From: Methanobacteriota archaeon
GTDB lineage: Archaea > Thermoplasmatota > Poseidoniia > Poseidoniales > Thalassarchaeaceae
Assembly: GCA_028355015.1 (NCBI GenBank)
Contig: JAOMRN010000001.1
Coordinates: forward strand, 1,229-65,228
Reading direction: 5' to 3'
DNA: 64,000 bases
Shown here: one piece after another, positions 1 to 64,000 of the stretch
How the letters are laid out: every line of letters begins with the position of its first letter
How positions within the stretch are numbered: position 1 is the stretch's first letter
The notes under the pieces: generated by a model
Seen by the model: only the letters and a program-made list of their open reading frames with translations
Told to the model about the DNA's origin: nothing
Databases searched by the model: none
Program-made: the position numbers and the translations under genes

Positions 1-1
1 A

Positions 2-670
2 AAATTACAGAAAAAAGGATATTCATGTTCTACATTCATGCTATACCTTGGTATGGATAAGTTATATCAACAACCCCACCATCAAATTTATGCATCTAAA
101 GAGTATGAAAATAATCTCAAAGATATAACTCAGCACAAAATAACATGGAATGATCCTTCACTATATGTTCAGAATGCTTGTATCACTGATCCTAGTATGG
201 CACCCGATGGGAAATCTACTCTGTATGTGCTCGTACCAGTTCCTAATACTGATGAAAGTATAGTCTGGGACGATATTAAGGATGATTATAGCGAGGTTAT
301 CTTAGACATGATGCAGGAGAAACTTGGCTTTGGTAACATCCGTGAATCAATTGTCTCCAAAACGATAGTAACTCCCGATGACTGGAACTCATCTGATATC
401 TATCGTGGTGCAGTATTCAACTTAGCACATTCCTTAGATCAGATGCTATGGAGGCGTCCTCACAATAGATTCGAAGAATTGGATAATCTATTCCTCGTGG
501 GTGGAGGTACTCATCCTGGAAGTGGTCTCCCTACGATATTTGAAAGTGGAAGAATTACTAGTAAGCTAGTGCTTTCTGACTTAGGGGTTGAACCAGACTG
601 GAATGGGATAGACACTTGGTTTGGAGATCTTAAGAAGCCGAAAAAAGTAAAATCAGTGGTATCGTTATGA
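2..670 (+). CDS. crtI: Phytoene desaturase-family FAD oxidoreductase (CrtI-like), C-terminal part; the 5' end lies outside the window
   Basis: The reading frame is open from base 2, upstream of the listed Met at 38. C-terminal signature LFLVGGGTHPGSGLPTIFESGRITSKLV is typical of CrtI/CrtD-type desaturases. A phytoene synthase gene lies nearby. Confidence 0.7.
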   Translation, partial: KLQKKGYSCSTFMLYLGMDKLYQQPHHQIYASKEYENNLKDITQHKITWNDPSLYVQNACITDPSMAPDGKSTLYVLVPVPNTDESIVWDDIKDDYSEVILDMMQEKLGFGNIRESIVSKTIVTPDDWNSSDIYRGAVFNLAHSLDQMLWRRPHNRFEELDNLFLVGGGTHPGSGLPTIFESGRITSKLVLSDLGVEPDWNGIDTWFGDLKKPKKVKSVVSL

Positions 671-1260
671 AGACATTAGGGGTTATTTTTCTTCTTTTAA
701 GCAGTGTACTAGCCGGATGCATATCTGAAACACAGGAGTTTATTGATGAAGAAATTCCCTCTAGTTCTCCACCTGAGAGAATGTCATTTACAGCACCATT
801 GATGTCCAACTATTCAAATAATACCGATTTAATCTTAGAAGAGTATGTTTCTGAAGGCCCAGTGCTTTTGATTTGGGTGGCTGCAGGTTGTATGGGATGC
901 CATTCTTGGACTGACATAATTTCAGATGAGGTTAACAATGGAAACATTAGCAATACCTCATTACTCAGTATACATAGATATCCTTCTTTTGAATCCGTTT
1001 CTTACGTTGAAGAGGTATATGGTAATCATGAAAATGCAACTAATCCTGTTTCTTGGCCTCTGGTACTTCCTCCTGAAGATACCCCGGTAATCGATCTAGA
1101 ATCGAGATCAGAAAGTACAGTCTCATTTTACGATTCCTTCGGTTATCCATCGACACCTACTCTTCAGATAATGGATACTTTTGGAAAGATAATTTGGACA
1201 TCTAAAACCTATTGGCCAACAACCGAAGTACTGGAAGAAATAAAGAATATAATTAATTGA
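667..1260 (+). CDS. Putative lipoprotein with thioredoxin-like CxxC motif
   Basis: N-terminal signal with lipobox-like LLLSSVLAGC. LLIWVAAGCMGCHSW contains a CxxC motif in a TlpA/thioredoxin-like context. The 4-nt overlap with the upstream crtI-like gene suggests co-translation. Confidence 0.5.
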   Translation: MKTLGVIFLLLSSVLAGCISETQEFIDEEIPSSSPPERMSFTAPLMSNYSNNTDLILEEYVSEGPVLLIWVAAGCMGCHSWTDIISDEVNNGNISNTSLLSIHRYPSFESVSYVEEVYGNHENATNPVSWPLVLPPEDTPVIDLESRSESTVSFYDSFGYPSTPTLQIMDTFGKIIWTSKTYWPTTEVLEEIKNIIN

Positions 1261-1269
1261 AGTGATAAT

Positions 1270-1698
1270 ATGGATGTTTATGATTTTTCGTTTTTCTTGT
1301 CCACAATGTGGGTTGGACCTTTTTGGATAGCAATGTTGCTGTACCCTAATCACGAGATGACTCACAAATTAATGCAGGGTCCTTGGTTTTTCTTCGGCCC
1401 TATTGCCATATGGTACATTCTCTCTCTTTCAGATATATCTGGTTTAGTTAATTTAATCTCAGATACCTTAGATCCTTCAAATGCCTTACAGGGTCTTGCC
1501 GATCTTTTAGGGACAAAGCCTGGAGCATCAGCTGCTTGGGCTCACATGGTTGCAGGTGATATCTTCGTAACTCGATGGATATGGAAAAGATGTATTGAAT
1601 CTGAATGTGAAAAATGGAAATCAATCATCTCGATATTTTTCGGTGTTATGTTAATGCCAATTGGTTTAGGACTTACATTGATATTAGTAAGAAAATAA
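1270..1698 (+). CDS. ABA4-like membrane protein (DUF4281 family)
   Basis: Four hydrophobic helices. Segments GASAAWAHMVAGDIFVTRWIW and FFGVMLMPIGLG resemble the conserved ASAWIHLLVVDLFAARQVY and LLFCPVGI blocks of plant/cyanobacterial ABA4-like proteins as I recall them. Sits between crtI and crtB. Confidence 0.6.
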   Translation: MDVYDFSFFLSTMWVGPFWIAMLLYPNHEMTHKLMQGPWFFFGPIAIWYILSLSDISGLVNLISDTLDPSNALQGLADLLGTKPGASAAWAHMVAGDIFVTRWIWKRCIESECEKWKSIISIFFGVMLMPIGLGLTLILVRK

Positions 1699-1722
1699 TT
1701 TTTAATAAAAAATTATTTTTTA

Positions 1723-2742
1723 TTATTCTTTAGACAATGACCATAATCCAAGAGCCGAAAGAGCGAAACCAATTTTTTTCATAAAACCCAATTGTAACCT
1801 CTTAGATAGGATATCTCCATTTCTTTTCTCAGCTTCAGACAGAATACTTGAGTAAACGGCACACATCATTTGAGGATTCCTTCTAGAATCATTTTCGATT
1901 AATGGGATCAAATTCAAAGCATTATTTTTATGCGTCCGTGTTCTACTGATGTAGTGTTTCATAAATCGCTTCCATTTCTTACTATTAGCCAAATTCGTAT
2001 TTTCAATTTCTTGCGGTTGTATACCAAACATTTCTAATTCGCCAGTTGGTAAATATAGTCTACCTCTTTCTCTATCTTCTTGTATGTCTCTAAGTACATT
2101 TACCATTTGTAAGAATATACCCATTTCTTCAGCATACTCTCGTGCATCTGGATTAGAATAACCATATATTTCTATGAGACTTAGCCCAACAGTAGAGGCT
2201 ACTTTGAAGCAGTAACTTCTCAAATCCTCGAAATTTTCGTAATTAGTTGGAAATAAATCATCTTCCATTCCTTCAATGAGTAATTTTAAATCTGAAATTC
2301 TAATAGGGAACTTTTTCATTGTATCTTCTAGTGCAATGAAAATAGGATGATTTACAGGCATATTTTTTTCTATAGAATCAAGATTATCTCTGAACCATAA
2401 CAATGCTCTTACTCTTTGAAAATGACTTTTATCATCATTTACTGGTTCACTCATTCTTTCTATCGCCAGAGCAATAGATCTGTATTCTGCTCTTTCATTC
2501 AGAGAACTCAAATCTTTAGCATTTAAGTTGGATAAATTAGGTAGCCAATCTCCGTCGACAATATCATCTACCTTTCTACAGAAAGCGTACAATGCATGCA
2601 CAGAACATCGTTTTTCCAAAGGTAATGATTTGAATGAACGCAAGAATGAAGTCGATGCAGATTTAGTGATATCTTCGCATATCTGGTATGCTTGAGGTAT
2701 TGAAATCGGTCCGAGAATTTTCGGCTCGTTGAGCAATACCAT
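1723..2742 (-). CDS. crtB: Phytoene/squalene synthase family (phytoene synthase)
   Basis: Motifs YAFCRKVDDIVD (first Asp-rich box), YCFKVASTVGL and LQMVNVLRDIQEDRERGRLYLP (second Asp-rich region) are hallmarks of the family. Confidence 0.85.
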   Translation of the reverse strand: MVLLNEPKILGPISIPQAYQICEDITKSASTSFLRSFKSLPLEKRCSVHALYAFCRKVDDIVDGDWLPNLSNLNAKDLSSLNERAEYRSIALAIERMSEPVNDDKSHFQRVRALLWFRDNLDSIEKNMPVNHPIFIALEDTMKKFPIRISDLKLLIEGMEDDLFPTNYENFEDLRSYCFKVASTVGLSLIEIYGYSNPDAREYAEEMGIFLQMVNVLRDIQEDRERGRLYLPTGELEMFGIQPQEIENTNLANSKKWKRFMKHYISRTRTHKNNALNLIPLIENDSRRNPQMMCAVYSSILSEAEKRNGDILSKRLQLGFMKKIGFALSALGLWSLSKE

Positions 2743-2847
2743 GCACTTGTGAAATATACATAGAATATGAAGGGGTGTTTATCGATTGCTGAATTTGCAG
2801 AGTTATCTGTCCCTTATGTTGAAGGATGAAACCTCTTCCGGACGACT

Positions 2848-3177
2848 ATGGGAGATGGAAACATACTCACAGATTTGGAACGCAGTGATGAAGATTGTGT
2901 ACTGAGATTTGATGACGGGCAATCTTTCACATTGAGTTATGTCTCAATAAGATCTAGGTGTCAATGTGCTAAGTGTAAGCCTAGGCAAGAGAATGAACAG
3001 AAAATTCTTGAATTAGAAGAAGAAATTTCCCGATTAATGCTAGAAAAACCGAAAGTCGAGCTAGTTGGGAGATATGGTCTCAGATTTGAATGGCCTACTG
3101 GTTGTTCCTCTGGAATACATTCATTTTCCCACTTGAGAAAGGTTTGTGAAGAACTCGGTAAATCTTTGAGTCAGTAA
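2848..3177 (+). CDS. DUF971-like small protein
   Basis: The pattern FDDGQSFTLSYVSIRSRCQCAKCKP ... YGLRFEWPTGCSSGIHSFSHLRK matches the two-block architecture of DUF971 (gamma-butyrobetaine hydroxylase N-terminal-like) proteins. Confidence 0.5.
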   Translation: MGDGNILTDLERSDEDCVLRFDDGQSFTLSYVSIRSRCQCAKCKPRQENEQKILELEEEISRLMLEKPKVELVGRYGLRFEWPTGCSSGIHSFSHLRKVCEELGKSLSQ

Positions 3178-3257
3178 TTTAAGTATCCGAAGTGCTGAAA
3201 TGCAGCCTCTGATTCGCAGGTACATCGAATATACGGGTCAACTCCGTTTTTCGATAG

Positions 3258-4688
3258 GTGATGAAGATGAAAGAAGATAATCATAAGGCCGATTCCGATG
3301 ATGAGGATTCTTGGGCTCTTTATGCAGATGCAGGATATGGTCAGTCCGAGGTAGAAGTCGATGAAAATCTGGAAATTAATCCTTTAGAAGAGGAAGTTTG
3401 GTATGATGGCGATGATTTTGAGTTTGAAGGTGCAACAATAAACTGGGATGCACCACCGTGCCCTGCACCTCTAGGAATAGAACATATCATTCGTATCGGT
3501 TGTTGTGATTTTTGTGTTCAGAGGCTTTCTGGAAGGCGCACAGCATCAAAAGGAGAAGAAGGCGGGCAAGAAATAAGAAAAGAAGCTTATCAAAGAAACT
3601 CTGAATTAGAATCATCTGTCAAAAATGACCTCTGCCCAATGTGTGAGAATTTATTTGATGACATTGATAATATAGTGGTAAGAATTATTGATAAAATTGG
3701 TGAAGTAGAACATTCAACGATTCAACTTGGCATTCACCTACCTAAGGATTTAGTGGAAGAAGAAGATAGGATTCGCTCAAGACACGGCTCTCCTGGCTCT
3801 GCCCCTCTCAAACCTTCATTCGTCAGCCAAATACAATCTAAACTTTCAAACTTAGTTAATGGGGTCACTTATGTTAAAGAAAGGCCAGATTTAATGATTT
3901 TAGTAGATGGATTAACTTTGATGGTTGAGGTAGATATCCGGCCTGTGTTCATGTATGGGCGATATCGTAAATTAATTCGAGATCTTCCTCAAACTCGATG
4001 GCCATGCCGTGCTTGTCGTGGACGTGCACAAGGATGTGAATCATGTAATGAGACGGGGTTACAGTATCCAGATTCTGTTCAAGATCTAATTGGTGAGCCA
4101 ATTCGTCTTTCTTTAGGTGCAGAAGATACATCTTTCCATGGAATGGGCCGAGAAGACATAGATGTTAGATGCCTAGGAATGGGACGCCCTTTTGTTATTG
4201 AAATTAAAAAACCAGGAACTAGATTGGCTAATCTTGAAGAAATTCAGAAAGCAGTAAATGAAAATGCAGTAGATAAGGTTGAAATTAATAGTTTGAGATG
4301 GTCAGATCGCCGAGAAGTCGTTAAAGTCAAAGAAAGTCGTTCTGAGAAATCATATACAATACGATTCAAAGTAGATGGCATACCAGATGAGAAAACAGCA
4401 ATTGAAGCAATTTCGTCGCTTTCAGGTGTAGAGTTATCTCAAGAGACTCCTAAGCGTGTCGCTCACCGCCGAGCGGCGAAAAATAGGAAAAGAAAAGTAG
4501 TCTCACTTTCTGATATTATTGTTGAAGAAGATGAAATCCAATTTTCGGTTAGATGTGAGGCTGGAACGTATGTCAAGGAACTAGTTCACTCCGATGAAGG
4601 CCGAACAGTGCCCTCTGTTCGTAGCGTGTTAGGGGACAAAGAATGCACAGTTCTTTGGCTAGATGTTGAAGAGATTCACTATGAATGA
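3258..4688 (+). CDS. pus10: tRNA pseudouridine(54/55) synthase Pus10
   Basis: N-terminal Zn-binding CDFCVQR...CPMCENL. Catalytic region GREDIDVRCLGMGRPFVIEIKKP and C-terminal AGTYVKELVHSDEGRTVPS are present. It sits upstream of rpl21e, as in many Euryarchaeota. The listed start is GTG. Confidence 0.85.
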   Translation: MMKMKEDNHKADSDDEDSWALYADAGYGQSEVEVDENLEINPLEEEVWYDGDDFEFEGATINWDAPPCPAPLGIEHIIRIGCCDFCVQRLSGRRTASKGEEGGQEIRKEAYQRNSELESSVKNDLCPMCENLFDDIDNIVVRIIDKIGEVEHSTIQLGIHLPKDLVEEEDRIRSRHGSPGSAPLKPSFVSQIQSKLSNLVNGVTYVKERPDLMILVDGLTLMVEVDIRPVFMYGRYRKLIRDLPQTRWPCRACRGRAQGCESCNETGLQYPDSVQDLIGEPIRLSLGAEDTSFHGMGREDIDVRCLGMGRPFVIEIKKPGTRLANLEEIQKAVNENAVDKVEINSLRWSDRREVVKVKESRSEKSYTIRFKVDGIPDEKTAIEAISSLSGVELSQETPKRVAHRRAAKNRKRKVVSLSDIIVEEDEIQFSVRCEAGTYVKELVHSDEGRTVPSVRSVLGDKECTVLWLDVEEIHYE

Positions 4689-4767
4689 GTTATTTATCAA
4701 ATCCGAGTCCTTAAGAATACGAGGCAGGTCGACCGCTTCCAAGACCTATGGTCTGTAAGGTGATATC

Positions 4768-5064
4768 ATGGTAACAAGGACGCATGGACAACGCCAAGGA
4801 ACACGTTCAATTCTTAAGAAAAGTAAGCGTGATAAAGGCCGAGTTTTCATTAATAGAGTAATGTACCCGTATGCTGAAGGAGATAGAGTTGCTATCGTAT
4901 TAGATGGTGCGCAACACAAAGGCATGCCTCACCGTCGATTCCAAGGCCGTACAGGTACTATTGCAGGAAAGCAAGGTCGAGCTTATGTTGTTAATTTCAA
5001 AGATGGTAATATGAAAAAGACCGTAGTTGCTCGTCCGGAGCATCTTAAACCAATTAAGGGATGA
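4768..5064 (+). CDS. rpl21e: 50S ribosomal protein L21e
   Basis: N-terminus MVTRTHGQRQGTRSILKK, a 98-aa basic protein, in the conserved synteny with rpoF/DUF655/ksgA. Confidence 0.9.
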   Translation: MVTRTHGQRQGTRSILKKSKRDKGRVFINRVMYPYAEGDRVAIVLDGAQHKGMPHRRFQGRTGTIAGKQGRAYVVNFKDGNMKKTVVARPEHLKPIKG

Positions 5065-5423
5065 TTTTAATGAGTGAGAAAGAATTTGTAGATTTTGCTA
5101 CTGTACGTGAACTTTTATCCGATGCACGCGAAAGACGTGGAGATCTTTCCTATGAGCAAATCATGGCCCTTCAACATGCAGAGTGGGCAGCATCCACTAA
5201 TCGTGGCGGAACAAAAACTGATGCTAAGGTTTTCGTTGCACTATACAATGCCCTATCTGAAAATGAAAAACTATCTCAATACCCTGAAATATGCTCTAAA
5301 TTGGCAGAATTAACTCCGTTAAATGTCAAAGGAGTTAGAGTTATAATTTCAAGTAAAAGAATTGCAATGGATACTTCAGAGGTAGAAGATATCATTACTA
5401 CCATTCGTCAACACGTACTTTGA
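5061..5423 (+). CDS. rpoF: DNA-directed RNA polymerase subunit F (Rpo4)
   Basis: A 120-aa acidic protein that overlaps the rpl21e stop by 4 nt and occupies the rpoF slot in the conserved archaeal rpl21e-rpoF-DUF655-ksgA cluster. The call rests mainly on synteny and size. Confidence 0.6.
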   Translation: MILMSEKEFVDFATVRELLSDARERRGDLSYEQIMALQHAEWAASTNRGGTKTDAKVFVALYNALSENEKLSQYPEICSKLAELTPLNVKGVRVIISSKRIAMDTSEVEDIITTIRQHVL

Positions 5424-5485
5424 GTATAGAAATCCGTGTGTTTCTTCAATGAGTTAATTCTTGAATAAAGACCTGTCTGAGGTAG

Positions 5486-6067
5486 TTGAGCGTAATGCAT
5501 GCGAGTTCCCCTTCTGAGGCCGGAGATGGCCCAATATCTCCTTTTTCAGGTGAAACACATTTGAGAATATTGGATATGTCCGATAGAAGGCCTGTTGGGC
5601 ATGAAGTACATGCACTAACTGAACCGTCTCTATATTTGGTTCGTGCTAAAGTATTAGTCAAAGATGGTGTAAGTAATGGCGTAAAAGTTGCAGTATCCGA
5701 AAATAAACTAGGGCCAATGTCTCTACTCCGATATCGTGATCTTTCAACAACCAGTGAAGATGAACTTCTCAATGAACTAGTTGGTGCCATAAGGGATAAC
5801 TCAGAACTACATCTTGGATTTTATAATCGTGCTAATAATATTTCTTTGAAAGTACATGCTTTCCAACTTCTTCCAGGGATAGGCAAGTCTAAGGCGCAAA
5901 AAATGGTACAATCCCGTGGAATGGCCGGATGGATGGAGTTTTCAGAAGTAGACGAGGCTTGTGAAATTGATTCAGTCAAGTTACTAGCAGAGAGGTACCT
6001 TATAGAAATCGAAGATCCACTAAACAATCGTAGTATTCTTGATCATCTAATACGTACGTCTAATTAA
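5486..6067 (+). CDS. DUF655 family protein (helix-hairpin-helix nucleic-acid-binding)
   Basis: FYNRANNISLKVHAFQLLPGIGKSKAQKMVQSR matches the FFN..P.T.R.H.LELLPGIGKK block of DUF655. It holds the conserved position between rpoF and ksgA. Confidence 0.75.
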   Translation: MSVMHASSPSEAGDGPISPFSGETHLRILDMSDRRPVGHEVHALTEPSLYLVRAKVLVKDGVSNGVKVAVSENKLGPMSLLRYRDLSTTSEDELLNELVGAIRDNSELHLGFYNRANNISLKVHAFQLLPGIGKSKAQKMVQSRGMAGWMEFSEVDEACEIDSVKLLAERYLIEIEDPLNNRSILDHLIRTSN

Positions 6068-6079
6068 TTAGGAATTAAT

Positions 6080-6985
6080 ATGGATGATTTAACTCCCCGA
6101 CTTCTTGTCGATTTACTTAGAGACCATATTGTTCCCGACAAATCATTGGGTCAACATTTTCTTTTAGATACGAAGATAATCTCTCGCTCTATTGAAATTT
6201 GTAGTGAAGAGGGGTTCCCAATTAATTCGAAATCTAAAGTTCTTGAGATAGGGCCAGGCCCCGGTTCATTGACATTATATCTTTTGAGAAATGAAGCCTA
6301 TGTTTTTGGCATAGAAATTGACGAGGAAGCGATTCTTCATTTAGATAGAGTATTTGGAGATGCTAATGGCCAACTAGAAATTATTTCTGGAGACGCTCTT
6401 AGGCTAAATTGGCCTTTGGGTTTGACACATATAGTAGCAAATTTACCTTACCAAATTTCAAGCCCAGTCTTAGATAAAATTCAACAATATCATTTTAAAA
6501 ACCCTCTAAATGTCATCGTATTACTTGTCCAAGATGAATTTGCAGAAAGAATGTCCATGGAACATTATGGATCTCTAAGCCCTCTAGGTTTATCCCTATG
6601 GCTCGATTTTGACGTTAAATTAGATAAAAAAGTACCTGGCGGTGCTTTCAGTCCTGCTCCTCGTGTTAATTCTAGAATTGTATCTCTGGTGCCAGTAGAT
6701 CGTTCTCAGGAGAATGGAGAGATTTCTCGTAAGATGTTTAAGATAATAACTCAACATTGTTTTTCAAGCCGTCGGAAAAAAATTAGAACATTATTATCCC
6801 AAGTCCCTCGAAGAATTAGTCGAATAAAAGGATGGCATAAATCACGTTGGAAGGCAGCTGTGGAAGATTTATTGTTAAATCCACCAGATACATTTTCTAA
6901 TGAATGGTTTGAAAACAGACCAGACATGCTAGAACCTGAAGAATGGGCAATAATTGCTAATAGAATATCTTCATTTAATGAATAA
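6080..6985 (+). CDS. rsmA: 16S rRNA (adenine1518/1519-N6)-dimethyltransferase KsgA/Dim1
   Basis: Motifs LGQHFL, SAM-binding VLEIGPGPGSLT and catalytic ANLPYQISSP. Confidence 0.9.
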   Translation: MDDLTPRLLVDLLRDHIVPDKSLGQHFLLDTKIISRSIEICSEEGFPINSKSKVLEIGPGPGSLTLYLLRNEAYVFGIEIDEEAILHLDRVFGDANGQLEIISGDALRLNWPLGLTHIVANLPYQISSPVLDKIQQYHFKNPLNVIVLLVQDEFAERMSMEHYGSLSPLGLSLWLDFDVKLDKKVPGGAFSPAPRVNSRIVSLVPVDRSQENGEISRKMFKIITQHCFSSRRKKIRTLLSQVPRRISRIKGWHKSRWKAAVEDLLLNPPDTFSNEWFENRPDMLEPEEWAIIANRISSFNE

Positions 6986-7077
6986 ATAAGATAATTATGA
7001 CCGCGACTTGATATTATACGCATGGTTCCGCGGGACTACTGCGCAGCGGACATACATTCGCGCAAGGGGGCACTAAT

Positions 7078-8172
7078 ATGGCAAAGAAGGACACCTATCT
7101 CGCATTATTACGCCGTGGGATAGATGAAAAAACTGCTCAAATCCTGTCAGATGGTGGAATTAAAGTTGGTGATTTGAAAAATCTTGATGTCGAGACGTTA
7201 ACTAATAATTATGGTCTTAAGAAAGAAATAGCAACCTCTGTATTAGACGCGGTTAAATCAGGCCCTCGCTCTTCATCTAAGCAAAGATATCTTGCAGATG
7301 TTCTTTCGGATACCGGTGGGGTGAAGAAAGTTGACAAGATTGAAGAGCAGAGATTCAAGAGAGAACAGAAAGATTTGCATTCAGAACTTCTGGAGAAGAA
7401 AGAACAGTTACGAATTGCTAGAGTAGAGCAGTTTCGTGAAAAGAAATTAGTAATGAATAGATTAGGTAAGACTGTTGAACTCATAGTTAAATTAGAAAAT
7501 ACTTTTGATGAAGAGGGTAAAGATGAACAGCGCACTAAACTCAGAGATCAACTAGAGACTAGAGGACTTGAAGCCGCTAGAGATCATGAATTATTGGACT
7601 TATCAGGTACTCCTCAAGATATAGTTGATTTCCGTCGCAAGATCGCTCCAATATTATGTATGCACGCATGTCCAGACTGTGGAGAAGAAATGGACCCTCG
7701 AGGAGGAAATGTCATGGAAGATATGACAGACTTTGTTTTGATTTGTTGGGATTGTGAGAAAGAGTTCCGGGCACCTATGGCAGAAGTTGTAGAAAATAAA
7801 TTAGAAAATGGTGATAGGTTAACAATCGATCCTCAGAGAGGGCCAAGATTAGAAGTAATTCAACCTCCTAAGAAGTCTGAATCACTGAGTGTTGATGACT
7901 TAATTAAAAGAGATCTAAAGAAGACAGGAGCATCTTTCGCAGAAGTTGAAGCAGCGGTTGAAGCGAGTAAGTTGTCTGGTGGATTAATGAGTATTGAAGA
8001 TTGGATTGAACAGAAAATCGAAGATAAAGGATATATCCAAGCTCAAGAACATAGAGAAGAATTCATTCTTGCTACTGGTGCAGGGGCTACTAAATTTAAC
8101 AAATGGATGAAGAAAGCGGGACTGTATTTCAATAAACAAACAGGACGTTGGACTCGTTGGGAAGACCGTTGA
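7078..8172 (+). CDS. Hypothetical protein: N-terminal HhH-like domain, coiled coil, central zinc ribbon
   Basis: The N-terminus GIDEKTAQILSDGGIKVGDLKNLDVETLTNNYGLKKEIATSVLDAV looks helix-hairpin-helix-like. It is followed by a K/E-rich coiled-coil stretch and CPDCGEEM...CWDCEKEF. No family recognised. Confidence 0.6.
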   Translation: MAKKDTYLALLRRGIDEKTAQILSDGGIKVGDLKNLDVETLTNNYGLKKEIATSVLDAVKSGPRSSSKQRYLADVLSDTGGVKKVDKIEEQRFKREQKDLHSELLEKKEQLRIARVEQFREKKLVMNRLGKTVELIVKLENTFDEEGKDEQRTKLRDQLETRGLEAARDHELLDLSGTPQDIVDFRRKIAPILCMHACPDCGEEMDPRGGNVMEDMTDFVLICWDCEKEFRAPMAEVVENKLENGDRLTIDPQRGPRLEVIQPPKKSESLSVDDLIKRDLKKTGASFAEVEAAVEASKLSGGLMSIEDWIEQKIEDKGYIQAQEHREEFILATGAGATKFNKWMKKAGLYFNKQTGRWTRWEDR

Positions 8173-8235
8173 GCATCAGTTTATTCAAATTCTTCTATTG
8201 GATGGATTGAAGATACCCTTCTCTATGGGTGAATC

Positions 8236-8523
8236 ATGGCTATAGTCCGCTTCTTCCGTGGAAGGTTGCTTTTGCGTTCTATTGAACTCAAGGATGATGA
8301 GTTCCTAGTGGATGCTGCAGATCGCGCAGGAATCGATATACCTAGAAATTGTACATCTGGGAATTGTGGAACTTGCCTTGTAAGATTAATTTCAGGGAAT
8401 GTCCCATATCCCGAACCTTTACCTCCGGGCTTGGATGAATTTTTAATTGAAGATGGAGGGATTTTGTCTTGTTGTATGATACCGGAAGGAGCTTGCGACA
8501 TTGATGTCATTCCACCATTATGA
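8236..8523 (+). CDS. Plant-type [2Fe-2S] ferredoxin
   Basis: Cluster motif NCTSGNCGTCLVRLISG (C-x4-C-x2-C) plus a downstream LSCC cysteine; 95 aa. Confidence 0.8.
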   Translation: MAIVRFFRGRLLLRSIELKDDEFLVDAADRAGIDIPRNCTSGNCGTCLVRLISGNVPYPEPLPPGLDEFLIEDGGILSCCMIPEGACDIDVIPPL

Positions 8524-8533
8524 GAGGTAAAAT

Positions 8534-8689
8534 ATGGTTGACTGGAGTAATCAAGAATTTTTATTAATTCTTACTTTCGATATTATAGCCGTGACATTCG
8601 CGGTATGGTGGTTGTCCAGGCGTGTCAAGTCTAAAATTGATGAGGTTAATTTAAGAAAATCGAAGAGATGGGAAAGAGAGGATAAATAA
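8534..8689 (+). CDS. Possible small single-pass membrane protein (51 aa)
   Basis: Hand translation gives MVDWSNQEFLLILTFDIIAVTFAVWWLSRRVKSKIDEVNLRKSKRWEREDK, one hydrophobic helix followed by a basic tail. It starts 11 nt after the ferredoxin stop and is below the ORF-track length cutoff. Confidence 0.35.
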   Translation: MVDWSNQEFLLILTFDIIAVTFAVWWLSRRVKSKIDEVNLRKSKRWEREDK

Positions 8690-8697
8690 TTTTCAGG

Positions 8698-8991
8698 CTA
8701 TTCGTTTATAGCAGCAGTCCATCTTTTTGCTTGCGGTATTGAGATTACTTCAATATGGCAGGCTAAGATCCCTTTCGTAGAAGTAATTTCCTTTCTCAAT
8801 TCAATCAAGTCATTAATGCAACATGGGCAGTAAGGGTGTGTAGGTTTCACCCAAAGTTCTGCAATTCCTGATTCACTTATCTCGACACCTTTCAAGATTT
8901 CTTTATCTTTGAATAATTTTCCATGTGGCTCTTTTCTTTCCCTAAGGATCTTAGCTAGTCGGCGTTGAACAGCATTAGATACTTGAGACAC
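8698..8991 (-). CDS. Hypothetical small protein with PYCPCC motif
   Basis: 97-aa ORF in a clean intergenic slot. It contains HPYCPCCINDL, possibly metal-binding. No family confidently recognised. Confidence 0.5.
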   Translation of the reverse strand: MSQVSNAVQRRLAKILRERKEPHGKLFKDKEILKGVEISESGIAELWVKPTHPYCPCCINDLIELRKEITSTKGILACHIEVISIPQAKRWTAAINE

Positions 8992-9036
8992 GACACGTCG
9001 TAGAGGTATCGGGAATTAGTATAATCCCTTGATAGT

Positions 9037-10293
9037 TTAATTCCAATCTGTAAATAATGGAAAAGAATTTCCCATTGTGAGGCATTCCATGCCATCCTCA
9101 GTTCTTACAAAAGTGTCTTCAGTTCCTATGCAACCATCTGGATATATTACTTTAGGTTCTATTGCCATCGTTCCGCCAATACATAATGGACGATTAAATC
9201 CATTTGCAATAACTGGAGTTTCATCTAATTCTAATCCCACTGAATGCCCTAAAAAATGAGATTTATCGGGATTCATTCCCATGAGATTATCTGAATAGCC
9301 CATTTCTTTTGCCATGAAACTTCCAATTTCCCACGCTTTAGAACAATTATCTCCTCGAGAAAGGCTTGAAACTACTGCTTTTTGGATTTCGGCCATATGG
9401 TCGAGTCTTTCCATCCATCTACTATCTAGAGCTCCTGCACTGAACATACGTGTACAATCAGAAACATACCCGCGATGTAGATGCACGATATCTACAGTAA
9501 CTGGAGAATTAGATTTGACTTTGGCGTGCCCTGATCCTAAAGGCGAGATTGGACTCGCTCCAACTCCTCCAATTGCAGAATCAAAATATGAGGGTATAGA
9601 TGCAGACTCACCAGCAACAATAACAACTCTGTCACAATCCATCGGCCATTTCCTCATCCTTATTCTTCCACCGAAGCCAGCCTTTCTACTAACATTATCA
9701 GCAACGGCAGCCATTTCTAACTCCGTTTTCCCCAATCCTCCTTTTTCTTTGATTGATTCGAACATTTCTTTGTTAATACGTCCACTCTCTCGAAGCATAT
9801 CGATCTCCCAATTTGACTTCATTTCTCTCAAGCCATACATTATTGATGTACAATCTTTTGATTCACCAACTAGTGATTTCATTTTACTGGATATGAATTT
9901 CCAGCGATCATGAGGTATTTTCCCTCCTAATATTGCAGGCTTTTGGACCCCGCCTATTTCACGAATAGAATTTGCTAAATCTGCCATTCTTGGTTGAGCA
10001 ATAACTGGGTCAGGACAATCATCTCCTCCAGATTCAAATTTAGCTCTTTCAAGTGACCTCTTCACCCAATGAGTCGTTTGAACATCAGAATCTTTCCCAC
10101 CTATTAGAATAATCCCGTTTTGCCTTCCACCTGTTAGCCAATATAATTCCACAGGATCGTCGATAAGAGCGGATTCAATCCCACTTTCAGATAGAGCGAC
10201 TGATAACCTTGCTCTACGATTTTCTAATTCTTGTACAGGGACTCTCCAATCGGCGCCTTCAGGGCCGACCAATCCTCTCATATCCCATGCCAT
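9037..10293 (-). CDS. M24-family metallopeptidase (Xaa-Pro aminopeptidase/creatinase-like)
   Basis: C-terminal pita-bread motifs HFLGHSVGLELDETPVI and GGTMAIEPKVIYPDGCIGTEDTFVRTEDG, with an N-terminal creatinase-like domain. Confidence 0.8.
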   Translation of the reverse strand: MAWDMRGLVGPEGADWRVPVQELENRRARLSVALSESGIESALIDDPVELYWLTGGRQNGIILIGGKDSDVQTTHWVKRSLERAKFESGGDDCPDPVIAQPRMADLANSIREIGGVQKPAILGGKIPHDRWKFISSKMKSLVGESKDCTSIMYGLREMKSNWEIDMLRESGRINKEMFESIKEKGGLGKTELEMAAVADNVSRKAGFGGRIRMRKWPMDCDRVVIVAGESASIPSYFDSAIGGVGASPISPLGSGHAKVKSNSPVTVDIVHLHRGYVSDCTRMFSAGALDSRWMERLDHMAEIQKAVVSSLSRGDNCSKAWEIGSFMAKEMGYSDNLMGMNPDKSHFLGHSVGLELDETPVIANGFNRPLCIGGTMAIEPKVIYPDGCIGTEDTFVRTEDGMECLTMGNSFPLFTDWN

Positions 10294-10380
10294 GCATTGT
10301 GCGTGGGAGTGTCAATCACAAAGGTATTGGTGAAGGTATGTAAGGACAATTCAACCATTACGGTCAAAGAGTCCTAGCCT

Positions 10381-11658
10381 GTGGGCATGAACGTGAGTGG
10401 CGTCCTTACGCTGGACGATGTCGGTCTTGGCGGCAAAGTAGTTCTATATCGTGTAGACGTAAATTCTCCACTAGAACCATCAACAGGTGCCTTCCTTGAC
10501 GATAGTAGATTAAGAGCTATTTTGCCTACCCTTAGATCATTACAAAATTCTAAGGTTGTTATGATTGGCCATCAATCAAGACCTGGTAAGAATGATTTCA
10601 CAGATATGTCGCAACATGCAGATCGGATATCTAGATTAATTGGTAAAAAAATTCATTTTGTATCAGATATTTGTGGAGATAAAGCAATTACTGCGATTAA
10701 AAAACTCAAGATAGGTGAGATGTTATTTTTAGATAATATTAGAATGCATGACGATGAGAATTCTATGAAGAAAGCGTCGCCGGAGAAAACAGCTACTTCT
10801 GAAATTGTACAAAAGTTAGCTCCTTTGATTGATGTTTACGTAACAGATGCTTTTGCTGCTGCGCATCGAAATTCTCCCTCACTTACCGGTTTTTCAGAAG
10901 TCGTTCCTTGTATCGCTGGAAGATTAATGGCTAAAGAAATAGATAATCTACAAATCGCAGTAAATGATCCTCCTCGGCCATATATTGCCATATTAGGTGG
11001 TACGAAGTGTGATGATTCATTACGTGTAGCTAAGAATTTAATCGATAAGGAGATAATTGACTCAATTCCTGTTGTCGGTGTTGTTGGTAATATGATGTTG
11101 TGGGCCAGTGGAATAGATATTGGTGAGGGAAATAAATCATTTATCCGAAATACATTAGGCGTTGCCTTCGAAGAAACATGGGAAATGGCCGTTTATCTTC
11201 ATGATAATCACTCAGAATATTTCCTCTTACCTGCTGACGTAGCTGTAGAATTAAATGGCGATAGAGTTGCTATGATGGTAGATGATTTACCTACGGGCAA
11301 TCCAATATACGATATAGGAATCCAAACATTACAAGAAATCAGCCCTCTATTGATTAATGCTGGGTGTATTCTCTGGAATGGGCCAGCATCTTACTTCGAA
11401 TTACCCGGATTTGCCTTTGGAACAATTGAGATTCTAAATATGTGTATCGAATCATCGGCTGTTACCATTGTAGGTGGAGGTCATACCAGTTCATTAGTTA
11501 GTAATAGGGGCGCAGTAGATCAAGTAACTCACAACAGTACTGGTGGAGGTGCCTGCCTTACTATGCTTTCAGGAGGGTTCATGCCGGTCATAGATTCCTT
11601 AAATCGTTCAAATACTAAATTCCGTCCAATTTTAGATGCTTTAGGTATTAAAAAATAG
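10381..11658 (+). CDS. pgk: Phosphoglycerate kinase (archaeal type)
   Basis: Motifs GHQSRPG, FLDNIRMHDDE, TDAFAAAHR and NSTGGGA. The listed start is GTG. Confidence 0.9.
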   Translation: MGMNVSGVLTLDDVGLGGKVVLYRVDVNSPLEPSTGAFLDDSRLRAILPTLRSLQNSKVVMIGHQSRPGKNDFTDMSQHADRISRLIGKKIHFVSDICGDKAITAIKKLKIGEMLFLDNIRMHDDENSMKKASPEKTATSEIVQKLAPLIDVYVTDAFAAAHRNSPSLTGFSEVVPCIAGRLMAKEIDNLQIAVNDPPRPYIAILGGTKCDDSLRVAKNLIDKEIIDSIPVVGVVGNMMLWASGIDIGEGNKSFIRNTLGVAFEETWEMAVYLHDNHSEYFLLPADVAVELNGDRVAMMVDDLPTGNPIYDIGIQTLQEISPLLINAGCILWNGPASYFELPGFAFGTIEILNMCIESSAVTIVGGGHTSSLVSNRGAVDQVTHNSTGGGACLTMLSGGFMPVIDSLNRSNTKFRPILDALGIKK

Positions 11659-11706
11659 ATCTAATCCGTCCCAACTTCTAAGTGCATTAACTTATCAGCC
11701 TAAAAC

Positions 11707-12231
11707 ATGAATGGCGAAGGAGAAGATGTATTTTCAGGTGAGGTAGGGACACAGCCACAAATGGTTAATGTCCAAACACCAGGTACAATGATGATGGTTG
11801 AAAGAAGCCCAGCGGCTCAAGTAATAGGGGTCTTAGTTATCCTTTGGAGCCTTCTGCAAATTGGAATGAATCTTCTAGGTCTCGTGGCTCTATCTTTCTT
11901 ATCTGATCTTGACGAACCAGGGCTAGAAGAATTACCAATAACGCTTTTTGCTGTCGGAGCAATATTTGCATTAATACCTGCTGTAATAGGAATTATAGGC
12001 GGCTATCAGATGTTTAAATTCCAGAAAAAGGGTTTATGGCTTGTACTCACTTCTCTCGTAGTAGGCTGGATTATCAGCATGGTTAATGGTGCGTTAACAT
12101 CTGGTTATGGTGGCACGGGAGATCCCGGATTAGATGCGGCTTTCAATGGAGTTTGTGGATTAGGATGCGTAGCTGTTTGTGGGCTAATTGTTTGCATACC
12201 GCTATTGTTTGCACATCATGGATTGGAATGA
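11707..12231 (+). CDS. Hypothetical multi-pass membrane protein
   Basis: 174 aa with about four hydrophobic helices; no recognised motif. Confidence 0.6.
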   Translation: MNGEGEDVFSGEVGTQPQMVNVQTPGTMMMVERSPAAQVIGVLVILWSLLQIGMNLLGLVALSFLSDLDEPGLEELPITLFAVGAIFALIPAVIGIIGGYQMFKFQKKGLWLVLTSLVVGWIISMVNGALTSGYGGTGDPGLDAAFNGVCGLGCVAVCGLIVCIPLLFAHHGLE

Positions 12232-12249
12232 AAAACTAATGGTCATCAA

Positions 12250-12609
12250 ATGTCAAGTTTAATTTTTGATACTTTTAAGATTCTCTTGACAGCGTTGGTA
12301 ATTCTTGCAGTAGCCCAGTTAAGTCAGAGAGATACCTTACTTGCAGCGGTACTTGCATCTATACCATTAGTTAGTGTTCTTGCGATGATGTGGATGAATC
12401 AAGACGGTGCTACTAGTGAAGAAATAATTATGTTCTCAAGAGATATTGTTTGGTTGGTTCTTCCATCATTATTATTATTTATTGTGATGCCAGAATTAAT
12501 TGAACGCGGATGGAATTTTTATCCAGCACTTGGTGGTGGACTATGTGCTACAGTAATTGGATATTTTTTAATGATTGAACTAATGAAGAGATTTCAATCA
12601 ATAAGCTAA
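12250..12609 (+). CDS. Small membrane protein (DUF3147-like)
   Basis: 119 aa, four predicted helices. LAAVLASIPLVSVLAMMWM resembles the conserved DUF3147 block. Tentative. Confidence 0.45.
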   Translation: MSSLIFDTFKILLTALVILAVAQLSQRDTLLAAVLASIPLVSVLAMMWMNQDGATSEEIIMFSRDIVWLVLPSLLLFIVMPELIERGWNFYPALGGGLCATVIGYFLMIELMKRFQSIS

Positions 12610-13994
12610 GATTCATGAAATTTCTTTAAGTTAATTACAGATCCTAATCTATGTTCAACATCTTCTTTAATTTCTTTAAGACCTTCTTCACTAGTAGCCT
12701 CTGCTCTCATTACGAGTATAGGTTCAGTATTGCTTGGTCGACAAAGATACCACCCTTCAGGATACCTAACTCTTACACCATCTACAGTAGATTTTTGTAA
12801 ATCTGCGAAGGCATTAGAAACTATTTCCATTGTTTCTTCTCTATCTTTAGTAAGTGGAACTTTAGCCTCTCCTGTTGATGCATAATTTGGTAGATCTGTA
12901 AACCAATCTGAGAATAATGGTCCACCTTCTTCAGGCGATTTTTCTCTACCTATTATTTCGAGTAGCCTAGCCGTATTGTATAATGAATCATCAAATCCTG
13001 GCCACCTATCATTAAGGAAGAAGTGACCTGACATTTCTCCAGCCAAAGGTGAATCTGGATTGTTTCTTAATTCTCTTTTCATAAACGAATGCCCTGTTCT
13101 AACCATAACTGGTATCCCTCCGGCAGATCTTATCGCATCTTCTAGCGCCATACTACATTTCACATCAAAGAAAACGGTTCTTTCTAAATCAGTTCCTCCT
13201 TTTCTTTCTCCGAGTATATCTTTCGCAAAAATTGTCATCAATCTATCTGGATGAATAAACCTCCCTTTTTCATCAACTGCTCCAATTCTATCTCCGTCTC
13301 CATCCATTCCGATACCAAATTCTGCATTATTTTCAATAACTGCTTTTGATAAATCTTCCATATTTTTAGGTCTTGTAGGATCTGGTGGATGATTTGGAAA
13401 TTTATTGTCCCATTCACAGTGTACGGGAATTAAATCAACTCCTAATTTTTCCATTAATTTAATTGTTAATGGCCCTGGAACTGCATTGCCACAATCTATC
13501 ACGATTCTTATTTTACGTTGAGGTATTCCAGCATTTTCAGTAACTATTTTCAAATAATCTTTCTCAAATTCAGGAAGTTTTTTGATTACTCCTTTTCCTT
13601 TTTTGAAGTTATTTTCATCAAAAGTTATTTTCAATTCTTGTAATTCTTGACCAGCCATTGGTAGAGACTTTTTACATATCTTAAATCCATTATATTCTGG
13701 AGGATTATGACTTGCTGTGATTACTACTGAAGCATCTACTGGCAGATCGACTGTTGCTCTATAGAGCACTCCTGTTGTAGTAATTCCTAGATCTAAAACA
13801 TCTGCTCCTGAGTCTGTTAATCCTTTCAAGAATGCTTGATGTAATTCTGGCCCTGATTCTCTTATGTCGGATGCTACTGCTACTGTTTTTGCATCAAGGT
13901 GTGTTACAAGAGCTTTACCTAATCTTTCAGCGAATTTAGCATCTAACTCAGAATATGCTAATCCACGAATGTCATAAGCTTTGAAAACACTCAT
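12606..13994 (-). CDS. Phosphomannomutase/phosphoglucomutase (alpha-D-phosphohexomutase family)
   Basis: Active-site loop TASHNPPEYNGFK, Mg-binding GMDGDGDRIG and sugar-binding GEMSGHFF. Confidence 0.9.
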   Translation of the reverse strand: MSVFKAYDIRGLAYSELDAKFAERLGKALVTHLDAKTVAVASDIRESGPELHQAFLKGLTDSGADVLDLGITTTGVLYRATVDLPVDASVVITASHNPPEYNGFKICKKSLPMAGQELQELKITFDENNFKKGKGVIKKLPEFEKDYLKIVTENAGIPQRKIRIVIDCGNAVPGPLTIKLMEKLGVDLIPVHCEWDNKFPNHPPDPTRPKNMEDLSKAVIENNAEFGIGMDGDGDRIGAVDEKGRFIHPDRLMTIFAKDILGERKGGTDLERTVFFDVKCSMALEDAIRSAGGIPVMVRTGHSFMKRELRNNPDSPLAGEMSGHFFLNDRWPGFDDSLYNTARLLEIIGREKSPEEGGPLFSDWFTDLPNYASTGEAKVPLTKDREETMEIVSNAFADLQKSTVDGVRVRYPEGWYLCRPSNTEPILVMRAEATSEEGLKEIKEDVEHRLGSVINLKKFHES

Positions 13995-14009
13995 ATTAAC
14001 TCACCTATT

Positions 14010-14387
14010 TTATTCAGTTCCTGAACCTCTGAATGCTTCACAAATAATCTCAATCAATGCATTGCCTGGAAGTTTACTAACTTCATAAGCCGCTCTTGCA
14101 GGTGGCATTGATTCCCCTAGCCACTTACCATATACTTCGTTAACATCCGAATAATAATCAATATTTGTTAATAGGATAGTTACCATGACGAGGTCATCTC
14201 TAGAACTATTGGCAATTTCTAATAAATTATCAATTTTTTTAAGAGCTTCTTGAGTTTGAGACACAACATCATCTCCTCCTTCTATTCCTATTTGCCCCGC
14301 AAGCCAAATATGATCTTTGACTGTTATTCCTGGGCTATATGGTGCCCAAACTTTCCCTCCATTGTCAATCTTTAACTTACGTGCCAT
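14010..14387 (-). CDS. ridA: RidA/YjgF/UK114 family reactive-intermediate deaminase
   Basis: 125 aa. C-terminal PARAAYEVSKLPGNALIEIICEA is typical of the family. Confidence 0.8.
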   Translation of the reverse strand: MARKLKIDNGGKVWAPYSPGITVKDHIWLAGQIGIEGGDDVVSQTQEALKKIDNLLEIANSSRDDLVMVTILLTNIDYYSDVNEVYGKWLGESMPPARAAYEVSKLPGNALIEIICEAFRGSGTE

Positions 14388-14417
14388 AACACTCGCAGTA
14401 TGTTGTTGCTGATATGT

Positions 14418-14870
14418 TTATTCACGAAGTATATCAATGACTTTAGAGTGGTCACCGGCTACATTTTGCTCTGTTAATTTATTGATATTTACCCATTTAG
14501 CATCCACAGCATCATCTCCCCCAACAGGTTCTGAATCGGAATCAACTTCAACTAAATAGAATAATCCGATACAATGTTTTCTCGGGTCTCTCCCAGGTTT
14601 CCCTAGTATAGTAAGAGGTAATGGGAATCTTCCCTGAACTCCAGTTTCTTCTAGTAACTCTCTTATCACTGCATCTTCGGGATTTTCTCCATAATCTACG
14701 AATCCTCCAGGGAATGCCCACATTCCATTCCATTCCGGAGGTTTTGAACCTCTCTTTATCATTAATAATTCTAGATCTTCATTTCTATTCCTAGTCGCAA
14801 TAGCATCAACTGTTACGGAAGGACTTTGATAGTCATCTCTACCGCATTTTGAACATCTTTCAACTGCCAT
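14418..14870 (-). CDS. NUDIX hydrolase with N-terminal zinc-ribbon-like CxxC
   Basis: Nudix box GGFVDYGENPEDAVIRELLEETG; N-terminal CSKCG. Confidence 0.85.
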   Translation of the reverse strand: MAVERCSKCGRDDYQSPSVTVDAIATRNRNEDLELLMIKRGSKPPEWNGMWAFPGGFVDYGENPEDAVIRELLEETGVQGRFPLPLTILGKPGRDPRKHCIGLFYLVEVDSDSEPVGGDDAVDAKWVNINKLTEQNVAGDHSKVIDILRE

Positions 14871-15741
14871 ATCTTCTCTTCCTCCTTTGATAAGATTCTA
14901 TTGCTTCATACAAATCTTGTTTGCCAAAAGAAGGCCAGTGGACATCAGTAAAATGTAATTCTGAATATGCGATTTGCCATAACAAGAAATTTGAAATTCT
15001 TTCTTCACCACTAGTTCTAATGACTAAGTCTGGGTCGGGTAAATTTGCTGTGTAAAGTTTACTAGAAATCTTATTAGTGTCGATTTCTTCTAATTTTATT
15101 TCACCCTTTGAATATTCATCTGCAACCTTACGAACAGCATCTACAATCTCTTCCCTGCCTCCATATGCAAGACATACAGTAAACAAGAAATTTGAGTATT
15201 TAGCAGTTTTTTCTTCTATGTTTGATATGGCATTTCTTACATCATCAGGTAGCATTTCTAGCCTACCCACAACTTGAACTTTGACTTTCATATTATGAAT
15301 TTTTGGATCTTCAGCCATTTCATTTAAGCCATTACAATAGAGTGCATACAGAGATTCCAACTCCTCAGGACTTCGTTCTTTGATATTCTCTGTAGAAAGG
15401 GCATATACAGAAAGATATGGAATTTCTAGATCTAGCACCCAATCCATAACCTGCTCTAGTTTTTCCTTACCTTTTTTATGTCCAATACTCGTTTCAATTT
15501 GCCTATTCCATGCAAACCTTCTGTTTCCATCCATTATGATTGAAACATGTTTAGGCATTTCATAATTTAAGATACGATCTTTCAATCTATTAGTTCGTAT
15601 TCTATCTGTTCTTGATACGAAACTCCAAGCAAAACTCGAGCTTGCAAAAATTTTAGCAGGGATAGAAATTATTCTAAACTTAAGAAGCCATTTTGCTACA
15701 GAGTCAATACGGCGACCAGCCTCTCTGCGCGCTCGACCCAT
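14860..15741 (-). CDS. uppS: cis-Prenyltransferase (undecaprenyl-diphosphate synthase family)
   Basis: Motifs HVSIIMDGNRRFA and RTSGEERISNFLLWQIAYSELHF. It has an N-terminal hydrophobic extension, so the exact start is uncertain. Confidence 0.85.
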   Translation of the reverse strand: MGRARREAGRRIDSVAKWLLKFRIISIPAKIFASSSFAWSFVSRTDRIRTNRLKDRILNYEMPKHVSIIMDGNRRFAWNRQIETSIGHKKGKEKLEQVMDWVLDLEIPYLSVYALSTENIKERSPEELESLYALYCNGLNEMAEDPKIHNMKVKVQVVGRLEMLPDDVRNAISNIEEKTAKYSNFLFTVCLAYGGREEIVDAVRKVADEYSKGEIKLEEIDTNKISSKLYTANLPDPDLVIRTSGEERISNFLLWQIAYSELHFTDVHWPSFGKQDLYEAIESYQRRKRRYGS

Positions 15742-15789
15742 GTTCGAGGGAATATCTCCTGTGTCTAAAGTAGTTGGATAGAAGATTCC

Positions 15790-16332
15790 TTATTCAAATA
15801 CAATATGAGCATCATTATTCACTTTGTTAAGTAGATTTTTTTCAGGATTAACTACAATAATTTGCCCTGAATGTTCCCATACTGGTAAATCATGATGGCT
15901 ATTTCCTGCATAACCAAATTTCATATCCCCATATCTTGCTATTAGCGCTTCGGCTTTTTTCTTTCCACGGAGATTATATTTAGAATCAGATGCCATCACA
16001 TCTGAAAATAATCCGACATGTGCCGCAACTTGTTCGGCAATGATTCTATCAGAAGCAGTAGCAAGAATCAGAGTTCTTCCTCGAGCATGTTCACCAGTTA
16101 ACCAATCTAGAAATACAGCATGATATTCAAGCTCTGCGGGATCAAATACAAGTTTTTCTGCTAAATCTCTCTTCCATTGTGCTCTCTTATTTCTGAACTC
16201 TTTGGAAAGCATACTAACTATCATCCATGGTCTTCTCAGTAGAACTCTTCTGATACTGATATAACTCATGTCAGTTAGAATTAGCGTACCATCCATATCG
16301 ACTGCAAGGGGGATGTCCGATACCTCGTCCAT
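15790..16332 (-). CDS. HAD-superfamily hydrolase (subfamily IB-like)
   Basis: Motif I AVDMDGTLILTD, motif II ILATAS and a C-terminal GNSHHDLPVW Asp motif. Confidence 0.7.
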   Translation of the reverse strand: MDEVSDIPLAVDMDGTLILTDMSYISIRRVLLRRPWMIVSMLSKEFRNKRAQWKRDLAEKLVFDPAELEYHAVFLDWLTGEHARGRTLILATASDRIIAEQVAAHVGLFSDVMASDSKYNLRGKKKAEALIARYGDMKFGYAGNSHHDLPVWEHSGQIIVVNPEKNLLNKVNNDAHIVFE

Positions 16333-16419
16333 GTTCTTGCCTAAACCAACACCATATCAAAGATTCCCTGACCGATTGCATCAAGTTCACTACTGCTTCG
16401 TAGATATGGGTGAGCATGT

Positions 16420-17676
16420 ATGTCGGAGGTTGAGAATAGTTGGAAACCTGCTGCTATGTCTCGAATTGAATCAGCTGATGAAGCACCAAAAGGGTTCAAA
16501 TGGCTTATTTTTGCAGGTATTGGTTTGAAATCAAAAATGCTCGAACCAATCGATGAGAATAATTGGAATAATACAATTTCAGATTTGAAATCTTGGGGCG
16601 AAGTCCCATCGGAAAATGTAATTGTTGAAGAAGTATTTAATACAGAAAGAGGCATTAATTTAAAATTAAATGATAGTGGAAAATACTGGCTAGCTGAATT
16701 TTTCCCATGGGGTACTGATGGAAGGTTTCGTGCTAGGATTAGCCTTGCACCATCAGGAAGTGACATTCCTATGGGTGGTTATTATTGGAATGATATGGAT
16801 ATTATTTCTGTAAGAAAGTGGAAAGAAGAGGTTAGAGATGTCAATTCTAAACTTTATGATTCTATTCATTCTAACGATTTAGAAACATCTAAGAAAATTA
16901 TTTTTGAATCTGCTGCAGCACTAGGCAGATATCACGGTGCTGTCGAAAATGCGAGAGTTACCCCCAGGGATGCTAAGAGGTGGAATAAGAGACTTGAAAA
17001 AATTGAAGCGAGATTACGTGCCAATACCATTTGGCGTGCTCCTCATACAAAACATACAGATTGTATAATTACAATTGGCGACATTAGATTTTCAGATATG
17101 ATTGATGATGATTCGGGGAGATATAATATTCATTTTTCTAGACCGCGTTTAGCTGATAGTATAATTCCGCCTGAATGTGAATTTCCAGCTGTCCGAGATT
17201 TTTCTTCACTTCTTCATGACCTAAATAGAATATATTTTCTATGTGACTCCGAAGTTAAGATTTCAGAACTTCGTTCTACATTAATTGAAGGCTGGCAATC
17301 AACAGCCCCAGCAAAATGGTCCTCCAAAGAGATATTTTACACCCCTCGCGGAGGAGCATTTTTTTGGGAATATGAACAGTGTTTACTAGACGTAATAGAA
17401 TCGGTGTCTCATCAATCTGGAAAGCCCGAACCAGCGGTATCAATAATCCAAGATGTACCTTATTTACAAAAATCAATGTTCAGTCACAGAACAATAGCTG
17501 CTTTGTCTTTTATGACTGGTTTCTTCTCCGCTAGTGGATTTTATCAGTACGGAGTAGGAAATTCTGATGATTTAATACTTCCATTGTTACTAGTACCAAT
17601 TACAGCAGGTATATTCTTTTCATACCGGAAACTAGCCCCTTCTCCTGAAACATCAATTCTGAGAAAATGGGAATAA
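16420..17676 (+). CDS. Hypothetical protein, possibly kinase-like fold, C-terminal membrane anchor
   Basis: 418 aa. The central region (ALGRYHG ... IITIGDIRFSDMIDDD ... FPAVRDFSSLLHDL) loosely resembles aminoglycoside/choline-kinase-like phosphotransferases. Two C-terminal hydrophobic helices. Weak call. Confidence 0.5.
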   Translation: MSEVENSWKPAAMSRIESADEAPKGFKWLIFAGIGLKSKMLEPIDENNWNNTISDLKSWGEVPSENVIVEEVFNTERGINLKLNDSGKYWLAEFFPWGTDGRFRARISLAPSGSDIPMGGYYWNDMDIISVRKWKEEVRDVNSKLYDSIHSNDLETSKKIIFESAAALGRYHGAVENARVTPRDAKRWNKRLEKIEARLRANTIWRAPHTKHTDCIITIGDIRFSDMIDDDSGRYNIHFSRPRLADSIIPPECEFPAVRDFSSLLHDLNRIYFLCDSEVKISELRSTLIEGWQSTAPAKWSSKEIFYTPRGGAFFWEYEQCLLDVIESVSHQSGKPEPAVSIIQDVPYLQKSMFSHRTIAALSFMTGFFSASGFYQYGVGNSDDLILPLLLVPITAGIFFSYRKLAPSPETSILRKWE

Positions 17677-18276
17677 TTACTCGAGTTTTGTGAAAATATT
17701 ATCCTTATATTCATATGTTCTTGGAACACCAGTCTGAATTTCTAATTTGACAATATCTTCTTTTGATATATTTTCTATGTGCATTACAATTGATCGTAAA
17801 GAATTACCATGTGCTGAAATAAGAACATTTTTTCCTTCATTTAGATGTTTTAGTACATCTTCTTTGAAGTACGGGAGGGTTCTCTCTGCAGTCATTTTCA
17901 AACTTTCACCATCTGGGGGTGCGATATCAAATGAACGCCTCCAAATGTGCACTTGTTTGGGGCCATATTTTTCAGCAGTTTCAGTTTTATTGAGGCCTTG
18001 TAATGATCCATAGTGCCTTTCATTGAGTCTTTCATCTTTGTAAGTTGGAATATTTTCTGATATTTTATTATTTTTTATGATGATTTCAGCCGTTCTTTGA
18101 GCCCTCATAAGGGCACTCGTATGAACAACATCAAATGATACATTTTCTAATTTCTCACCTGCTGCTTTTGCCTCCTTTTCACCTTTTTTAGAGAGGTCAA
18201 TATCAGTCCATCCGGTAAATCTATTCTCTGCATTCCAGAGTGACTGACCATGCCTGATGAGAACAAGAATTGCCAA
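17677..18276 (-). CDS. gpmA: 2,3-bisphosphoglycerate-dependent phosphoglycerate mutase
   Basis: N-terminal LIRHGQSLWNAENRFTGWTD and ISAHGNSLR histidine-phosphatase motifs. Confidence 0.9.
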   Translation of the reverse strand: MAILVLIRHGQSLWNAENRFTGWTDIDLSKKGEKEAKAAGEKLENVSFDVVHTSALMRAQRTAEIIIKNNKISENIPTYKDERLNERHYGSLQGLNKTETAEKYGPKQVHIWRRSFDIAPPDGESLKMTAERTLPYFKEDVLKHLNEGKNVLISAHGNSLRSIVMHIENISKEDIVKLEIQTGVPRTYEYKDNIFTKLE

Positions 18277-18285
18277 ATTTTCACC

Positions 18286-19362
18286 TCACTTATTACTTCT
18301 TAAACGTGGTTCAAAGAAAATTAATTCTAGTTTTTCAGCCGTCTCTCTAGCCATCATTAGGATATCTTCATTCAACTCTCTTTGCGTAGATGCTGATGAT
18401 ACACAATAAAAATTACCTGCTACTACAACCATTGCAGTTCCAAATGTTTGTACACGAACCCATGAATCTTCTTCTTTTATTGATCTCGCATCATCATTTA
18501 CTTTCTTTAGTAGGATATCACAGAATTCTTTTAGAACCGCTGGGCTACTATCTTCTTCTAACTCAAATTTAGGAGTAATTCTTCTAAATCTTCTTTTACT
18601 GAAATTTTCTACAGGAGAATTGACCATATTTGAATTAGGAACAGTAATCATTGTGTCTGCGGAAGTTCTGATTAAAGTAGTTCTAAGTCCAATATTTACT
18701 ACTTCTCCCTCAACTCCATCGACTATTATCCAGTCACCTACATTGAACGGTTGATCGATTAATATTGAAACCGCTCCGAAGATATTTGAAACAGAATCTT
18801 TTGCTGCTAATGCGAGTGCTAAACCAGTAATTCCTAAACCTGCAATTAGTCCATTCAAATCTACTCCTGCAACTCCTGCAAGAACGAATGCTCCAATTAC
18901 TACTACTGCAACTCTTCCAACAGATTCGGCTACACTTGCTAACGAGCGTCTTGAAGCAATATTGTCGTCACCTTCTACTACGATAAAAGCGTCTAGATAG
19001 TCTACTAATCTGTAAGCAGCAATTAACATCATTATGATGAATGCAGTAAATACAACATCATTCACTTGATTTACGAAACTTCCATCCCATATTGGAGTGA
19101 AATTTGAATCTAAATATCCTATCGATTGAACAAAAACTAAAGTTCCAATCATCCACCCCAATGATCTTGGTGCAAACAACGTTTTTCCATCAATCCTTTC
19201 TGTTTTAGAAAACATATCCATTAGTCTAGGGAAAACAAATCTCCTTGACAATACTCCTGAAACAATTGAGAGGCCGATTATTGCAAAGAAAATAATCATA
19301 GTTCCTTGCGAAAAACCTTGTAAAATAGTATCTCCTTGCATGAAGTCATCTAGTTGGTTCAT
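18286..19362 (-). CDS. Small-conductance mechanosensitive channel (MscS family)
   Basis: Pore and beta-domain block NIFGAVSILIDQPFNVGDWIIVDGVEGEVVNIGLRTTLIRTSADTMITVPNS, preceded by about four TM helices. Confidence 0.85.
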   Translation of the reverse strand: MNQLDDFMQGDTILQGFSQGTMIIFFAIIGLSIVSGVLSRRFVFPRLMDMFSKTERIDGKTLFAPRSLGWMIGTLVFVQSIGYLDSNFTPIWDGSFVNQVNDVVFTAFIIMMLIAAYRLVDYLDAFIVVEGDDNIASRRSLASVAESVGRVAVVVIGAFVLAGVAGVDLNGLIAGLGITGLALALAAKDSVSNIFGAVSILIDQPFNVGDWIIVDGVEGEVVNIGLRTTLIRTSADTMITVPNSNMVNSPVENFSKRRFRRITPKFELEEDSSPAVLKEFCDILLKKVNDDARSIKEEDSWVRVQTFGTAMVVVAGNFYCVSSASTQRELNEDILMMARETAEKLELIFFEPRLRSNK

Positions 19363-19462
19363 GTCTGTCCGCCCTAACTGGCACTTATCAAACCCTCTCC
19401 GGTACTACGTACCGCAAATGCGAGGCTTTCAAGACCCAAACACTTCTCGAGGGTATGATAAC

Positions 19463-21661
19463 ATGGTAAGCAGCGACGTGACTAGTAAGTCGAAATTCAT
19501 CTCAAATCCTCGTAGAATCCCTGCAATGGCACTTCTAATGCCTTTACTGCTCTCGGTTCTTGCACCTGTAGCATTGATTGCACCCGTTGGTGCTCAAGAA
19601 GCAAATGAAAACTTAGAACCTGAGGATATTTGGTCATTTACATATTCTAACCAAATTTTCCCCTGGGGCGGAAACGATCAGTTGCAATTTAGAGAATACC
19701 ATGATTATTTCACTATGAAGGATAGAATGCAACAACTCGCAGATCAAAATATGGAGATAATGAGTTTCCATGAAGGACTAGTTGGAGGTGTTAACGCACG
19801 TGGGCAAGAAATGACCGCAAATGATTACGAAGGTTGGTACTACAATCATGCAAGCCCTTGGGTTAAGATTACTGGTGGTGGTGAAGAATTAGAAGGTGTT
19901 GCGGGAGGAGAATGTAATGTCTTTGTCGGAGATTGTGGTAATTATGCAGATATTCCTGATGTAATGTTAGTTGGTAATCATCATGCTAGAGAGTGGATGT
20001 CCTATGAGGTACCTATGCTTTTCTTAGAGACGGTAGCTTACTACTATGGTATGGCCGGAGTTGATAATGATGGTGATGGACTAATTGATGAAGACGGTTG
20101 GGACGGAATAGATAACGATGGAGATTGTTCTCGGTTAAATGCTAGCGCTCAAGATAGTAATGGTGATGGAAATCCTTGTGGTCCTGGTGATCTTGGAGTC
20201 GATGAAGACTTTTCAGAACAATGGATTACTGATTTAGTCAATACACGTGAGATCTATCTGATTCCAATGCTGAATGTTGATGGAAATAGATATGATCGAG
20301 AAGAATACTGTGGAGAAAATGCATGGGAAACCTGTCCAACATCTGGTTGGAGAAAGAACCTTCGCGACAATACAGTAACGGGGGTAACTCCTCTTCCAGA
20401 TATTGATGAAGAAGTAGACCCATCCTGCGACGGAGTAGATTTGAATCGTAATTATCAGTTCGAGTGGGGGGCTCCTCTAGGTGCTACTGGGCCTCTGTTC
20501 CCTGGTATGTGTTATGCAGGTGAAGCTGGTGCAAACAATGACGTTTACAATGGCCCTGTTGATACAGTTGACCAAGATCAAGATGGTCGGTTAAATGAAG
20601 ATCATGTAGATGGTAAAGACGACGATGCAGATGGTATGGTTGACGAGGATTGGTTAGGTGGAAACAGCGAACCTGAGACAAAATTCATTCAAGATATGAC
20701 TGAGATGAATGATGATGATGGCGATGGAGCGTCCGAATTCAAGGCGACATTAACATGGCATTCATACTCAGAACTGGTATTATGGCCATGGGGTCATTGT
20801 ACTAATTGTTACTCTCCAGATGATGAATTCCTAGTATATCATGGAGTTAAGATGGGTGAGATGACTGATTATGCACCAATGCAATCTTCAGATCTATACC
20901 CTACTACAGGAGATTTCTGTGATTGGCATTATGGAGTTCATAACTCATATTGCTATACAATGGAAATCGGCACAGCGTTCCATCAACATCCAGATGATAT
21001 TGCTCATATCGCAGTAAGGAATCTAGGCGTTCCATTTTACATGATAGAAATGGCCGATGACCCTAGATATCGTGCTATTGTCGGTATTGAGAATACTACT
21101 GGTTCTCAATGGCTTGCACCTCCTGTGGATGTGTCTATACCGAAAAATGGAGAAATTCCTATTGATTTCTGTTTAGATGTTACTTTCCCTTACACTACAA
21201 ATATGACTTACACTCATCTAATGTGGAGGCTAGTAGAACCAAATCGCCAGCAAGATGATTTCGGTCCTACAGAATGGATAGAAGTTCCTTGGGAAATGTC
21301 TGGTTTTGAAGCATTGGGGACTTCATGTATTCTTTTAGATGGAAGTAACGGTACTGTATTACAGGCAAATATCCCTGTACCAGATAGCTCTGTTGGGAAA
21401 ATACACTACAAGGCAATGCTTGGCACCACTAATGGGGCATTCCCCTTCTCATATCCTACAATATCCGAAGGACCTAATTATTACGAATTATCCATACCTT
21501 ACAGAGCCTCTTTTGGTTCTTCAGTAATGGCATTATTGATGTTCGCTCTGATAGCAACAATGGTCTGGGGAGGACTTGGATATACGTTGAAAGAGATGTT
21601 TAACGATGATCGAGATGTACTCGGCCTACCCGAAGAAATGCGTACTAAGAGGGATGCTTAA
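19463..21661 (+). CDS. Secreted, C-terminally membrane-anchored M14 zinc carboxypeptidase with Asp-rich inserts
   Basis: Zn/catalytic motifs VGNHHAREWMS, GVDLNRNY and WHSYSELVLWPWG. Signal-like PAMALLMPLLLSVLAPVALIAPVGA and C-terminal TM VMALLMFALIATMVWGGLG. The ORF-track start at 19340 overlaps the divergent MscS gene, so the in-frame ATG at 19463 is preferred. Confidence 0.8.
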   Translation: MVSSDVTSKSKFISNPRRIPAMALLMPLLLSVLAPVALIAPVGAQEANENLEPEDIWSFTYSNQIFPWGGNDQLQFREYHDYFTMKDRMQQLADQNMEIMSFHEGLVGGVNARGQEMTANDYEGWYYNHASPWVKITGGGEELEGVAGGECNVFVGDCGNYADIPDVMLVGNHHAREWMSYEVPMLFLETVAYYYGMAGVDNDGDGLIDEDGWDGIDNDGDCSRLNASAQDSNGDGNPCGPGDLGVDEDFSEQWITDLVNTREIYLIPMLNVDGNRYDREEYCGENAWETCPTSGWRKNLRDNTVTGVTPLPDIDEEVDPSCDGVDLNRNYQFEWGAPLGATGPLFPGMCYAGEAGANNDVYNGPVDTVDQDQDGRLNEDHVDGKDDDADGMVDEDWLGGNSEPETKFIQDMTEMNDDDGDGASEFKATLTWHSYSELVLWPWGHCTNCYSPDDEFLVYHGVKMGEMTDYAPMQSSDLYPTTGDFCDWHYGVHNSYCYTMEIGTAFHQHPDDIAHIAVRNLGVPFYMIEMADDPRYRAIVGIENTTGSQWLAPPVDVSIPKNGEIPIDFCLDVTFPYTTNMTYTHLMWRLVEPNRQQDDFGPTEWIEVPWEMSGFEALGTSCILLDGSNGTVLQANIPVPDSSVGKIHYKAMLGTTNGAFPFSYPTISEGPNYYELSIPYRASFGSSVMALLMFALIATMVWGGLGYTLKEMFNDDRDVLGLPEEMRTKRDA

Positions 21662-23445
21662 TGCAAGCATCAGGAGATTCTAGTTCAGACGAATTCAGTG
21701 GCCGACTAGGATTAATTTTTGCTACTATCGGTGCTGCTATTGGTACAGGTAACATTTGGCGATTCCCAAGAATGGTAGGTGCAAACGGAGGAGGTTCATT
21801 CCTAGTCCCATGGCTAATTTTCTTATTTTTATGGTCAGTTCCTTTGATTATTGCAGAATTTGCATTAGGTAAAAGAAGCCGCACAGGGACAGTCGGTACT
21901 TTCCGTATTTTCGCAGGTAACAAATTTGCTTGGATGGGGCTTTGGACTGCCTGGATTTCAACAGCAATCGGTTTCTATTATGCTGTAGTTACAGGTTGGT
22001 GCATCAACTACTTCCAAACAGCTATCCGTGGCGGTTTAGGCTCAGAGGTTGATACGGTTCAAGTATGGAACGATTTCCTTCAAGACCCGTTCCAAGTAAT
22101 TTTCTTCCAGTTAATTGCTGTTATGATTACAATGGCAGCAATTTGGAAAGGTGCTAAGGCAATAGAGAAAGTCAATGTGACATTGATGGTATCTCTTTTC
22201 ATTCTTTTATTTGCCGCATTATTCCTTTCATTTGTTATGGACTTAGATGATGGTACATTAGATGGATTTGTTTACATGTTTAGTATTCAACCAGGTTACC
22301 TTAGTCAACCTGAAACTTGGATAAATGGACTATCTCAATCTGCTTGGTCTTGTTCTGCAGGTATGGGTATGGCAATCACTTATTCCGTATATATGCGTAA
22401 AGATGAGGATACTACACTCAATGCTGCAACTATGTGTCTTGCAAACAATAGTATCTCAATAATTGCAGGTTTGACTGTAATGATGGCTGTATTCTCTGTT
22501 AGTGACGATCCTCTAGGTGCTGTAAGTGGCGGTAGTAGTGCGATTACTTTCTTAGTTCTTCCAGAAGTTTTTGCTCAGGCACCAGGTGGTCCTGTTGTCC
22601 AACTTCTAATGGTTACAATGTTTTTCTTAGCACTTTCATTTGCTGCTTTAACATCAATGATTTCGACTGTGGAACTTTGTGTGAGAAACTTTGTTGATCA
22701 TGGTATTGAGCGCCAAAAAGCAGTAGGTTTCACAACTCTTGCAATATTTTTGTTTGGTTTACCAAGTGCCGGTCTATGGATTCTTGTAGACCAAGATTCA
22801 GGTGTTGCGTTTCCACAGTTCTTAGAAGTCCAAGATCACATTTGGGGATATGGATTGATGTTCAGCGGATTATTTATTGCTTATTCAATCTGGAAATATG
22901 GATGGAACCAATATCGCGTATGGCAAGACGAGAATGATATTAGTGGATTTAATTTCAGAGAATATCTAGACAATGGAGTTTCTCCTTTCCGTGATGATTT
23001 CATTAATACAGGAGATAATGATTGGTGGATTGGTCGTTGGTGGGATTACATCATGTACCTTGGATTCCCAATAATGTTCGGTGTACTAATGCTATCATAT
23101 TTCAGTGATTTAATATTGAATGTACACGATCCTTGGAATCCAACTAATGCTCATGGGATTTCCATAATTCTATTATTCTGGGGAGTCACAGCAGGCCTAT
23201 TCATTAGTATGAATAAATATGTTTTAGTTAATCGTGTAACGTCATATAACGGCTCAATGTGGCCAGCGCGCTGGGACTTAGAACCTCGTCCGCTATACAG
23301 AAATGTACCAGATGGCGCAGAAGTATCGATTGATACACTACCGGGTGGAAATGATCCATTCATTGTAGAAGCAGGTGAGAACTTACCTGAGACATTCGTG
23401 AATGATTATGGGGAAACGCAAACCCATACACTTCATACTCAATAG
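21661..23445 (+). CDS. Sodium-dependent neurotransmitter/amino-acid symporter (NSS/SNF family)
   Basis: N-terminal hallmark GLIFATIGAAIGTGNIWRFP followed by about 12 TM segments. The ATG overlaps the stop of the carboxypeptidase gene. Confidence 0.85.
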   Translation: MQASGDSSSDEFSGRLGLIFATIGAAIGTGNIWRFPRMVGANGGGSFLVPWLIFLFLWSVPLIIAEFALGKRSRTGTVGTFRIFAGNKFAWMGLWTAWISTAIGFYYAVVTGWCINYFQTAIRGGLGSEVDTVQVWNDFLQDPFQVIFFQLIAVMITMAAIWKGAKAIEKVNVTLMVSLFILLFAALFLSFVMDLDDGTLDGFVYMFSIQPGYLSQPETWINGLSQSAWSCSAGMGMAITYSVYMRKDEDTTLNAATMCLANNSISIIAGLTVMMAVFSVSDDPLGAVSGGSSAITFLVLPEVFAQAPGGPVVQLLMVTMFFLALSFAALTSMISTVELCVRNFVDHGIERQKAVGFTTLAIFLFGLPSAGLWILVDQDSGVAFPQFLEVQDHIWGYGLMFSGLFIAYSIWKYGWNQYRVWQDENDISGFNFREYLDNGVSPFRDDFINTGDNDWWIGRWWDYIMYLGFPIMFGVLMLSYFSDLILNVHDPWNPTNAHGISIILLFWGVTAGLFISMNKYVLVNRVTSYNGSMWPARWDLEPRPLYRNVPDGAEVSIDTLPGGNDPFIVEAGENLPETFVNDYGETQTHTLHTQ

Positions 23446-23456
23446 TTATCAAACTC

Positions 23457-23945
23457 GTGAATAAAATGTCCAAATTTGTAAGTGATGAATATCCTTGGTC
23501 TAAGTTATTACGAGAGTATGTGATGTATTGTGCTGTAGGCTGTATTAACGTAGCAATTTTCTTTGCATTATATTGGTTCTTTTCGAATTTTCTTACAGTA
23601 ACAGATTCTCCTGAGACATTTGGTTGGGCTGTTTCTTTCTTGATCAGTTCAGCTCAGGCGTTTGTTTTACATCGCTGGCTGACTTTCGAATCTGAGTCTG
23701 AAATCCGATCTAGTTTCAGTAAAATGATGATTGTATATGGTGTACTATGGGTTGTTTCAACTATCGCTTTCTACTTATTGGTAGAAGTTATTGAGTTGGA
23801 TGAATTTATCTCTTGGGGTATCAATACAGCAGCATTTGGATTTTTCACATTCCTAGGTCTCAGGTTCTTTGCATTTCCACTTTCTGATGGTAGGGTAACT
23901 CGTAAGGAAAGGCTCGATAATTTCCGTGAACGACGTAAGGCTTGA
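23457..23945 (+). CDS. GtrA-family membrane protein
   Basis: 162 aa, four helices, with YCAVGCINVAIFFALYWFF and FVLHRWLTF blocks typical of GtrA-like proteins. Confidence 0.65.
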   Translation: MNKMSKFVSDEYPWSKLLREYVMYCAVGCINVAIFFALYWFFSNFLTVTDSPETFGWAVSFLISSAQAFVLHRWLTFESESEIRSSFSKMMIVYGVLWVVSTIAFYLLVEVIELDEFISWGINTAAFGFFTFLGLRFFAFPLSDGRVTRKERLDNFRERRKA

Positions 23946-25227
23946 AGTGGCCTTGTTTGTTGGAATAACCGTGGCACAAGGCGTTCGAGGTACTCGAGAC
24001 TTCTATCCTGAGGAGATGAGGTTGCGAAATTGGCTGTTCGATAATTTCGATGATGCGGCTCTATTGCACGGTTTTGAGGAATATGATGCTCCTGTTCTCG
24101 AGCATGAGGAATTGTATACAAGGAAACAAGGAGAAGAAATCACTCAACAACTGTATAACTTTCAAGACAAAGGTGATCGTAAGGTCGCATTAAGACCTGA
24201 AATGACTCCTTCCTTGGCCCGGATGGTAATGTCAAGAGCCGGTGCTTTGCCTATGCCAATCAAATGGTATTCCATACCTCAATGTTGGAGATATGAGAGA
24301 ACTCAAAGAGGTAGAGGGCGAGAACATTATCAGTGGAATGTAGATATCTGGGGGACAAATGAAATTTCAGCAGATGCTGAGTTAATTTCCGTTCTAGTTA
24401 CCTTCTTTGAAGGAGTAGGATTAACTGAAGAAGACTTAGTAATTCGTATGAGTAGTAGAAAGGTTCTGGAAGAGGTATTGGGTTCACTCGGTATTGTAGG
24501 GGATATGTTCGCTCAAACTTGTATAATAGTCGATAAAATGGATAAATTACCTGCAGATGTTGTGAGTGAACAATTATCGGCTTTAGGTATTGAAGATAAT
24601 GCAATAAAGACAATACAGTCAACACTTGGTATCAAAGATATGGATTCTCTCAGAAGTATGTTAGGAGAAGAAAGCCCTGCAGTTCTTGAGTTAACAAGTT
24701 TGTTTTCTGCTCTCGAAGCCTATGGGATCTCAGAATGGATAGAATTTGATGCATCTATTGTCCGTGGCCTTGCATACTATACTGGGCCTGTATTCGAAGC
24801 TCATGATAGAGCAGGAGAATTACGTGCAATTTGTGGTGGTGGGAGATATGACAAATTACTTTCAACATTAGGTGGTAAAGATTTACCCGCAACTGGATTT
24901 GGTTTTGGTGATATGGTAATTATGGAACTATTAGCCGAGAAAGGATTAGTTCCAGAATTAACAAGTGGAAATGATGATGTTGTAATTTCGTTAAGTCCTG
25001 AACTAAGAAATGCCGCAATGCACGTCGCATCATCTCTTAGGGCAACAGGTCGATCTGTCGATTTAGTTCTCGAGAATAAAAGATTGAAATGGGCTTTCAA
25101 ACATGCCGAAAGATCAGGTGCTCAACGTCTTGTTATGGTTATGCCAGATGAATGGAAAGATGGTAAAGTCCGAATCAAAGATTTAGAGACAGGCGAAGAA
25201 ACCAATGTAGACGTCGAATCTCTTTGA
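23926..25227 (+). CDS. hisS: Histidine--tRNA ligase
   Basis: Motifs GVRGTRDFYPEE, ALRPEMTPSLARMV, WYSIPQCWRYERTQRGRGREHYQWNVDIWG and GGGRYD. The listed ATG overlaps the gtrA-like gene by 20 nt; an in-frame GTG at 23971 is an alternative start. Confidence 0.9.
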   Translation: MNDVRLEVALFVGITVAQGVRGTRDFYPEEMRLRNWLFDNFDDAALLHGFEEYDAPVLEHEELYTRKQGEEITQQLYNFQDKGDRKVALRPEMTPSLARMVMSRAGALPMPIKWYSIPQCWRYERTQRGRGREHYQWNVDIWGTNEISADAELISVLVTFFEGVGLTEEDLVIRMSSRKVLEEVLGSLGIVGDMFAQTCIIVDKMDKLPADVVSEQLSALGIEDNAIKTIQSTLGIKDMDSLRSMLGEESPAVLELTSLFSALEAYGISEWIEFDASIVRGLAYYTGPVFEAHDRAGELRAICGGGRYDKLLSTLGGKDLPATGFGFGDMVIMELLAEKGLVPELTSGNDDVVISLSPELRNAAMHVASSLRATGRSVDLVLENKRLKWAFKHAERSGAQRLVMVMPDEWKDGKVRIKDLETGEETNVDVESL

Positions 25228-25255
25228 TATTCGTGATTAAAGGAGAGAATGTAAG

Positions 25256-26053
25256 ATGTCTGAGATAAAATTCCGTAAAAGCGATAAAAAAATGACCACA
25301 TTTGAGGTAATGAAACAAACATTTACGTTTGTTTCTGTAATCTGTATTTTTGATTTTATGTTCTATATGATGTATCTTCAAGAAGGTACAATAGCTAGTC
25401 TAATTCCTATGATTGTTTGCGGTTTACCACTGAGCTTGATTCTTCTTCTTCTCCTAATACAATCTATGAAGCATTTCCTCGGTTTCGGTCACATGGTTAT
25501 TACAAGTGATAATGAAATGGTGCTCAGGACCTCAAGTTCAGGTCGGGAAAAAACTAGTAGATTCTCATCTCTTAGTAAGATGATAACAAATCCAATGGCT
25601 AAAATGATGATGAGAGAAGCAGATAAAGATGGTGATGGACAAATATCTTTCGATGAATATATCGATATGGCCTTCGATGATTTAAGCATAAACGAGAAAC
25701 CTTGGGAATGGGACTTTAAGATGGCTTATGAAAGAATCTCGAAACAATTTGATTTGCCTTCTGGCGATCTCCCTATATCTTTCGAAGATTTTAGTATCTA
25801 TACTGATTCAGAAGATAGAACTAATTTCGATGAAATAGATATCGATAATGATGGTTTTATTACCAAGGAGCAGTTAATTGATTATTTCTGGGAACAAGGT
25901 AAATCTGAATTTACTGAGCTTAGGATAGAATTCGATAAATATGACGTAGATGGAAATGGTTACCTATCTTTAGAAGAATTGAGTACACTAATTTCATCTG
26001 GTCATCACGAAAATTGGGCAGAAGAAAAGACCAATAATTGGTGGTCTGAATAG
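25256..26053 (+). CDS. Membrane-anchored EF-hand calcium-binding protein
   Basis: Two N-terminal TM helices, then three canonical EF-hand loops: DKDGDGQISFDEY, DIDNDGFITKEQL and DVDGNGYLSLEEL. Confidence 0.75.
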   Translation: MSEIKFRKSDKKMTTFEVMKQTFTFVSVICIFDFMFYMMYLQEGTIASLIPMIVCGLPLSLILLLLLIQSMKHFLGFGHMVITSDNEMVLRTSSSGREKTSRFSSLSKMITNPMAKMMMREADKDGDGQISFDEYIDMAFDDLSINEKPWEWDFKMAYERISKQFDLPSGDLPISFEDFSIYTDSEDRTNFDEIDIDNDGFITKEQLIDYFWEQGKSEFTELRIEFDKYDVDGNGYLSLEELSTLISSGHHENWAEEKTNNWWSE

Positions 26054-26055
26054 AA

Positions 26056-26946
26056 CTAGTCGTCAACATTTCTGTTTTCTAGGAACTCTTTCAATCTATC
26101 TTGAAAATTCCAAATACCAATTGTTATTATGATAAATGTAGACAATACTAACCACATTCTTGTTTTAACTTTAATTTCCATAGAGAGTGACTCATAACAC
26201 TCGTCACTATTTTCATCTCCTATTTCAACAATTATTATACAAGAATCTAATGTTCTGAGTAAGTAAATAGGAGTAGATATCTCAAACCTACATTTTTCAC
26301 TGATAATATTCTCATCTGGATTACTTTCTATTAAACAATTTTTTTGTTTATATGAAAATCCTGTTGGTAATGATCTAGACTCACTATCTCTATCAATCAT
26401 TAATATCTGAAATTCTTTAGTAAATTCGTTATTGGCGTGACAGTCTATTCTTGATGATATGACTATCGGTGCACCCGCATTAACAACTAATAGCTGATGT
26501 TCTAACTCATATTGGCAATCAATATACTCATTTACATTAATTATCACATTGTAACTTTCAGGATTTCCGATATAGTTGACAGAATTTACTTTAGTAATTA
26601 CAGCATCAATTCTAGATTCATGTTCTCCAGATCTTGTATCGATATCTCCTCCATATGTGACTGAGAAAGTCCAAGAACTACCCCGATTAACAGTAAAATC
26701 ATTAGGAGCCACTGTACTAAGAACACCTCCTTGAACTGTAATCTGGACTGTGATAACGTGAACTGTTGGATTTTCTACCTCACAGAAAATATATGCTGTT
26801 TTTTGTTTTCCATCTACTGACATGTTAGTAGAATCATTACATGTTAGTATTATTTCAGGTTCTACTTGCGCTTCAGCACTTGGAATATAAGAATTCAATG
26901 ATACAGAAATTACTAGGAAAGTCATGATTAAACTTAATCTAGACAA
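26056..26946 (-). CDS. Hypothetical secreted protein with C-terminal TM anchor
   Basis: Signal peptide MSRLSLIMTFLVISVSLNSYIPSAEA, a Cys-containing beta-rich body, and C-terminal helix WLVLSTFIIITIGIW. Confidence 0.6.
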   Translation of the reverse strand: MSRLSLIMTFLVISVSLNSYIPSAEAQVEPEIILTCNDSTNMSVDGKQKTAYIFCEVENPTVHVITVQITVQGGVLSTVAPNDFTVNRGSSWTFSVTYGGDIDTRSGEHESRIDAVITKVNSVNYIGNPESYNVIINVNEYIDCQYELEHQLLVVNAGAPIVISSRIDCHANNEFTKEFQILMIDRDSESRSLPTGFSYKQKNCLIESNPDENIISEKCRFEISTPIYLLRTLDSCIIIVEIGDENSDECYESLSMEIKVKTRMWLVLSTFIIITIGIWNFQDRLKEFLENRNVDD

Positions 26947-27057
26947 GAATCAACCCTCAGCAAACCTAACTCTTAGAAAGTTTAGGCATTAAAATATACT
27001 AACGCTCTGTAGTATAAATAGATTGAGCCGTCATTTAGTATGATACAGCAATCTAAT

Positions 27058-27879
27058 TTATTCTTCTCTTCTATTGATTCTAGAACCTGCTACTGCAGCC
27101 ATTGCAAGAGCAGCCATACCTGCCATTAATCCGAATCCTGGTAATGCGTCACTGACAGCCCCGAGACCGCCTTCATCATCATCTCCACCGTCGGGCATTG
27201 ATTGATTAATTATAGGGAATTCCACAATTCCCGTATCACTACCATTTGTTGTAGCATAGTACATTCGGAAAGATCCTCCGCATACGAATATCCAACATTG
27301 ACCAGCAGGAGCGTTATAACCTGGTTTTGAATATTGTACTCTTAGTTGTGGTTCTTCTCCGCTTCTATTGAATCTTGTCATATTCCTATCGACATCTATA
27401 TCCCAAGTTACTGAATCATCATTACCATTATTAGCTGTCGCTGGAAATTCCTGCATTGCTAATTCAATTCCTCCTTTGTATAAAGTTAAAGTTAGATTTT
27501 GACATTCGCTTTGATCATTGCAATTATCTGAATCAATCTGAAAGTCTAGTTTTACTTGTATAGTTCCGTTTTCATTCAAATACACATCTTGTTTGAAGTT
27601 ATCACTAATTCTACAAGTATAATCCATCTCTATTTGTTGATTTATCTGCTCTGGCCACACTTGCTCCCCATAACCTTCCTCTGCAGAACCTGTAGTATCA
27701 TTTCCATCAAAGTGCATAAAACAATTTGATAAGTCACTATTTCCATAAATATGCATATGAGGATTATCTACAGATGGTTGCTTAGGATCAACAAATTGTG
27801 CCGATGTAGGAGCACCGATTGAACTTACTAGAAGTAAGACGACTAATGCCGCCGACTGTAACCTAAGGTTGGTTGCCAT
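27058..27879 (-). CDS. Secreted protein with PGF-CTERM archaeal sorting signal
   Basis: Signal peptide LQSAALVVLLLVSSIGAPTSA. The C-terminus ALPGFGLMAGMAALAMAAVAGSRINRREE has a PGF motif, a hydrophobic helix and a basic tail, the architecture of archaeosortase A substrates. Confidence 0.7.
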   Translation of the reverse strand: MATNLRLQSAALVVLLLVSSIGAPTSAQFVDPKQPSVDNPHMHIYGNSDLSNCFMHFDGNDTTGSAEEGYGEQVWPEQINQQIEMDYTCRISDNFKQDVYLNENGTIQVKLDFQIDSDNCNDQSECQNLTLTLYKGGIELAMQEFPATANNGNDDSVTWDIDVDRNMTRFNRSGEEPQLRVQYSKPGYNAPAGQCWIFVCGGSFRMYYATTNGSDTGIVEFPIINQSMPDGGDDDEGGLGAVSDALPGFGLMAGMAALAMAAVAGSRINRREE

Positions 27880-27932
27880 GAACTACCGTCGATACCCGTA
27901 TGGTTTGAAACTTACCGGTACTCGATTGCAGA

Positions 27933-29060
27933 TTAATCGAATCTTTGGATTCTTTGATTACCTTGATTTGTGGCCTTTCTGGCTATATTTAGGGCTTCTC
28001 CAAGCATATCTGCACTGACTAACTCTTGATCTAACCTCTTATTTGCAACACCAGTAATTATTGACATAACTTTGATTGTATCTCCGAAAGCAGGATCATG
28101 TCTTGCTCCGAATATCACTTGTGCTGTCGGAGATAGCTTTGAAGTCATCAAATCACAGACCTGATTTGCTTGTTCTAGAGTCATATATGGCCCTCCTGTA
28201 ACATGTATTAATGCTCCAGTTGCACCTTCAATATCAATATCTAATAATGGATGATTAAGAGATTCATGTACTACTTCTTCAGGCCCTTGATCTGATTCAC
28301 CATAAAGCATCATTGTAACTCCTCCTCCTTTCATGATAGTTCGAACATCTGCGAAATCAAGATTGATTAGACTAGGTAGAGTAATTGTTTCCACAACTCC
28401 CTTGACAATCTCTGCAATTAATTGATCCATTATACTGAATGCTTCATCAAGTGGCATATTAGGAACGAAATGCAGTAATCTATTGTTATCTAGAACGAGA
28501 ACTGCATCTGCTTCTTTCCTCAATAAGTCTAGCCCTTCTAGTGCTCTTGACATTCTTTGTTTCCTTTCAACTGTAAAAGGAGTTGTCACGATTGCGACAA
28601 CCAAGGCCCCTGCACGCCTTGCTTCATCTGCCACAATCGGAGCAATTCCTGTGCCGGTTCCCCCTCCTAATCCGGCGGTAACGAAAACTAAGTCAGCCCC
28701 TGTGACTATTTTCGAAATTACATCGCGTCCTGCTTCGGCGCATCTTCGACCCATTATCGGGTCACCTCCAGCTCCAAGTCCGCGTGTAATATGACGTCCT
28801 ACAAGCAGCTTTTGCATTGCCCTTGTATGATCTAAGTGTTGTTTATCGGTATTGATTGCTACAGTAATAGCTCCTTCAACTCCAATATGTGTAATGCGAT
28901 TCATTGTGTTATTTCCAGAACCGCCGCATCCACAAACTAGTATTCGTGGGTCAGGTGTTCCGAACGATTCTAGTTCACGATCACGGAGTGCTGTAGGGAT
29001 TCGTCCTGAAGTCGTAGTACGGCCATCCATACCAACTGAACCTTGAGGTAATCCTGACAT
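27933..29060 (-). CDS. ftsZ: Cell division GTPase FtsZ
   Basis: Motifs [12 protein letters not shown], the tubulin signature GLGGGTGTG, and NTDKQHL. Confidence 0.95.
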
Positions 29061-29287
29061 TATATCTCCCCGTGCATCCCCGGCATTACTGCCTTACAAA
29101 TCATCAATGCAATTCTTAGTATTATTAACAGTTGAGGATAATCATAGGTCTAAGAGGCCGATTATCGCAGTAGATTATCAGAACCAGATATGTGTTTTTT
29201 CTCAGATTTTTAAATCATTATTTTTTTTGGATTTTCGAATTGCGACCGGAAATCAACATAAGGCGATGGTGCCTCCAAGGCTTCGTC

Positions 29288-29391
29288 CCGCGCTTAGCTC
29301 AGTTGGCTAGAGCACCTGACTGTAGACTGGAAACACATGGTTGTAGGCAGCCATCAGGGGGTCCCCGGTTCAAGTCCGGGAGCGCGGACCA
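29288..29391 (+). tRNA. tRNA-Tyr (anticodon GTA) with a 27-nt intron at the canonical 37/38 position; CCA encoded
   Basis: Hand-folded cloverleaf. Acceptor CCGCGCT/AGCGCGG (C1-G72, A73, as required of archaeal tRNA-Tyr). D arm GCTC-AGTTGGCTA-GAGC. Anticodon stem CCTGA/TCAGG with loop CTGTAG|A interrupted by 29326..29352. Variable loop GGGTC. T arm CCCGG-TTCAAGT-CCGGG. The mature length would be 77 nt including CCA. Confidence 0.85.
29366..29391 (+). repeat. 26-nt direct repeat, copy 1 (3' end of tRNA-Tyr; att-like)
   Basis: CGGTTCAAGTCCGGGAGCGCGGACCA is identical to 33565..33590. Confidence 0.9.
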
Positions 29392-29413
29392 TAATATCAT
29401 CAGATTAGGTAAC

Positions 29414-30535
29414 TTAAGATGTAATTTGCACCACACATTTACCTTTAGCACGACCAGAAAAAGAGCGATTGAACGCTCCTTGCCATCCTTCTTCGGTATC
29501 TTCTGAATTGAAGTTCCAAATACCGTCGAGCACCGGCTTAATTTCTCCACTTTCTAGATACCCTGCAAGTGTCGAGAGATCTTCATGACTTGGTGAAAGG
29601 AAAAGATACTCCCAGTTTGCACCCACAGACCTAGCAGATTTGAACTCCTTCCTCTTTTCTTTCCTCTTCAAGAAAAGCTTGAGTATCCAAGCAGTCCCAC
29701 CTATCCGACGTATTTCTTCAAGGGTTGGCATACCCGCAATGGTAACGATTTTTCCTCCCTCTTTGACAATCTTAGACATCTCATGACTTTCGGCTGTTGT
29801 ATCGAAACACACATCAAATTTTTCATCATTGCTCCCTCCATACACTTCATCGAATCGAGTGTTTTTGTAATTAATTACTACATCTGCTCCGAGACTTTTA
29901 CACAGATTTTCTTTCTCTCCCTTTGATGCGGTAGTGACAACAAGACCTGCTTTAAACACGTTCTTTGCTAATTGAATAGCAATTGTACCAACTCCTCCGG
30001 CTCCACCTGATATGAAGATTCGGTCACCTTCTTTGAGTCCAGAAGATTTGAGGGCCTGGAGCGCAGTCATACCAACGAGAGGAATCGATGCGGCTTCCTC
30101 AAATGTTAGATTATCAGGCTTCATCACAACATTGGCTGTATCTGCAACACAGTACTCTGCCATTGCACCTCTATACCATGGTGTTTTCTTTCCATCATTT
30201 TCGTTTCCAAAAAGACGAGCAAATACAGGTTGACCAACAGAGAATTTTCCTTCAAGGTCTGCTTCTTCAACAACTCCTGCAATATCGTAACAAATGATAT
30301 GAGGGAAGGATGCAACGGGTCGAACCATCTTCAAATCGCCCGATAGTAGTGCTTTGTCAACTGGATTGATGGAAGATGCGTGAACTTTGATTACGATATT
30401 GTTTGAGGCATCAAAACCATGAGGGTAAGCCACACTTGTTTTTTTCAATTGGGAAGGTTTACCATATTTTGAGAAACCGATTATGTTCATTGTTTTGCCA
30501 CTTGGATGTGCATTCATAATCACGGGAACGTACAT
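29414..30535 (-). CDS. Zinc-type alcohol dehydrogenase-like / quinone oxidoreductase (MDR superfamily)
   Basis: Nucleotide-binding GDRIFISGGAGGVGTIAIQLAK, with an overall GroES-like plus Rossmann layout. The real start may be the internal MNIIGF. Confidence 0.8.
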   Translation of the reverse strand: MYVPVIMNAHPSGKTMNIIGFSKYGKPSQLKKTSVAYPHGFDASNNIVIKVHASSINPVDKALLSGDLKMVRPVASFPHIICYDIAGVVEEADLEGKFSVGQPVFARLFGNENDGKKTPWYRGAMAEYCVADTANVVMKPDNLTFEEAASIPLVGMTALQALKSSGLKEGDRIFISGGAGGVGTIAIQLAKNVFKAGLVVTTASKGEKENLCKSLGADVVINYKNTRFDEVYGGSNDEKFDVCFDTTAESHEMSKIVKEGGKIVTIAGMPTLEEIRRIGGTAWILKLFLKRKEKRKEFKSARSVGANWEYLFLSPSHEDLSTLAGYLESGEIKPVLDGIWNFNSEDTEEGWQGAFNRSFSGRAKGKCVVQITS

Positions 30536-30606
30536 CTGTAAATAAATAAAAAAGTGTCAATAGTGTCCTTTTGTAACAATGTTGTAACCTGTATCCTAAT
30601 AACAAA

Positions 30607-30984
30607 ATGATACTTAGCCACCTTATGTCTCAGATACAATCACAGCGTATGCAATCAATGTGTGAATCAGCTCGAAGTCATGTTGACGACCTATTGGTTT
30701 TACTATCAAAATCGAAAATGCTCAGCATTCTTTACGTAATGAATTGTGATCCCTCTCCAATGCGTTTCTCTGAAATCAAGAAGAGAGTTGACTCATCCTC
30801 AACAACAGTTGCAAGACGATTGGCAGAACTTGAAGACAATGGGCTAGTCACCCGTACTGCCTATGCAACCGTCCCAGCTACAGTCGAATATGCACTAACC
30901 GAAGATGCGATTTCACTTCAGCCCAGTCTTGAATCGATGTTTGAATGGGTGCTCAATCGAGCAGATAATTTTGCCGAAAAATAA
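30607..30984 (+). CDS. HxlR-family winged-helix transcriptional regulator
   Basis: LLSKSKMLSILYVM...MRFSEIKKRVDSSSTTVARRLAELEDNGLVTRTAYATVPATVEYALTE is the typical HxlR wHTH. It is divergent from an oxidoreductase gene, the usual HxlR context. Confidence 0.8.
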   Translation: MILSHLMSQIQSQRMQSMCESARSHVDDLLVLLSKSKMLSILYVMNCDPSPMRFSEIKKRVDSSSTTVARRLAELEDNGLVTRTAYATVPATVEYALTEDAISLQPSLESMFEWVLNRADNFAEK

Positions 30985-31146
30985 ACACATACCACGAAAC
31001 TAGTTATTTCCATGAAATTGTAATATTTTTCTAGAATGTGTCTTTATGATAAAATTTTGATGGTTACGGGCATGTTACTAGGACAGTAACGAGTCTGTTA
31101 CTATCAAAACGGTTCTTTATATGTAGTAAGTAGATGGAATTAGTAT

Positions 31147-33432
31147 ATGTCTCGGTTGAGAGTACTATTAATCTGCTTAATGATGATGGCCATTCCTGCA
31201 TCCCAGGTATCTGCTGATGTTGATGAAACGAATTCAAGTCCAGAGGTAACTATTGGGTTTGGCAATGTTACCAATGACACCATGGTATTCACCATGGATA
31301 CCTCTGTAGATGTGTATGTATACCAAGTAACATTGGCTTGGGAGAATGGTGCTGTTTATTGTGGCATCTCAGCATCCGGTGGACTCTCTGAAGAATATAA
31401 CTTGTATGTCAGCGTCCTTTATGCTGGGTGTTTGACAACAGGATACTATTATGGCGCTCAGGGAGGTGCCTGGATCCCCTCAGGTAGTAATGATACTCTC
31501 ACATCTATTTTGTATCAATCCAACAGCCCTGAGGTATGCATCGGGAATGCGACCTATACAGTCATGTTACCCGATGGGGAGTTCGAAACTCGACAAGCAG
31601 ACTTTGATCCCAATGATTGTCTGAGTTATACTATGTATGAAAGAGAATGGCCGTATGATCTATGGTATGTACTTGATGAAGACGGCAATGATGAAGGCGA
31701 CAATGAATCTGAGGCAGAGGAAATTATTGATGACAGTCTTTATCAGTTCAATGAAGATTTGACTGTATTAGAAAATTTGGAAAGTTTTGATGATTTTTCC
31801 ACTCTCATAGAGGCACTCAACATAACAGGATTAACTGATAATTTCAGTTCAAATAATACACCTCAGATGGGGTGGTCAATCTTTGCCCCCACTAATGATG
31901 CTTTTGCTTCTGCAGGCATAGATTTAGATGATTTTGATAGTTCAGAAGAAATAGAATTTTTGACTGAAATCTTACTCTATCATGTTACTTTCGCAGGACC
32001 ATATGCTATGAACTCAAGTATGGCCTACAACAGCTCGAGCGGCGAGTATGAGCCATACTGCCAGCCTTACACTGCTGACTGGATGCCGATGCTAAATGGA
32101 GAATATGCTGATCCATTCGATTACAGCTCTTGGACTGAGACTGTAACAATTTCGAATGACTGCCAGGGAAATCTTACAGTCAACCAGGCCTATATCATTG
32201 ATGCAGATAATCGAGTCTATGGTTATGAATACAACGGGGTCGATGGCTACCCTTTCAACAATCAACTTCCACATGGCTGGGAAATTGCTGAGGATAATGG
32301 GATGATTCAGGTAATCGATCAAGTTCTATTTCCGGCAAGCTTCAATTCTACACCACCGAATAATGATCAGCCAAGATTCAATCCTAGATTTGATATTCCG
32401 TCCAACCTAGAGAATGATGGAGAGTTTGGAGACTTAATGGATGCATTGGGAATGACTATGTTGATGGACGACATTACTATCGAGAATAGCCCTCAGATGG
32501 GAATGACGATATTCGCTCCAACAGATGAGGCATTTGCTGCGGCTGGAATTAATCTTGACGATTATGATAGTCTCCAGAAACTCGAAGGTTTGTCTGAAAT
32601 CCTTCTTAATCATATCTCATTTGACTGGGTATTATCATTCCCTGATGAATGTACGCCCACAGAGTTTGACATGGAAACTACAGATTCATTTTCGGTAACC
32701 ATTTCAAATGATTGTGAAGGTAATATCTTCGTCAATGAAGCAAAAGTTCTCTATTCCCAAGGAGTAGAAAATGGGGTTATTATCGTCATCGATCAAATAC
32801 TGATGCCGATAGAAGAAGAACCTGTAGAGGAGCCTGTCGAAGAACCTGTAGAGGAGCCTGTCGAAGAACCTGTAGAGGAGCCTGTCGAAGAACCAGTAGA
32901 GGAGCCTGTGGAAGAACCAGTAGATACAACCATAGAAACTCCAGTCGATGATATTCCTTTGCAGGATGATGATTCCAAAGTTGATGGCAGCGGACCTTCA
33001 GTTATTTTAGGTCAAAGCAGTACATTCTTTGGAGCGATGATATTGTTCACCATGGTATTGGTTCTAGTCGGTACAGCTGCGGTAAGATCTCCCAAGTCAC
33101 GATTAGATTCCGTAATAATGGAAAATGAAGTTGAAGCAGATGAATTATTGTCACTTCTTTCTAGATCAAAAATGGTTCAAATTATTCATGCATTGCATTC
33201 AGAAGAAAATCCAATTAGATTTACAGAATTAAAAAATAGAGTTGATACCTCCTCTACCACACTAACAAGAAGATTGGGCGAATTAGAGGACCATAATTTA
33301 GTAGAAAGAATTGATTATGAGACCGTTCCTCCCACTGTTGTGTATAAATTGACTGATTCCGGAACATCTCTTCTTCCTAGTTTAGAGACATTTTTTGAAT
33401 GGGTTCTAAATGATACAAATGAAACTGAGTAA
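31147..33432 (+). CDS. Membrane-spanning fusion: signal peptide, two fasciclin (FAS1) domains, (EEPV)9 linker, TM helix, cytoplasmic HxlR-type wHTH
   Basis: Signal MSRLRVLLICLMMMAIPASQVSA. FAS1 blocks WSIFAPTNDAFASAG...LLYHV...GMIQVIDQVLFP and MTIFAPTDEAFAAAG...LLNHI...GVIIVIDQILMP. TM FFGAMILFTMVLVLVGTAAV followed by basic RSPKSR. The C-terminal 110 aa are colinear with the stand-alone HxlR at 30607..30984. Confidence 0.8.
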   Translation: MSRLRVLLICLMMMAIPASQVSADVDETNSSPEVTIGFGNVTNDTMVFTMDTSVDVYVYQVTLAWENGAVYCGISASGGLSEEYNLYVSVLYAGCLTTGYYYGAQGGAWIPSGSNDTLTSILYQSNSPEVCIGNATYTVMLPDGEFETRQADFDPNDCLSYTMYEREWPYDLWYVLDEDGNDEGDNESEAEEIIDDSLYQFNEDLTVLENLESFDDFSTLIEALNITGLTDNFSSNNTPQMGWSIFAPTNDAFASAGIDLDDFDSSEEIEFLTEILLYHVTFAGPYAMNSSMAYNSSSGEYEPYCQPYTADWMPMLNGEYADPFDYSSWTETVTISNDCQGNLTVNQAYIIDADNRVYGYEYNGVDGYPFNNQLPHGWEIAEDNGMIQVIDQVLFPASFNSTPPNNDQPRFNPRFDIPSNLENDGEFGDLMDALGMTMLMDDITIENSPQMGMTIFAPTDEAFAAAGINLDDYDSLQKLEGLSEILLNHISFDWVLSFPDECTPTEFDMETTDSFSVTISNDCEGNIFVNEAKVLYSQGVENGVIIVIDQILMPIEEEPVEEPVEEPVEEPVEEPVEEPVEEPVEEPVEEPVDTTIETPVDDIPLQDDDSKVDGSGPSVILGQSSTFFGAMILFTMVLVLVGTAAVRSPKSRLDSVIMENEVEADELLSLLSRSKMVQIIHALHSEENPIRFTELKNRVDTSSTTLTRRLGELEDHNLVERIDYETVPPTVVYKLTDSGTSLLPSLETFFEWVLNDTNETE
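32815..32922 (+). repeat. In-frame tandem repeat, 9 x 12 nt (24-nt super-period), encoding (EEPV)9
   Basis: gaRgaRccWgtN repeats nine times, alternating cctgtagaggag/cctgtcgaagaa. It lies inside the 761-aa ORF, just outside the TM helix. Confidence 0.95.
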
Positions 33433-33564
33433 TGTCATTGTTTCACCCCTGAAAGCAGAGTTAGTAACTGCTTTACAGTACCATTTTTACCTTCACGAAT
33501 ATCCTCCAGGCACTGTCGCGACAACTCCCTCAGGAGCACGAACGCCTCATCCGATACCGGACTT

Positions 33565-33590
33565 CGGTTCAAGTCCGGGAGCGCGGACCA
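33565..33590 (+). repeat. 26-nt direct repeat, copy 2 (orphan tRNA-Tyr 3'-end fragment; att-like)
   Basis: Identical to 29366..29391. The upstream sequence does not supply a matching 5' acceptor strand, so this is a fragment and not a second tRNA. Confidence 0.9.
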
Positions 33591-33872
33591 AAAAATATAA
33601 ACTAAGAAAATTAAATTTCAAAATTGTGCGAGAAGATACAAGTATATTTAAATCAAAAATACAAAAGTAAACAGGCATTCATTAATGAATCATTACGACG
33701 TATAATAATGCACGCAGGACACATACTAACAATACTAATTGGCTCCTACGCATCTTTCGCTATTACAGTGATGAGTGTTACGCCATTATTAGGTTGAACA
33801 GCTAAAACTCAGTAATTCCCATCTTACCTCGAGGAATGACTTCAATAGCCTTCGATTACACAGTATAACTTC

Positions 33873-34058
33873 ATGACCGAAAACACGTGTGAGCATGAGT
33901 GGGATAAGAGCGAAGATATAGATCAATTTCTTGACCTGGTAGACTTGAACCCGCAGTTTGTACAAATCAAAGTTAGGTGCTGCAAGTGCGGGAAAACGGG
34001 ATTGACTGACGCTGATACGACTTGGAAGCCAGTATATTGGGATTTTATTGACCCATGA
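33873..34058 (+). CDS. Hypothetical small Cys-rich (zinc-ribbon-like) protein
   Basis: 61 aa with CEHEW ... CCKCG; located in the island. Confidence 0.4.
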   Translation: MTENTCEHEWDKSEDIDQFLDLVDLNPQFVQIKVRCCKCGKTGLTDADTTWKPVYWDFIDP

Positions 34059-34120
34059 GACCGTACAAATGCGAAAGGATTAACAATAATTATTTATATG
34101 AACATACAGAGATGAATTAG

Positions 34121-34489
34121 ATGAATGAAGATTTACAAAAAGAATTGATTTGGGCATTTGGTACATTAGTCGTTTTCATCATCTTTTTATTATTAGGAGG
34201 CATAAATGAAGTCAGTGGAATAGCAATTTCAGTAGGTGCTTTTCTATTAAGTTGGTCTGTAATGAGTTTTTCCCTCAAGAAATACGCCCCTAATAATGAC
34301 TCAGGGAAAGAACTAGAAAACGAAATGAAATGGTTTGCTGCTATCTTGATATTATTTCTTACTATAATGACTATCATCGGGAAAACTGATAGTGAGTTAG
34401 AATTATCATATTCATTATACGCCATTTTAGTATTTGGCTATACTTTGATTTGGATTATTCGCAGTTCTGCTATCAAATATTTCAATTAA
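34121..34489 (+). CDS. Hypothetical four-helix membrane protein
   Basis: 122 aa with four clear hydrophobic segments. It is more protein-like than the overlapping minus-strand ORF 34117..34425. Confidence 0.5.
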   Translation: MNEDLQKELIWAFGTLVVFIIFLLLGGINEVSGIAISVGAFLLSWSVMSFSLKKYAPNNDSGKELENEMKWFAAILILFLTIMTIIGKTDSELELSYSLYAILVFGYTLIWIIRSSAIKYFN

Positions 34490-34502
34490 TTATTGGAGCA
34501 AT

Positions 34503-34606
34503 GGGTAGGCATTGAAAGGGCCCATAGATAGCCGATAAGTTCACTCAAAACATATCAATGGGCTCAAGTAGAAACCCATTGATTCGTCTGTTAATCGATT
34601 ATGCTA
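34503..34606. repeat. Island intergenic repeat, copy R1 (104 nt)
   Basis: It aligns without gaps to 35627..35730, with 73 of 104 identical by hand count. Shared blocks are TGAAAGGGCCCA and the perfect palindrome TAATCGATTA (34592..34601). It also contains the hairpin CAATGGG-n12-CCCATTG. Confidence 0.75.
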
Positions 34607-34651
34607 AGCACAGTTTTTCGAATTTGCGGTTAGATACAATGTTAGTAAAAA

Positions 34652-35542
34652 TCATTTTTCGAACCACCAATCTCCTTCATTATTAGATGGGTAGTTACTG
34701 GGTAAGTTTTTCCAACTCTTATATCCGACTAGGTATACTTTCATTTCCGTCTCCACTCTGGTTATCCCACTCTCATCAAAGACCATACCATATATTGTTG
34801 AGGATTTCATATGACCAGTTTTTCCAAAGGTGCTCTCAGGATTTGCCCTAGCATATTCTCTTGCTTGATGTTCCTTAATTCCTTTATCGAGACAATAATT
34901 GACATAGATTTCTAATCGTTCTGCTTCATCAATATAACTAATATAACCATGCAAACGCCCATCTACGATTTCAGCTTGAAAAATATTTTCAACAGGCTTC
35001 TTATCTATTTTGATGTGGTTATATTTTGGGTCAATAGACATTATTTTCTGATTATAGGAAATAATATGCTCAATCTCGAATAATTCAGGTAAAATCGATT
35101 TCAATGATTCTTTCCAATTCGGAGTGAATCTTTTCATGAAGTTTGGATATGAATCATAATCACCAATTTCATAATCAACCGTTTTAATTATTGTTTGATT
35201 ATTTTCCTTTATTTCCATCAATCTGTAGCTATTACCATCAGGATTTACAGGTTTATATGTCGTATAGAATAAATCACTAATTGGTATTTTTCTATATTTA
35301 ATATTGATTTTTTTCGTGAATTCTTGTCCAAAAATTATGTGATCTGAGGAATCAATTCGAATTATATATTTTCTATGGAATAAGAATAGACTCATTGGGA
35401 AAGCCCCTAAGAAAATAGCAATAACAATACCAAATGTTAAATCATCAGGAATTACGTATAGTCCGATGAATATGAAGAAACCAAAAACAATAGGTAAACC
35501 CTGATAATCGAATACTGGGAATATGATTTTCTTCTCCTCCAT
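34652..35542 (-). CDS. Hypothetical protein, two N-terminal TM helices plus a soluble domain of about 230 aa
   Basis: 296-aa ORF. TM helices LPIVFGFFIFIGLYVI and FGIVIAIFLGAFPMSLFLF. No recognisable motifs. Repeats R1 and R2 flank it. Confidence 0.6.
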   Translation of the reverse strand: MEEKKIIFPVFDYQGLPIVFGFFIFIGLYVIPDDLTFGIVIAIFLGAFPMSLFLFHRKYIIRIDSSDHIIFGQEFTKKINIKYRKIPISDLFYTTYKPVNPDGNSYRLMEIKENNQTIIKTVDYEIGDYDSYPNFMKRFTPNWKESLKSILPELFEIEHIISYNQKIMSIDPKYNHIKIDKKPVENIFQAEIVDGRLHGYISYIDEAERLEIYVNYCLDKGIKEHQAREYARANPESTFGKTGHMKSSTIYGMVFDESGITRVETEMKVYLVGYKSWKNLPSNYPSNNEGDWWFEK

Positions 35543-35626
35543 ATTACTACCTAAACTTTCGACATATGATAGACCTTTAGGTCTGTTCCCCGATAATTAG
35601 AGGAGGGATACCGCCTAACATCGGAT

Positions 35627-35730
35627 GGTTAGGCTCTGAAAGGGCCCACTGAAAGCCCAATAATTCGCCGATTGCAATCGGATGGGTCTAAGCAGAAACC
35701 CTCAGATTTGTCTATTAATCGATTATACTA
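35627..35730. repeat. Island intergenic repeat, copy R2 (104 nt)
   Basis: Homologous to R1. It contains TAATCGATTA at 35716..35725 and the palindrome CCGATTGCAATCGG. The hairpin GCCTAAC-n8-GTTAGGC (35613..35634) overlaps its 5' end. Confidence 0.75.
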
Positions 35731-35780
35731 TGCTCTGATTCTCTAATTGAACGCCAGCCTATGAAAGAGAATACAGATTA

Positions 35781-35825
35781 CCTAATAATTCTTCAATTAC
35801 TATCGGATGGGGCTAAGTAGTAACC
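35781..35825. repeat. Island intergenic repeat, partial copy R3 (45 nt)
   Basis: cctaataattcttcaattactatcggatggggctaagtagtaacc aligns to the middle of R2 (cccaataattcgccgattgcaatcggatgggtctaagcagaaacc) at about 80% identity. Confidence 0.65.
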
Positions 35826-35949
35826 GTATAATTACTAACAACAAATACCTTATTTTAGCGGACCATAATTTTACAACGTTACTACTATTTTAATCTATTT
35901 GAGCACTGAGCCCAAAACTATATGCCGCTTGAAAACTAAGTATATAGTT

Positions 35950-37089
35950 ATGAGTGAGTTGAAAAATCGCGATAAAGAAAAACAAGAAAATGAAACTGTA
36001 TCAGTCTGGTTTAGAGCACAGAATGCTTTGAAAAATGAAGGTAATTTTAGCCGGATTCCGGGAACTCCTTCATATTCTGAATCTAGAAATAAAATATATG
36101 GAAGAAGAAGTGCGAGAACAATATTTAACAATCTTAGAACTGATAAAAAACTTTACAGGAATCATATTTTATCATATAGTGTCCATGGTCGAGAACATGA
36201 TTTATTGAGTGAGAGTGCAATAAATGACGAAGTTGATTCACGAACTGATATCCTTTTTCTTAGAATGAGGACTCCTGGACTTGATGAAATCTGCTGGAAC
36301 TGGAGTCAGGAGCTGCTATCGCATAGAGATTATCTACGATCAGCCGGTATTGATTTACCAATCGAAAATGATAATAGGAAAATCACACAAATTGAAATGA
36401 TTATAAGAAGTGGTTACTTACATAAAATATGGCATAATTCATTGTATGCTATGAGTGAACTAGGAATGGAAATTCCAAACTGGTGTAAAATTCTTCCTTA
36501 CAATCCATTAGTAAATGCATTTCATGGCACAAACCGAGATGATCAAGACATAGGTGAAAGATTATTATCAATTTTAGAAGAAAAATATCCAGAGTTACAT
36601 GCTGAATTAATCGCATCAAATCCGTTCCGTTCACCAAGAATTGGTTTTCAAAATGGGAAAGGAAATGTAGGGGGAACTAAGTGGCCCTCTATTTCTGATA
36701 TTATTTCAAGATTAGAATCAGGAGAATCTGTCGATCAGGATTGGGAAAATAAATTTCTAGAAGAACTGATTTATGATTATGATGAAGAAGAAGATGACTT
36801 CCCATATGAAAGCACAGAGGATCTTTATCGTTCATTGAAAGTCACTAACCTGAGAAGATGGGCAGATGCTGATGAGATAACTGGTGCTTGGTCTATGAAT
36901 CGTGAGAAATTAATTTCGGCTTGGGCTACTAGAACTGAAAAGATGGAGAGTGCTTATAGAAGACAAGGGGGGGCATACCCTAGAGTACCAAGGCTAACCG
37001 ATTGGACTATTTTTATTATGGAGAATGTAAATTTTTTCAAATTAGATGATGAGTTAATTTTAAGCCCGAAGATGCAAAGGAGTGAATAA
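35950..37089 (+). CDS. Hypothetical protein (about 379 aa from the first ATG; the ORF opens at TTG 35899)
   Basis: Long ORF in the island with an acidic patch YDYDEEEDDFPYE. No Walker, HUH or nuclease motif recognised. Its stop overlaps the next gene. Confidence 0.6.
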   Translation: MSELKNRDKEKQENETVSVWFRAQNALKNEGNFSRIPGTPSYSESRNKIYGRRSARTIFNNLRTDKKLYRNHILSYSVHGREHDLLSESAINDEVDSRTDILFLRMRTPGLDEICWNWSQELLSHRDYLRSAGIDLPIENDNRKITQIEMIIRSGYLHKIWHNSLYAMSELGMEIPNWCKILPYNPLVNAFHGTNRDDQDIGERLLSILEEKYPELHAELIASNPFRSPRIGFQNGKGNVGGTKWPSISDIISRLESGESVDQDWENKFLEELIYDYDEEEDDFPYESTEDLYRSLKVTNLRRWADADEITGAWSMNREKLISAWATRTEKMESAYRRQGGAYPRVPRLTDWTIFIMENVNFFKLDDELILSPKMQRSE

Positions 37090-37090
37090 T

Positions 37091-37591
37091 ATGAAATGTG
37101 ACGATTGCAAAGTAGATTTAATCTCAACAGATATGATTGCGGAAACTACCACTTACTATGAAGGCTACTTACGCTCAAGATTGCTTATACCTAATGAACT
37201 ACTTAATGAGGAGTTAAAAGAGTTAGGAAAACTAGAAGCAGAACTAATTTGGTCTGAATATAATAGCTCTCGGAGTAGATATATGGAGCATTTGGATGGA
37301 GGGTCATGGGATGGACGACCTGAATACCTCGATTTGATAAATCAAATCAAAGATATACATGTAGACATTATTGCTAAGGTATGCCCTAAATGCGGCAAAG
37401 TAAAGATCGTAGCCGATTTAATGAGTAGGAAAAAAATATTCACTAGTTTGGAAAAAATGGTAAAAACCCTCGTAATGAAACGTAAAAAATTAAACAAAGC
37501 CGAAGAGTTCGAAAAGAAGGAAAAAGCAAAAAAAGATAGGGAAATTGCTAAACTAAAAAAACAGATTGAGAAATTGGGCGGTGACTCATAG
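37091..37591 (+). CDS. Hypothetical split zinc-ribbon protein with Lys-rich coiled-coil tail
   Basis: CDDC at the N-terminus and CPKCG about 95 aa later. C-terminal tail KRKKLNKAEEFEKKEKAKKDREIAKLKKQIEKL. GGAG-like motif upstream of ATG 37091; GTG 37082 is an alternative start. Likely translationally coupled to the upstream gene. Confidence 0.55.
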   Translation: MKCDDCKVDLISTDMIAETTTYYEGYLRSRLLIPNELLNEELKELGKLEAELIWSEYNSSRSRYMEHLDGGSWDGRPEYLDLINQIKDIHVDIIAKVCPKCGKVKIVADLMSRKKIFTSLEKMVKTLVMKRKKLNKAEEFEKKEKAKKDREIAKLKKQIEKLGGDS

Positions 37592-37641
37592 GCCGGCGTT
37601 CCTTTCAACCAATCGCATGGGCACCCCATCCATCCGTATAC

Positions 37642-37654
37642 GAAGCAAAGGGTA
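37642..37654. repeat. Left arm of a 13-bp inverted repeat flanking the R-M/recombinase cassette
   Basis: GAAGCAAAGGGTA here; its reverse complement TACCCTTTGCTTC is at 40906..40918. Both lie in intergenic DNA rich in ACCCTA/TAGGGT motifs. Confidence 0.6.
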
Positions 37655-37681
37655 CCCTATGGTATGATATGCACCATAGGG
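37655..37681. repeat. Perfect hairpin / palindromic site (9-bp stem, 9-nt loop)
   Basis: CCCTATGGT-atgatatgc-ACCATAGGG lies immediately after the left IR arm, 64 nt downstream of the 37591 stop. It may be a terminator or a recombinase site. Confidence 0.8.
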
Positions 37682-37727
37682 GTATCATAGGGATAACCAT
37701 AAGTATCAATAGCAAGACCATATATTT

Positions 37728-38519
37728 GTGGAACTTGAACAAATTATGAATCGTCTTGCAGAGCAGGTAGCAATCGTAGACAGAAATATTACACCTACTC
37801 AAAACTATTATATTCCTTCAATAGGAACTTCTAGTGAGCCTACAATTGTACATAGACTAGTAGAAGAATGGGTAAAAAAACATCCTGATGAGTTACCAGG
37901 TATTATGCTAAATAAAAGAGGAAAGGGAACAGAAGGTTGTTTTGAAATAAAATATCCAGGTGCCAAAGGTTCTGAAAAGAAATTGGATTTTGGTTTTTCA
38001 AGTTCAACAGGACATGAAAATTCTGATAATTTAGATAACTTAGAATGGGCAATCGAATTTAAAAAAATCAATTGGATTGGTGGGACAGGAACTGACCAAT
38101 CAGAAAGAGCAGTAGGTAAACTATGCTCTCCTTATCCGGCTACAGGACCAATCTTATCCGATGCCTTAAGGGTCATAAAACATAGTCATGGAACACGTCA
38201 TGCAGTGATTTTAATAAGTCCAGATGTCCATTCTGATCAATTAGAATTATGTAAAAATCATCCAGATAGAGAACGTAGATGGAAACCTGAAAATCCAAAT
38301 GATAGAATTATAGCACTAACTAATTCTTTCAAGAAAAATAATGGTTATGCATTTGAAGCAGAACCTCTGTTACCATTTGTTGAGAAAATATTTGAGTATA
38401 AGGAAATTAACTTCAATGAACGTATTATTAAGAAAATTACTGGATTAACAAACCACCCCGTTTATTCAAGATTGACACTTGTTGGTTGGGAAATTAAAAA
38501 AGAATCTATAGCAGATTGA
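37728..38519 (+). CDS. Putative type II restriction endonuclease (PD-(D/E)xK-like)
   Basis: Candidate catalytic pattern KKLDFGF ... (23 aa) ... LEWAIEFKK (D ... E-x-K). It is convergent with, and overlaps by 58 nt, a C5-cytosine methyltransferase gene. Start is GTG 37728 or ATG 37746. Confidence 0.55.
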   Translation: MELEQIMNRLAEQVAIVDRNITPTQNYYIPSIGTSSEPTIVHRLVEEWVKKHPDELPGIMLNKRGKGTEGCFEIKYPGAKGSEKKLDFGFSSSTGHENSDNLDNLEWAIEFKKINWIGGTGTDQSERAVGKLCSPYPATGPILSDALRVIKHSHGTRHAVILISPDVHSDQLELCKNHPDRERRWKPENPNDRIIALTNSFKKNNGYAFEAEPLLPFVEKIFEYKEINFNERIIKKITGLTNHPVYSRLTLVGWEIKKESIAD

Positions 38520-39841
38520 ATTTCAATAATCATGTTTACATTAACTGCATTACCAAGTTGTTTGTATGATTGATTATCTTGTTCACCTAGAATAAACGGC
38601 TTTCCAAAAATACCATCTACATCGAAACTCTGTATTCTAGCACACTCTTTGGGTGTTAAGTGCCGCCTTAACCATCCTACAACGGGTATTTGTGCCATGG
38701 CCACTAGTGCTGGAAAATAGTCACCTCTTTTAACACGAATTCCAGAAGGTCTGAACTGGAAAATATTTTCCCAATTAGTTCGACTATCTGGGCCCGCTTG
38801 CCACTCATATTTTGTTCGACTAACAGGAATTATTGGCTTACCATCTTTATCATTTTCAAGAACTTTCCAGCGTTTTAACCAGCCATCAATGTAGTCCTTA
38901 TTCTCTGAGTATAGATACCTATTTTTCTTTACAAAATCTTGTTTCCAAAGTGGTAAATTAATTTGTTTTATAATCTCTGTTTTATCCATTCCAGATTCGA
39001 TAGGTCTAACCCAGCCATAAGAAGACCAATTTTTGTGTATTTGAATTAATTGTTCTACACTGTATTGCTCTAAATCACCAGGTATCTCGGCATCACCTTT
39101 GAATGAATCTGCCCATATCGGATGACCTGGTAATTTTGTTTCAACATTTACATTAATAAGAAATTCTTCCCACATTTCTAACCATTTAATTTCCTTTTCC
39201 GACATATGGTATTTTTCAGGAACATGGTCGTCTAATATTGTCCTAACATCTAATGAGTTAGTCTCATGTTCCTTTGGAAACACAAATTTACCACTCACTA
39301 GATCAGAACGTATTGCCACAATATACACTCTTTTTCTAACCTGAGGGACTCCAAATTTATTCGGTGAAAGTACAGCATATTCATGATTATATCCTAATTC
39401 AGAAAGTCTCGATTGAATTACAGAAAATGTATTGCCTCCATCATGTTTTACTAGATTAGGTACGTTTTCTAGAAATATAACTGAAGGTTGATGCTTTTCT
39501 GCAATACTACAAATATCGTGGAATAGAGTGCCTCTAGTTTGATCCATAAATCCTTTCTGTGATCCTGACTTGCTAAATGGCTGACAAGGAAATCCTGCAC
39601 ATATTATGTCCATCGGAGGTATCTCATCTATCACTTCCCTTATGTCACAATTAACAGAGTAACCCTGTGGTTGACCCCAATTCAATTCATATACCTCTGC
39701 AGCATTTTTATCAATATCAGATGCAAAAACACATTCATGTCCTAAACGATGTAGAGCTGCATGAAACCCTCCTATGCCACAGAACAAATCTACGAATCGC
39801 ATATCATCACCAGGAAATACACGGTTAATAAGGAAATGCAA
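38462..39841 (-). CDS. DNA (cytosine-5)-methyltransferase
   Basis: Motif I DLFCGIGGF, motif IV GFPCQPFS, motif VI FLENVPNL, motif X QLGNAVNVN, and a long variable target-recognition region. The likely true start is MRFVDLF at 39802. Confidence 0.9.
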   Translation of the reverse strand: MHFLINRVFPGDDMRFVDLFCGIGGFHAALHRLGHECVFASDIDKNAAEVYELNWGQPQGYSVNCDIREVIDEIPPMDIICAGFPCQPFSKSGSQKGFMDQTRGTLFHDICSIAEKHQPSVIFLENVPNLVKHDGGNTFSVIQSRLSELGYNHEYAVLSPNKFGVPQVRKRVYIVAIRSDLVSGKFVFPKEHETNSLDVRTILDDHVPEKYHMSEKEIKWLEMWEEFLINVNVETKLPGHPIWADSFKGDAEIPGDLEQYSVEQLIQIHKNWSSYGWVRPIESGMDKTEIIKQINLPLWKQDFVKKNRYLYSENKDYIDGWLKRWKVLENDKDGKPIIPVSRTKYEWQAGPDSRTNWENIFQFRPSGIRVKRGDYFPALVAMAQIPVVGWLRRHLTPKECARIQSFDVDGIFGKPFILGEQDNQSYKQLGNAVNVNMIIEIQSAIDSFLISQPTSVNLE

Positions 39842-39842
39842 T

Positions 39843-40742
39843 CTATTTCTTGAGTACTAAATCATCTTTAGTCCAAACCTTCGGTTTTTTTGATTTCTCT
39901 ATCTTCTTATTCTTCTTTCTCTTGATTCTGTGCCAAACTTTGTCACCCCACCATTCAGGTATGTCAAATTGATTTCTATTTGTGTGAAATTTATTTTTGA
40001 TAGTTCTTAGAACGCCTTGGCTTCTCCACTGCCCTCCTAATTTACCTTTTATTTCTCTTTTATTTAGTGATCTTGCTACACTAGTTGCAGTTACTTCATT
40101 ATGCACGACTTGCCAAGCCATGTAGTCAATCCATGATTGTTCAGTCCAATTAGGAAATAGGTCTCCGTTCTTATCAAAGTCCCATCCATAAATCGCTCTA
40201 GTAAAGCGAAGTTGTTCTCTTTTCAGATATGCCATACCTTCTAATGTCCTCTCAGAAATTAAACCTCTTTCCATCTCTGCTAAACCTGACATTATTGTCA
40301 AAAAGAACTTCCCCATAGCGTTACTTGTGTCTATTGCCTGACCGCCTAAATCAACAATGTGGACTTTGATATGATGGTCTTCATTAAGATATTCAATGGT
40401 ATTAATGGCATCACTAGTAATTCTAAATAACCTATCTAATTTCATAGAAATAAGATGTTCAAATTTTCCACTTTCAATTCTTTTTAGCAATAGTTTACCT
40501 GCTGGCCTCTCAAAAAGAGGAATACCTCCACTAACGCCTTCTTCAATTATAATATTCCTAGAAAGTAATTCTAATCCTTTCATACGAGCATAATCCATTA
40601 TTTTTTGCTGTTGACTATCAATACTATTTCCTTCATCGACTTGCCTTCCTGTAGATACACGAATGTATGCTACAGTGGAAATTGCATCTGGCTTAGACTT
40701 AGGCACAATTAAGAATATCACATTACAATAGATATAAATCAT
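39843..40742 (-). CDS. Serine recombinase (resolvase catalytic domain plus truncated recombinase domain)
   Basis: Catalytic VAYIRVSTGRQVDEGNSIDSQ, LDRLFR and SGLAEMERGLISERT motifs. The C-terminal LNKREIKGKLGGQWRSQGVLRTIKN resembles the large-serine-recombinase recombinase domain, but no Zn-ribbon/coiled-coil is present. Its stop lies directly upstream of the MTase ORF (1 nt between them). Confidence 0.8.
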   Translation of the reverse strand: MIYIYCNVIFLIVPKSKPDAISTVAYIRVSTGRQVDEGNSIDSQQQKIMDYARMKGLELLSRNIIIEEGVSGGIPLFERPAGKLLLKRIESGKFEHLISMKLDRLFRITSDAINTIEYLNEDHHIKVHIVDLGGQAIDTSNAMGKFFLTIMSGLAEMERGLISERTLEGMAYLKREQLRFTRAIYGWDFDKNGDLFPNWTEQSWIDYMAWQVVHNEVTATSVARSLNKREIKGKLGGQWRSQGVLRTIKNKFHTNRNQFDIPEWWGDKVWHRIKRKKNKKIEKSKKPKVWTKDDLVLKK

Positions 40743-40905
40743 TCTAATCTAAAATTATAGCGCCCCCCTATATTATTCAAGTGAATCATTGGGATGTACT
40801 AGCACACCCAATCATTCTACATGGAAACTAATGGGCGCCTTCAGTAAACCCTACCCTGCATATTTGGAGCATAGATACCGTTGCACTGCAATACAGCGTA
40901 TTCCC

Positions 40906-40918
40906 TACCCTTTGCTTC
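40906..40918. repeat. Right arm of the 13-bp inverted repeat flanking the R-M/recombinase cassette
   Basis: TACCCTTTGCTTC is the reverse complement of 37642..37654. The neighbouring direct 9-mers CCCTACCCT sit at 40849..40857 and 40903..40911, and ATCATAGGG is shared with the left side. Confidence 0.6.
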
Positions 40919-40977
40919 AAGTTGAATCATAGGGTTATCGAAGGAGTCGTTTAATCTCTACTCAATGATCCATACAA

Positions 40978-41364
40978 TTATTTATCATGATTTTTAAAAA
41001 CCAAAAGTTTCCATGCCATGAATAACAATACGCCCAATACTACCACTGGTCCTCCATAAATAATCAGCAACAAACCAGCCAATCCGTTCAATTCATACCC
41101 ACCGCTTAGAGGAAACATAAGTAAAATTCCTAAGAATACAATTAGTCCGCCCACTATTAGCAATGATATTCCAATCACTTTCAACATAGAAATACGAGGG
41201 AGATCTTGATAAATTACAAGTGACTCATTAACTAGGGTGGAAGAGATCTTTTTTATTTCATGATTAGGGTCTTTGTGCCTGAGGCAAAATCCAGACGTCC
41301 TAAACTCTAGGGCCTTGCATCCTTCGTAAGCACACTTCCTTTCGCCCACATAATTAACAGTCAA
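40978..41364 (-). CDS. Hypothetical protein: N-terminal Cys/His zinc-finger-like motif plus three TM helices
   Basis: CAYEGCKALEFRTSGFCLRHKD followed by hydrophobic segments. It is the last ORF of the island. Confidence 0.5.
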   Translation of the reverse strand: MTVNYVGERKCAYEGCKALEFRTSGFCLRHKDPNHEIKKISSTLVNESLVIYQDLPRISMLKVIGISLLIVGGLIVFLGILLMFPLSGGYELNGLAGLLLIIYGGPVVVLGVLLFMAWKLLVFKNHDK

Positions 41365-41414
41365 TTATTAGGGATAGACTTTGCTACGCCACAAACTAGT
41401 AAAGGAGTCACAGG

Positions 41415-41510
41415 GTAGTGTATCAGTTAACAGACTCTGGTGCGGATCTTCTTCCTAGTTTAGAATCATTTTTTGAATGGGTAATTAATGATACAAATCA
41501 AACTCAATGA
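41415..41510 (+). pseudogene. Displaced relic of the 3' end of an HxlR-type gene (31 codons plus stop)
   Basis: It translates to VVYQLTDSGADLLPSLESFFEWVINDTNQTQ*, versus VVYKLTDSGTSLLPSLETFFEWVLNDTNETE* at 33337..33432 (24/31 aa and about 75/96 nt identical by hand alignment). An in-frame TAA lies 4 codons upstream and similarity is lost beyond it. Confidence 0.75.
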
Positions 41511-41631
41511 ATGCATTTTTAAACAATGGAATTGGTTGATTTGAAAGATTTTGATATATTTTCATGTTCAAGGTCTTGGATATAGACTCATAAAGGGATG
41601 TCAAGTCGGCGACTCGCTACGAGGGATGAAT

Positions 41632-42216
41632 ATGGGAGTTACAAAGTACGTACGTTCGGCTTGGAAGAGTCCAAAGCAAAGCATGGAACCTCGTCATAGA
41701 ACTGGTAGAATGGCTGTATGGCGCCACGAACCAGTGTTTCAGAGAATCGATAAACCTACTCGTATTGATGCGGCTCGTCGTGTTGGATACCGTGCAAAGC
41801 AAGGTGTAGTAATCTGCAGAACACGTGTTCGCCGTGGTGGACTACGTAAGGGTGTAGTAAACATGAAGCGTAAACCTTCAAAGTCAGGTGTAACAAAAAT
41901 TACTATGGCTAAGTCAATTCAAAGAATTGCAGAAGAGCGTGTTTCTCGTAGATACCCGAATCTTAGGGTTCTAAACTCATATTGGGTTGGAGAAGATGGA
42001 AAGAACAAATTTTTCGAAGTTATTCTATTAGATCCTAATCATCCAGTTGTTAAAGCTGATAGTCAATGGTCTTGGGTTGCAGATAATCATCACAAGGGAC
42101 GAGCTATGCGTGGTATGACAAGTGCTGGAAAGCGTGGTCGTGGTTTGTACAACAAAGGTAAGGGTGCAGAGAAACTTCGCCCAAGCTTGAAGGCTAACAA
42201 AAACCGTGGTAAATAA
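41632..42216 (+). CDS. rpl15e: 50S ribosomal protein L15e
   Basis: MGVTKYVRSAWKSPKQS..., with RVRRGG and a basic C-terminus typical of L15e. The ORF-track start at 41551 is an upstream non-ATG codon, so ATG 41632 is preferred. Confidence 0.9.
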   Translation: MGVTKYVRSAWKSPKQSMEPRHRTGRMAVWRHEPVFQRIDKPTRIDAARRVGYRAKQGVVICRTRVRRGGLRKGVVNMKRKPSKSGVTKITMAKSIQRIAEERVSRRYPNLRVLNSYWVGEDGKNKFFEVILLDPNHPVVKADSQWSWVADNHHKGRAMRGMTSAGKRGRGLYNKGKGAEKLRPSLKANKNRGK

Positions 42217-42244
42217 GTAATATTCAGCCGAAGGTTGATTTCAC

Positions 42245-42526
42245 TTGAGCCCACCGGCTGTCTCAATGGTCGAGCGAGACATGAGTACTATTCGTGGTCT
42301 TCCCGTGATCATTCCAGATGGAAGAGTATTAGGAACAGTGCATGATACTGTACTTTCAGCAGAGTCCGAGGCATGGTCTTGCACTCATTTATTCGTTTCA
42401 GATCCTCCTCCTAGTTTGGTTGAAGGACGAATTCATGTGGCCATACCTTGGAACTGGGTCCGTTCGATTGGTGATGTTGTAATTCTACGATGGTTTCCTC
42501 CAACTCCTATACCTAAAAAGCCATAA
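42245..42526 (+). CDS. PRC-barrel domain protein
   Basis: A 93-aa protein with GLPVIIPDGRVLGTVHDTVL in a PRC-barrel-like pattern. TTG start. Confidence 0.5.
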   Translation: MSPPAVSMVERDMSTIRGLPVIIPDGRVLGTVHDTVLSAESEAWSCTHLFVSDPPPSLVEGRIHVAIPWNWVRSIGDVVILRWFPPTPIPKKP

Positions 42527-42538
42527 TTTGTATGATGC

Positions 42539-45055
42539 ATGAGCGAACGTAACCACAATACGATTCAAAAGGGAAAAGTTCACGCTAAGGTAATGCGTAG
42601 AGTCACGTCAGCCATTTTGCTTGTCCTTCTTCTTTCTATTGCTAGCCCTCTGGCATCTGCTGATTCCAAGGGAATTATCGGTTGTACTAGTGCGGATATA
42701 GGCATGATGCCTGCAAGTTGGGAGATATCCGATCAGTCTTGTGTAACTATAGATTTCCTCGAAGTATTGGCTCCTGGTACGACATTTTCATTTGAAATTG
42801 ATAGCGATTCAGAAATTGACATACTCCTTTTTACATCCAATGCTAGGACTACTTATCAAAATGAGCAAAATTATCGAACAGATCTAATCTGGGAAGAAGA
42901 TTCTGTCTTTGAATCATTCAGTGGCCAGGGATCTTGGCACTGGACAGTTCCAGATGAAGGCCAATCTACTCGTTGGTACATGGTGATAGATAATTTAGCC
43001 CATCCTCAAGATAGTGGTCAAGGTGCTCAAGGAGGTAGTACTGCCAATGTAATCATGGATGTTCAGCAGGTTGTAAGCCCTGATTTCTCAATTGCAGATA
43101 CAATAGTCAGACTTGATAATGATGGATATGAAATCATAGCCGGTCCATTTACTTTAGATGAAGGAACTCAAGTATCTATTGATGTCACAACTATGGAAGG
43201 TGCTCCTGATATATTCTTGATGACAGAAGCACAGAAGAATTCGTATGAATCTGCAGCAGCGAATGGAACAGTAGCTGCCTCAAGAATCAATCAAGCAGAT
43301 TTACTCTCGGTCACAAGTTCTGGAAGTACAGTTTGGTCTGCAATATCTCCATACACTGAAATTCCCCTTTACATGATTGTAGATAATCGCGCAGGGGCAG
43401 GAGGTGCAGGGACTACAGACGTTGCCACAACTGTCGTTTCTTCTTTGACACCAGTTGTCCAAGCAGTACTCTCAAACTCTGATTCTCTAACTTTAATTGA
43501 TGTAGGAGAAATCATTACATTAAATGCAAGTGAAACACCAAATCTCTCAAACCAAATTGATAGTGTGAATTGGGATATTGATGGAGATGGATTCAATGAT
43601 GTTAACGGATTCTCAACAGATGTTTCTTGGGACACTCCAACAAATTTCACACTCAAATTAACTGTTGTTTCTACAGATTCACGTAGTTCAACAGTTTTCA
43701 AGGATATAGAAGTTAGAGATATTTCTAATCCTGTTGCCAATATTGATATCACATCAGATATAACTCGTGGTTATGGAGAAAACATAGTACTTAGTGGGCA
43801 ATTTTCAGATAATTATGGCGTCGCAACTGTTGAATGGTTAGTCGATGGTGTGGTTTCAGAAACATATTCAGGTACTGATTCATCAGCAACCTCATTTAGT
43901 CATATTTTTGACTCATCATATATTTCAGGAATGCATACTATAACTCTTCGAGTTACAGATAATTCAGGACTAATAACAGATGATGTTGCAAATATCAATC
44001 TATACGATCCAACCCCCCCTAGTATAGATTCAACATTTATGTCAGAGTTACAAGTCGTAGTTAACCAAGCTTACCCCTTTTCAGTTCCAGCAACTGATTC
44101 TGAATCAACCAATTTAATCTATACTTGGGATTTTGATAGAGACAAAGATTCTGATGGTGATGGTGTCACTTCTAATGACAATGAAGGTGTCGGCCCTCAA
44201 GTCAATCACGTATTTCCTAAAGCGGGAGTATTTTGGGTAGTCTGCACTATTGAGAATGATGAAGGCCTCACTACAGAGGCAGAAATATTAGTTACTGTAG
44301 TGTCGCCAACTGGAAATTCAGAAGGTATTGATTGGTTATCAATCATTACAATAATAGTAGTTATAGCGGTAGTACTTGCAATACTCGGTTTTGTAACTTT
44401 TAGAATACTAGAGAATAGGAAAATAGCAGCAATATTAGCCGAACAGTCTGAAGAAGAAGTTACGAAAGATGTAGCACCTCCTTCTGTTGAAGAACAGAAA
44501 GCAATGTGGGGCAGCTCATCAAATCCAGTAAATCCTCTTTCACAACAGGGTATGCAAACGGACTTCGGTGGCTACTCTTCGGGGATGTCAGGACTTCCTA
44601 CCCCTCCTCCTTCAGGTACACCAACGATTTCTTCATCAATTGAATTAGACCCAGATTTAGCGGAACTAATGGCTTCTTCTCCGCCTCCAACTTCCGCCCC
44701 AACGAACAGTCAAGCAAGTGAGTTACTTTCTGCTTTCTTGGAAGATGATGCAGTCGATATAGAAAATGTTGAACATGTATTTGATGATATAGCGAATTCA
44801 GGAGAGATATGGACTCCTTCAGAAGATCCTCTTGCAGGTATTTCTCTTCCTGGTTCTGAAGTTGTCGAGGCACCCGAACTTGAACCTGAACCTGAGCCAG
44901 AGCCAGAACCTGAACCTGTTACACGTAACAGAACAGTCCGGAGCGCTTGTTCTAACTGTGAGAAATTGTTCGAAGTAGATATGCCCGAGGGCGTGGATGT
45001 GGCCCGAACGACTTGCCCACATTGTGAATCAATTGAGACAATTCGTTTTGAGTGA
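42539..45055 (+). CDS. Type I membrane surface protein: PKD-like repeats, TM, long Pro/Ser-rich cytoplasmic tail, (PE)6, C-terminal zinc ribbon
   Basis: Signal/anchor AILLVLLLSIASPLASA. PKD-like blocks (WDIDGDGFNDVNG..., YTWDFDRDKDSDGDGV...VCTIENDEGL). TM LSIITIIVVIAVVLAILGFVTF. C-terminal CSNCEKLFEV...CPHCES. Confidence 0.75.
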   Translation: MSERNHNTIQKGKVHAKVMRRVTSAILLVLLLSIASPLASADSKGIIGCTSADIGMMPASWEISDQSCVTIDFLEVLAPGTTFSFEIDSDSEIDILLFTSNARTTYQNEQNYRTDLIWEEDSVFESFSGQGSWHWTVPDEGQSTRWYMVIDNLAHPQDSGQGAQGGSTANVIMDVQQVVSPDFSIADTIVRLDNDGYEIIAGPFTLDEGTQVSIDVTTMEGAPDIFLMTEAQKNSYESAAANGTVAASRINQADLLSVTSSGSTVWSAISPYTEIPLYMIVDNRAGAGGAGTTDVATTVVSSLTPVVQAVLSNSDSLTLIDVGEIITLNASETPNLSNQIDSVNWDIDGDGFNDVNGFSTDVSWDTPTNFTLKLTVVSTDSRSSTVFKDIEVRDISNPVANIDITSDITRGYGENIVLSGQFSDNYGVATVEWLVDGVVSETYSGTDSSATSFSHIFDSSYISGMHTITLRVTDNSGLITDDVANINLYDPTPPSIDSTFMSELQVVVNQAYPFSVPATDSESTNLIYTWDFDRDKDSDGDGVTSNDNEGVGPQVNHVFPKAGVFWVVCTIENDEGLTTEAEILVTVVSPTGNSEGIDWLSIITIIVVIAVVLAILGFVTFRILENRKIAAILAEQSEEEVTKDVAPPSVEEQKAMWGSSSNPVNPLSQQGMQTDFGGYSSGMSGLPTPPPSGTPTISSSIELDPDLAELMASSPPPTSAPTNSQASELLSAFLEDDAVDIENVEHVFDDIANSGEIWTPSEDPLAGISLPGSEVVEAPELEPEPEPEPEPEPVTRNRTVRSACSNCEKLFEVDMPEGVDVARTTCPHCESIETIRFE

Positions 45056-45459
45056 TTATTATGATTAAGGTTTTATTGACAATATTGTCATTAATTCTTG
45101 GTCTACCATTAATTTGGATTGGAATTTTACATTTTCAAGACCCAGCATGGTTCGAACCAATAGTTCCTGATTTAATTGGCTATCCTACATTTTGGGTATA
45201 CGCTAGTGGAGTATTTGAGATAGTATTAGGAATCGGTTTGATTATTCCTAAAACTCGTGAAATTTCTGGTTATGGTATTGCTTTAATGTTGGTTGTTTTG
45301 TACGCAGCAAATTTCAATATGTGGGTAAATGATATTGCGATAGGAGGTTCAAAGTTTGGAACTAATTGGCACATATTTAGGGCAACAGTACAGATTTTAT
45401 TAATCTCGGTTTGTATATGGATTGGAAGGAAATCATCTAAACAATATAATTTAGGTTAG
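45052..45459 (+). CDS. DoxX-like four-helix membrane protein
   Basis: 135 aa. GILHFQDPAWFEPIVP ... ASGVFEIVLGIGLIIP ... LMLVVLYAANFNMW resembles DoxX-like proteins. The 4-nt overlap with the upstream gene suggests coupling. Confidence 0.5.
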   Translation: MIIMIKVLLTILSLILGLPLIWIGILHFQDPAWFEPIVPDLIGYPTFWVYASGVFEIVLGIGLIIPKTREISGYGIALMLVVLYAANFNMWVNDIAIGGSKFGTNWHIFRATVQILLISVCIWIGRKSSKQYNLG

Positions 45460-45529
45460 TTTCCTCCATCTTTCAGAAATGAGAAAAAATTGATTTTATG
45501 TTGTATCAGGTAGGGGAATAACCTTTACC

Positions 45530-48500
45530 ATGTATCTTAGAGGTATGTTCATGCAAGGAGGTGCTGTACGCATTATTCGCAGGTCCCCGGGCATCAATCA
45601 TTCCCAGACAATACTCCTTGTCTTGATATTCTTACTTCCAATGTTTTCACCAATAACTTCAGTTACTGCTGAGACTAGAATTAGTGCGGATGACTTTGAG
45701 ATTCTTGACGATTTAACTTCGGTTCTTTCTGAAAGAGAAAGCGTAATTTCATCAGAATTAGTTAAGAACATGGCAAATCCTTCGCTTGAAGGAGTAGCTA
45801 ACTCAGTTGCAGACACAACAAGTAATGACCCTATTTTTGGAATTGAAGATATTTTTTCTGATGCCTCTATAGTTGATACTACTCCTCCTGAAGTTGCCCA
45901 CCCTGGTCCATATGAACTTCTAGTTAACCCAGAAAAATCACCTCCTGGTGCCGTAGATACAGTTTGGCAAACAATTTTTAATTTGACAGATTATTTAATC
46001 TGGACCAAATACATGGATTTAGATGGCAATGAAGTTGAAAAATTTGAAGTCGTAACATTCACTACAAGTTTATTTTCATTACTCGACCCAGAGACTAATT
46101 CCTTCCTACATGCTATCGATATAGATGATGATGGAGATAATGATATTCAGGTCGGCTTAGAAATTTCCTTTGATTTAGGAGATGATTTCGGCATAGAAGG
46201 GGATACTCTTTGGATTAAGCCAACAATTTCTTTTACGGTTCTAGTTTTAGAAGATAGTCGTGATGATCCTGATTGGAACGAATTAGATACCTTACAAGTA
46301 TCTTTACTGAAGGCTTTTGCATATTCTGAAGGAATACTCACTGGTGGAGAAAGTTATGTATGGGTTATTGATTCAAAGTTCACTACCCCCCCAAATGATT
46401 TTTCTATCAATATAGGTTTAGAACGTATCTTTTTTGATATATCTGATGCAGGTTCAAGCTTAGTCACAAGTTTACTATCTTTCATTGGTTTAGGAATAGC
46501 AATTCCAGGTGCCGATGAGTCAAATATTGTTTTCCTTGGTCTTTCTGCCCCATATGCTATTTCAATAAATAATAATGGGCAAACGTATTGCCCTGATCGT
46601 TATTCTCAAATTGAGTTGTCCACCCTCCCCTCCAATGAAATTTCTTGTGGAGTTGTAGCTGGATTTGGGTATGTTCACTTCTCGCCTGCAAATACTGACG
46701 GAGACAGAGAAGTCTGGGAAGTTGCTTACATAGAAGCAACAGTGCATCCTAATGGTGTATCTACTCGACTTCCATCTGAAGTTAATTTAGTGATTAGAAC
46801 GGATACAACATTAGCTGAAGACCCTGGTGTCGTTGGAGAAAATGCACTTGATACAATAGAATACTATGCAGATCGTAGAGCCGACCTTCATGTTCATTTC
46901 CATGAAAATAAAGCAGGTGAACCCGTGGAAAACTCTGGCGACATGAGAGGAAATTCAACAGACAGTATTGGGTGGCTCAGAGGTATGCCAGCAGGCAGTT
47001 TATCAGCAGATGAAATTGATAGAGTATTTACTATGCTAGGCTCTAAATCATCACCAGAACTACCTGGTGGTCAGCCAGAAAAATTAGGTATGATAATTGC
47101 AATAAAGAACTTCTCTAGAGATACAACACAGAATGTTGATGATCCAACTTTACCTGTAAATCCTGCATATCCTCCAAAGACCCTCGTCCTTATTCGCTCT
47201 GTAGAGAGTATCCAATCTATAGAATATGATTCATGGCATAAACGTGGAGACATAATCACTGATCATAGTAAAATACACTTAGAATTGAAGAATATTCCAA
47301 CCTCGATAGCATTGTATGGTTCATTTGAACTGGGCAGTTCATCTGCAACTGATACAAGCCTTGATAGTGGAGATAATCTTGACTTTTTGTCCAAAATTTT
47401 AGATTCAGTGATACTAAATCTAGTTAATTTGTTTTTAGATATTGGCGATATAATTAATTCAGTTCCAAGTGAAGTAGTCTCCGTTCTTACAGGAGATACG
47501 GGTAGTGGTGGGCTTAATTCATTTGCAGGGCGAGATGTAAATTTACTGATGACTGATAATTTACTTGCCGATAGAGTAAATATGCACATTGATGAACTTG
47601 CTGTGCAAATAGGTTCCAGCCCTCATCCAGTAACTCTCGATAATCATGTAATAATCTCTAAAGATCGAGGTCTAGATCAGGTAATGGGAGAATTTGGAGC
47701 ACGAGATCCACTAGTTCCAGTAGCATCCAGTGTTAGGTTTAGTGGTCTTTCACAATTTACATTTAGTGATGATGAAGTATTAGGAACTCAATCAATTGGC
47801 CTAATTACAGATTCTAGTGAACCTTTCAGATTTTCTTTTATTGAACATGATAGTAATTCTATCGATAATCTTTCTTTCCAGAGCCTGCATTTATCAGATA
47901 TTCCTAATAATATATCTGTTTTAATAGATGAAAGTTCTCTAAGTTATGTTGCTAATGAGGGTATTGAATTGATGACCTATGTAGGTCTTGATGGCAATCA
48001 GAAGCAGGGCGCAAATATCCATGACATGCCTGCAGAGTTTATTTTTGAGTTTGGCGAACAAACAAGTTTTATTGCTGAAACGCCAATATCTACAGTGGAA
48101 GTTCAGATTACCAATGCATCCGAACCAATAACAATGACCGGCGACCATTTCTTATTCCATCATGATTCAATAAATGAAACATCCACGATATCAACACGCC
48201 TTACCGGAATTAAAGAATTAGGATGGATATCCCCAATTGAAGAAGGTGCGTTAGGATCTTCTGGAAGAGGTACTGCTTTCTTGAAATCTGCAGGTGATAG
48301 ACCTATGAGTATCAACATAGACAATGCTCCAACTGCTGATTCATCAGGCCTATCTGCATTAGCTTTGATAGATCCTCTCCCATCTCACCTTTCAGTTGAA
48401 ATACCAACAGGTAATGATGGTGGTTCTGAATTAGTACTTCCTGAATTTAATTCTACCAAGGGACTATCCGGCGCGGCCTTTTTCATTGGTGGATTTTCTG

Positions 48501-49948
48501 ACTTCGGCCGTTCAATAAATTCTGTTCTTGCAGGGTTTACTAGTGATATCTCAACAGGTACAGAAGAAGTCGATGATTCGTTTTCATATGCTTTACAATT
48601 AGAATCAGATACTTCTTTTGATTTGATTGTAGAAGCAACCTATGGGGATCCGGTTACTAACGAACCTCCTTGGGTACATGGAATCTCTTTCCAGTCATCT
48701 CCTAACGGATTATCCGAAGGATTCCATATCAAAACTTGGTTACCTGGATTACCTCCATTAATTGATTTATCAATTTCTCGAAATACTCTCGTTAATGGTG
48801 AGGATTGGTATATTCAAGCCTCATTAGATAGTTGGGAACCTGGGCGTGAAGAATTTATGATTCATGCTTATGGTGTAAATGGTCAAGATATGTTGTTGAC
48901 TATGCAAGGGCTTGAGCCAGGCAAACCAACGAATCTATTCCTTGATGCTGTTTTCGAGATTAGAGATTCAGGGGGTATAACACAGGTTTCAACAGGAACT
49001 CAATTCGTGTTATCTGAGAGGCTTGATTGGATTCATATGATGTTGATTAATCGAGAATCACAGAGCAGGACTGAGATGTTGATTAATGAGATTCCTAAAT
49101 CTATTGCCTTACAGGCAAGCCTCGGTACAGCGATTTCTATAGATATGAGTGTCCCAGAAGAACAGAGAATAGAAGGTTTTGCAGTAGGCTCATTAATGTT
49201 ACAACAAATGCAATGGATGGATGGTTTCTGGTGGCCCGCCACGGTATTTTTGAAAGATATACCTGGATATATTAATCTTACAACTGCTCCAGAAATGAAT
49301 TTTGATATAACTAAAAATCTTGCATTCCAAGGTTTACCTAACCTTGACTTTACATCATCAGATGATGGAATGTCGCTATATATTGAGGCATTTGGCAGAG
49401 CTATAAATTCTCGAGGAGATATTATTTTATTAGCTGAAGGTATGACTGACAAATTGATAATTAAGCCAACCAATGACTTTGGTTTAGAAATCCGTTCAGG
49501 AGGTAGTGGTGTTGAGAGAATTTATGTTAGAATGAATGATGTTCCTACGGGTTCCAGCCAAGTCGGAACACCGCCGGTTTTCCTTGAAGAGATGGAGGCA
49601 ATGGGGGAAAATCTTCGAAGTGCAACATTGCACATTCGGGAATTAGTAGGGCCATACAGCGTTATCGAAGTTGATGATGTAGATGGTGGAAAAATCATTG
49701 TATCTGCTAGAGTTACAACAGAATTTTCAGGACACGATATACAAATTCGTGGTGTACTAATTGACGCACAAACTACAGGAGGTGTTCCTACTGGAACCAC
49801 ACTTGGTGTAAACGGTCTTTCTTCAGATCTTTCAATTCTTAATTTGGTACCAGGTTTGAGTGGTTCAACACACCATTTACTTGTTCCTGAGCCATTTACA
49901 TCTGCGATACTCACAGTAATTGCAACACTAACTGAAGGAGGTAGTTGA
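45530..49948 (+). CDS. Giant (1472 aa) secreted/envelope protein of unknown function
   Basis: N-terminal hydrophobic signal/anchor ILLVLIFLLPMFSPITSVTA. The body is acidic, Ser/Thr/Asn-rich and beta-type. No catalytic motif recognised. Confidence 0.75.
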   Translation: MYLRGMFMQGGAVRIIRRSPGINHSQTILLVLIFLLPMFSPITSVTAETRISADDFEILDDLTSVLSERESVISSELVKNMANPSLEGVANSVADTTSNDPIFGIEDIFSDASIVDTTPPEVAHPGPYELLVNPEKSPPGAVDTVWQTIFNLTDYLIWTKYMDLDGNEVEKFEVVTFTTSLFSLLDPETNSFLHAIDIDDDGDNDIQVGLEISFDLGDDFGIEGDTLWIKPTISFTVLVLEDSRDDPDWNELDTLQVSLLKAFAYSEGILTGGESYVWVIDSKFTTPPNDFSINIGLERIFFDISDAGSSLVTSLLSFIGLGIAIPGADESNIVFLGLSAPYAISINNNGQTYCPDRYSQIELSTLPSNEISCGVVAGFGYVHFSPANTDGDREVWEVAYIEATVHPNGVSTRLPSEVNLVIRTDTTLAEDPGVVGENALDTIEYYADRRADLHVHFHENKAGEPVENSGDMRGNSTDSIGWLRGMPAGSLSADEIDRVFTMLGSKSSPELPGGQPEKLGMIIAIKNFSRDTTQNVDDPTLPVNPAYPPKTLVLIRSVESIQSIEYDSWHKRGDIITDHSKIHLELKNIPTSIALYGSFELGSSSATDTSLDSGDNLDFLSKILDSVILNLVNLFLDIGDIINSVPSEVVSVLTGDTGSGGLNSFAGRDVNLLMTDNLLADRVNMHIDELAVQIGSSPHPVTLDNHVIISKDRGLDQVMGEFGARDPLVPVASSVRFSGLSQFTFSDDEVLGTQSIGLITDSSEPFRFSFIEHDSNSIDNLSFQSLHLSDIPNNISVLIDESSLSYVANEGIELMTYVGLDGNQKQGANIHDMPAEFIFEFGEQTSFIAETPISTVEVQITNASEPITMTGDHFLFHHDSINETSTISTRLTGIKELGWISPIEEGALGSSGRGTAFLKSAGDRPMSINIDNAPTADSSGLSALALIDPLPSHLSVEIPTGNDGGSELVLPEFNSTKGLSGAAFFIGGFSDFGRSINSVLAGFTSDISTGTEEVDDSFSYALQLESDTSFDLIVEATYGDPVTNEPPWVHGISFQSSPNGLSEGFHIKTWLPGLPPLIDLSISRNTLVNGEDWYIQASLDSWEPGREEFMIHAYGVNGQDMLLTMQGLEPGKPTNLFLDAVFEIRDSGGITQVSTGTQFVLSERLDWIHMMLINRESQSRTEMLINEIPKSIALQASLGTAISIDMSVPEEQRIEGFAVGSLMLQQMQWMDGFWWPATVFLKDIPGYINLTTAPEMNFDITKNLAFQGLPNLDFTSSDDGMSLYIEAFGRAINSRGDIILLAEGMTDKLIIKPTNDFGLEIRSGGSGVERIYVRMNDVPTGSSQVGTPPVFLEEMEAMGENLRSATLHIRELVGPYSVIEVDDVDGGKIIVSARVTTEFSGHDIQIRGVLIDAQTTGGVPTGTTLGVNGLSSDLSILNLVPGLSGSTHHLLVPEPFTSAILTVIATLTEGGS

Positions 49949-50509
49949 ATGGGATTACTTGAGAAATCTCGGAATCAAGAAGTAGAGGAAACTCTTGATG
50001 AAGAGCTTGCACATGAGGTGTTAGTTCGAATAGAAGATTCAGTGAGTCGTATATCTCCTTTGAGAGTTATTCTAGTTTCATTTGTGGCTTTAATGCTATT
50101 TTCTGCAACTTTTGTAGCTTTAACTTGGATAGTTCCATATGAAAAAGTAACAATTGATGTTGTTTATATCCAGAGTAGTTCTGGTCACGTGATATTAACT
50201 CAAATTGATAATGATGGAAGTAGAGATATCAGTGACTTAACCCTAATTATTCGATTTATAGATTCAGATAATATTGAGATAGATAGAACTTCGTTCAATA
50301 AATCTTCTTTACCTGCACATAGTTCTGTTTCTGGTGATGCCTTAGAACTAATAATAATCGGCGAATCAGTTTGGGAAAACTATACGATAGATATTGAGTT
50401 ACAATATACTGATCATAATAAAGAGGATTCTAAAATAGAATTACAATACTTAGTTGGTGAATGGAAGATGGAACAATTCAGCCATGGTACTGGTATAGAC
50501 TTCTTTTAG
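49949..50509 (+). CDS. Hypothetical single-pass membrane protein (186 aa)
   Basis: The ATG directly abuts the stop of the 1472-aa gene (TGAATG). One TM (ILVSFVALMLFSATFVALTWIV) followed by a beta-rich ectodomain. Confidence 0.6.
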   Translation: MGLLEKSRNQEVEETLDEELAHEVLVRIEDSVSRISPLRVILVSFVALMLFSATFVALTWIVPYEKVTIDVVYIQSSSGHVILTQIDNDGSRDISDLTLIIRFIDSDNIEIDRTSFNKSSLPAHSSVSGDALELIIIGESVWENYTIDIELQYTDHNKEDSKIELQYLVGEWKMEQFSHGTGIDFF

Positions 50510-50521
50510 AGTGCATCTATT

Positions 50522-53500
50522 TTGTCCTTAACGTATGAACCCCTAAGGGTTCAACTCACCCATATGCTCAAAACTGTCTTCAGAAGGCGCAACCTTATGT
50601 CCAAGCGAACAGTATGTCTAATTTTGGGCGTTCTTCTTCTTTCTTACATACCTCTTAATGACGGTACTCATGAATCATCTGATTCATTTATAGAAAAATT
50701 GGATGAATCAATCCAAAGAATAGAGATATCCCCTGACCCAAATAGTATCTCAGATTTAGGCGCACCAAGAATATCTAATAGTTCCGAGATATTACGTTCC
50801 GAGAGTGCTGATTCTACTATCGGTGTTTACACTCATTCAGGGCTAATTCCTAGTATTTATCTTTCTCAGGACATATCATTCTCCCGAATAGATCTTGCTA
50901 TTGTAATAATTGATGGAGACACAGGACTATGGGATGCTAGGATGGAAATAATGGAAATCTCAGGGATTGAAATCCGTTCTACAATTCCGCCATCAGGATA
51001 TTTAGTTCAAGGTAATTCTGAGCAGTTGAAAAATCTACAATCGCTCACTTCAGTGGAATCAGTACATGAGGTGCCAGCAGGGCTTCTAATTCACCCAGCA
51101 CTTCAAGATGCTCCTGATGATGAAATTTTAGTTGTTGAAATAGTCGGCTGGAAGAATTCAGAACTAGTACGTCAAACTTCGTCTCTAGATGATAATTTAC
51201 AAGATGTTGCTAATTCATGGCTGTCCGATTCGTGGTCTCCAGATACGGGAATTATATGGGGTGAAATTCAAACAAATGATATTTCAGAGATAATAAAACA
51301 TCCTTCTGTTTCTTACATTGCGCCAGTACCGATTCTTAAGTTAATGAATAATGAAGCAAGAAATCATATGGGCATAGATACAGTTGAAGATTTCTTCATT
51401 ACTGGATTAAACGGTTCTGGGCAAAAAATTGCAGTAGGTGATTCGGGATTAGATGATGACCATGGCGATTTTAATGGCCGAATTTCAGGTCTTGATTCAG
51501 TTACACCCGGTGACTCTTCTACTGCCGATCCTTCTGATGGCCACGGCACTCACGTCGCCTGTACAGTACTCGGCGATGGAATGAGAAGTGGTGGGACATA
51601 CCAGGGAATAGCCCCTGAAGCAAATCTTTACTTCCAAGCTATGGAAGATGATGACTCAGGTGCTCTGTATTCTATTGGAATTAATAGTATGCTTAATGAA
51701 GCATATAATGCAGGTGCTCGTTTGCATACCAATAGTTGGGGGTCACCAACTGGAGGAGAATATACAACCTCGTCTGAAGATGCTGACGATAGAGTCTCAA
51801 CATGGGATCAATATTGGCAATATCAAGGAATGACTGTATTATTTGCCGCTGGTAATGAGAGGAATGATGGGATTTCATCTCCAGGGACTGCTAAGAATGT
51901 CATAACAGTAGGTGGTCATGTCAACAGATACAATGGCGCTCCAGATGATATGTATTACTGGAGTAGTCGTGGACCAACTGATGATGGTAGGATAAAACCT
52001 GATCTAGTAGGGCCAGGAGATTATGTTCGTTCTTGTAAATCTCAAGAAGCAAGCAGTGCATCAGGTTCTTGGAGTAATAATTGGTACCTAGAATATAGTG
52101 GAACTTCAATGGCAACTCCTGCGACAGCCGGGGCTGCAGTTTTAGTTCGCGAATATCTGATGGAAATTGCATCTAGGCCCGCACCTCAAGCAGCCCTAAT
52201 CAAGGCATTATTGATATTAGGGGCTGAAGATATGGGTGTTCGCGATATACCAAACAATAACGAAGGTTGGGGGCGTGTTAATCTCGTTAATTCCCTAATC
52301 CCAGAAAGTGATGTAGGTATATTTGTAGACGATAGGTCTAGATTATCGTCTGGCCAAATTAGTGATTATTCATTTGACATTACAAGGGGTGGCGAAGAAC
52401 TCAAAGTAGTTCTGGCTTGGTCGGATTATCCAGGTTCATCATCATCGTCAACCCAATTAAGAAATGACTTAGATTTAGAAATTACTAATCCAAATGGTCT
52501 GCTATTCAAAGGTAATGTTTTCACTAATGGTGAATCAGTAGCAAATGGTCAGAAAGACTCGAAAAATAATGTTGAAGTCGTACTTGTTGACAATGCTGCA
52601 GTCGGTACCTGGACTGTTAGAGTTAGAGATTCATCTCATGGAGGTAGTAATTTCTACCAACCTTATTCTCTTGCGGTTAGAGGCGTAAATGTCAATGATT
52701 TAGACCCAGATCCAACATTTGTATCCGATTCTTTTGAATTGTCAGTACCAATTCCTCAAGTTGATGAAGAGGTAGAATTTTCAATTTCTTTGATTAATCA
52801 GGGTGCAGGAAGCATACCTGAGTTATCTGTATTAGCAGCAGTTAATAGTGCCACAATTAGTACAAAAACCCTCAGCCTTTCTCCTGGAGAATCTGCTGAA
52901 CTGACATGGCAATGGACCCCCGGTGTAGAGGGTGAGAACACTGTATCTTTCTACATAGATCCTAACGATTTAGTTGACGAGGTGTCTGAGTCTAATAATC
53001 AATATAATCAGATTGTTATAGTTAGCGTCCCAGGAGTCAGAGTTACTAGCCAAGCTCCAATGCAATTAATTGAGGGGACTTCAGATAGTTCTACCACTTG
53101 GTCTCTTGATTTGACAAATACAGCATTATTTGAAACAAATGCAACAATTGAGGTATCTGAACCTATTAGAATGCAAGATGGAGTTGAATTTGATTGGTTT
53201 TCATCATTTTCTAATAATACGTTTAATTTAATGCCTGCAGAATCGACTACTGTAAGCCTATCAGTGGTGCATCCAGCACCTCCAGAACCAGGGCTTTACA
53301 GAATGTTAGTTACAGGAACAGATGTTGAAAATCAAATTGAATCAGAATTTGAGATATATCTCGAGGTACCACTATTGTCCGATGCTAATGTTCTAATCCC
53401 CACTAGTCAAATTAGAGTAAACCCTCTTGTTTCAACGCCACTACAAATTCAAATTCAGAATGACGGAAACGGTCCACAAACTTATGATGTCGAATTAATT

Positions 53501-55066
53501 TCACCCTCTGGTTGGAGTCTTGGGCTAGATTCGATAGGATCTTTCGCTGGTTCGTCTCATGGTTCTACAGGTTCCTTAGATAAGGGGGAATCACGAACAA
53601 TAGACATCACCATCAACCCCCCAGGGGCTATGATTCCCGCCGGTACGGTATTTTCTGCAGCGGTCTCAGTTCATTCTAGAGTGAGTTCAGATTCTTGGTC
53701 TGAAGACATAACTTTAGTAGTAGATAATATCGATGTAGTCACTTTAACTCCAACTTCTGATGGAACAGAGCATGATGTTTCTGCTGATGATTTACTTGAA
53801 TGGGAAATTAATTTCAATAATCAGGGTAACCGGGATCTAGAATTAACTCCGTATATTCTATCTAAGCCGAATGGTTGGTCATTTACTGGAACTCAGAACT
53901 CATTCATAGTATCATCAGGTTCTCAATTTGATTTACCAATTTCCATAACTGGTAACGGTCTTGCCAAGAGCGGTGAGTTGAAGCTAAGATTTGTTACAGA
54001 AGATGGATTCGTCATAGATTGGAACAGGACAATTGATGTTCTCTCAGGTGCGATTCCTAGAATAGAATTCTATCAAGTTGCATTACCAGACGGGACTTCA
54101 GCGGATACTCCACTAGGAGTAGATTCTCATCCAGTAGGGGGTATTGGCTTTGATTTACTTTGGAAAGTCACTAACGATGGTACAATGACTTGGAGGCCAA
54201 TCGTCTCTATGGAGGTACCAAATGATGATTGGGAATACTCCTGCCAAAATAATAATCCTACTATCTCTACAGGATCAACTATAACAATAATTTGTAATCT
54301 TATAATTCCATTATCTGCAGAAGCTGGTTCCGAGCCAACGGTCTCTCTAATTCTCAGCGGAGAGGGATTAACTTCAGAGAATATAATATCTCTTTATGTT
54401 GATTCAGTGAATGAAGTTATTTGGAGTATAGTTGAGCAAAACCCTTCTCCTCAAGGATATCAAACAACTCTTTCTCTTGAATTACAGAATATAGGTAATT
54501 CAGATATATCAGAAATCTTGAAGTTGGAAGCTCCCAATGGTTGGAATGAATTAATACTAGATAGTTCATTTGTTAACTTGAGGCCTGGTGAAACACGTTC
54601 AGTAGAAATTGCATATACTCCATCCAAAGGAGCAGATGGGATAGTTACGGTTTCGTTCTTAAATTCTGATGATATTACTGGTTCATCCTTAAATGTAGAA
54701 ATTGATGTATTACCTGCTGCAACTTCTGATAGTATGGGGAGTATCAATTTAATACTTATAATTCTTATAATAATAATACTTGGAGGTGGAGTTGGTTTGA
54801 CTATTTATTTACGCCGAGAAGGATTAATTAATTCATTAATTCCAGAAAATAAAATTGAAAATATTTTACCGGAAGAAGTTCAAGAAGAATCCAGCGGAGT
54901 TCCTTGCTGGATATGTAGTGGTGACGTAATTATTGGTAAAGCTTGGGCTTGTCTCGAGTGTGGTGCTAGATATCATATGGCTGGCCAAGTACAAGGTTGT
55001 AATATCACCGAAAAAAGCCACTGTTTACACTGTGACGCTGGAATAGACCAACTTACTGAAGTGTGA
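50522..55066 (+). CDS. Giant S8 subtilisin-like serine protease with multiple beta-sandwich domains, C-terminal TM and cytoplasmic zinc ribbon
   Basis: Catalytic triad contexts AVGDSGLDDDHGD (Asp), DGHGTHVACTVLG (His) and GTSMATPATAGAAVLV (Ser), with oxyanion HTNSWG. TM LILIILIIIILGGGVGLTIYL, then CWICSG...CLECG...CLHCD. The real start is probably an internal Met (MLKTVF or MSKRTV). Confidence 0.85.
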   Translation: MSLTYEPLRVQLTHMLKTVFRRRNLMSKRTVCLILGVLLLSYIPLNDGTHESSDSFIEKLDESIQRIEISPDPNSISDLGAPRISNSSEILRSESADSTIGVYTHSGLIPSIYLSQDISFSRIDLAIVIIDGDTGLWDARMEIMEISGIEIRSTIPPSGYLVQGNSEQLKNLQSLTSVESVHEVPAGLLIHPALQDAPDDEILVVEIVGWKNSELVRQTSSLDDNLQDVANSWLSDSWSPDTGIIWGEIQTNDISEIIKHPSVSYIAPVPILKLMNNEARNHMGIDTVEDFFITGLNGSGQKIAVGDSGLDDDHGDFNGRISGLDSVTPGDSSTADPSDGHGTHVACTVLGDGMRSGGTYQGIAPEANLYFQAMEDDDSGALYSIGINSMLNEAYNAGARLHTNSWGSPTGGEYTTSSEDADDRVSTWDQYWQYQGMTVLFAAGNERNDGISSPGTAKNVITVGGHVNRYNGAPDDMYYWSSRGPTDDGRIKPDLVGPGDYVRSCKSQEASSASGSWSNNWYLEYSGTSMATPATAGAAVLVREYLMEIASRPAPQAALIKALLILGAEDMGVRDIPNNNEGWGRVNLVNSLIPESDVGIFVDDRSRLSSGQISDYSFDITRGGEELKVVLAWSDYPGSSSSSTQLRNDLDLEITNPNGLLFKGNVFTNGESVANGQKDSKNNVEVVLVDNAAVGTWTVRVRDSSHGGSNFYQPYSLAVRGVNVNDLDPDPTFVSDSFELSVPIPQVDEEVEFSISLINQGAGSIPELSVLAAVNSATISTKTLSLSPGESAELTWQWTPGVEGENTVSFYIDPNDLVDEVSESNNQYNQIVIVSVPGVRVTSQAPMQLIEGTSDSSTTWSLDLTNTALFETNATIEVSEPIRMQDGVEFDWFSSFSNNTFNLMPAESTTVSLSVVHPAPPEPGLYRMLVTGTDVENQIESEFEIYLEVPLLSDANVLIPTSQIRVNPLVSTPLQIQIQNDGNGPQTYDVELISPSGWSLGLDSIGSFAGSSHGSTGSLDKGESRTIDITINPPGAMIPAGTVFSAAVSVHSRVSSDSWSEDITLVVDNIDVVTLTPTSDGTEHDVSADDLLEWEINFNNQGNRDLELTPYILSKPNGWSFTGTQNSFIVSSGSQFDLPISITGNGLAKSGELKLRFVTEDGFVIDWNRTIDVLSGAIPRIEFYQVALPDGTSADTPLGVDSHPVGGIGFDLLWKVTNDGTMTWRPIVSMEVPNDDWEYSCQNNNPTISTGSTITIICNLIIPLSAEAGSEPTVSLILSGEGLTSENIISLYVDSVNEVIWSIVEQNPSPQGYQTTLSLELQNIGNSDISEILKLEAPNGWNELILDSSFVNLRPGETRSVEIAYTPSKGADGIVTVSFLNSDDITGSSLNVEIDVLPAATSDSMGSINLILIILIIIILGGGVGLTIYLRREGLINSLIPENKIENILPEEVQEESSGVPCWICSGDVIIGKAWACLECGARYHMAGQVQGCNITEKSHCLHCDAGIDQLTEV

Positions 55067-55132
55067 AAAATATACGATTACAGTGCACGTCAAGCGCGAA
55101 GCCCTTAGAGGGAAGATTGTTCCCGACCAACC

Positions 55133-57814
55133 ATGAAGAGAGCGGAATCCGCGCGTTTGGTCCTTGTTTTGCTTTTGTTATCTTTAATTTCTCCTCCTGT
55201 TTATGCAGCAGTAGATGTCTCAATATCAGCTTCTCCAAGTTCTCAAGAAGCAGATGCAGATAATCCAGCGGAATATGATATTACAGTAACTAATACTGGC
55301 GATGATGACATTACTGTGTCTCTAAGTACATCTCAAGCTGCTGATTGCAACGGCTTTACTTCTAATGTTGAACAGGTTAGTGGCACTATTGAATCAGGTC
55401 AAAGTGAAACTGTAACTTTGACGGTTTCAGTAAATGACCAGGCTAGTGGAGAATGTGAAACCACGGTTACAGTAACTGCAACAGGAACTCCTCCAGATCA
55501 ACCCAAAACTGATGACGTCAAGGTTACAACAACTGCAGGTGACGGAGGATTATATTCCGTTACCCTGACTGTTGATGAACAAACTGTTACTTATGATGGT
55601 GAGGATGACGAAGTAGTCTGGGAAGTCGACGTCGAAAACACCGGCGAGCAACAAGAAAATATTCAACTCGAGATGACTTCAGATAATGATTGTGAATCTG
55701 ATGAATTAGACGCTTCTGTGAATCCAGCCACAGTTCAATTAGATTCCGGAGATTCTACTACTGTTGATGTAACTGTTGACCTTCCAGATGGTGCTTCAAC
55801 AGAATCGGGGATTCATTGTTTTATCATCAAAGCAACCGTTACTAATGATCCGAATGCTGCTGATCCCGCTGAAGATAATTTGACACTAACAGTTAATATT
55901 CCAGAAGTTAAAGAATGCGACCCATCTCTTCAATTTACTTCTATGAATCTTAATCCAGGGGAAACTGGGTCAAATCGATTTACAGTAGAAAATATAGGTA
56001 ATACAGAATGGACGGTCTCGGCCAAAGCAGTTGCTGATGATTTTGATGTTTCCGAATGGGTTGATTTTTCATCCCCTTCTAGTGCATTCCTGGGTGAGAA
56101 AAATACTGCTGATGATCAACATACCTTTGAGTTTCAAGTGACGCCAGATGATTCTGTAGAAGCCAGCACCCAAGTTCCAATAAAGATCCAAGGCCGTTCA
56201 GGTACAGAAGTTGGTTGTGAGAAAATAGTGACACTAAATGTCGGCCAATCTTATGACGCTTCAGCATCGCTAAGCCAGTCTTCATTATCTAACGTTGAAC
56301 CAGGGACTTCTAAATCAGTATCCATGACAATCACAAACCAAGGTAATGGCGTCGACACTATTCAGATTAGTGCTGCAAATGTGCCGACAGGATGGCAAGT
56401 ATCATTCTCACAATCTTCGGTAACACTGGCTAGTTCTCAGTCATCGAATAATCAAGGTACAGTCACTATTGATGTCTTAGTCCCAGAAGGTGCAGCAGCC
56501 GGTTCGGATAGTATTACTTTCAACATAGGTCATGGGGGTGGTTCAACTCCATATGCTACGAAAACACTGTCAGTATCTGTTGCTCAGGTTCATGATCTGA
56601 GCAGTTCTATAATTTCAGATTCACAAAAAGGTAAGTCGAATCAGATTCTAAGATTCCCTATTGACATAACAAATACAGGCAATGTCAATGATAATTTCAA
56701 ACTTCAGGCCTGCGACCCGAATGATATTACTGGTTGTAATAGTCCACTTTGGGATTCATCATTTTCGAATTCTCAGGGGGCAACAATTACTCAAATTAGT
56801 ATAGCCTCAGGAGTTACCAAGAAAGTATATCTTGATGTGACGATAGAGGGTGAAGAAAATGGAGACAGGGCTTCAGTATCAGCCGTTATAACGATTTTCG
56901 GCACTGATGTTTCATCATCACACGTCTTTAACATCGAAGTTTCTAATTTTAATTACGGTATGAGTGTCACTCCAGTTGAGCCAGGAGAGATACCTGACGA
57001 ACTCCAAGTCCAATTGCCTCCCGGGGGTACAGGACAAGTTTCTTTTTGGGTTGAAAATACGGGGGATTTCCCAAATGGCGATAATGCGGTAATCACAATT
57101 ACAGGGATGGAGTCTACAGTCCTCAGGACATTGAAAGTCAATGGTGTAGCTACTGATGAACCATTCCATGTCGATGTAGGTCCTGAGAATAGAGTCGTAA
57201 TCACTTTAGATTTCGAAGTTTTAGATGGTGTGCAAAGTGGTGCTTCAGGGCTCATTAGAGTATTAGCCGCTTCCGAACTTAATGCGATTGAAAGTACATC
57301 GGTGAGTCTCTTAATTGATGTTATTACTATACATGATCTTAGAATGGTAATTGAAGAAGAGACTTCTCAAACAGTTGATTATCCCGAAAAAGCAGTATTT
57401 ACTATTTATGTCACTAATCATGGTAATGTCGAAGAGACAGTTGTGATTGAGTCTTCAGACCCACTTAGGTTCTGGTCAGTTAATGCAGTTGATGACGAGT
57501 TTAAACTAGCTCCTGGGGAAACAAGAGAAGTTGAGATAAGAGTAACTCCTCCCAATGATTTATTCCAAGATGACACTTACGATTTTACAATTATAGTAAT
57601 GCCAAAGGGACTTCCTGTGGCGGGACAACCTCTTGACCTATCAGTTACAGCAGAAATGTCAATTGGGATTTCCTTTCTTTCAGATGATGTCATCCAGATA
57701 TTAGTTTGGTCGTCTATCATAATCGGGGTACTGCTAGTCATAATGTTGGTAATGAGGTCTCGTAATGAAAGCCAAAGAATCCTCGAAGCGTTAGAACTAG
57801 AATCTAAGCCTTAA
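55133..57814 (+). CDS. Secreted repeat-domain envelope protein (CARDB/NEW3-like beta-sandwich repeats) with C-terminal TM anchor
   Basis: Signal LVLVLLLLSLISPPVYA. Repeated modules of about 100 aa of the form ...TV/TI.N.GN..D/E... Acidic and Thr/Ser-rich. C-terminal helix ILVWSSIIIGVLLVIMLVM. Possible S-layer-type protein. Confidence 0.65.
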   Translation: MKRAESARLVLVLLLLSLISPPVYAAVDVSISASPSSQEADADNPAEYDITVTNTGDDDITVSLSTSQAADCNGFTSNVEQVSGTIESGQSETVTLTVSVNDQASGECETTVTVTATGTPPDQPKTDDVKVTTTAGDGGLYSVTLTVDEQTVTYDGEDDEVVWEVDVENTGEQQENIQLEMTSDNDCESDELDASVNPATVQLDSGDSTTVDVTVDLPDGASTESGIHCFIIKATVTNDPNAADPAEDNLTLTVNIPEVKECDPSLQFTSMNLNPGETGSNRFTVENIGNTEWTVSAKAVADDFDVSEWVDFSSPSSAFLGEKNTADDQHTFEFQVTPDDSVEASTQVPIKIQGRSGTEVGCEKIVTLNVGQSYDASASLSQSSLSNVEPGTSKSVSMTITNQGNGVDTIQISAANVPTGWQVSFSQSSVTLASSQSSNNQGTVTIDVLVPEGAAAGSDSITFNIGHGGGSTPYATKTLSVSVAQVHDLSSSIISDSQKGKSNQILRFPIDITNTGNVNDNFKLQACDPNDITGCNSPLWDSSFSNSQGATITQISIASGVTKKVYLDVTIEGEENGDRASVSAVITIFGTDVSSSHVFNIEVSNFNYGMSVTPVEPGEIPDELQVQLPPGGTGQVSFWVENTGDFPNGDNAVITITGMESTVLRTLKVNGVATDEPFHVDVGPENRVVITLDFEVLDGVQSGASGLIRVLAASELNAIESTSVSLLIDVITIHDLRMVIEEETSQTVDYPEKAVFTIYVTNHGNVEETVVIESSDPLRFWSVNAVDDEFKLAPGETREVEIRVTPPNDLFQDDTYDFTIIVMPKGLPVAGQPLDLSVTAEMSIGISFLSDDVIQILVWSSIIIGVLLVIMLVMRSRNESQRILEALELESKP

Positions 57815-57898
57815 CTATCAAGTTGAAACTCGTTGTTAGGTTACACTTATTGCCCTAATTTTAGTGGCCGCACCTGACGGTCCCTCAGGGACCGGGTT

Positions 57899-58354
57899 GT
57901 GAGCCCCATGACGTCTGTTTCCGAAGCATATCTAGGACTAGCAGTGATGACTTTGGTCGGCATAGGATTTCCAGTAGGCAGTTTCATCGCATCTAGGCTT
58001 CTAAGGCCGGTTGTCGACCCAAATGATTCTACTAAAACACGCTCTTGGTTGTTACCTGGTTATGAGGTTGATCAGTCTTTGTATGTACGACGTGAAAGTA
58101 CTTACGAATGTGGGTCTGCTCCTGTTGGAGACGCTCATATTAATTTTCATTTCCAATATTATTGGTACGCCATTATATTCTTGGTATTCGATATAGCTTT
58201 CATGTTCTTAGCATTTGGTGGTATAATTTCAATACAAGAAGAAATATCCAATTCTCAAATAATGGGTGCATTAACTACTATGTCCATATTCATTGCTCTA
58301 ATGAGTCTCGGGGTTTGGCATGTATTCCGTAAGAGAGGAAGAATATACATTTGA
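57899..58354 (+). CDS. nuoA: NADH-quinone oxidoreductase subunit A
   Basis: YECGSAPVGDAHINFHFQYYWYAIIFLVFDIAFMFL is the conserved NuoA core. GTG start. Confidence 0.85.
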   Translation: MSPMTSVSEAYLGLAVMTLVGIGFPVGSFIASRLLRPVVDPNDSTKTRSWLLPGYEVDQSLYVRRESTYECGSAPVGDAHINFHFQYYWYAIIFLVFDIAFMFLAFGGIISIQEEISNSQIMGALTTMSIFIALMSLGVWHVFRKRGRIYI

Positions 58355-58363
58355 GGTGTAAAT

Positions 58364-58960
58364 ATGGCGGATGATGGACAGAATTATTCTATGTTTAGTA
58401 GTCGATTACTGGTCGATACAGTCGGGGACGTAACCGATGAGGCATTGAAGGCAAGTCGTTTGAAAGATGTAATAGGTGTACTTGCAGGGCGTCTATTTAA
58501 TTGGGGACAAAGAAAATCATTATTCCCTCTCCATCTTGGAATCAAGTGCTGTGCATTAGAAATGGCCGCAGCGGGCGCAAGCCGTTTCGATGCTGAACGT
58601 TTTGGAGTTTTCTTCCGTTCAAGCCCACGACAATGTGACGTTCTTTTGGTGAATGGTCCAATAAGTAAAAAATTCGCTGACCCAATAGTCCGTCTTTGGG
58701 AGCAAATGCCGGAGCCAAAATGGTGTATTGCAATGGGCGAATGTGCGATATCAGGTGGCCCTTATTTCCAGTCATACAATATTCTTGAAGGAGTAGATAC
58801 CGTAATTCCAGTTGATGTATATATCCCTGGCTGTCCCCCTCGCCCCGAGGCATTAATTGATGGATTTGGAAAATTAAGAGAGAAAATCATTCGTATAGGT
58901 GCAATGCCGAGTCATTCTAGGTTAGAAAGTGAAGCTCCGATAATTGTTGGAGATATTTGA
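58364..58960 (+). CDS. nuoB: NADH-quinone oxidoreductase subunit B
   Basis: Cluster N2 ligand motifs CCALEMAAAG, GECAISGGPY and IPGCPPRPE. Confidence 0.9.
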   Translation: MADDGQNYSMFSSRLLVDTVGDVTDEALKASRLKDVIGVLAGRLFNWGQRKSLFPLHLGIKCCALEMAAAGASRFDAERFGVFFRSSPRQCDVLLVNGPISKKFADPIVRLWEQMPEPKWCIAMGECAISGGPYFQSYNILEGVDTVIPVDVYIPGCPPRPEALIDGFGKLREKIIRIGAMPSHSRLESEAPIIVGDI

Positions 58961-58969
58961 GGAATTTTT

Positions 58970-59623
58970 ATGCCAATCGTTTCTGAAAAAATACAACAAG
59001 CGGCGGCTGAGAAATTAGCAGAGGCTTTGGATAAGATGGACGGTGTTGAATCTTCAGTAGATGTCCGAACTAGCGGAACTCAAAACAGACCTATAGTCAA
59101 CGCTTCCGTGTCGCCTGAAAACTGGCGTAAGGTCGCTGAAGATTTAAAAAATAAATATGAAGTAGATCATTGCTCAATGATTACTGGAATTCACTGGCCT
59201 GAATCCAGTGATAAAACATGGGAAGTGGTTTATCATTTCTTGAGAACGGGGATAAAAAATCCCATTATTGAAGGGGGTTTAGTTATTCCAAATATAGTGG
59301 ACTTTTCTAAAGTCAAAGGTAAGGACGTTCCTTTAGAAATTCAAATCAGTGTCAAGATTCAAGAAACTAGAACTCCTTCCGTTGCAAGTGTGCAAGACAT
59401 TTGGGTAGGAGCCGATTGGAACGAAAAAGAAACGTGGGATTTAGTTGGAATTGATTTTGATGGCCATGAAGGAATGCGTAGAGTTCTCAATCCTCATGAA
59501 TCGCCAGTAGGTTTCCATCCCCTACAAAAACAACACAAATTACGTTATCATGGATTTGAAGAAATGTATGACGATGCTCAAGGTTTTATGCGTAAACCAG
59601 TAGATTCTAACAGAGTAAAATGA
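58970..59623 (+). CDS. nuoC: NADH-quinone oxidoreductase subunit C
   Basis: WNEKETWDLVGIDFDGHEGMRRVLNP matches the NuoC ERE..D..G..F.GHP..RR.L block; positioned between nuoB and nuoD. Confidence 0.8.
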   Translation: MPIVSEKIQQAAAEKLAEALDKMDGVESSVDVRTSGTQNRPIVNASVSPENWRKVAEDLKNKYEVDHCSMITGIHWPESSDKTWEVVYHFLRTGIKNPIIEGGLVIPNIVDFSKVKGKDVPLEIQISVKIQETRTPSVASVQDIWVGADWNEKETWDLVGIDFDGHEGMRRVLNPHESPVGFHPLQKQHKLRYHGFEEMYDDAQGFMRKPVDSNRVK

Positions 59624-59624
59624 G

Positions 59625-60770
59625 GTGGAAAAAATGGCAGAAATGTGGATTTCAATGGGGCCTCAACATCCGATGACTCATGGACTTTGGACACTTAAGG
59701 TGAAAGTTGACGGTGAAACAGTAGTGGATACTGAGCCTGATCTTGGATACATTCATCGAGGAGTAGAAAAAATCTGTGAATCTCGAGATTTTACTCAGAT
59801 AACAACATATTGTGATAGGCTGTGTTATGCTTCTGCTAATACTTGGTCTCATGCTTACATATATGCGGCTGAAGATTTACTTGGTGTTGAAGTTCCAGAA
59901 CGTGCAGAATATATTCGATTAATAGCAGTAGAAATTCAGAGAATAGCTAGTCACTTAATGTGGTTAGGTGCTTATGGTCCAGATATTGGTAATCTGAGCG
60001 TAATGGTTTGGTGCCTCCGTGAAAGAGAGATGATGATGGATTTATTGCAAGAACTTGGTGGTTCTAGAATGCATTATAATTTTCCTCGTATAGGGGGCGT
60101 CAAGAGAGATTTACCGCATGGTTTCGCTCTAAGAGCTCGGCATAAGTTGAAGTTGTTCCTAGATCGAATACAAGAATATGAAGCTCTTTTCGATGAATCT
60201 ACTGTGTTTTTAATTCGCAGCCAAGGTGTAGGCTATGCTAAACCTGAAGAAATGATGAATCATGGAGTTTCAGGACCGAATATTCGTGCAGCAGGAGTGA
60301 ATCATGATATTCGTACATCTCACCCATATTCAGTATATTCAGAGCTTGATTGGACACCTGCTGTAGAACGTTCTTCAATCAAGGGTGCTGACTGTTATGA
60401 TCGCTACCGCATTAGAGTTGAAGAAATGAGGCAGAGTGCTAATTTAGTTCTCCAAGCATTAGATAAGATTCCAGGCGGAGCAGAAACATATCATGAGCCT
60501 GGAGATGCTAAGATTCTGGGCAAAGCACCAACAAGAGCGCCAGAAGGAACATCGGGTTCCCATCATTTCGAGGACAGTCGCGGCGAATCAATGTTCTACA
60601 TAGCAGGTGGCGGTGAAGGTCGCGGTAAGATGCCTTATCGGGTGTCTATTCGTTCACCGATGTTCATTACAATTCCTTATGCCTCAAAATGTATGATTGG
60701 ATACAAGGTGGCAGATATTCCTGCAATTATGGGTTCATTTGATCCATGTATTGGTGAGACTGATAGGTGA
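59625..60770 (+). CDS. nuoD: NADH-quinone oxidoreductase subunit D
   Basis: MGPQHPMTHGL..., GYIHRGVEK and the C-terminal GETDR end. Confidence 0.9.
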   Translation: MEKMAEMWISMGPQHPMTHGLWTLKVKVDGETVVDTEPDLGYIHRGVEKICESRDFTQITTYCDRLCYASANTWSHAYIYAAEDLLGVEVPERAEYIRLIAVEIQRIASHLMWLGAYGPDIGNLSVMVWCLREREMMMDLLQELGGSRMHYNFPRIGGVKRDLPHGFALRARHKLKLFLDRIQEYEALFDESTVFLIRSQGVGYAKPEEMMNHGVSGPNIRAAGVNHDIRTSHPYSVYSELDWTPAVERSSIKGADCYDRYRIRVEEMRQSANLVLQALDKIPGGAETYHEPGDAKILGKAPTRAPEGTSGSHHFEDSRGESMFYIAGGGEGRGKMPYRVSIRSPMFITIPYASKCMIGYKVADIPAIMGSFDPCIGETDR

Positions 60771-60779
60771 GTTGAGATT

Positions 60780-62354
60780 ATGGCAAGTAGCGATTGGTTG
60801 GACATTCGTGGTTGGACGGAATCAATTATTGGATGGTCTATGGACAAAACTCATGACACTCTGCCTTCAAGTGATATCGATTTAGAATTTTCAATTACTC
60901 GCCCAAGATGGTTTTTGGAAGAGCCAATCGTGATAGGTTCAGAAATAAATCTGCAATCAGGATTTGCAGATATTCAACCCTCTCTCGAAGCATTTTTCGT
61001 TTCTACAATAATGTGTACTGTAGTTTTTGCTACAATGATGTTGACTCTCATGGTAGTCCCATATATTGAGAGAAAATTCATAGGTCGTCTGATGGATAGA
61101 ATCGGTGCCACTACTTCACTTCGAAGTTTATGGATCGGCGAAGGGCCTTCAACCGCAGGAGATTGGTGGAATAAGTTACCAATGGGGATGGGAGCCCCTA
61201 TAGGTATGATTAATCGAACCCTCAATTCATCTTTTGGTAATGAGCATCATTTAGATACGATAAATAGAGTAGGGAATAGAGGTTATCATGGTATTTGGTT
61301 CCTATTTCCTGGCTTTTTCCAAGCATTAGCTGATTTTCTTAAATTCGCTACAAAGGAACATTTGATTCCTGAAAAGGCAGATAAATTAGTCTTCGAAGTT
61401 GCCCCTGTAATCATTATTGCAACCACAATTATGTGCTATACCTTCATACCCTTCGGGCCTCATATTTGGGCGGCAAATCCTGACTTATCTCTTCTTTTCT
61501 TGATGGCAATCTTTGGAATAGCACCTCTAGGTGTTTTCTTTGCTGGTTGGGCGTCTAATAACAAATATACTCTCATTGGTGGAATGCGATCTGCAGCGCA
61601 ATTAACAGCATATGAGATACCACTGCTAATTACAGTTCTTTCAATAGCAGTAGTTAGTGGGTCATTCAATATTCTAGAAATAGTCGACTTCCAAATAGAA
61701 AATTCCGATACTTGGAATATATTCATATTGCCATTAGGCGCGGCACTTTTCTTGATCACAATGATAGCAGAAGTTGAAAGGATACCTTTCGATATGCCTG
61801 AAGCAGAGGCTGAACTTGTAGAAGGTTGGTGGACTGAGTATGGAGGTATAAGATGGGGCCTAATGTTTGCAGTTGAAATGATGCGTGCTTATGCTGCTTG
61901 TATTCTATTTGCTTTGTTCTTCCTTGGAGGATGGGAATTTCCATTCCAAGATTGGCTTTCAATCGCCCCAGGAGTAGGTTTTATCTTTGAAAATCTATTT
62001 TTAATTATACCCGGTATAGTTGTAGTTTTACTGAAAGCATGGCTATTATTTGCTTTCTTTGTTTGGGTTCGTGCTTCATTACATAGAATTAGAACTGATC
62101 AGATTCTTGAATTTGGTTGGAGATATTTATTACCTCTTTCTATAGTAAATTTAGCAATTGCAATGTACCTTCGTCTAGAGGTATGGTCTTCTTCAGGATG
62201 GCCGATTTGGGTTCCACCATTGATTAGTATAGTCGCAATTGCACTATTCGTCATATATGCTATAGATGAAGATAAAGATGCATTAGAATACTCTAGAAGA
62301 CCATATAATACTCAAACATTGGATAAAGCATATCCAGGAAGTAGAAGAGAATAG
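60780..62354 (+). CDS. nuoH: NADH-quinone oxidoreductase subunit H (expanded, 524 aa)
   Basis: Conserved YIERKFIGRLMDRIG, ADFLKF and PFDMPEAEAELVEGWWTEYGG blocks. It has an extra N-terminal region of about 70 aa and an insertion after the RIG motif. Confidence 0.85.
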   Translation: MASSDWLDIRGWTESIIGWSMDKTHDTLPSSDIDLEFSITRPRWFLEEPIVIGSEINLQSGFADIQPSLEAFFVSTIMCTVVFATMMLTLMVVPYIERKFIGRLMDRIGATTSLRSLWIGEGPSTAGDWWNKLPMGMGAPIGMINRTLNSSFGNEHHLDTINRVGNRGYHGIWFLFPGFFQALADFLKFATKEHLIPEKADKLVFEVAPVIIIATTIMCYTFIPFGPHIWAANPDLSLLFLMAIFGIAPLGVFFAGWASNNKYTLIGGMRSAAQLTAYEIPLLITVLSIAVVSGSFNILEIVDFQIENSDTWNIFILPLGAALFLITMIAEVERIPFDMPEAEAELVEGWWTEYGGIRWGLMFAVEMMRAYAACILFALFFLGGWEFPFQDWLSIAPGVGFIFENLFLIIPGIVVVLLKAWLLFAFFVWVRASLHRIRTDQILEFGWRYLLPLSIVNLAIAMYLRLEVWSSSGWPIWVPPLISIVAIALFVIYAIDEDKDALEYSRRPYNTQTLDKAYPGSRRE

Positions 62355-62365
62355 GAGGTGAAAAA

Positions 62366-63343
62366 ATGGATTATAATACAGGACACCCTCACGCAACACC
62401 AAATTTCAGGAACTTGGTAATTAAACCAATGTGGATTACCATGAAAACAGCCCTTAGAACCGTCCCTTACATTGGTAAAGCAAAATTTCTTAAGAATAAT
62501 TACCACGGTCAGCAAACTAATTTGACCGATGAATATACTCTTGAGAGGATTGGAGATAATCATCCATCTTCAGGCCAAGTTTATGCAGCAGATCGTGAGT
62601 CATCACCTGCACTTCCTTTCTTAGAAAGACCTGTTACAATCATGTTCCCCTATGAAAGACTTGAGGATATGGAACCTTGGCTTTTCGTCCCAGGAAATTA
62701 TAATGGAAGAATAGGGATTGTTTGGGAGACTTGTACGGCTTGCAAAGCATGCGTCAAAGCGTGCCCAAATGATTGTCTTCATATGACTTCAGAAACACGT
62801 GTAAATGTTCTCGATACGACCGAAGAAGATGATGAATGGCATGGTCTTGGAAGTGAAATTGAATCTGGCGGCTTAGCTGCACGAAAGAAAGATGATTTTG
62901 AAGAAATCGAGAATTTCGACTTAGTTTTAGAACACAAAGCCCCTCCTCAACAGTATGATTTTGCTGAAGTAATAGATATTAGTGGCGACAAAGCAACTGT
63001 TCGCTGGCAAGATGGTTCCGGTATTGAATCAGTCGAAATTTCGTCATTAAAGCCGGCTGAAGTTGATATTGTATCTGGCCGTATAGATATTGGAAGATGT
63101 ATGTTCTGTGGTTTATGCGCAGAAGCCTGTCCTTTCGAATCATTCTTTATGACAAATGAGTATGATGGTATGTCTGGCTATTCAAGAGAAGATCTTTGGT
63201 TTGATGCAGACCGTACAAGACTTCTACCTGTCGTTCATCAAGAAAGAGTAGATATGGAACTTGCTAAAAGAGCACAGAAAGAGAAGGCTAAGCGTGAGAA
63301 GAAAGCAGCTAAAGCAGCAGCAGCGGCTAAAGCGGAGGCATGA
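62366..63343 (+). CDS. nuoI: NADH-quinone oxidoreductase subunit I (expanded, 325 aa)
   Basis: Two 4Fe-4S motifs, CTACKACVKACP and CMFCGLCAEACP, separated by about 100 aa instead of the usual short spacer. Lys/Ala-rich C-terminal tail. Confidence 0.8.
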   Translation: MDYNTGHPHATPNFRNLVIKPMWITMKTALRTVPYIGKAKFLKNNYHGQQTNLTDEYTLERIGDNHPSSGQVYAADRESSPALPFLERPVTIMFPYERLEDMEPWLFVPGNYNGRIGIVWETCTACKACVKACPNDCLHMTSETRVNVLDTTEEDDEWHGLGSEIESGGLAARKKDDFEEIENFDLVLEHKAPPQQYDFAEVIDISGDKATVRWQDGSGIESVEISSLKPAEVDIVSGRIDIGRCMFCGLCAEACPFESFFMTNEYDGMSGYSREDLWFDADRTRLLPVVHQERVDMELAKRAQKEKAKREKKAAKAAAAAKAEA

Positions 63344-63349
63344 TTTCCA

Positions 63350-63619
63350 ATGAATATAGACTTCGAAGCCCTAGTATTCGTGATACTTTCAGCTGCCGCT
63401 ATTATTGGGGCACTAGGTTGTGTATATGCTAGAAGAGTAGCCCACTCCCTTCTTTCACTCATGTTAACTTTCATGGCAGTTGCTGGAGTAATGGTGCTGG
63501 CAGCAGCAGAAATGTTGGCTGCTATACAAATCTTGGTTTATCTTGGTTCAGTAATGCTTGTTGTTCAATTCGGAGTTATGTTAACTCGTCGTCAAATTCA
63601 AGAAGGTGATGTTGAATGA
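63350..63619 (+). CDS. nuoJ: NADH-quinone oxidoreductase subunit J, N-terminal piece (J1)
   Basis: 89 aa, three TM helices, occupying the nuoJ slot between nuoI and nuoK. VYLGSVMLVVQFGVML is NuoJ-like. Confidence 0.65.
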   Translation: MNIDFEALVFVILSAAAIIGALGCVYARRVAHSLLSLMLTFMAVAGVMVLAAAEMLAAIQILVYLGSVMLVVQFGVMLTRRQIQEGDVE

Positions 63620-63888
63620 AAGCAATTTCTGCGTTAACTAAGATCGGACTTTTTGGATTTATATTAGTGATGCTAAACGAAGTCATGTCACATCCTATGT
63701 GGGATAATTCGACAGCATCCCCTCCTAATACTGTAGATTTCGCTCTTGCTTTGTATGGTGATCAATGGGCTATTGCTACAGTAATTCTTGGAGCACTTCT
63801 TGCTATGGCAATGGTGGGCGCATCCTATCTTGTAAGGGATGAAAGATTGATTAATTTAATTTGGGATATGGGCGGTGAAGATTTATGA
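63616..63888 (+). CDS. nuoJ: NADH-quinone oxidoreductase subunit J, C-terminal piece (J2)
   Basis: 90 aa, two TM helices, with 4-nt ATGA overlaps on both sides. The call rests on position. Confidence 0.55.
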   Translation: MKAISALTKIGLFGFILVMLNEVMSHPMWDNSTASPPNTVDFALALYGDQWAIATVILGALLAMAMVGASYLVRDERLINLIWDMGGEDL

Positions 63889-64000
63889 TTGATCCAAGTT
63901 GGATTTCAGGTCTTGGTGTAATCTTATTTGGTATCGGCCTTCTTGGTGCATTCACTAGGAAAAATGCTATTATCGTTCTAATGTGTATTGAGGTTATGCT
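63885..64000 (+). CDS. nuoK: NADH-quinone oxidoreductase subunit K, 5' fragment (runs off the window)
   Basis: Hand translation MIDPSWISGLGVILFGIGLLGAFTRKNAIIVLMCIEVM matches the NuoK N-terminus pattern (GL.G...RRN.I..LM.IE.ML). Confidence 0.8.
   Translation, partial: MIDPSWISGLGVILFGIGLLGAFTRKNAIIVLMCIEVM

Follow-up and report, generated by a model that had tools for sequence, protein, structure and literature searches.

The window analysed here, 64 kb of a Marine Group II (Poseidoniales) archaeon with a 1.5-Mb, 84% complete assembly (G000), very probably holds a tandem array of mobile units at the 3' end of its tRNA-Tyr gene, belonging to a family in which the att core lies inside the integrase gene, and the first unit of the array has lost its integrase and spread, most likely by mobilization in trans. 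The att pair, the empty site in relatives, the identity of the integrase remnant, the structure of the array and the horizontal spread of the first unit are directly supported by the data presented below.

The 26-mer CGGTTCAAGTCCGGGAGCGCGGACCA is found at 29366-29391 and at 33565-33590, both on the forward strand and with no mismatches, the second copy being 4,199 bp downstream of the first, as a first-pass annotation of this DNA had described. Neither the window nor the rest of the assembly has a further copy, and in 100 dinucleotide shuffles no match was obtained even with up to 3 mismatches allowed. The first copy forms the 3' end (T-arm 3' half, acceptor, A73 and encoded CCA) of an intact tRNA-Tyr (GUA) gene (29288..29391, forward strand; Rfam RF00005, 56.4 bits), which serves as the attL of the array. 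ARAGORN in bacterial mode missed this gene because of its intron of ~27 nt, and its sequence is identical to that of the tRNA at the empty site of G001. The second or "orphan" copy is at once the right att of the first unit and the left att of the next one. An Rfam search upstream of it found no tRNA, which bears out the earlier remark that nothing tRNA-like precedes it. Among the core copies collected, GGACTT stands ahead of the core in 50 of 57 that are not within a tRNA, and an ATCATCA motif is kept at 53 of 76.

Five relatives (G001, G008, G017, G012 and G021) have an empty site, where FtsZ (minus strand) and tRNA-Tyr are followed, after 70-400 nt, by the gene of ribosomal protein L15e. 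This ancestral right-hand neighbour of tRNA-Tyr is found at 41632..42216 in the window (forward strand; Pfam Ribosomal_L15e), and therefore the DNA from 29392 to ~41525 is an insertion. With the tRNA intact, direct repeats identical at 26 of 26 positions and an empty site in relatives, the suspicion of an att-like scar of integration into a tRNA gene was well founded. Other relatives carry 2-3 tandem core copies at tRNA-Tyr, related Marine Group II genomes have elements of 5-9 kb there, and the site is an integration hot spot. The block of oxidoreductase (ADH), HxlR and FAS1-HxlR genes between the two copies is not universally conserved with the orphan absent elsewhere: the comparison of the tRNA-Tyr neighbourhood that had been proposed shows it missing in most relatives, and several have an orphan copy. 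In G036, from another family, the ADH-HxlR-FAS1HxlR trio is inverted and 2.8 kb from its tRNA-Tyr, with neither an integrase nor a second core.

Intact elements of this family carry a tyrosine integrase gene that runs antisense through the 26-bp core, with the core ~42 codons before the stop. Integration removes these last ~42 codons from the gene portion left next to the tRNA, int(N), and they remain beside the distal core copy as int(C). Integrases with the R..HxxR..H..Y signature were found in sister elements of G013, G009, L058, L059, L060, L072, L073 and L078. The G013 element has a Phage_integrase protein of 445 aa immediately beside the tRNA, with an ORF that passes through the core; when this ORF is fused to the arm at the following core copy, it extends to 466 aa, of which codons 416-424 are core sequence. 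The catalytic residues R, HxxR, H and Y can be aligned with those of XerA, and the catalytic Tyr, at about residue 348, is upstream of the core, the displaced part comprising only 42 codons. Integration shortens the protein from 466 aa to 445 aa in frame 0 or to 427 aa in frame 2. PF00589 is the sole Pfam match, with no match to PF16795 (Phage_integr_3); a close solved structure was not found, the best one being XerA (4a8e, E = 0.0026). In each of 7 elements, 5 of which lie on one contig and 2 across contig breaks (integrase identities of 39-100%), the int(N) frame across the core is the open tail frame of the distal arm of the same element, while in 5 of 5 tandem contexts the arm of the neighbour is out of frame with the integrase. 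Frame-0 and frame-2 variants are resynchronised ~12 codons past the core. A division into "long-tail" and "short-tail" arms was considered and discarded, since the "short" arms have the same tail in frame 2.

On the minus strand of the window, the orphan core opens into a tail identical in kind and frame to that of the G013 integrase. This segment (33435..33590) has 51 open codons (33590 to 33438) plus the stop; 9 codons are templated by the core (WSALPDLNR) and the other 42 are the conserved integrase tail SPVSDEAFVLLRELSRQCLEDIREGKNGTVKQLLTLLSGVKQ, ending 2 nt from the stop of the FAS1-HxlR gene. The dN/dS of this tail against other tails is 0.12-0.5. The orphan fragment is therefore a remnant of int(C), left over from the severed 3' part of an integrase gene.

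The first unit (29392-33590) is an integrase-less cassette of 4.2 kb. Its left end (29392..29403) is a remnant of ~12 nt, TAATATCATCAG, containing the ATCATCA motif and coding on the minus strand; the antisense sequence, ..GAT GAT ATT A|TG.., supplies the final codons (D-D-I-M) of an integrase of frame-2 type. Three cargo genes follow: a zinc-type oxidoreductase of the MDR family, quinone reductase/ADH-like (29414..30535, minus strand; Pfam ADH_N and ADH_zinc_N), whose top NCBIfam match is a PIG3-family quinone oxidoreductase model, under the cutoff of that model; a winged-helix regulator of HxlR type (30607..30984, forward strand; Pfam HxlR, 3.2e-15); and a fasciclin-domain protein with a C-terminal HxlR domain, FAS1-HxlR (31147..33432, forward strand; Pfam Fasciclin and HxlR). 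No integrase is found between the two core copies by Pfam, and tblastn of the cognate integrase against this segment matched the core alone, so the gene content and the homology search both agree with the first-pass annotation on this point. A tyrosine recombinase with the R..HxxR..H..Y signature beside an att is also absent from the window and from G000. The cassette is an integrase-less derivative of a tRNA-Tyr-specific element, not a complete member. It combines codons of frame-2 type on the left with the displaced tail of 42 codons, of frame-0 type, on the right, and is therefore chimeric and not simply derived by a deletion.

The same core-to-core unit (ADH, HxlR, FAS1-HxlR) is present in the metagenome contigs L079, L104, L105 and L110 with 97.3-97.7% identity, whereas the host genes on the cassette-bearing contigs L079 and L104 are only 80-84% identical. 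The similarity ends exactly at the 26-bp cores in five contigs, and the position of the cassette in the arrays varies, with the order tRNA, unit X, cassette in L104 and tRNA, cassette, core, Int(N) in L102, where an att-flanked unit devoid of recombination genes is in tandem with an integrase-bearing one. The cassette is thus bounded by cores in metagenome contigs as well, and the segment from 29.4 to 33.6 kb is indeed variably present, being absent at empty sites. The identity of the unit, far above that of the hosts, and its varied positions indicate a mobile integrase-less cassette which, judging from these comparisons, has spread horizontally between species without an integrase of its own and has probably moved in trans. 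The earlier description as a decayed element holds insofar as the integrase is lost, but "decayed" understates a unit that is ~97% identical in hosts of 80-84% identity. All copies share the left junction TAATATCATCAGATTAGG, so the integrase was lost only once and before the spread. We did not find a free circular form, and the long tail is absent from database integrases. Searches of IMG/VR with the integrase, four element proteins and the attP-junction pattern gave no match, the protein scans being able to detect close relatives only; the suggestion of looking for the 26-mer with its flanks in viruses therefore yielded no contig.

It is also conceivable that the cassette is an immobile fossil, spread after DNA uptake or cell fusion by homologous recombination anchored on the tRNA, the cores and the arms, with no site-specific step in trans. 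The arms beside the cores are mosaic, since over the 66 nt nearest the att the window arm matches a different G013 arm at 96% identity, but over its full length its identity to either arm of G013 is only 76-78%; this would fit such a reading, as would the lack of any integrase of the family in the 84%-complete G000. We nevertheless consider this explanation unlikely: 26 bp is a short anchor, the similarity stops precisely at the cores, the array order is permuted, with the cassette before or after unit X and also before an Int element, and all integrase-less units retain ATCATCA and GGACTT beside the core.

Beyond the orphan core, a 232-nt stretch (33591..33822) common to G013 (96.6%) and G005 (92.2%) occupies the place that int(N) has in intact elements. 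Next to it, a gene for a 61-aa zinc-ribbon protein (33873..34058, forward strand) is homologous to the small gene that diverges from the integrase 5' end in intact elements, with matches at 70% identity (5e-35) and at 66-93% identity in L108, L078, L060, L058 and L059. This integrase-adjacent gene stands at the start of the neighbouring 8-kb island and identifies it as a further unit of the family, a probably older one that has likewise lost int(N), and the second 26-mer copy is a junction shared within a tandem array. The proposal that the fragment belongs to the att of the island is thus right as to its being the proximal junction of the island and incomplete in that the same copy is the right att of the cassette. 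The body of this unit (33823..41416) is strain-specific and, besides hypothetical genes, encodes a C5 DNA methylase (38462-39841, minus strand) and a serine recombinase of 299 aa (39843-40742, minus strand); G013 lacks it and has 770 nt of other sequence in its place. The array closes with what remains of an older variant of the FAS1-HxlR cassette, a relic of its 3' end (41408..41520, forward strand) that finishes with VVYQLTDSGADLLPSLESFFEWVINDTNQTQ and a stop; of what should come next, neither the att copy nor the remainder of int(C) nor ~45 nt of host flank is present. L086 and L094 have an intact variant gene whose end consists of relic-type sequence, immediately in front of L15e. We rejected an origin of the relic by insertion of the 8,078-bp island into FAS1-HxlR, since G013 has the relic without the island, and the intact variant gene beside L15e in L086 and L094 also speaks against it.

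That the orphan would be only the att of an island inserted by the serine recombinase, the ADH-HxlR-FAS1 block being ordinary chromosome, is very improbable. The recombinase itself and a 113-nt imperfect repeat of the HxlR 3' end bracketing 8,078 bp are compatible with it, but in G013 the orphan core, the arm, the 232-nt stretch and the relic are all present while the 7.6-kb island body and its serine recombinase are absent, the arm encodes the tail of a tyrosine integrase, and the block is missing at empty sites and bounded by cores in other contigs.

The inverted repeat CCGGACTT / AAGTCCGG around CGGTTC (33557..33578) spans the border between arm and core (DNA fold of -9.9 kcal/mol, z = -2.8) and is a candidate core-type pair for integrase binding. 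A functional RNA under selection at the second copy, whether as one half of a split tRNA or as a tRNA-like element at the 3' end of the FAS1-HxlR transcript, is least credible of all: the 26/26 identity despite diverged flanks and the hairpin CCGGACTT-CGGTTC-AAGTCCGG would fit it, but no Rfam family matches there, an intact tRNA-Tyr is present, the upstream sequence evolves as protein-coding DNA of the opposite strand, and some core copies are decayed elsewhere (3 mismatches in G005, 1 in G009).

Returning to the tandem array, what we infer is mobilization in trans, the function of the tail and the order of events. The array was very probably built by tyrosine integrases whose 26-bp core, equal to the tRNA 3' end, is inside the integrase gene. 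Integration leaves the tRNA whole, int(N) beside it gaining a short tail templated by the antisense tRNA, with the true tail, int(C), displaced to the far junction beside the second core copy. The first unit has retained both ends but has no int(N) and is unable to move by itself, and its most likely route would be recombination of its two att cores by an integrase acting in trans from a co-resident element. The second unit, from 33591 to ~41.4 kb, would be an older family member that lost int(N) and its distal att and ends in the relic of a still older cassette copy.

The locus is a variant on known kinds of systems, namely tRNA islands, cis-mobilizable elements (CIMEs) and the integrase layout of phage Mx8. 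The target of Mx8 is also a tRNA locus, and to our knowledge arrays of integrase-less cassettes carrying a displaced tail are not known for it. As summarised in PMC6070905, which cites Tojo 1996 and Magrini 1999, the attP of Mx8 (IntP/IntX, Myxococcus xanthus) is in the 3' part of the integrase gene and the prophage integrase gains a new C-terminus. The likeness is one of layout, with attP in the 3' coding region, the C-terminus replaced and the catalytic domain whole, and Mx8 differs in being a bacterial tailed phage.

The SSV-type ("suicidal", type I) archaeal integrases of SSV1/2, pTN3 and pT26-2, known from hyperthermophiles, target tRNA genes and are split near the 5' end, with the catalytic domain in Int(C) and both halves inactive (PMC8371274, PMC7253208); they belong to PF16795 (PMC8371274). 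Our elements share with them the archaeal host, the att within the integrase ORF, the int(N)/int(C) partition and the tRNA targets. However, our elements are divided 42 codons ahead of the stop, every catalytic residue stays in int(N), only PF00589 is matched and the hosts are mesophilic marine plankton.

CIMEs, which accrete in tandem at att sites (ICESt1/ICESt3 in Streptococcus thermophilus), are att-flanked units which lack recombination genes but which the integrase of a neighbour can mobilise. The first unit likewise is att-flanked, devoid of recombination genes and found in tandem with integrase-bearing elements; in contrast to the bacterial CIMEs, associated with conjugative elements, no conjugation genes are present and each unit carries an integrase coding fragment. 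In integrons, which have reportedly been described in archaea by Ghaly et al. 2022, an IntI integrase has an adjacent attI and the cassettes end in attC hairpins. Both systems are arrays in which every cassette, promoter-less or small, is terminated by a recombination site, but here there is no fixed IntI/attI platform and no attC hairpin, each site repeats the 3' end of a tRNA and the integrase is carried by some of the units. The tycheposon islands of Prochlorococcus are tRNA-anchored, with repeated integration and scattered partial tRNAs and degenerate elements (bioRxiv 10.1101/2020.12.28.424599). They resemble our array in occurring in marine plankton genomes and in having adaptive or defence cargo genes, and differ in the host domain and probably in the integrase clade; an attP inside the integrase gene is not reported for them. 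Charybdis elements are circular, of ~4.6 kb, abundant in IMG/VR and recognised by the double Greek-key Gp3 (bioRxiv 10.1101/2025.08.03.668216); our IMG/VR scans, which detect close relatives only, revealed no link to them or to viruses.

With attP in its 3' tail and its catalytic part left whole, this integrase has a layout midway between the classical and the archaeal "suicidal" types and offers a natural test of the role of the C-terminal tail of recombinases, while the 26-bp core and the 466-aa enzyme make a compact candidate tool for site-specific integration in archaea. Marine Group II comprises some of the most abundant planktonic archaea, which are uncultured and whose gene exchange is little known, and the tRNA-Tyr site is a concrete route by which small cassettes, several with restriction-modification systems, pass between species. 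We tentatively suggest, as a possibility well short of an even chance, that this is an integron-like cassette exchange anchored on tRNA-Tyr, with an integrase tail that depends on topology. If so, short integrase-less cassettes with restriction-modification, redox and regulatory genes would be shuffled and passed between species by integrases that reside on a minority of the units, each cassette bearing the last exon-like piece of the integrase gene. The tail of the enzyme (native of 42 residues, tRNA-templated or that of a neighbour) would then be set by the topological state of the element, and its change could act as a built-in switch between integration and excision.

The 26-bp sequence CGGTTCAAGTCCGGGAGCGCGGACCA occurs twice on the plus strand of the window. 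The first copy (29366-29391) forms the 3' end of an intron-bearing tRNA-Tyr(GUA) gene (29288-29391, plus strand; Rfam, 56.4 bits), not called by ARAGORN, and the second, an orphan, is located at 33565-33590, confirming the perfect same-orientation repeat reported in the first-pass annotation. No third match was found in the window, even with three mismatches allowed, 100 shuffles of the window gave zero matches, and the genome-wide count is 2, both in the window (1.5-Mb, 19-contig assembly searched). These two cores bound a cassette (29392-33590) with a minus-strand MDR-type oxidoreductase, an HxlR regulator and a fasciclin-HxlR fusion protein (FAS1-HxlR), with no recombinase among its genes. 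In kind, this is an ordinary att scar at a tRNA gene.

The genes of FtsZ (minus strand), tRNA-Tyr (plus) and ribosomal protein L15e (plus) are adjacent in five related genomes (G001, G008, G017, G012 and G021, the last from a different genus), and these empty sites have 70-400 nt from the tRNA 3' end to the L15e promoter. Since tRNA-Tyr and L15e are 12.1 kb apart in the window, the region from 29392 to ~41525 is inserted DNA. Further relatives carry two or three tandem core copies at tRNA-Tyr. In G002, a 690-nt unit is followed by a distal core and then by a host flank matching that of the empty site; in G013, 8 kb separates the tRNA from a core, and a further 3.8 kb separates this core from another; one of the three copies in G005 has decayed; and G009, G061, G063 and G064 each carry two or three. 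The tRNA-Tyr site is therefore an integration hot spot. The integration proposed earlier was borne out by this comparison, with an empty site in five relatives and core arrays in others, and the att pair, the empty site and the array structure are established.

The 8-kb tRNA-adjacent unit of G013 encodes a 445-aa Phage_integrase protein, whose catalytic R, HxxR, H and Y align with those of XerA (Tyr near residue 348). Its ORF runs antisense across the core (codons WSALPDLNR) and on into the tRNA body, and a 466-aa ORF results when it is joined via the core to the flank of the next core, the layout of a circular element. In the same frame, the minus strand of the window from 33590 to 33438 reads WSALPDLNRSPVSDEAFVLLRELSRQCLEDIREGKNGTVKQLLTLLSGVKQ followed by a stop, 51 open codons homologous to the tail of the G013 integrase. 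This tail was also found beside distal cores in G013 (twice), G005, G009, G061 and the contigs L058, L078, L072 and L073. The integrase crosses the core in two variants, frame 0 (WSALPDLNR) and frame 2 (VRAPGLEPK), which resynchronise ~12 codons past the core onto one common tail. In 7 of 7 elements (five on single contigs, two across contig breaks; integrase identity 39-100%), the frame of the catalytic part, int(N), is the open frame of its own distal arm, the sequence flanking the distal core. The last 36 codons of the tail have a dN/dS of 0.12-0.5 in diverged pairs. Tail homology, frame match and dN/dS show that the orphan tRNA fragment, with the 127 nt upstream, is a displaced integrase tail, int(C), which forms the C-terminal piece of a gene containing its own attP. 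The att-scar interpretation of the displaced tRNA fragment is then both supported, by the empty sites in relatives, and sharpened, by the identity of the orphan as int(C).

The conserved tail would be a functional part of the enzyme. Database integrases of the G013-type family have 445 aa or 427 aa and represent the two integrated forms, in which the antisense tRNA templates the tail. The long, native tail is absent from all of them, so assembly has yielded no free circular form. Where a full int(N) abuts the arm of a neighbour in a tandem array, the two differ in frame type in 5 of 5 cases (L078, L099, L102, L107 and L108), and the out-of-frame junction gives only a junk tail of 14-22 residues. 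This could be chance (about 3%), or arrays may be stable only if the native tail is not restored. The 9.3-kb element of the ENA contig L072 has a 39%-identical family member that targets the tRNA-Tyr core variant found in another Poseidoniales family (..GAGTGGGGACCA). Defence is the likely role of the cargo of this element, which includes two HATPase_c_3 proteins, a Dcm methylase and a faint NACHT match. A 43%-identical paralogue (L055, G009:C10) lies just downstream of a different tRNA, co-directional and with no overlap, and is a classical non-partitioned arrangement inside this integrase family.

At the left end of the cassette, only TAATATCATCAG was found, the final codons of a frame-2 type integrase, ahead of the oxidoreductase stop. 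By tblastn, no other integrase sequence was detected across the window and its genome, so the earlier description of a bracketed segment without integrase holds. A metagenome scan for the junction of integrase end, core and arm recovered 35 contigs. The whole core-to-core unit is present at 97.3-97.7% identity in L079, L104, L105 and L110, and at 93-96% in L102. All cassette copies share one left junction, and similarity breaks off precisely at the cores. By comparison with the window, the host genes of L079 have 80% identity and those of L104 84%; in L102, the host flank is 97.8% identical, and the cassette is more diverged. The position of the unit in the arrays also varies: tRNA, cassette, core and integrase element in L102; tRNA, 2.6-kb unit X, core and cassette in L104; unit-X arm, core, cassette, core and unit X in L110; and arm, core, cassette, core, 35 nt and L15e in L079 and L105. 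Identical left junctions, high identity and varied positions indicate that the integrase was lost once, before the discrete att-bounded cassette spread, and these comparisons demonstrate the horizontal spread of the integrase-less cassette.

Within the FAS1-HxlR gene of the window, a 12-nt periodic repeat (32791-32946) encodes (EEPV)n and is the cause of a contig break in G005. Identity between cassette variants is as low as 61-77% over the extracellular N-terminal portion of the encoded protein, against ~90% in the HxlR domain. In another family of the order, L027 (G036:C2, 5423-12007) has the ADH-HxlR-FAS1HxlR trio inverted, 2.8 kb from tRNA-Tyr, without a second core or integrase.

Our catalogue has 76 core copies across 55 loci; units with an integrase span 5.1-8.0 kb, and those lacking one span 0.7-4.2 kb. 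Integrase-less cargo includes EcoRI-type and Dcm-type restriction-modification systems, a metallo-beta-lactamase-fold protein with rhodaneses, and a metallophosphoesterase. A complete EcoRI-type pair (PF02963, 5e-78, with D12 methylase) is found in the 2.5-kb unit of L082, a Dcm methylase next to two unassigned ORFs, possibly its restriction partner, in the 3.2-kb unit of L097, and the metallo-beta-lactamase-fold protein with two rhodaneses in unit X (L104/L111/L088/G004). An ATCATC-type motif follows 53 core copies, and GGACTT precedes 50, making an inverted repeat with the core (GGACTT CGGTTC AAGTCC). Both are candidate integrase binding determinants kept by the cassettes.

Excision and integration of the cassette would probably depend on an integrase provided in trans, and we infer the order of events. 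The main rival is homologous recombination, with cores and arms as the sites of exchange; the mosaic arms fit either process. The serine recombinase of the neighbouring island was rejected as maker of the 26-bp repeat because it is absent from G013, where core, arm, 232-nt stretch and relic are all present.

That stretch of 232 nt, which follows the orphan core, is common to the window, G013 and G005 (92-97%), and beyond it the three genomes diverge; within it lies a small ORF (33706-33797; MHAGHILTILIGSYASFAITVMSVTPLLG, a membrane-like peptide). The first gene of the ~8-kb island (33873-34058) encodes a 61-aa zinc-ribbon protein, 66-93% identical to an integrase-adjacent small gene that in five intact elements is divergent, beside the integrase 5' end. 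A DNA methylase often comes next in intact elements, as in the island. From this layout, the island is a second, older unit of the element family with int(N) replaced, and the orphan core is a shared junction in a tandem array. A decayed element and an att site of the island had been offered as alternatives; each is partly right, the junction being common to cassette and island. A gene for a 296-aa membrane protein lies among three copies of a structured repeat (34503-35825; ~70-100 nt, with the TAATCGATTA palindrome), and the G005 array has related copies (L024, 4480-4608 and 6020-6118). At 37728-40742, a 263-aa ORF convergent with a C5 DNA methylase is followed by the 299-aa serine recombinase (Resolvase and a weak Recombinase match; best NCBIfam models CcrB and XisF, far under their cutoffs). 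Its homologues are sporadic, at other loci and with up to 57% identity, in 13 of 60 relatives searched. At 41408-41520, 113 nt imperfectly repeat the 3' end of FAS1-HxlR and are the relic left by an older variant of the cassette. The relic sequence also closes an intact variant gene immediately before L15e in L094 and in the 426-kb contig L086, where no core intervenes; G004, G013 and the window's genome lack the distal core together with ~45 nt of host flank.

The integrase-less cassettes resemble bacterial cis-mobilizable elements. As a whole, the tRNA-Tyr islands are similar to the tycheposon-built islands of Prochlorococcus (bioRxiv 10.1101/2020.12.28.424599). For phage Mx8 of Myxococcus, attP is described in the integrase 3' coding region, with a new 3' end after integration, and the archaeal layout matches in having attP in the tail-coding region (PMC6070905). 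In contrast, SSV-type "suicidal" integrases (PF16795), known from hyperthermophile hosts, have the catalytic domain in Int(C) and both halves inactive (PMC8371274), so the Poseidoniales integrase differs in split, Pfam family and hosts. Charybdis elements have been reported integrating beside tRNAs in Poseidoniales (bioRxiv 10.1101/2025.08.03.668216); scans of limited sensitivity found no sequence link to them. No published description of the G013-type family was found in the literature on Marine Group II/Poseidoniales integrases, and the tail-embedded attP is, as far as we found, new for archaea. The interest lies in this attP and in an array of integrase-less cassettes, demonstrably mobile, from a marine lineage that is both abundant and uncultured.

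Follow-up and report, generated by a model that had tools for sequence, protein, structure and literature searches.

In Streptococcus thermophilus, the ICESt1/ICESt3 system combines tandem integrative elements at tRNA genes with non-autonomous, att-flanked CIMEs, which move by accretion-mobilisation. In archaeal elements of the SSV1 type, the att site lies inside the integrase gene, and remnants of "gene capture" persist in Sulfolobus and Thermococcales chromosomes. Marine picoplankton, e.g. Prochlorococcus, carry tRNA-linked islands flanked by repeated tRNA 3′ ends, as well as additive flexible genomic islands. Marine Group II archaea are abundant and uncultured, and to our knowledge little is known about their gene exchange beyond magroviruses and the recently proposed Charybdis elements. 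The latter, described in Poseidoniales (Marine Group II), are small, are reported to use an integrase for insertion beside tRNA genes, and carry accessory methyltransferases (bioRxiv 10.1101/2025.08.03.668216).

Here we analyzed a 64,000-nucleotide stretch of DNA (hereafter the window) from an uncultured marine Group II archaeon, whose 1.5-Mb metagenome-assembled genome (MAG) of 19 contigs is 84% complete (G000). The interval between its tRNA-Tyr and rpl15e genes is a hypervariable hotspot, a pile of separately acquired mobile cassettes. Its 12.2-kb array probably arose when units integrated one after another at the tRNA-Tyr 3′ end, and deletions would later have trimmed it.

The tRNA-Tyr target and its empty sites

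The integration target (attB, here attL) is a tRNA-Tyr(GTA) gene with a 27-nt intron (29288–29391, plus strand; Rfam RF00005, 56.4 bits). It was recovered by ARAGORN with introns allowed, while a default run on the window returned no tRNA-Tyr because of the intron. The gene adjoins FtsZ in all relatives, and the right-hand core flank is rpl15e (41632–42216, plus strand; Pfam Ribosomal_L15e, 6e-73), which is present in 36 of the 41 relatives searched.

Three MAGs of the same genus and at least eight metagenome contigs have an empty site, where tRNA-Tyr abuts rpl15e. The gap is 102–180 nt in G001, G008, G017, L049, L053, L054, L058, and L069, and 343–685 nt in other genera; it does not exceed 800 nt in 33 of the 44 loci carrying both genes. 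As relatives have tRNA-Tyr 100–800 nt upstream of rpl15e, the entire 12.2 kb found here is inserted DNA. Homology between the window and all relatives ends at 29402, just past tRNA-Tyr. At occupied sites, at least six different right-hand junctions were found, even between contigs with flanks that are 98–99% identical. In most MAGs of the genus, the assembly ends no more than a few kb upstream of rpl15e, and the hotspot is the likely reason for these breaks.

The empty sites and varied junctions bear out the original prediction that this interval is the accessory region of the window, a flexible hotspot, and its suggestion of repeated insertion and deletion at one hotspot proved essentially right.

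An att pair bounds an integrase-less cassette

The att core (A, 29366–29391, plus strand) comprises the T-loop, the 3′ T-stem, the 3′ acceptor strand, and the CCA of tRNA-Tyr. All 26 nucleotides are identical in A′ (33565–33590, plus strand), a displaced tRNA-Tyr 3′ end. The two are the sole copies of this 26-mer in the 1.5-Mb genome with up to four mismatches allowed, and by simple arithmetic about 5e-7 exact 26-mer pairs are expected by chance in 64 kb. The core is also unchanged across 13 aligned copies from eight genomes. A and A′ are a true att pair, a direct repeat of the intact tRNA-Tyr 3′ end.

Between them lies a 4.2-kb cassette, which we call Y (29392–33564, plus strand), with A′ as its attR core. 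Three genes were assigned by Pfam/NCBIfam: a PIG3-type quinone oxidoreductase/ADH (29414–30535, minus strand), a soluble HxlR regulator (30607–30984, plus strand), and a fasciclin-HxlR fusion (31147–33432, plus strand). No integrase gene is present between A and A′, the ADH stop codon being 23 nt from the core, and no tyrosine integrase of the X family described below was found in the 84% complete genome. Since Y keeps both att ends and an arm without an integrase, it is a non-autonomous cassette. About 12 nt past the core resemble the 3′ end of an integrase gene (int).

From core to core, the cassette (window 29366–33596) is 97% identical to L062:5610–9882 and L057:336–4608, two contigs of another species, whereas their flanks are only 76–78% identical to those of the window. 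In both contigs it is flanked by att copies and occupies a different array position. Its left junction, the core followed by TAATATCATCAG, was found again in L044, L057, L062, and L065. The contrast between cassette and flanks shows that Y moves between genomes as a unit, and it has demonstrably crossed a species boundary.

The integrase-bearing family X

The 132 nt between the fasciclin-HxlR stop (33432) and A′ (33565) form the right-end arm of Y (33433–33564, minus strand), which corresponds to the attP arm of an element family that we call X. Read on the minus strand, it extends the integrase frame, which passes through the core, as WSALPDLNR-SPVSDEAFVLLRELSRQCLEDIREGKNGTVKQLLTLLSGVKQ up to a stop codon. 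A 98-nt part of the arm region (window 33499–33596) shares 96% identity with the right end of the X element of genome G013, which bears an integrase, and the arm stands upstream of att copies at no fewer than 15 loci.

A tyrosine integrase gene (Pfam Phage_integrase) abuts tRNA-Tyr in G013 and four other Poseidoniales genomes. Integrase-bearing relatives are found in G013, L120–L123, and G009, with a size of 5–8 kb. Contig L120 holds a complete 5.1-kb element in the order tRNA, int, o265, arm, core, rpl15e, and the same arrangement is divided over two contigs in G009. An attP-type junction (int-core-arm-o265) is present in contigs L133 and L134, compatible with either a circle or a tandem. X and Y elements also occur in tandem: the G013 array reads tRNA, X, core, Y-type cassette, core, and that of L065 reads X right end, core, Y. 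The X attP is composed of the ~130-nt arm, a 26-nt core that matches the tRNA-Tyr 3′ end exactly, and the int 3′ end.

The int ORF reads through the core, which appears as WSALPDLNR or VRAPGLEP in 45 integrase homologues, and C-termini of both the integrated and the non-integrated form are found among them. The catalytic Pfam domain spans residues 195–349, and the presumed catalytic tyrosine motif, TTKYYF, was located by eye at about residue 352. As both lie upstream of the core (residue 416), integration alters only the tail and does not split the enzyme. The closest solved structure is XerA (4a8e, E = 0.003). The 51-codon arm frame stays open in each of five diverged copies, but in other integrases the core is read in a different frame or a stop follows within 10 codons. 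Because the int ORF crosses the core in two frames among elements, the 51-codon "tail" may be non-coding, and the coding status of the arm as an integrase C-terminal exon is uncertain.

Segment Z, its cargo, and a separately mobile module

To the right of A′, segment Z opens with a conserved left end (33591–34056, plus strand) containing a promoter, a gene for a 29-aa hydrophobic peptide (33708–33797) from a family with multiple copies in the genus, and a 61-aa ORF (33873–34058). Most of it (window 33629–34056) is 98% identical to L044:1–428. The junction of A′ with AAAAATATAAAC is common to G013 and G005/L041, and the arrays left of this junction of A′ and the peptide gene differ among G000, G013, and G005/L041, as accretion at the tRNA predicts. 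No att copy was found at the right end of Z.

The following cargo (34057–37609) is specific to G000 and consists of orphan genes and dispersed repeats. The orphan genes (34121–34489, plus; 34652–35542, minus; 35899–37089, plus; 37082–37591, plus) matched no family in Pfam, NCBIfam, or PHROG searches. Intergenic repeats of ~100–130 nt lie at 34497–34630 and 35621–35760; further copies are found in islands on C4, C7, and C15 of this genome and, across the genus, at many contig ends. The G+C content of 34–41 kb is low (0.32–0.36).

A separately mobile module, identified with Pfam, NCBIfam, and PHROGs, occupies 37610–40746 (minus strand), with related end sequence up to about 40960. It encodes a 263-aa putative restriction enzyme (37728–38519, plus strand), a C5 cytosine methyltransferase (38462–39841, minus strand), and a 299-aa serine recombinase (39843–40742, minus strand). 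This ~3.1–3.2-kb unit is 87% identical in seven contigs with differing flanks and is truncated by a contig end in two more, making nine other contexts in total. Window positions 40906–40960 match, in inverted orientation, the left outside flank in L126. No terminal inverted repeat as long as 14 nt or longer flanks the module according to a repeat search; a 13-nt inverted match, not returned by that search, was seen by eye in the alignment.

The recombinase matches the resolvase domain at 1e-30 and the recombinase domain at only 3e-4, its family members measure 261–292 aa, and it aligns with only the first half of CcrB, XisF, and phrog_95. Large serine recombinases (phage- or SCC-type integrases of 450 aa or more) combine resolvase and recombinase domains with a zinc-ribbon/coiled-coil C-terminal part, and the 299-aa protein was not assigned to them. 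Between the module and the downstream gene relic lies an orphan ORF of 128 aa with no family match (40978–41364, minus strand).

The gene-end repeats B and B′

A second repeat pair was found by repeat search. B (33330–33442, plus strand) corresponds to the 3′ end of the fasciclin-HxlR gene in cassette Y, to which it belongs as ordinary gene sequence, and marks no junction. On either side of 33330, G000 is 96–100% identical to the L062 cassette, and as identity does not break there, B runs on without interruption from the remainder of the gene and from the ADH-HxlR part. B′ (41408–41520, plus strand) is 75–79% identical to B without gaps (E = 7e-16 in a BLAST search of the whole genome). The soluble HxlR paralogue contains a third copy of this motif, at 30916–30957, which is weaker.

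B′ contains a stub of about 31 codons and a stop codon (41417–41510, plus strand) from an older fasciclin-HxlR allele, and direct reading showed that reading frame and stop are retained. Window positions 41417–41571 match, at 100% identity, the last part of an intact fasciclin-HxlR gene in the conspecific contig L047 (4299–4453), and an intact gene abuts rpl15e in L047, L042, L043, and L064–L066. Judging by this identity, B′ is the leftover end of an older gene and no insertion scar.

All four copies thus lie where the original prediction had placed them, in the order A < B < A′ < B′ with 132 nt between B and A′, and neither pair is a chance match. Its reading of both pairs as insertion scars holds for A/A′, which are att sites, and fails for B′. 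The repeats appear interleaved because A/A′ are an att pair, whereas B/B′ come from two fasciclin-HxlR genes that succeeded each other and have homologous 3′ ends.

The intergenic region and rpl15e promoter/leader (41511–41631, plus strand) begins with a "B-type" junction, in which the fasciclin-HxlR stop is followed by ~17 nt shared with the Y context, ~40 unique nt, and the rpl15e promoter; in alignments, the stretch from ~41572 is kept in all genomes. As this junction holds no att copy, the oldest segment may have come by a route other than the tRNA site. A third att copy beside rpl15e was rejected as a candidate: the likeness of GTTCAAGGTCTTGG to the core is weak, and the stretch is kept in all genomes as the rpl15e leader.

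Fasciclin-HxlR stubs of other lengths occur in L039, G013, L071, L068/G004, L044, and L056. Stub lengths are about 180, 94, 91, 54, 47, and 43 nt, with one further boundary inside the intergenic region. The boundaries in G000 and G013 lie 3–5 nt apart with unrelated DNA to the left, which simple independent deletions do not predict. Together with the several independent stubs at this gene end and the serine recombinase 670 nt away, they could point to a second site-specific system that targets the fasciclin-HxlR 3′ end, B′ and the other stubs being att-like remnants. We consider such a system improbable. Stub lengths vary, no motif is common to their left edges, no insert has a matching repeat at its other end, and the serine-recombinase module ends at 40746–40960, away from the stub, and is found in unrelated contexts elsewhere. 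Furthermore, the G013 stub adjoins DNA that is in turn only the remaining 3′ end of a different gene, as erosion by deletions would leave it, and trimming of a serially built array is the reading that we retain.

Variant arrays in relatives

Contig L044, with a flank 99% identical to that of the window, carries the Z left end and, further on, a core, ADH-HxlR, a stub, and rpl15e. Hence, in this species Y also occurs as a second copy, downstream of Z. In this contig, the region ~65 nt past the stop of the first HxlR gene is joined to the fasciclin-HxlR stub. Such a fusion would suit an exchange of island content mainly by homologous recombination in flanks or internal repeats, with site-specific integration only historical, as would fasciclin-HxlR alleles that differ by up to 21% between contigs with 98–99% identical flanks, the arm of the G000 cassette, in which two arm types are combined as a mosaic, the G013 cargo gene o162, which has a 97% identical counterpart in a different G000 island, and the dispersed repeats common to several islands. 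As the main process this is unlikely, since flank-guided exchange cannot yield a Y that is 97% identical exactly from core to core within flanks of 76–78%, and att copies separate the units in every array. Homologous recombination and site-specific integration are not mutually exclusive.

An assembly chimera, in which two strain variants were joined through a shared repeat to give the interleaved order, might be suspected in a MAG of 19 contigs, at a locus where most MAGs of the genus break, and given a 466-nt Z-left segment that is 98% identical between variants. It is very unlikely, however, as a single contig of the single-cell genome G013 (AG-319-P11) repeats this order (tRNA < B < A′ < B′), metagenome contig L041 runs from the tRNA through the cassette, A′, and the Z left end to rpl15e, and the 26-nt core is too short and B/B′ too divergent to mislead an assembler. 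As the window is MAG-derived, a strain switch may lie inside the 466-nt Z-left repeat of this contig.

The original prediction had also offered a single 8,078-bp element with a composite att region (33330–41408), inserted in the fasciclin-HxlR 3′ end, bringing B and a captured tRNA-Tyr end (A′) and leaving B′; the B–B′ spacing of 8,078 nt, the low G+C, the recombinase gene inside the interval, and the genuine gene-end relic at B′ agree with it, but it is contradicted, and extremely improbable, given that there is no breakpoint at 33330, that B, arm, and A′ accompany the 4.2-kb cassette in L057, L062, L071, and G013, where the 8 kb is absent, that the interior is a mosaic whose recombinase sits in a 3.1-kb module with its own boundaries and nine other contexts, that G013 has A′ plus 232 nt and B′ with 774 unrelated nt between them, and that B′ stubs exist without the 8 kb, 33330–41408 not being seen elsewhere as a unit.

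Discussion

In an array built by serial integration, each X-type event would restore tRNA-Tyr and shift earlier occupants, headed by the displaced core, towards rpl15e. Sequence comparison establishes the empty sites, where the units begin and end, the identity of Y across species, the source of B′, and the relatives that bear an integrase; the order of events, the deletion, and the mobilisation in trans are inferred. The oldest state would have been a fasciclin-HxlR gene directly upstream of rpl15e. Segment Z, led by the 29-aa-peptide gene, would then have arrived and gained further cargo, including the independently mobile serine-recombinase/C5-methylase/putative-nuclease module, and a deletion (or replacement) would have removed the right end of Z and the old fasciclin-HxlR gene except for its last ~94 nt (B′). 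Most recently, the 4.2-kb cassette Y would have integrated. It carries ADH, HxlR, and another fasciclin-HxlR allele, whose end is B, followed by the arm and A′, and it would have been moved by an integrase acting in trans or excised together with an adjacent X (accretion-mobilisation).

The locus supplies an integration system, i.e. the tRNA-Tyr target, the 26-nt core, the arm, and the integrase family. Its cargo is the expected strain-level equipment: a quinone-reductase/HxlR redox module, a fasciclin-HxlR regulator that is tethered to the membrane and whose alleles diverge strongly, and a mobile restriction-modification unit. The mechanism is ordinary and the organism little studied; as the mechanism is conventional, the value of the finding is descriptive and not conceptual. 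More tentatively, tRNA-Tyr of the Thalassarchaeaceae could be a shared cassette platform, on which integrase-less core-and-arm cassettes would be cut out, handed from species to species, and reinserted by resident X integrases, while the dispersed ~100-nt promoter-like repeat would assist the movement of single genes between islands. If true, this would be an archaeal counterpart of accretion-mobilisation in globally abundant uncultured plankton.

Compared with the Charybdis elements (about 4.6 kb), X is larger (5–8 kb), and no sequence link was found, as scans of a viral contig collection with the integrase, o265, and o667 returned no close relatives. With SSV1-type elements, X shares the tRNA 3′ target, the core within the int ORF, and chromosomal integrase-less remnants between tRNA-end repeats. 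It differs in that the core lies in the last 10–50 codons, after the catalytic tyrosine, so that a C-terminal tail is swapped without inactive halves, and its integrase is only distantly related to characterised ones.

As in the ICESt1/ICESt3-CIME system, tandem units are found at one tRNA-type target with a copy of the att core between each. X carries the integrase, Y keeps both att ends and the arm without one, the two are neighbours in G013 and L065, and sequence comparison speaks for a horizontal spread of the integrase-less Y. Here, however, the host is archaeal, no conjugation module was seen, and co-excision is a conjecture. Finally, as in the picoplankton islands, a hypervariable island beside a tRNA gene carries partial tRNA repeats, breaks metagenome assemblies, and holds surface, regulatory, and defence cargo that differs among co-occurring strains. 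The present locus belongs to another domain of life, and in contrast to those islands, its integrase family and attP arm have been identified and one cassette has been traced between species.

Variable DNA between tRNA-Tyr and rpl15e

The source of the window is a metagenome-assembled genome (MAG) of 1.5 Mb (19 contigs, 84% complete). Its tRNA-Tyr(GTA) gene, which carries a 27-nt intron, lies at 29288-29391 and was found by Rfam and by ARAGORN with introns allowed, the default settings of ARAGORN having missed it. In the same-genus MAGs G001, G008, and G017 (n = 3), rpl15e lies 102-180 nt downstream of tRNA-Tyr; the same short spacing is found in the metagenome contigs L049, L053, L054, L058, and L069, as well as in L050, L059, and L061, which start within the tRNA. 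The distance is 343-685 nt in other genera of the family, and among the 44 loci with both genes, the gap is at most 800 nt in 33 and 0.8-13 kb in 11. The homology of all relatives to the window ends at 29402, a few bases past the tRNA. These comparisons indicate that the tRNA-Tyr/rpl15e interval is inserted DNA. Contigs that are 98-99% identical to the window on the rpl15e side have different content in every pair and, with the empty sites of relatives, they uphold the original prediction of a flexible hotspot. Most of the contigs examined from relatives (12 of 20) break off within ~6.5 kb upstream of rpl15e, as expected for a locus differing between co-assembled strains.

The att pair and its integrase family

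The 26 nt at the tRNA 3′ end (A, 29366-29391) have an exact second copy at 33565-33590 (A′), and a whole-genome search found no further copy of this tRNA end. A and A′ are a true att pair sharing this core. A 445-aa tyrosine recombinase (Pfam Phage_integrase) adjoins tRNA-Tyr in the single-cell genome G013, as do 80-83% identical homologues in four more Poseidoniales genomes, each time with FtsZ as a neighbour. A complete 5.1-kb element of this family (X) is present in locus L120 in the order tRNA|int ... o265-arm-core|rpl15e, where o265 is an element protein and the arm an attP arm of ~130 nt; G009 harbors the same element divided between two contigs. The core is read within the int ORF as WSALPDLNR. 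Among 45 int homologues, some forms read on into antisense tRNA, which is the integrated state, and others into the arm; the attP-type junction int-core-arm-o265 was found in two metagenome contigs, L133 and L134. On the minus strand, five diverged copies of the arm keep the int frame open for a further 51 codons. Because int crosses the core in a different frame or ends after 10 codons in other elements, we do not claim that the arm is coding.

In the window, the 132 nt from the HxlR stop to A′ are an attP arm of the X family. Positions 33499-33596 share 96% identity with the right end of the G013 integrase element, and arms related to these 132 nt stand before att copies at many loci.

A cassette lacking an integrase

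The A-to-A′ unit (cassette Y, 29392-33564) is a mobile cassette without an integrase. The stretch 29366-33596 shares 97% identity with L062:5610-9882 and L057:336-4608, two contigs that diverge outside the cassette (78% identity for the FtsZ/tRNA flank of L062, 75-76% for the rpl15e side in both contigs) and in which it is the second unit after the tRNA (tRNA|2.6-kb element|core|cassette|core|rpl15e). Directly after the core, the cassette starts with TAATATCATCAGATTAGG; the junction core|TAATATCATCAG on this left side, followed 23 nt later by the ADH stop, also occurs in L044, L057, L062, and L065. No integrase of the X family was found in the cassette or in the 84%-complete genome; hence, to move it would need either an integrase supplied in trans or excision together with an adjacent X element. 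Units of the X and Y types lie side by side in G013 and L065, and we infer that Y may be mobilised in trans.

Another type of integrase-less cassette at the tRNA-Tyr site is the 2.9-kb unit of G005 (L009 = G005:C8, 703-3457), which lies between two att copies and encodes a 368-aa and a 473-aa ORF of unassigned function.

Gene-end stubs upstream of rpl15e

Some ~110 nt at the 3′ end of the fasciclin-HxlR gene (31147-33432; Pfam Fasciclin and HxlR), designated B (33330-33442), are repeated at 41408-41520 (B′) with 75-79% identity, the frame and the stop codon being kept. The repeat coordinates confirm that the copies run A < B < A′ < B′ and that 132 nt separate B from A′, both as in the original prediction, which had attributed this interleaving either to an 8-kb element (33330-41408) with a composite att region or to repeated insertion and deletion at one hotspot.

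The window and the L062 cassette are 96-100% identical on either side of 33330; since this identity is unbroken, B is the end of the cassette's own gene. Positions 41417-41571 match, at 100% identity, the end of an intact fasciclin-HxlR allele that L047 (flank 99%) carries directly upstream of rpl15e; that allele and the window's own gene share only ~79% identity. Intact fasciclin-HxlR genes also adjoin rpl15e in L042, L043, and L064-L066. B′ is thus the stub of an older fasciclin-HxlR gene rather than a scar of the 8-kb segment, and this B-type junction before rpl15e has no att copy.

Stub lengths vary between loci (~180 nt in L039, 94 nt in the window, ~91 nt in G013, 54 nt in L071, 47 nt in L068 and G004, and 43 nt in L044), the boundaries of the window's genome and G013 almost coinciding, and the breakpoint of L056 falls in the intergenic region. 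No common motif was found left of the stubs when they were aligned across these loci. Such a pattern is consistent with recurrent deletions or replacements that have the rpl15e promoter as their right-hand limit.

In G013, the 3′ end of yet another gene (...NGNTCEYNL*; L010 797-831, reverse strand) is left as a 35-nt stub between the cargo gene and the fasciclin-HxlR remnant, so that stubs are stacked upstream of rpl15e. An intact end of this type closes paralogous genes in the window's genome (C4:15713-15754, C8:4289-4326). Separately, contigs whose flanks are 98-99% identical carry fasciclin-HxlR alleles that diverge by up to 21% of nucleotides and vary in length, 761 vs 934 aa (window 31147-33432 vs L047, L043, and L010), and the N-terminal half, presumably extracellular, is the most divergent part.

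A mosaic segment right of A′

The 8 kb right of A′ are a mosaic. The peptide-led segment (Z) starts directly after A′ with AAAAATATAAACTAAG, and its conserved left end comprises, in the first 232-466 nt, a promoter, a gene for a 29-aa hydrophobic peptide (33708-33797), and a 61-aa ORF. In G013 and G005/L041, an att copy likewise precedes this stretch, which is found again in L044. The cargo beyond it measures 7.6 kb in the window, 774 nt in G013, and ~2.6 kb in G005; the sole gene within these 774 nt shares 97% identity with one from a different island of the window's genome (C15:58503-59012).

The 29-aa peptide, MHAGHILTILIGSYASFAITVMSVTPLLG, is preceded by ~110 strongly conserved nt (window 33591-33822). 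Its family is multicopy in the genus, with up to three copies per genome at 74-94% nucleotide identity, one of them just downstream of a different tRNA in G001. A dispersed repeat of ~100-130 nt with the palindrome TTAATCGATTA occurs at 34497-34630 and 35621-35760 and in C4, C7, and C15 (56.8-83.7 kb) of the same genome. Its occurrences are restricted to island-like regions and short contigs; in other MAGs, it is located at the ends of many contigs, and in ~11 of 16 cases it stands 40-100 nt upstream of a co-oriented gene. It looks like a shared promoter or leader of island genes and is likely a substrate for recombination between islands.

At 37610-40746, a putative nuclease, a C5-methylase, and a 299-aa serine recombinase form a ~3.1-kb module that recurs at 87% identity in nine metagenome contigs (two of the nine cut by a contig end) with differing neighbours, and is thus a mobile restriction-modification unit of its own. 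The recombinase belongs to a large family of 261-292 aa, mostly on 1-3-kb contigs, and the C-terminal half seen in large serine recombinases is missing from it. The putative nuclease gene (263/271 aa) is the convergent member of this trio, clustered (A)CCCTAT/ATAGGG motifs open the left end of the module, and 40906-40960 matches, in inverted orientation, sequence that lies beyond the left end in L126. Elsewhere in this genome (C15:61781-66889), a type I restriction-modification-like set (481, 392, and 770 aa) precedes a 52-aa fragment that shows 44% identity to the C-terminal portion of the serine recombinase in the window, which suggests a second association of this family with restriction-modification genes.

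The composite-att explanation falls on the lack of a break at 33330, on B′ as an older gene's stub, and on the mosaic nature of the 8 kb with its independently mobile module.

Proposed order of events and comparison with known systems

The oldest state would be a fasciclin-HxlR gene beside rpl15e. Segment Z would then have integrated at the tRNA and gained cargo, and its right end would have been lost with most of the old fasciclin-HxlR gene; last, cassette Y would have integrated at the tRNA, creating A′. The A′|peptide-gene junction is common to genomes whose arrays differ only on its left, as integration at the tRNA predicts, which supports this order. Further support comes from L044, where a second ADH-HxlR copy (93% identity) lies downstream of the Z left end within the species. 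The interleaved order is also present in the single cell G013 and is therefore not an assembly artefact.

In the way it works, the system corresponds to tandem accretion at tRNA genes involving non-autonomous derivatives flanked by att copies, and it is similar to the tRNA-linked flexible islands of marine plankton. It differs from SSV1-type integration because the catalytic domain of the integrase stays intact here. It is a system of a known kind in a little-known host.

Follow-up and report, generated by a model that had tools for sequence, protein, structure and literature searches.

Between two copies of a tRNA-derived repeat, the 64-kb stretch of Poseidoniales DNA analysed here (the window) carries an oxidoreductase gene, a divergent gene for a small soluble regulator of the HxlR/DUF24 type and, after a gap of 162 bp, a long gene in which a second HxlR-type domain is fused to a membrane-spanning protein. 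The features of the locus are as follows.

29288..29388, forward strand: intron-containing tRNA gene, probably tRNA-Tyr (GUA, assigned by eye); Rfam RF00005, 56.4 bits, E=2.4e-10
29366..29391, forward strand: left att-like direct repeat CGGTTCAAGTCCGGGAGCGCGGACCA, covering the T-arm and 3′ acceptor of the tRNA; repeat search
29414..30535, reverse strand: zinc-type MDR oxidoreductase (ADH), nearest to PIG3-type NAD(P)H quinone oxidoreductases; Pfam ADH_N, ADH_zinc_N and ADH_zinc_N_2
30573..30588: candidate operator GTAAC-N6-GTAAC, between the two divergent TATA-like boxes of the ADH and soluble HxlR genes
30607..30984, forward strand: soluble HxlR/DUF24 regulator with two cysteines, 125 aa as an open reading frame; Pfam HxlR, E=3e-15, 56.2 bits
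31063..31101: four GTWAC pentamers at 31063, 31074, 31086 and 31097 (spacing 11, 12 and 11 bp), upstream of the core promoter of the fusion gene
31116..31122, forward strand: TATA-like box TTTATAT about 28 nt upstream of the fusion ATG, read directly and presumed to serve as a promoter
31147..33432, forward strand: membrane-tethered HxlR fusion, a type-I membrane protein of 761 aa in a single unbroken frame
33565..33590, forward strand: right att-like repeat, which copies the 3′ end of the tRNA; repeat search

The two att-like copies lie 4199 bp apart, the left one being formed by the 3′ end of the tRNA gene, which has a 30-nt insertion in its anticodon loop and was missed by ARAGORN; the right copy recurs in related loci L001, L005 and L038. 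The oxidoreductase also matches TIGR02824 (NCBIfam, E=2.5e-35), although below the cutoff of that family. Its divergent pairing with the soluble HxlR gene is conserved in about 25 loci, and many genomes carry the pair with no fusion gene downstream; the full order of ADH on the reverse strand, followed by HxlR and the fusion on the forward strand, is found in the window and in L002, L003, L010, L011, L017 and L039. Translation of the soluble regulator probably begins at M7 (30625), giving a product of 119 aa; gene callers assign 117 aa to it elsewhere. A sequence-only reading of this DNA had placed the soluble HxlR and fusion frames exactly where we find them, the second of them continuous, and had described the long frame as a membrane-tethered HxlR factor with fasciclin (FAS1) domains outside the cell. 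The segments of that protein can be laid out as follows, all on the forward strand.

31147..31218: predicted signal peptide, aa 1-24, MSRLRVLLICLMMMAIPASQVSA, followed by D; hydropathy and a reading of the n-, h- and c-regions
31243..31677: conserved, all-beta N-terminal ectodomain module (N-module), aa 33-177, a candidate sensor
31762..32340: FAS1 domain a, aa ~206-398, with insertions; second Pfam Fasciclin stretch and internal repeat alignment
32404..32814: FAS1 domain b, aa ~420-556; best Pfam Fasciclin stretch, residues 427-554
32814..32924: acidic stalk of nine EEPV repeats; 12-bp tandem repeat (TRF period 12, 9.2 copies)
33019..33084: single transmembrane (TM) helix, aa ~625-646, followed at once by RSPKSR; hydropathy, alignments and AF2
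33136..33414: predicted cytoplasmic, Cys-less HxlR winged helix, aa 664-756, with recognition helix VDTSSTTLTRRLGELE; Pfam, PDB sequence matches and AF2

Both domain families named in the sequence-only reading were found by Pfam searches above their cutoffs, and the nine-fold spacer that it had counted is the tandem repeat listed above. Fasciclin (PF02469) matches in two stretches with E=1.2e-24 and 87.3 bits against a cutoff of 22, and the H1, YH and H2 motifs can be read directly in both copies (FAPTNDAF/FAPTDEAF, LLYHV/LLNHI and VIDQVLFP/VIDQILMP), which are 35% identical to each other (E=4e-31). HxlR (PF01638) matches residues 679-756 with E=7e-14 and 51.9 bits against a cutoff of 20.8. 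The N-module has no Pfam match; its AF2 model (pLDDT 72, pTM 0.71) is a beta-sandwich with no significant structural match among PDB folds.

The signal peptide and the one TM helix with its basic flank, both of which had been proposed earlier, agree with a Kyte-Doolittle scan in which only two hydrophobic segments appear: residues 4-25, which are signal-peptide-like with a predicted cleavage between PASQVSA and DV, and residues ~625-646 (maximum 2.38; helix 626-644 in AF2), at whose cytoplasmic end an L-x-G-T motif is near-invariant in family alignments. The strongly acidic ectodomain holds every cysteine and 12 of the 14 N-x-S/T sequons, and the C-terminal tail is free of Cys. By its hydropathy profile and by the positive-inside rule, the C-terminal winged helix is placed in the cytoplasm, as had been supposed. 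It lies within the 115 residues that follow the TM helix, and the tether from that helix to the N-terminal helices of the HxlR domain is only ~5-8 residues long. For residues 664-756 AF2 gives the order alpha1-alpha2-alpha3-alpha4 (recognition)-beta wing-alpha5 at moderate confidence (pLDDT ~70-83); the full-length model is poor (mean pLDDT 46), and the coupling of the TM helix to alpha1 is not readable from it. In PGF-CTERM proteins, which are sorted by archaeosortase, the extreme C-terminus consists of a PGF motif, then a TM helix, then a short basic tail; assignment to this class was rejected, as there is no PGF motif and 115 residues extend beyond the helix, and the full protein has no NCBIfam match to a sorting signal at E<=0.1.

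A fusion of this kind invites the suspicion that a fasciclin gene and a separate HxlR gene have been joined across the EEPV repeat by misassembly or a frameshift, and it is true that the 110-bp tandem repeat at the junction breaks some assemblies: in the single-cell genome AG-313-L18 the gene lies in two pieces on contigs L038 and L004, and an apparent 'split' in L006 is an N-masked scaffold gap. However, the same single open reading frame occurs in ~100 independent clusters. Of the 120 best database clusters, drawn from four independent sources so that the fusion is seen in ENA, JGI, NCBI and Logan assemblies, 96 carry Fasciclin with HxlR (PF02469 and PF01638) and 10 carry TSP3 with HxlR (PF02412 and PF01638). 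A genome search of the kind proposed earlier for MGII likewise found it as one gene, in at least 12 Poseidoniales species genomes; 35 Poseidoniales loci were recovered, single-cell genomes among them, and it is intact both in the single-cell genome AG-319-P11 (L005, 934 aa) and on contigs of up to 312 kb. Family members whose linker has no EEPV repeat share the same architecture, which rules out repeat-mediated misassembly or a frameshift fusion, and the TM helix and tail both lie downstream of the repeat, contiguous with each other. The observed architecture is far beyond chance, recurs in many independent assemblies and is confirmed not to be an artefact, an explanation that these clusters, the intact single-cell copy and the EEPV-less clades effectively refute and to which we attach a negligible probability.

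Comparison among the relatives shows which parts of the protein are held constant. The middle is swappable as judged from the domain matches, being either FAS1 or TSP3, and TSP3 and LDLa-like calcium-binding motifs occur in some members. The most conserved regions are the HxlR domain (80% mean pairwise identity) and the N-module (79%), against 39% for the linker, and the recognition helix is invariant among fusion relatives that are 36-93% identical overall. FAS1 and TSP3 modules are adhesion-type domains, and an in-frame deletion variant that lacks exactly the HxlR domain while keeping a complete ectodomain and TM helix is common (P0004, a cluster of 44 sequences), so the protein could be mainly an adhesin whose tail is non-regulatory, either tethering the nucleoid to the membrane or persisting as a fused remnant of the neighbouring gene. 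We consider this very unlikely: a vestigial remnant would decay, whereas the tail is as conserved as the best ectodomain module and keeps its recognition helix invariant, and a matching conserved cis-element lies in the fusion's own promoter.

The origin of the tail is suggested by its neighbour. As had been noticed from the sequence, the complete HxlR tail is collinear with the upstream soluble HxlR, over 104 residues at 53% identity with no gaps (E=3e-34), and its closest non-tethered relative among 1.84 billion representatives is a soluble HxlR of the Cys type. Both paralogues match the sequences of solved HxlR, YodB, HypR, QsrR and YtcD structures, and they are near-identical in the recognition helix and in the C-terminal dimerisation helix, SLE(S/T)(M/F)FEWVLN. 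They part ways in their cysteines. In soluble orthologues C19 and C47 are kept in 23-24 of 24 sequences, both aligning to cysteines of Bacillus subtilis YdzF (PDB 9wvg), whereas no Cys is found in tethered domains (17/17 and 30/30 sequences), and the sensing Cys feature of the alpha1 region, present in the soluble neighbour, is absent from all 30. To go by the aligned residues, this comparison shows the tail to be a duplicate of the adjacent soluble HxlR that lost both cysteines with its recognition helix nearly unchanged. Among the best 150 of 2324 HxlR-type representatives we found no other membrane-anchored HxlR form.

The two paralogues appear to share one type of DNA element. In the 64-kb window GTAAC-N6-GTAAC has two exact matches against 0.02 expected, and GTWAC-N6-GTWAC has three against 0.06, and all of these sit either in the divergent ADH/HxlR promoter or just upstream of the fusion TATA-like box. 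Across 40 related loci (350 kb), 35 of 39 occurrences of the element fall in the same two promoter classes, 17 matches in related loci being upstream of fusion genes. The 44 bp around the operator at 30573..30588 are almost invariant in 21 ADH/HxlR intergenic loci, and GGTTAC-N6-GTTAC is near-invariant among aligned orthologous fusion promoters (9 of 11, each of the other two differing at one base of its first pentamer), which also conserve the TTTA core of the TATA-like box; the spacing of this box to the ATG would be typical of a leaderless mRNA. Conservation and co-occurrence thus point to the GTWAC element as an operator. It could be bound solely by the soluble HxlR, with the fusion gene being just a target; the element nevertheless accompanies the fusion even where the ADH/HxlR pair is missing (L040, L005 and L023).

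The adjacency of the two paralogues, their near-identical recognition and dimerisation helices and the one operator type apparently common to both would also suit a membrane decoy or anti-regulator, in which the tethered domain does not regulate by itself but heterodimerises with the soluble two-Cys HxlR or competes for its operator, so that the amount or state of the surface protein would titrate the soluble regulator, towards the membrane or away from it. L001 has lost both partners together, the tethered HxlR domain by an exact in-frame deletion and ADH with the soluble HxlR outright, and its two promoter-proximal pentamers are degenerate; the same losses speak for a link among the three genes in the main reading given below. 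Such co-loss is not a rule, since the single-cell genome represented by L038/L004 retains the tethered HxlR although ADH is gone and the soluble HxlR gene is missing its 5′ part. A fusion with an intact HxlR domain and its own pentamers persists there and in L005, L023 and L040, where the soluble neighbour is truncated or absent, and an invariant recognition helix is needless for a pure protein-protein decoy; we therefore hold a decoy role to be quite improbable.

Several known systems resemble the fusion in part. The ToxR-like receptors of Gammaproteobacteria (ToxR, TcpP, CadC and PsaE) similarly link, within one polypeptide, a sensor outside the cytoplasm through a single TM helix to a winged helix inside it; they can bind DNA from the membrane, and their targets adjoin their own genes (PMC7888679, PMC6320335, PMC5430869). 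They are type II proteins with an N-terminal cytoplasmic DNA-binding domain of the OmpR/PhoB type, no signal peptide, a long cytoplasmic linker and a C-terminal periplasmic sensor, whereas the fusion, a type I protein, starts with a signal peptide and its ectodomain and ends, after its short tether, in a domain of the HxlR/DUF24 type. The signal peptide, N-terminal sensor and C-terminal HxlR-type domain exclude it from the ToxR-like family and, because it is archaeal where ToxR-type receptors are bacterial, its output must act on TBP/TFB-type promoters. Among Archaea, ArnR and ArnR1 of Sulfolobus acidocaldarius are membrane-anchored one-component regulators that act at specific promoter boxes; ArnR begins with an HTH, continues with HAMP and sensor domains in the cytoplasm and is anchored by two TM helices at its C-terminus, lacking an ectodomain (PMC6396743). 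It is controlled by phosphorylation, and it belongs to a different phylum and shares no domain with the fusion, which has no HAMP match, one TM helix and its DNA-binding domain at the C-terminus and is thus not of the ArnR type.

By HMM and sequence match the tail is a bona fide member of the HxlR/DUF24 thiol-switch regulators (HypR, YodB, CatR, QorR, QsrR, HxlR and YdzF). The soluble neighbour has the classic layout of this family, in which a regulator bearing Cys and an oxidoreductase are encoded divergently, as in QorR-QorA and YodB-AzoR1 (PMC3351151). The members known so far are soluble dimers of small size in which an N-terminal Cys is the sensor (Cys14 of HypR, Cys6 of YodB), whereas the Cys-less tail has its N-terminal helix joined to a TM helix and an ectodomain of ~620 aa. 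In the literature searched there is no mention of HxlR together with fasciclin and no prior description of this architecture, consistent with the earlier suggestion that it was undescribed.

The best reading of these observations is that the fusion is a type-I regulator, ToxR-like in function though unrelated, which would convey a surface signal to a small quinone-oxidoreductase/HxlR regulon. The ectodomain (N-module, FAS1 or TSP3 middle and acidic stalk) would be exported by its Sec signal peptide, leaving the HxlR domain on the cytoplasmic side of the TM helix, and the dimeric tail may bind GTWAC pentamers phased at 11 bp, namely the four just upstream of the fusion BRE/TATA and the two in the divergent ADH/HxlR promoter. 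In the soluble family Cys drives a shift of alpha1/alpha1' where the subunits of the dimer meet, and this re-spaces the recognition helices; the family mechanism works through alpha1, as in HypR (PMC3351151). Because the alpha1 segment of the fusion is welded to the TM helix, changes in ectodomain or TM pairing on ligand binding or contact would replace the thiol switch. Membrane-bound transcription factors can bind DNA from the membrane and usually act on promoters adjoining their own genes (PMC7888679), and the fusion most likely does the same on cis-linked promoters, like ToxR and CadC, so that a surface or adhesion cue and a cytoplasmic electrophile or redox cue would meet at the same small regulon.

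A membrane-locked, dormant factor could instead be activated by regulated proteolysis, which the sequence-only reading had mentioned as a possibility: the ectodomain would be shed in response to a surface event, and intramembrane cleavage of the rhomboid or presenilin type would free a soluble Cys-less HxlR to work as a normal cytoplasmic regulator. The type-I orientation suits such proteases, the helix-perturbing G-T at the cytoplasmic end of the TM helix is near-invariant, and the long unstructured acidic stalk is a possible site of first cleavage. There is also precedent, as proteolytic activation is the rule for eukaryotic membrane-bound transcription factors and has reportedly been argued even for CadC. 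Notch-type type-I regulators, which are released from the membrane by proteolysis, resemble the fusion in crossing the membrane once, with adhesion-type repeats outside the cell and an effector of transcription within; they show no homology to it, and the effector of the fusion is itself a predicted sequence-specific DNA-binding domain with no nucleus to reach. On the other side, no protease gene was found in the conserved neighbourhood of the fusion, and the G/T motif is equally well explained as a GxxxG-type dimerisation motif, a type of TM motif present in 25 of 30 relatives and absent from the window's own protein. Moreover, the tether is very short, alpha1 appears built for coupling to the TM helix, and release is not required because the targets lie in cis beside the fusion gene. 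We find nothing that specifically supports regulated proteolysis and judge it unlikely.

Overall, we give slightly better than even chances to the fusion being a membrane-tethered one-component transcription regulator, specific to Poseidoniales, that acts from the membrane on linked promoters. The sequence-only reading had proposed a one-component device running from surface to DNA, and this proposal has gained an invariant recognition helix and a conserved cis-element common to the fusion's own promoter and that of ADH/HxlR; its functional side is still interpretation, in that we infer DNA binding, the signal and the choice between tethered and proteolytic action. Since outer adhesion-type domains are joined through one helix to a DNA-binding domain copied from the neighbouring gene, the protein would form a direct wire from surface to promoter. 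In a bolder form, which we offer tentatively and think rather doubtful, Poseidoniales would have made a transmembrane receptor out of a thiol-switch regulator, a TM helix taking the place of the sensing cysteine helix beneath an interchangeable FAS1, TSP3 or LDLa-like ectodomain; contact with particles or phytoplankton would then switch the local regulon from the membrane without kinase, second messenger or protease, while the soluble paralogue reads electrophile stress at the same operator.

Poseidoniales (MGII) are among the most abundant archaea of the surface ocean and are uncultured, and to our knowledge almost nothing is known of the way in which they perceive their environment or change between free-living and attached life. 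Adhesion modules, a DNA-binding domain, an identifiable candidate operator and a three-gene target set together make a concrete hypothesis that is testable without cultivation. The list of membrane-bound transcription factors in archaea is very short, and the fusion gives it a second architecture, unrelated to the first; it is also relevant to one-component transmembrane signalling and to the engineering of minimal receptors. If the proposal is true, it would represent a structurally new way to signal across a membrane into a MarR-type dimer, a natural experiment indicating that a TM helix can take the place of a thiol in driving the alpha1-based allostery of HxlR/MarR-type regulators, and the first surface-sensing transcription mechanism to be proposed in MGII archaea.

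The soluble HxlR gene and the gene for the membrane-tethered fusion lie in tandem, 162 bp apart, and the acidic stalk of the fusion is encoded by a short repeat:

30607..30984, + strand: soluble HxlR ORF, 125 aa, uninterrupted frame (ORF listing)
31147..33432, + strand: fusion ORF, 761 aa, uninterrupted frame (ORF listing)
32814-32924: stalk of nine EEPV units, 12-bp tandem repeat

The sequence-only reading had placed both FAS1 and HxlR domains in the 761-aa frame, and Pfam matches were obtained for each: Fasciclin in two stretches (E=1.2e-24) and HxlR at residues 679-756 (E=7e-14), both well over the curated cutoffs, with the short upstream ORF matching HxlR as well (E=3e-15). The two FAS1 copies are 35% identical to one another. 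The tail of this continuous frame had also been described as colinear with the upstream HxlR, and the two do align without a gap over 104 residues at 53% identity. A hydropathy scan revealed exactly two hydrophobic segments, the first of which is N-terminal and signal-peptide-like (…PASQVSA/DV) and the second a helix at ~625-646 directly followed by RSPKSR. A single transmembrane (TM) helix with the winged helix-turn-helix (wHTH) inside the cell, as previously proposed, is what these data indicate, since the basic residues after the helix place the wHTH in the cytoplasm by the positive-inside rule. The part N-terminal of the TM helix is strongly acidic and contains all of the cysteines and 12 of the 14 N-x-S/T sequons; Cys is absent from the C-terminal 111 residues.

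The full-length AF2 model of the fusion is poor (mean pLDDT 46), and it was used only for the secondary structure of the C-terminal domain, not for domain packing or the geometry between the TM helix and alpha1. In the tail (pLDDT 70-83) the order of elements is TM 626-644, a helix at 649-660, alpha1-alpha4, the wing and alpha5, which matches that of solved HxlR-family proteins. By HMM and by fold, the tail is a true HxlR/DUF24 domain. Neither an NCBIfam search nor direct reading found an archaeosortase-type C-terminal sorting signal in the fusion, so its assignment as a PGF-CTERM protein was rejected; an internal start giving a soluble tail is likewise unsupported, as the Met residues past the TM helix are positionally unconserved in the family alignment.

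Homologues were sought among 5.8 billion protein clusters and the best 120 matches were taken, which derive from ENA, JGI, NCBI and Logan assemblies. PF02469 and PF01638 occur together in 96/120 of these, and PF02412 (TSP type-3) with PF01638 in 10/120. Public annotations give only generic names: NCBI labels them "winged helix-turn-helix transcriptional regulator", from Poseidonia or Poseidoniaceae, and JGI "HxlR family regulator / surface protein with fasciclin". When one genome per GTDB species was scanned, 35 loci were recovered, essentially all of them from Poseidoniales, both Poseidoniaceae and Thalassarchaeaceae, and with single-cell genomes included; the fusion is present in at least 12 Poseidoniales (MGII) species genomes. 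The single-cell genome AG-319-P11 encodes an intact 934-aa fusion, and in AG-313-L18, whose FtsZ is 99% identical to that of the window, the fusion is broken over two contigs at the repeat. Clades with no EEPV repeat in the linker have the same architecture, and the sole apparent split, in L006, is really an N-masked gap. The recurrence of the fusion in ~100 clusters, in a single-cell genome and in repeat-less clades excludes an assembly or frameshift artefact for the family, leaving that explanation with practically no weight even here, where the single copy is a matter for read mapping. The fusion family is conserved within, and specific to, MGII archaea, and the sequence-only reading was correct both in what it observed and in its architectural interpretation. 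Loci L033, L036 and L037, which encode a Poseidoniales-type HxlR (<=98% identity to the query tail), are assigned to Chloroflexota, Flavobacteriales and Salipiger MAGs; mis-binning of archaeal contigs most likely accounts for this, rather than horizontal transfer.

All members have a signal peptide, a conserved all-beta N-module of ~145 aa, a middle that varies, an acidic stalk, one TM helix and HxlR. The middle consists of 1-3 FAS1 domains, TSP3 repeats or a duplicated N-module, and frequently includes an LDLa-like "CMDG…DCPDGTDEY" motif. Mean pairwise identity is 0.79 for the N-module and 0.80 for HxlR, as against 0.58 for the TM helix, 0.50-0.60 for FAS1 and 0.39 for the stalk; it is the two ends of the protein that are under constraint, with an exchangeable spacer or adhesion module between them. 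Pfam has no match for the N-module, and its AF2 model is a beta-sandwich (pLDDT 72, pTM 0.71) for which a Foldseek search of the PDB returned nothing significant (best E=0.058, TMq 0.40), the weak matches being CBM-, cohesin- and FnIII-like. At its end the TM helix has a near-invariant L-x-G-T, which makes a GxxxG or small-xxx-G motif in 25/30 members, the window's own protein excepted. Clade-specific elaborations include an LDL-receptor-class-A-like calcium-binding motif (EWECMDGT…DDGKFDCPDGTDEY) within the acidic stalk (protein representatives P0017, P0040, P0072, P0082, P0098 etc.), ~10 thrombospondin type-3 repeats in place of FAS1 in another clade, and duplication of the N-module in some members.

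A divergent pair formed by the zinc-type oxidoreductase gene ADH(-) and soluble HxlR(+) is present in ~25 of the related loci, and the fusion directly follows this pair in the window, L002, L003, L010, L011, L017 and L039, where L039 has a TSP3 variant in that position. ADH belongs to the MDR family and comes nearest to the PIG3-type NAD(P)H quinone oxidoreductases, while scoring under the family cutoff. A Cys-bearing HxlR/DUF24 protein beside a quinone or nitro-reductase is a classic arrangement, as in QorR-QorA, YodB-AzoR1 and HypR-HypO (PMC3351151). In the soluble orthologues C19 and C47 are kept in 23-24/24 sequences, and each is aligned with a cysteine in B. subtilis YdzF; because the alignment is approximate, C19 is described only as lying in the N-terminal segment and shared with YdzF, and exact equivalence to HypR Cys14 is not claimed. 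The tethered domains contain zero cysteines in 17/17 and 30/30 sequences. Their recognition helix, VDTS(S/A)TTL(S/T)RRLGELE, is invariant across the family, and that of the soluble protein (VDSSSTTVARRLAELE) is nearly the same.

Homology to the soluble HxlR starts ~5-8 residues past the TM helix, so the N-terminal helices of HxlR are almost directly joined to the membrane helix. In a survey of 1.84 billion representatives, the closest non-tethered relative of the tail was the soluble Cys-type protein, which points to local duplication followed by fusion as the origin of the gene. No other long or TM-bearing HxlR protein was found in the best 150 of 2324 survey matches; the longer survey matches (P0139, P0145, P0182, P0172, P0173, P0202, P0241) are PAS-2xHxlR or tandem HxlR proteins with no TM helix. 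In a Thalassarchaeaceae genome a 148-aa soluble Cys-less paralogue with the tethered-type recognition helix (SSATTLSRRL; L020 2764-3210 and L036 256-702) sits directly after the soluble 2-Cys HxlR, in the usual slot of the fusion, and may be either a duplication-then-fusion intermediate or the product of secondary ectodomain loss. At 7503-7868 (-), L026 contains a third HxlR paralogue of more divergent sequence.

The sequence between ADH and HxlR hardly varies among 21 loci (…TTTTGTAACAATGTTGTAACCTGT…), and this region shares a candidate operator with the fusion promoter:

30573-30588: GTAAC-N6-GTAAC, ADH/HxlR region
31063-31078, other strand: GTAAC-N6-GTAAC, upstream of the fusion gene
31086-31101: third site, palindromic form GTWAC-N6-GTWAC (0.06 expected)
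31063, 31074, 31086, 31097: the four GTWAC pentamers of the fusion promoter

GTAAC-N6-GTAAC occurs only 2 times in the 64-kb window vs 0.02 expected, and the background of GTWAC is 1.8 per kb. The four pentamers lie immediately upstream of a conserved BRE/TATA-like block (AAAC-G/TTTA(T/A)A), the usual position of archaeal activators, and the block is ~28 nt from the fusion ATG, a spacing typical of leaderless mRNAs. Activators are known in this family, namely HypR, whose operator spans -53 to -95, and HxlR (PMC3351151). GGTTAC-N6-GTTAC is exact in 9/11 orthologous fusion promoters, with one substitution each in the first pentamer of L011 (GGTTGC) and L003 (GGTTTC), and in L006 and L007 four pentamers recur in perfect 11-bp phase. 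Across the 40 related loci (350 kb) there are 39 matches: 18 are in ADH/HxlR intergenic regions, 17 are upstream of the fusion, and one more is at the end of a contig, where the fusion gene would be expected to start. The element also accompanies the fusion where the ADH/HxlR pair is missing (L040, L005, L023). The comparative data thereby add a candidate operator and a putative three-gene regulon. Sites of the form GTTACACCA(C/G)TGTTAC outside both promoter classes (L026 9536-9551, L020 5467, L027 4742), the first ~50 bp upstream of a gene for a lipoprotein-like secreted protein (9587-10453), may mark further regulon members.

The module is bracketed by a tRNA gene and a partial copy of it:

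29288-29388: intron-containing tRNA, probably Tyr-GUA (Rfam match; an ARAGORN run found no tRNA)
33565-33590: 26-nt direct copy of the tRNA 3' end, 4.2 kb downstream of the tRNA

These flank the ADH/HxlR/fusion module in an att-like manner, with no integrase within, and close relatives (L001, L005, L038) carry different DNA inside the bracket, such that it looks like a tRNA-linked variable cassette site. L001 (TARA; 5853-8051; protein P0004, cluster of 44 sequences) lacks window 29450-31031, comprising ADH and the soluble HxlR, and also 33136-33419, an in-frame deletion of exactly residues 664-758 (…ENEVE joined to TE and the stop), and its two promoter-proximal pentamers are degenerate. Such deletion variants show that the ectodomain and TM helix can stand alone, which favours an adhesin with a non-regulatory tail, a reading we nevertheless hold to be quite improbable. 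In L038/L004, ~2.1 kb of other DNA stands in place of ADH and the 5' part of the soluble HxlR gene, yet the tethered HxlR is kept, contradicting the strict co-loss of ADH/soluble HxlR and tethered HxlR that is seen in L001; the tail is thus linked to the ADH/HxlR module, but not absolutely. The retention of the tail in these loci also argues against the idea that it serves the soluble HxlR as a membrane decoy or heterodimer partner, which we regard as improbable. In the two single-cell genomes (L038 3846-5935 and L005 ~2900-3400) the replacement cassette has genes for a 153-aa membrane protein and for a 234-aa protein, and the soluble HxlR gene is reduced to its last 32 codons. Past the right repeat, window 33.9-38.5 kb has a G+C of 0.335-0.358 vs mostly 0.35-0.43 elsewhere and six consecutive ORFs (33873-38519) with no Pfam match, and could be another variable or island-like stretch. 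At 25256-26053 (+), three genes upstream of FtsZ, a 265-aa protein carries several EF-hand calcium-binding motifs (Pfam EF-hand_1/_7, E~1e-17), which to our knowledge is unusual in archaea.

The reading to which we lean, if only somewhat, is that the tail acts on the GTWAC arrays as a membrane-tethered dimer in which TM pairing replaces the thiol switch. It builds on the architecture, paralogy, Cys loss, recognition-helix constraint, conserved shared cis-element and synteny, with topology assigned by rule. In HxlR/DUF24 proteins the signal shifts alpha1/alpha1' and re-spaces the recognition helices by ~4 Å (PMC3351151); since the alpha1 segment is here fused to the TM helix, pairing driven by the ectodomain or the TM helix would take the place of the thiol switch, with the tail binding the arrays as a dimer. 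The cis-linked targets and very short tether would make action from the membrane the simplest model, as for CadC and ToxR (PMC7888679). The earlier suggestion that the tail is released by proteolysis appears unlikely, as no neighbouring protease gene was found in the window or the related loci examined; no neighbouring signalling gene was found there either. Judging from the FAS1, TSP3 and LDLa-like modules, the signal may be adhesion or contact that depends on Ca2+, and any link to particle or phytoplankton attachment is speculation.

The fusion resembles ToxR-like one-component receptors in function, but not in the features that define them, namely type II topology, a DNA-binding domain of OmpR type at the N-terminus and a periplasmic sensor at the C-terminus. 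The archaeal membrane-bound ArnR and ArnR1 (PMC6396743) differ too: their HTH is N-terminal, they have HAMP and sensor domains as well as two TM helices at the C-terminus, and they lack an ectodomain. The tail departs from the HxlR/DUF24 family in having no sensing Cys and in not being small and soluble. In the searchable library, no paper was found linking HxlR with fasciclin or Marine Group II with fasciclin, and nothing relevant on membrane-bound HxlR. What is new within the class of membrane-tethered one-component transcription factors is therefore the topology, DNA-binding family, ectodomain set and lineage. Overall, the fusion is mechanistically neat, yet within a known functional class, and with its predicted function it offers a concrete surface-to-DNA device that can be tested, from an archaeal lineage that is abundant but uncultured.
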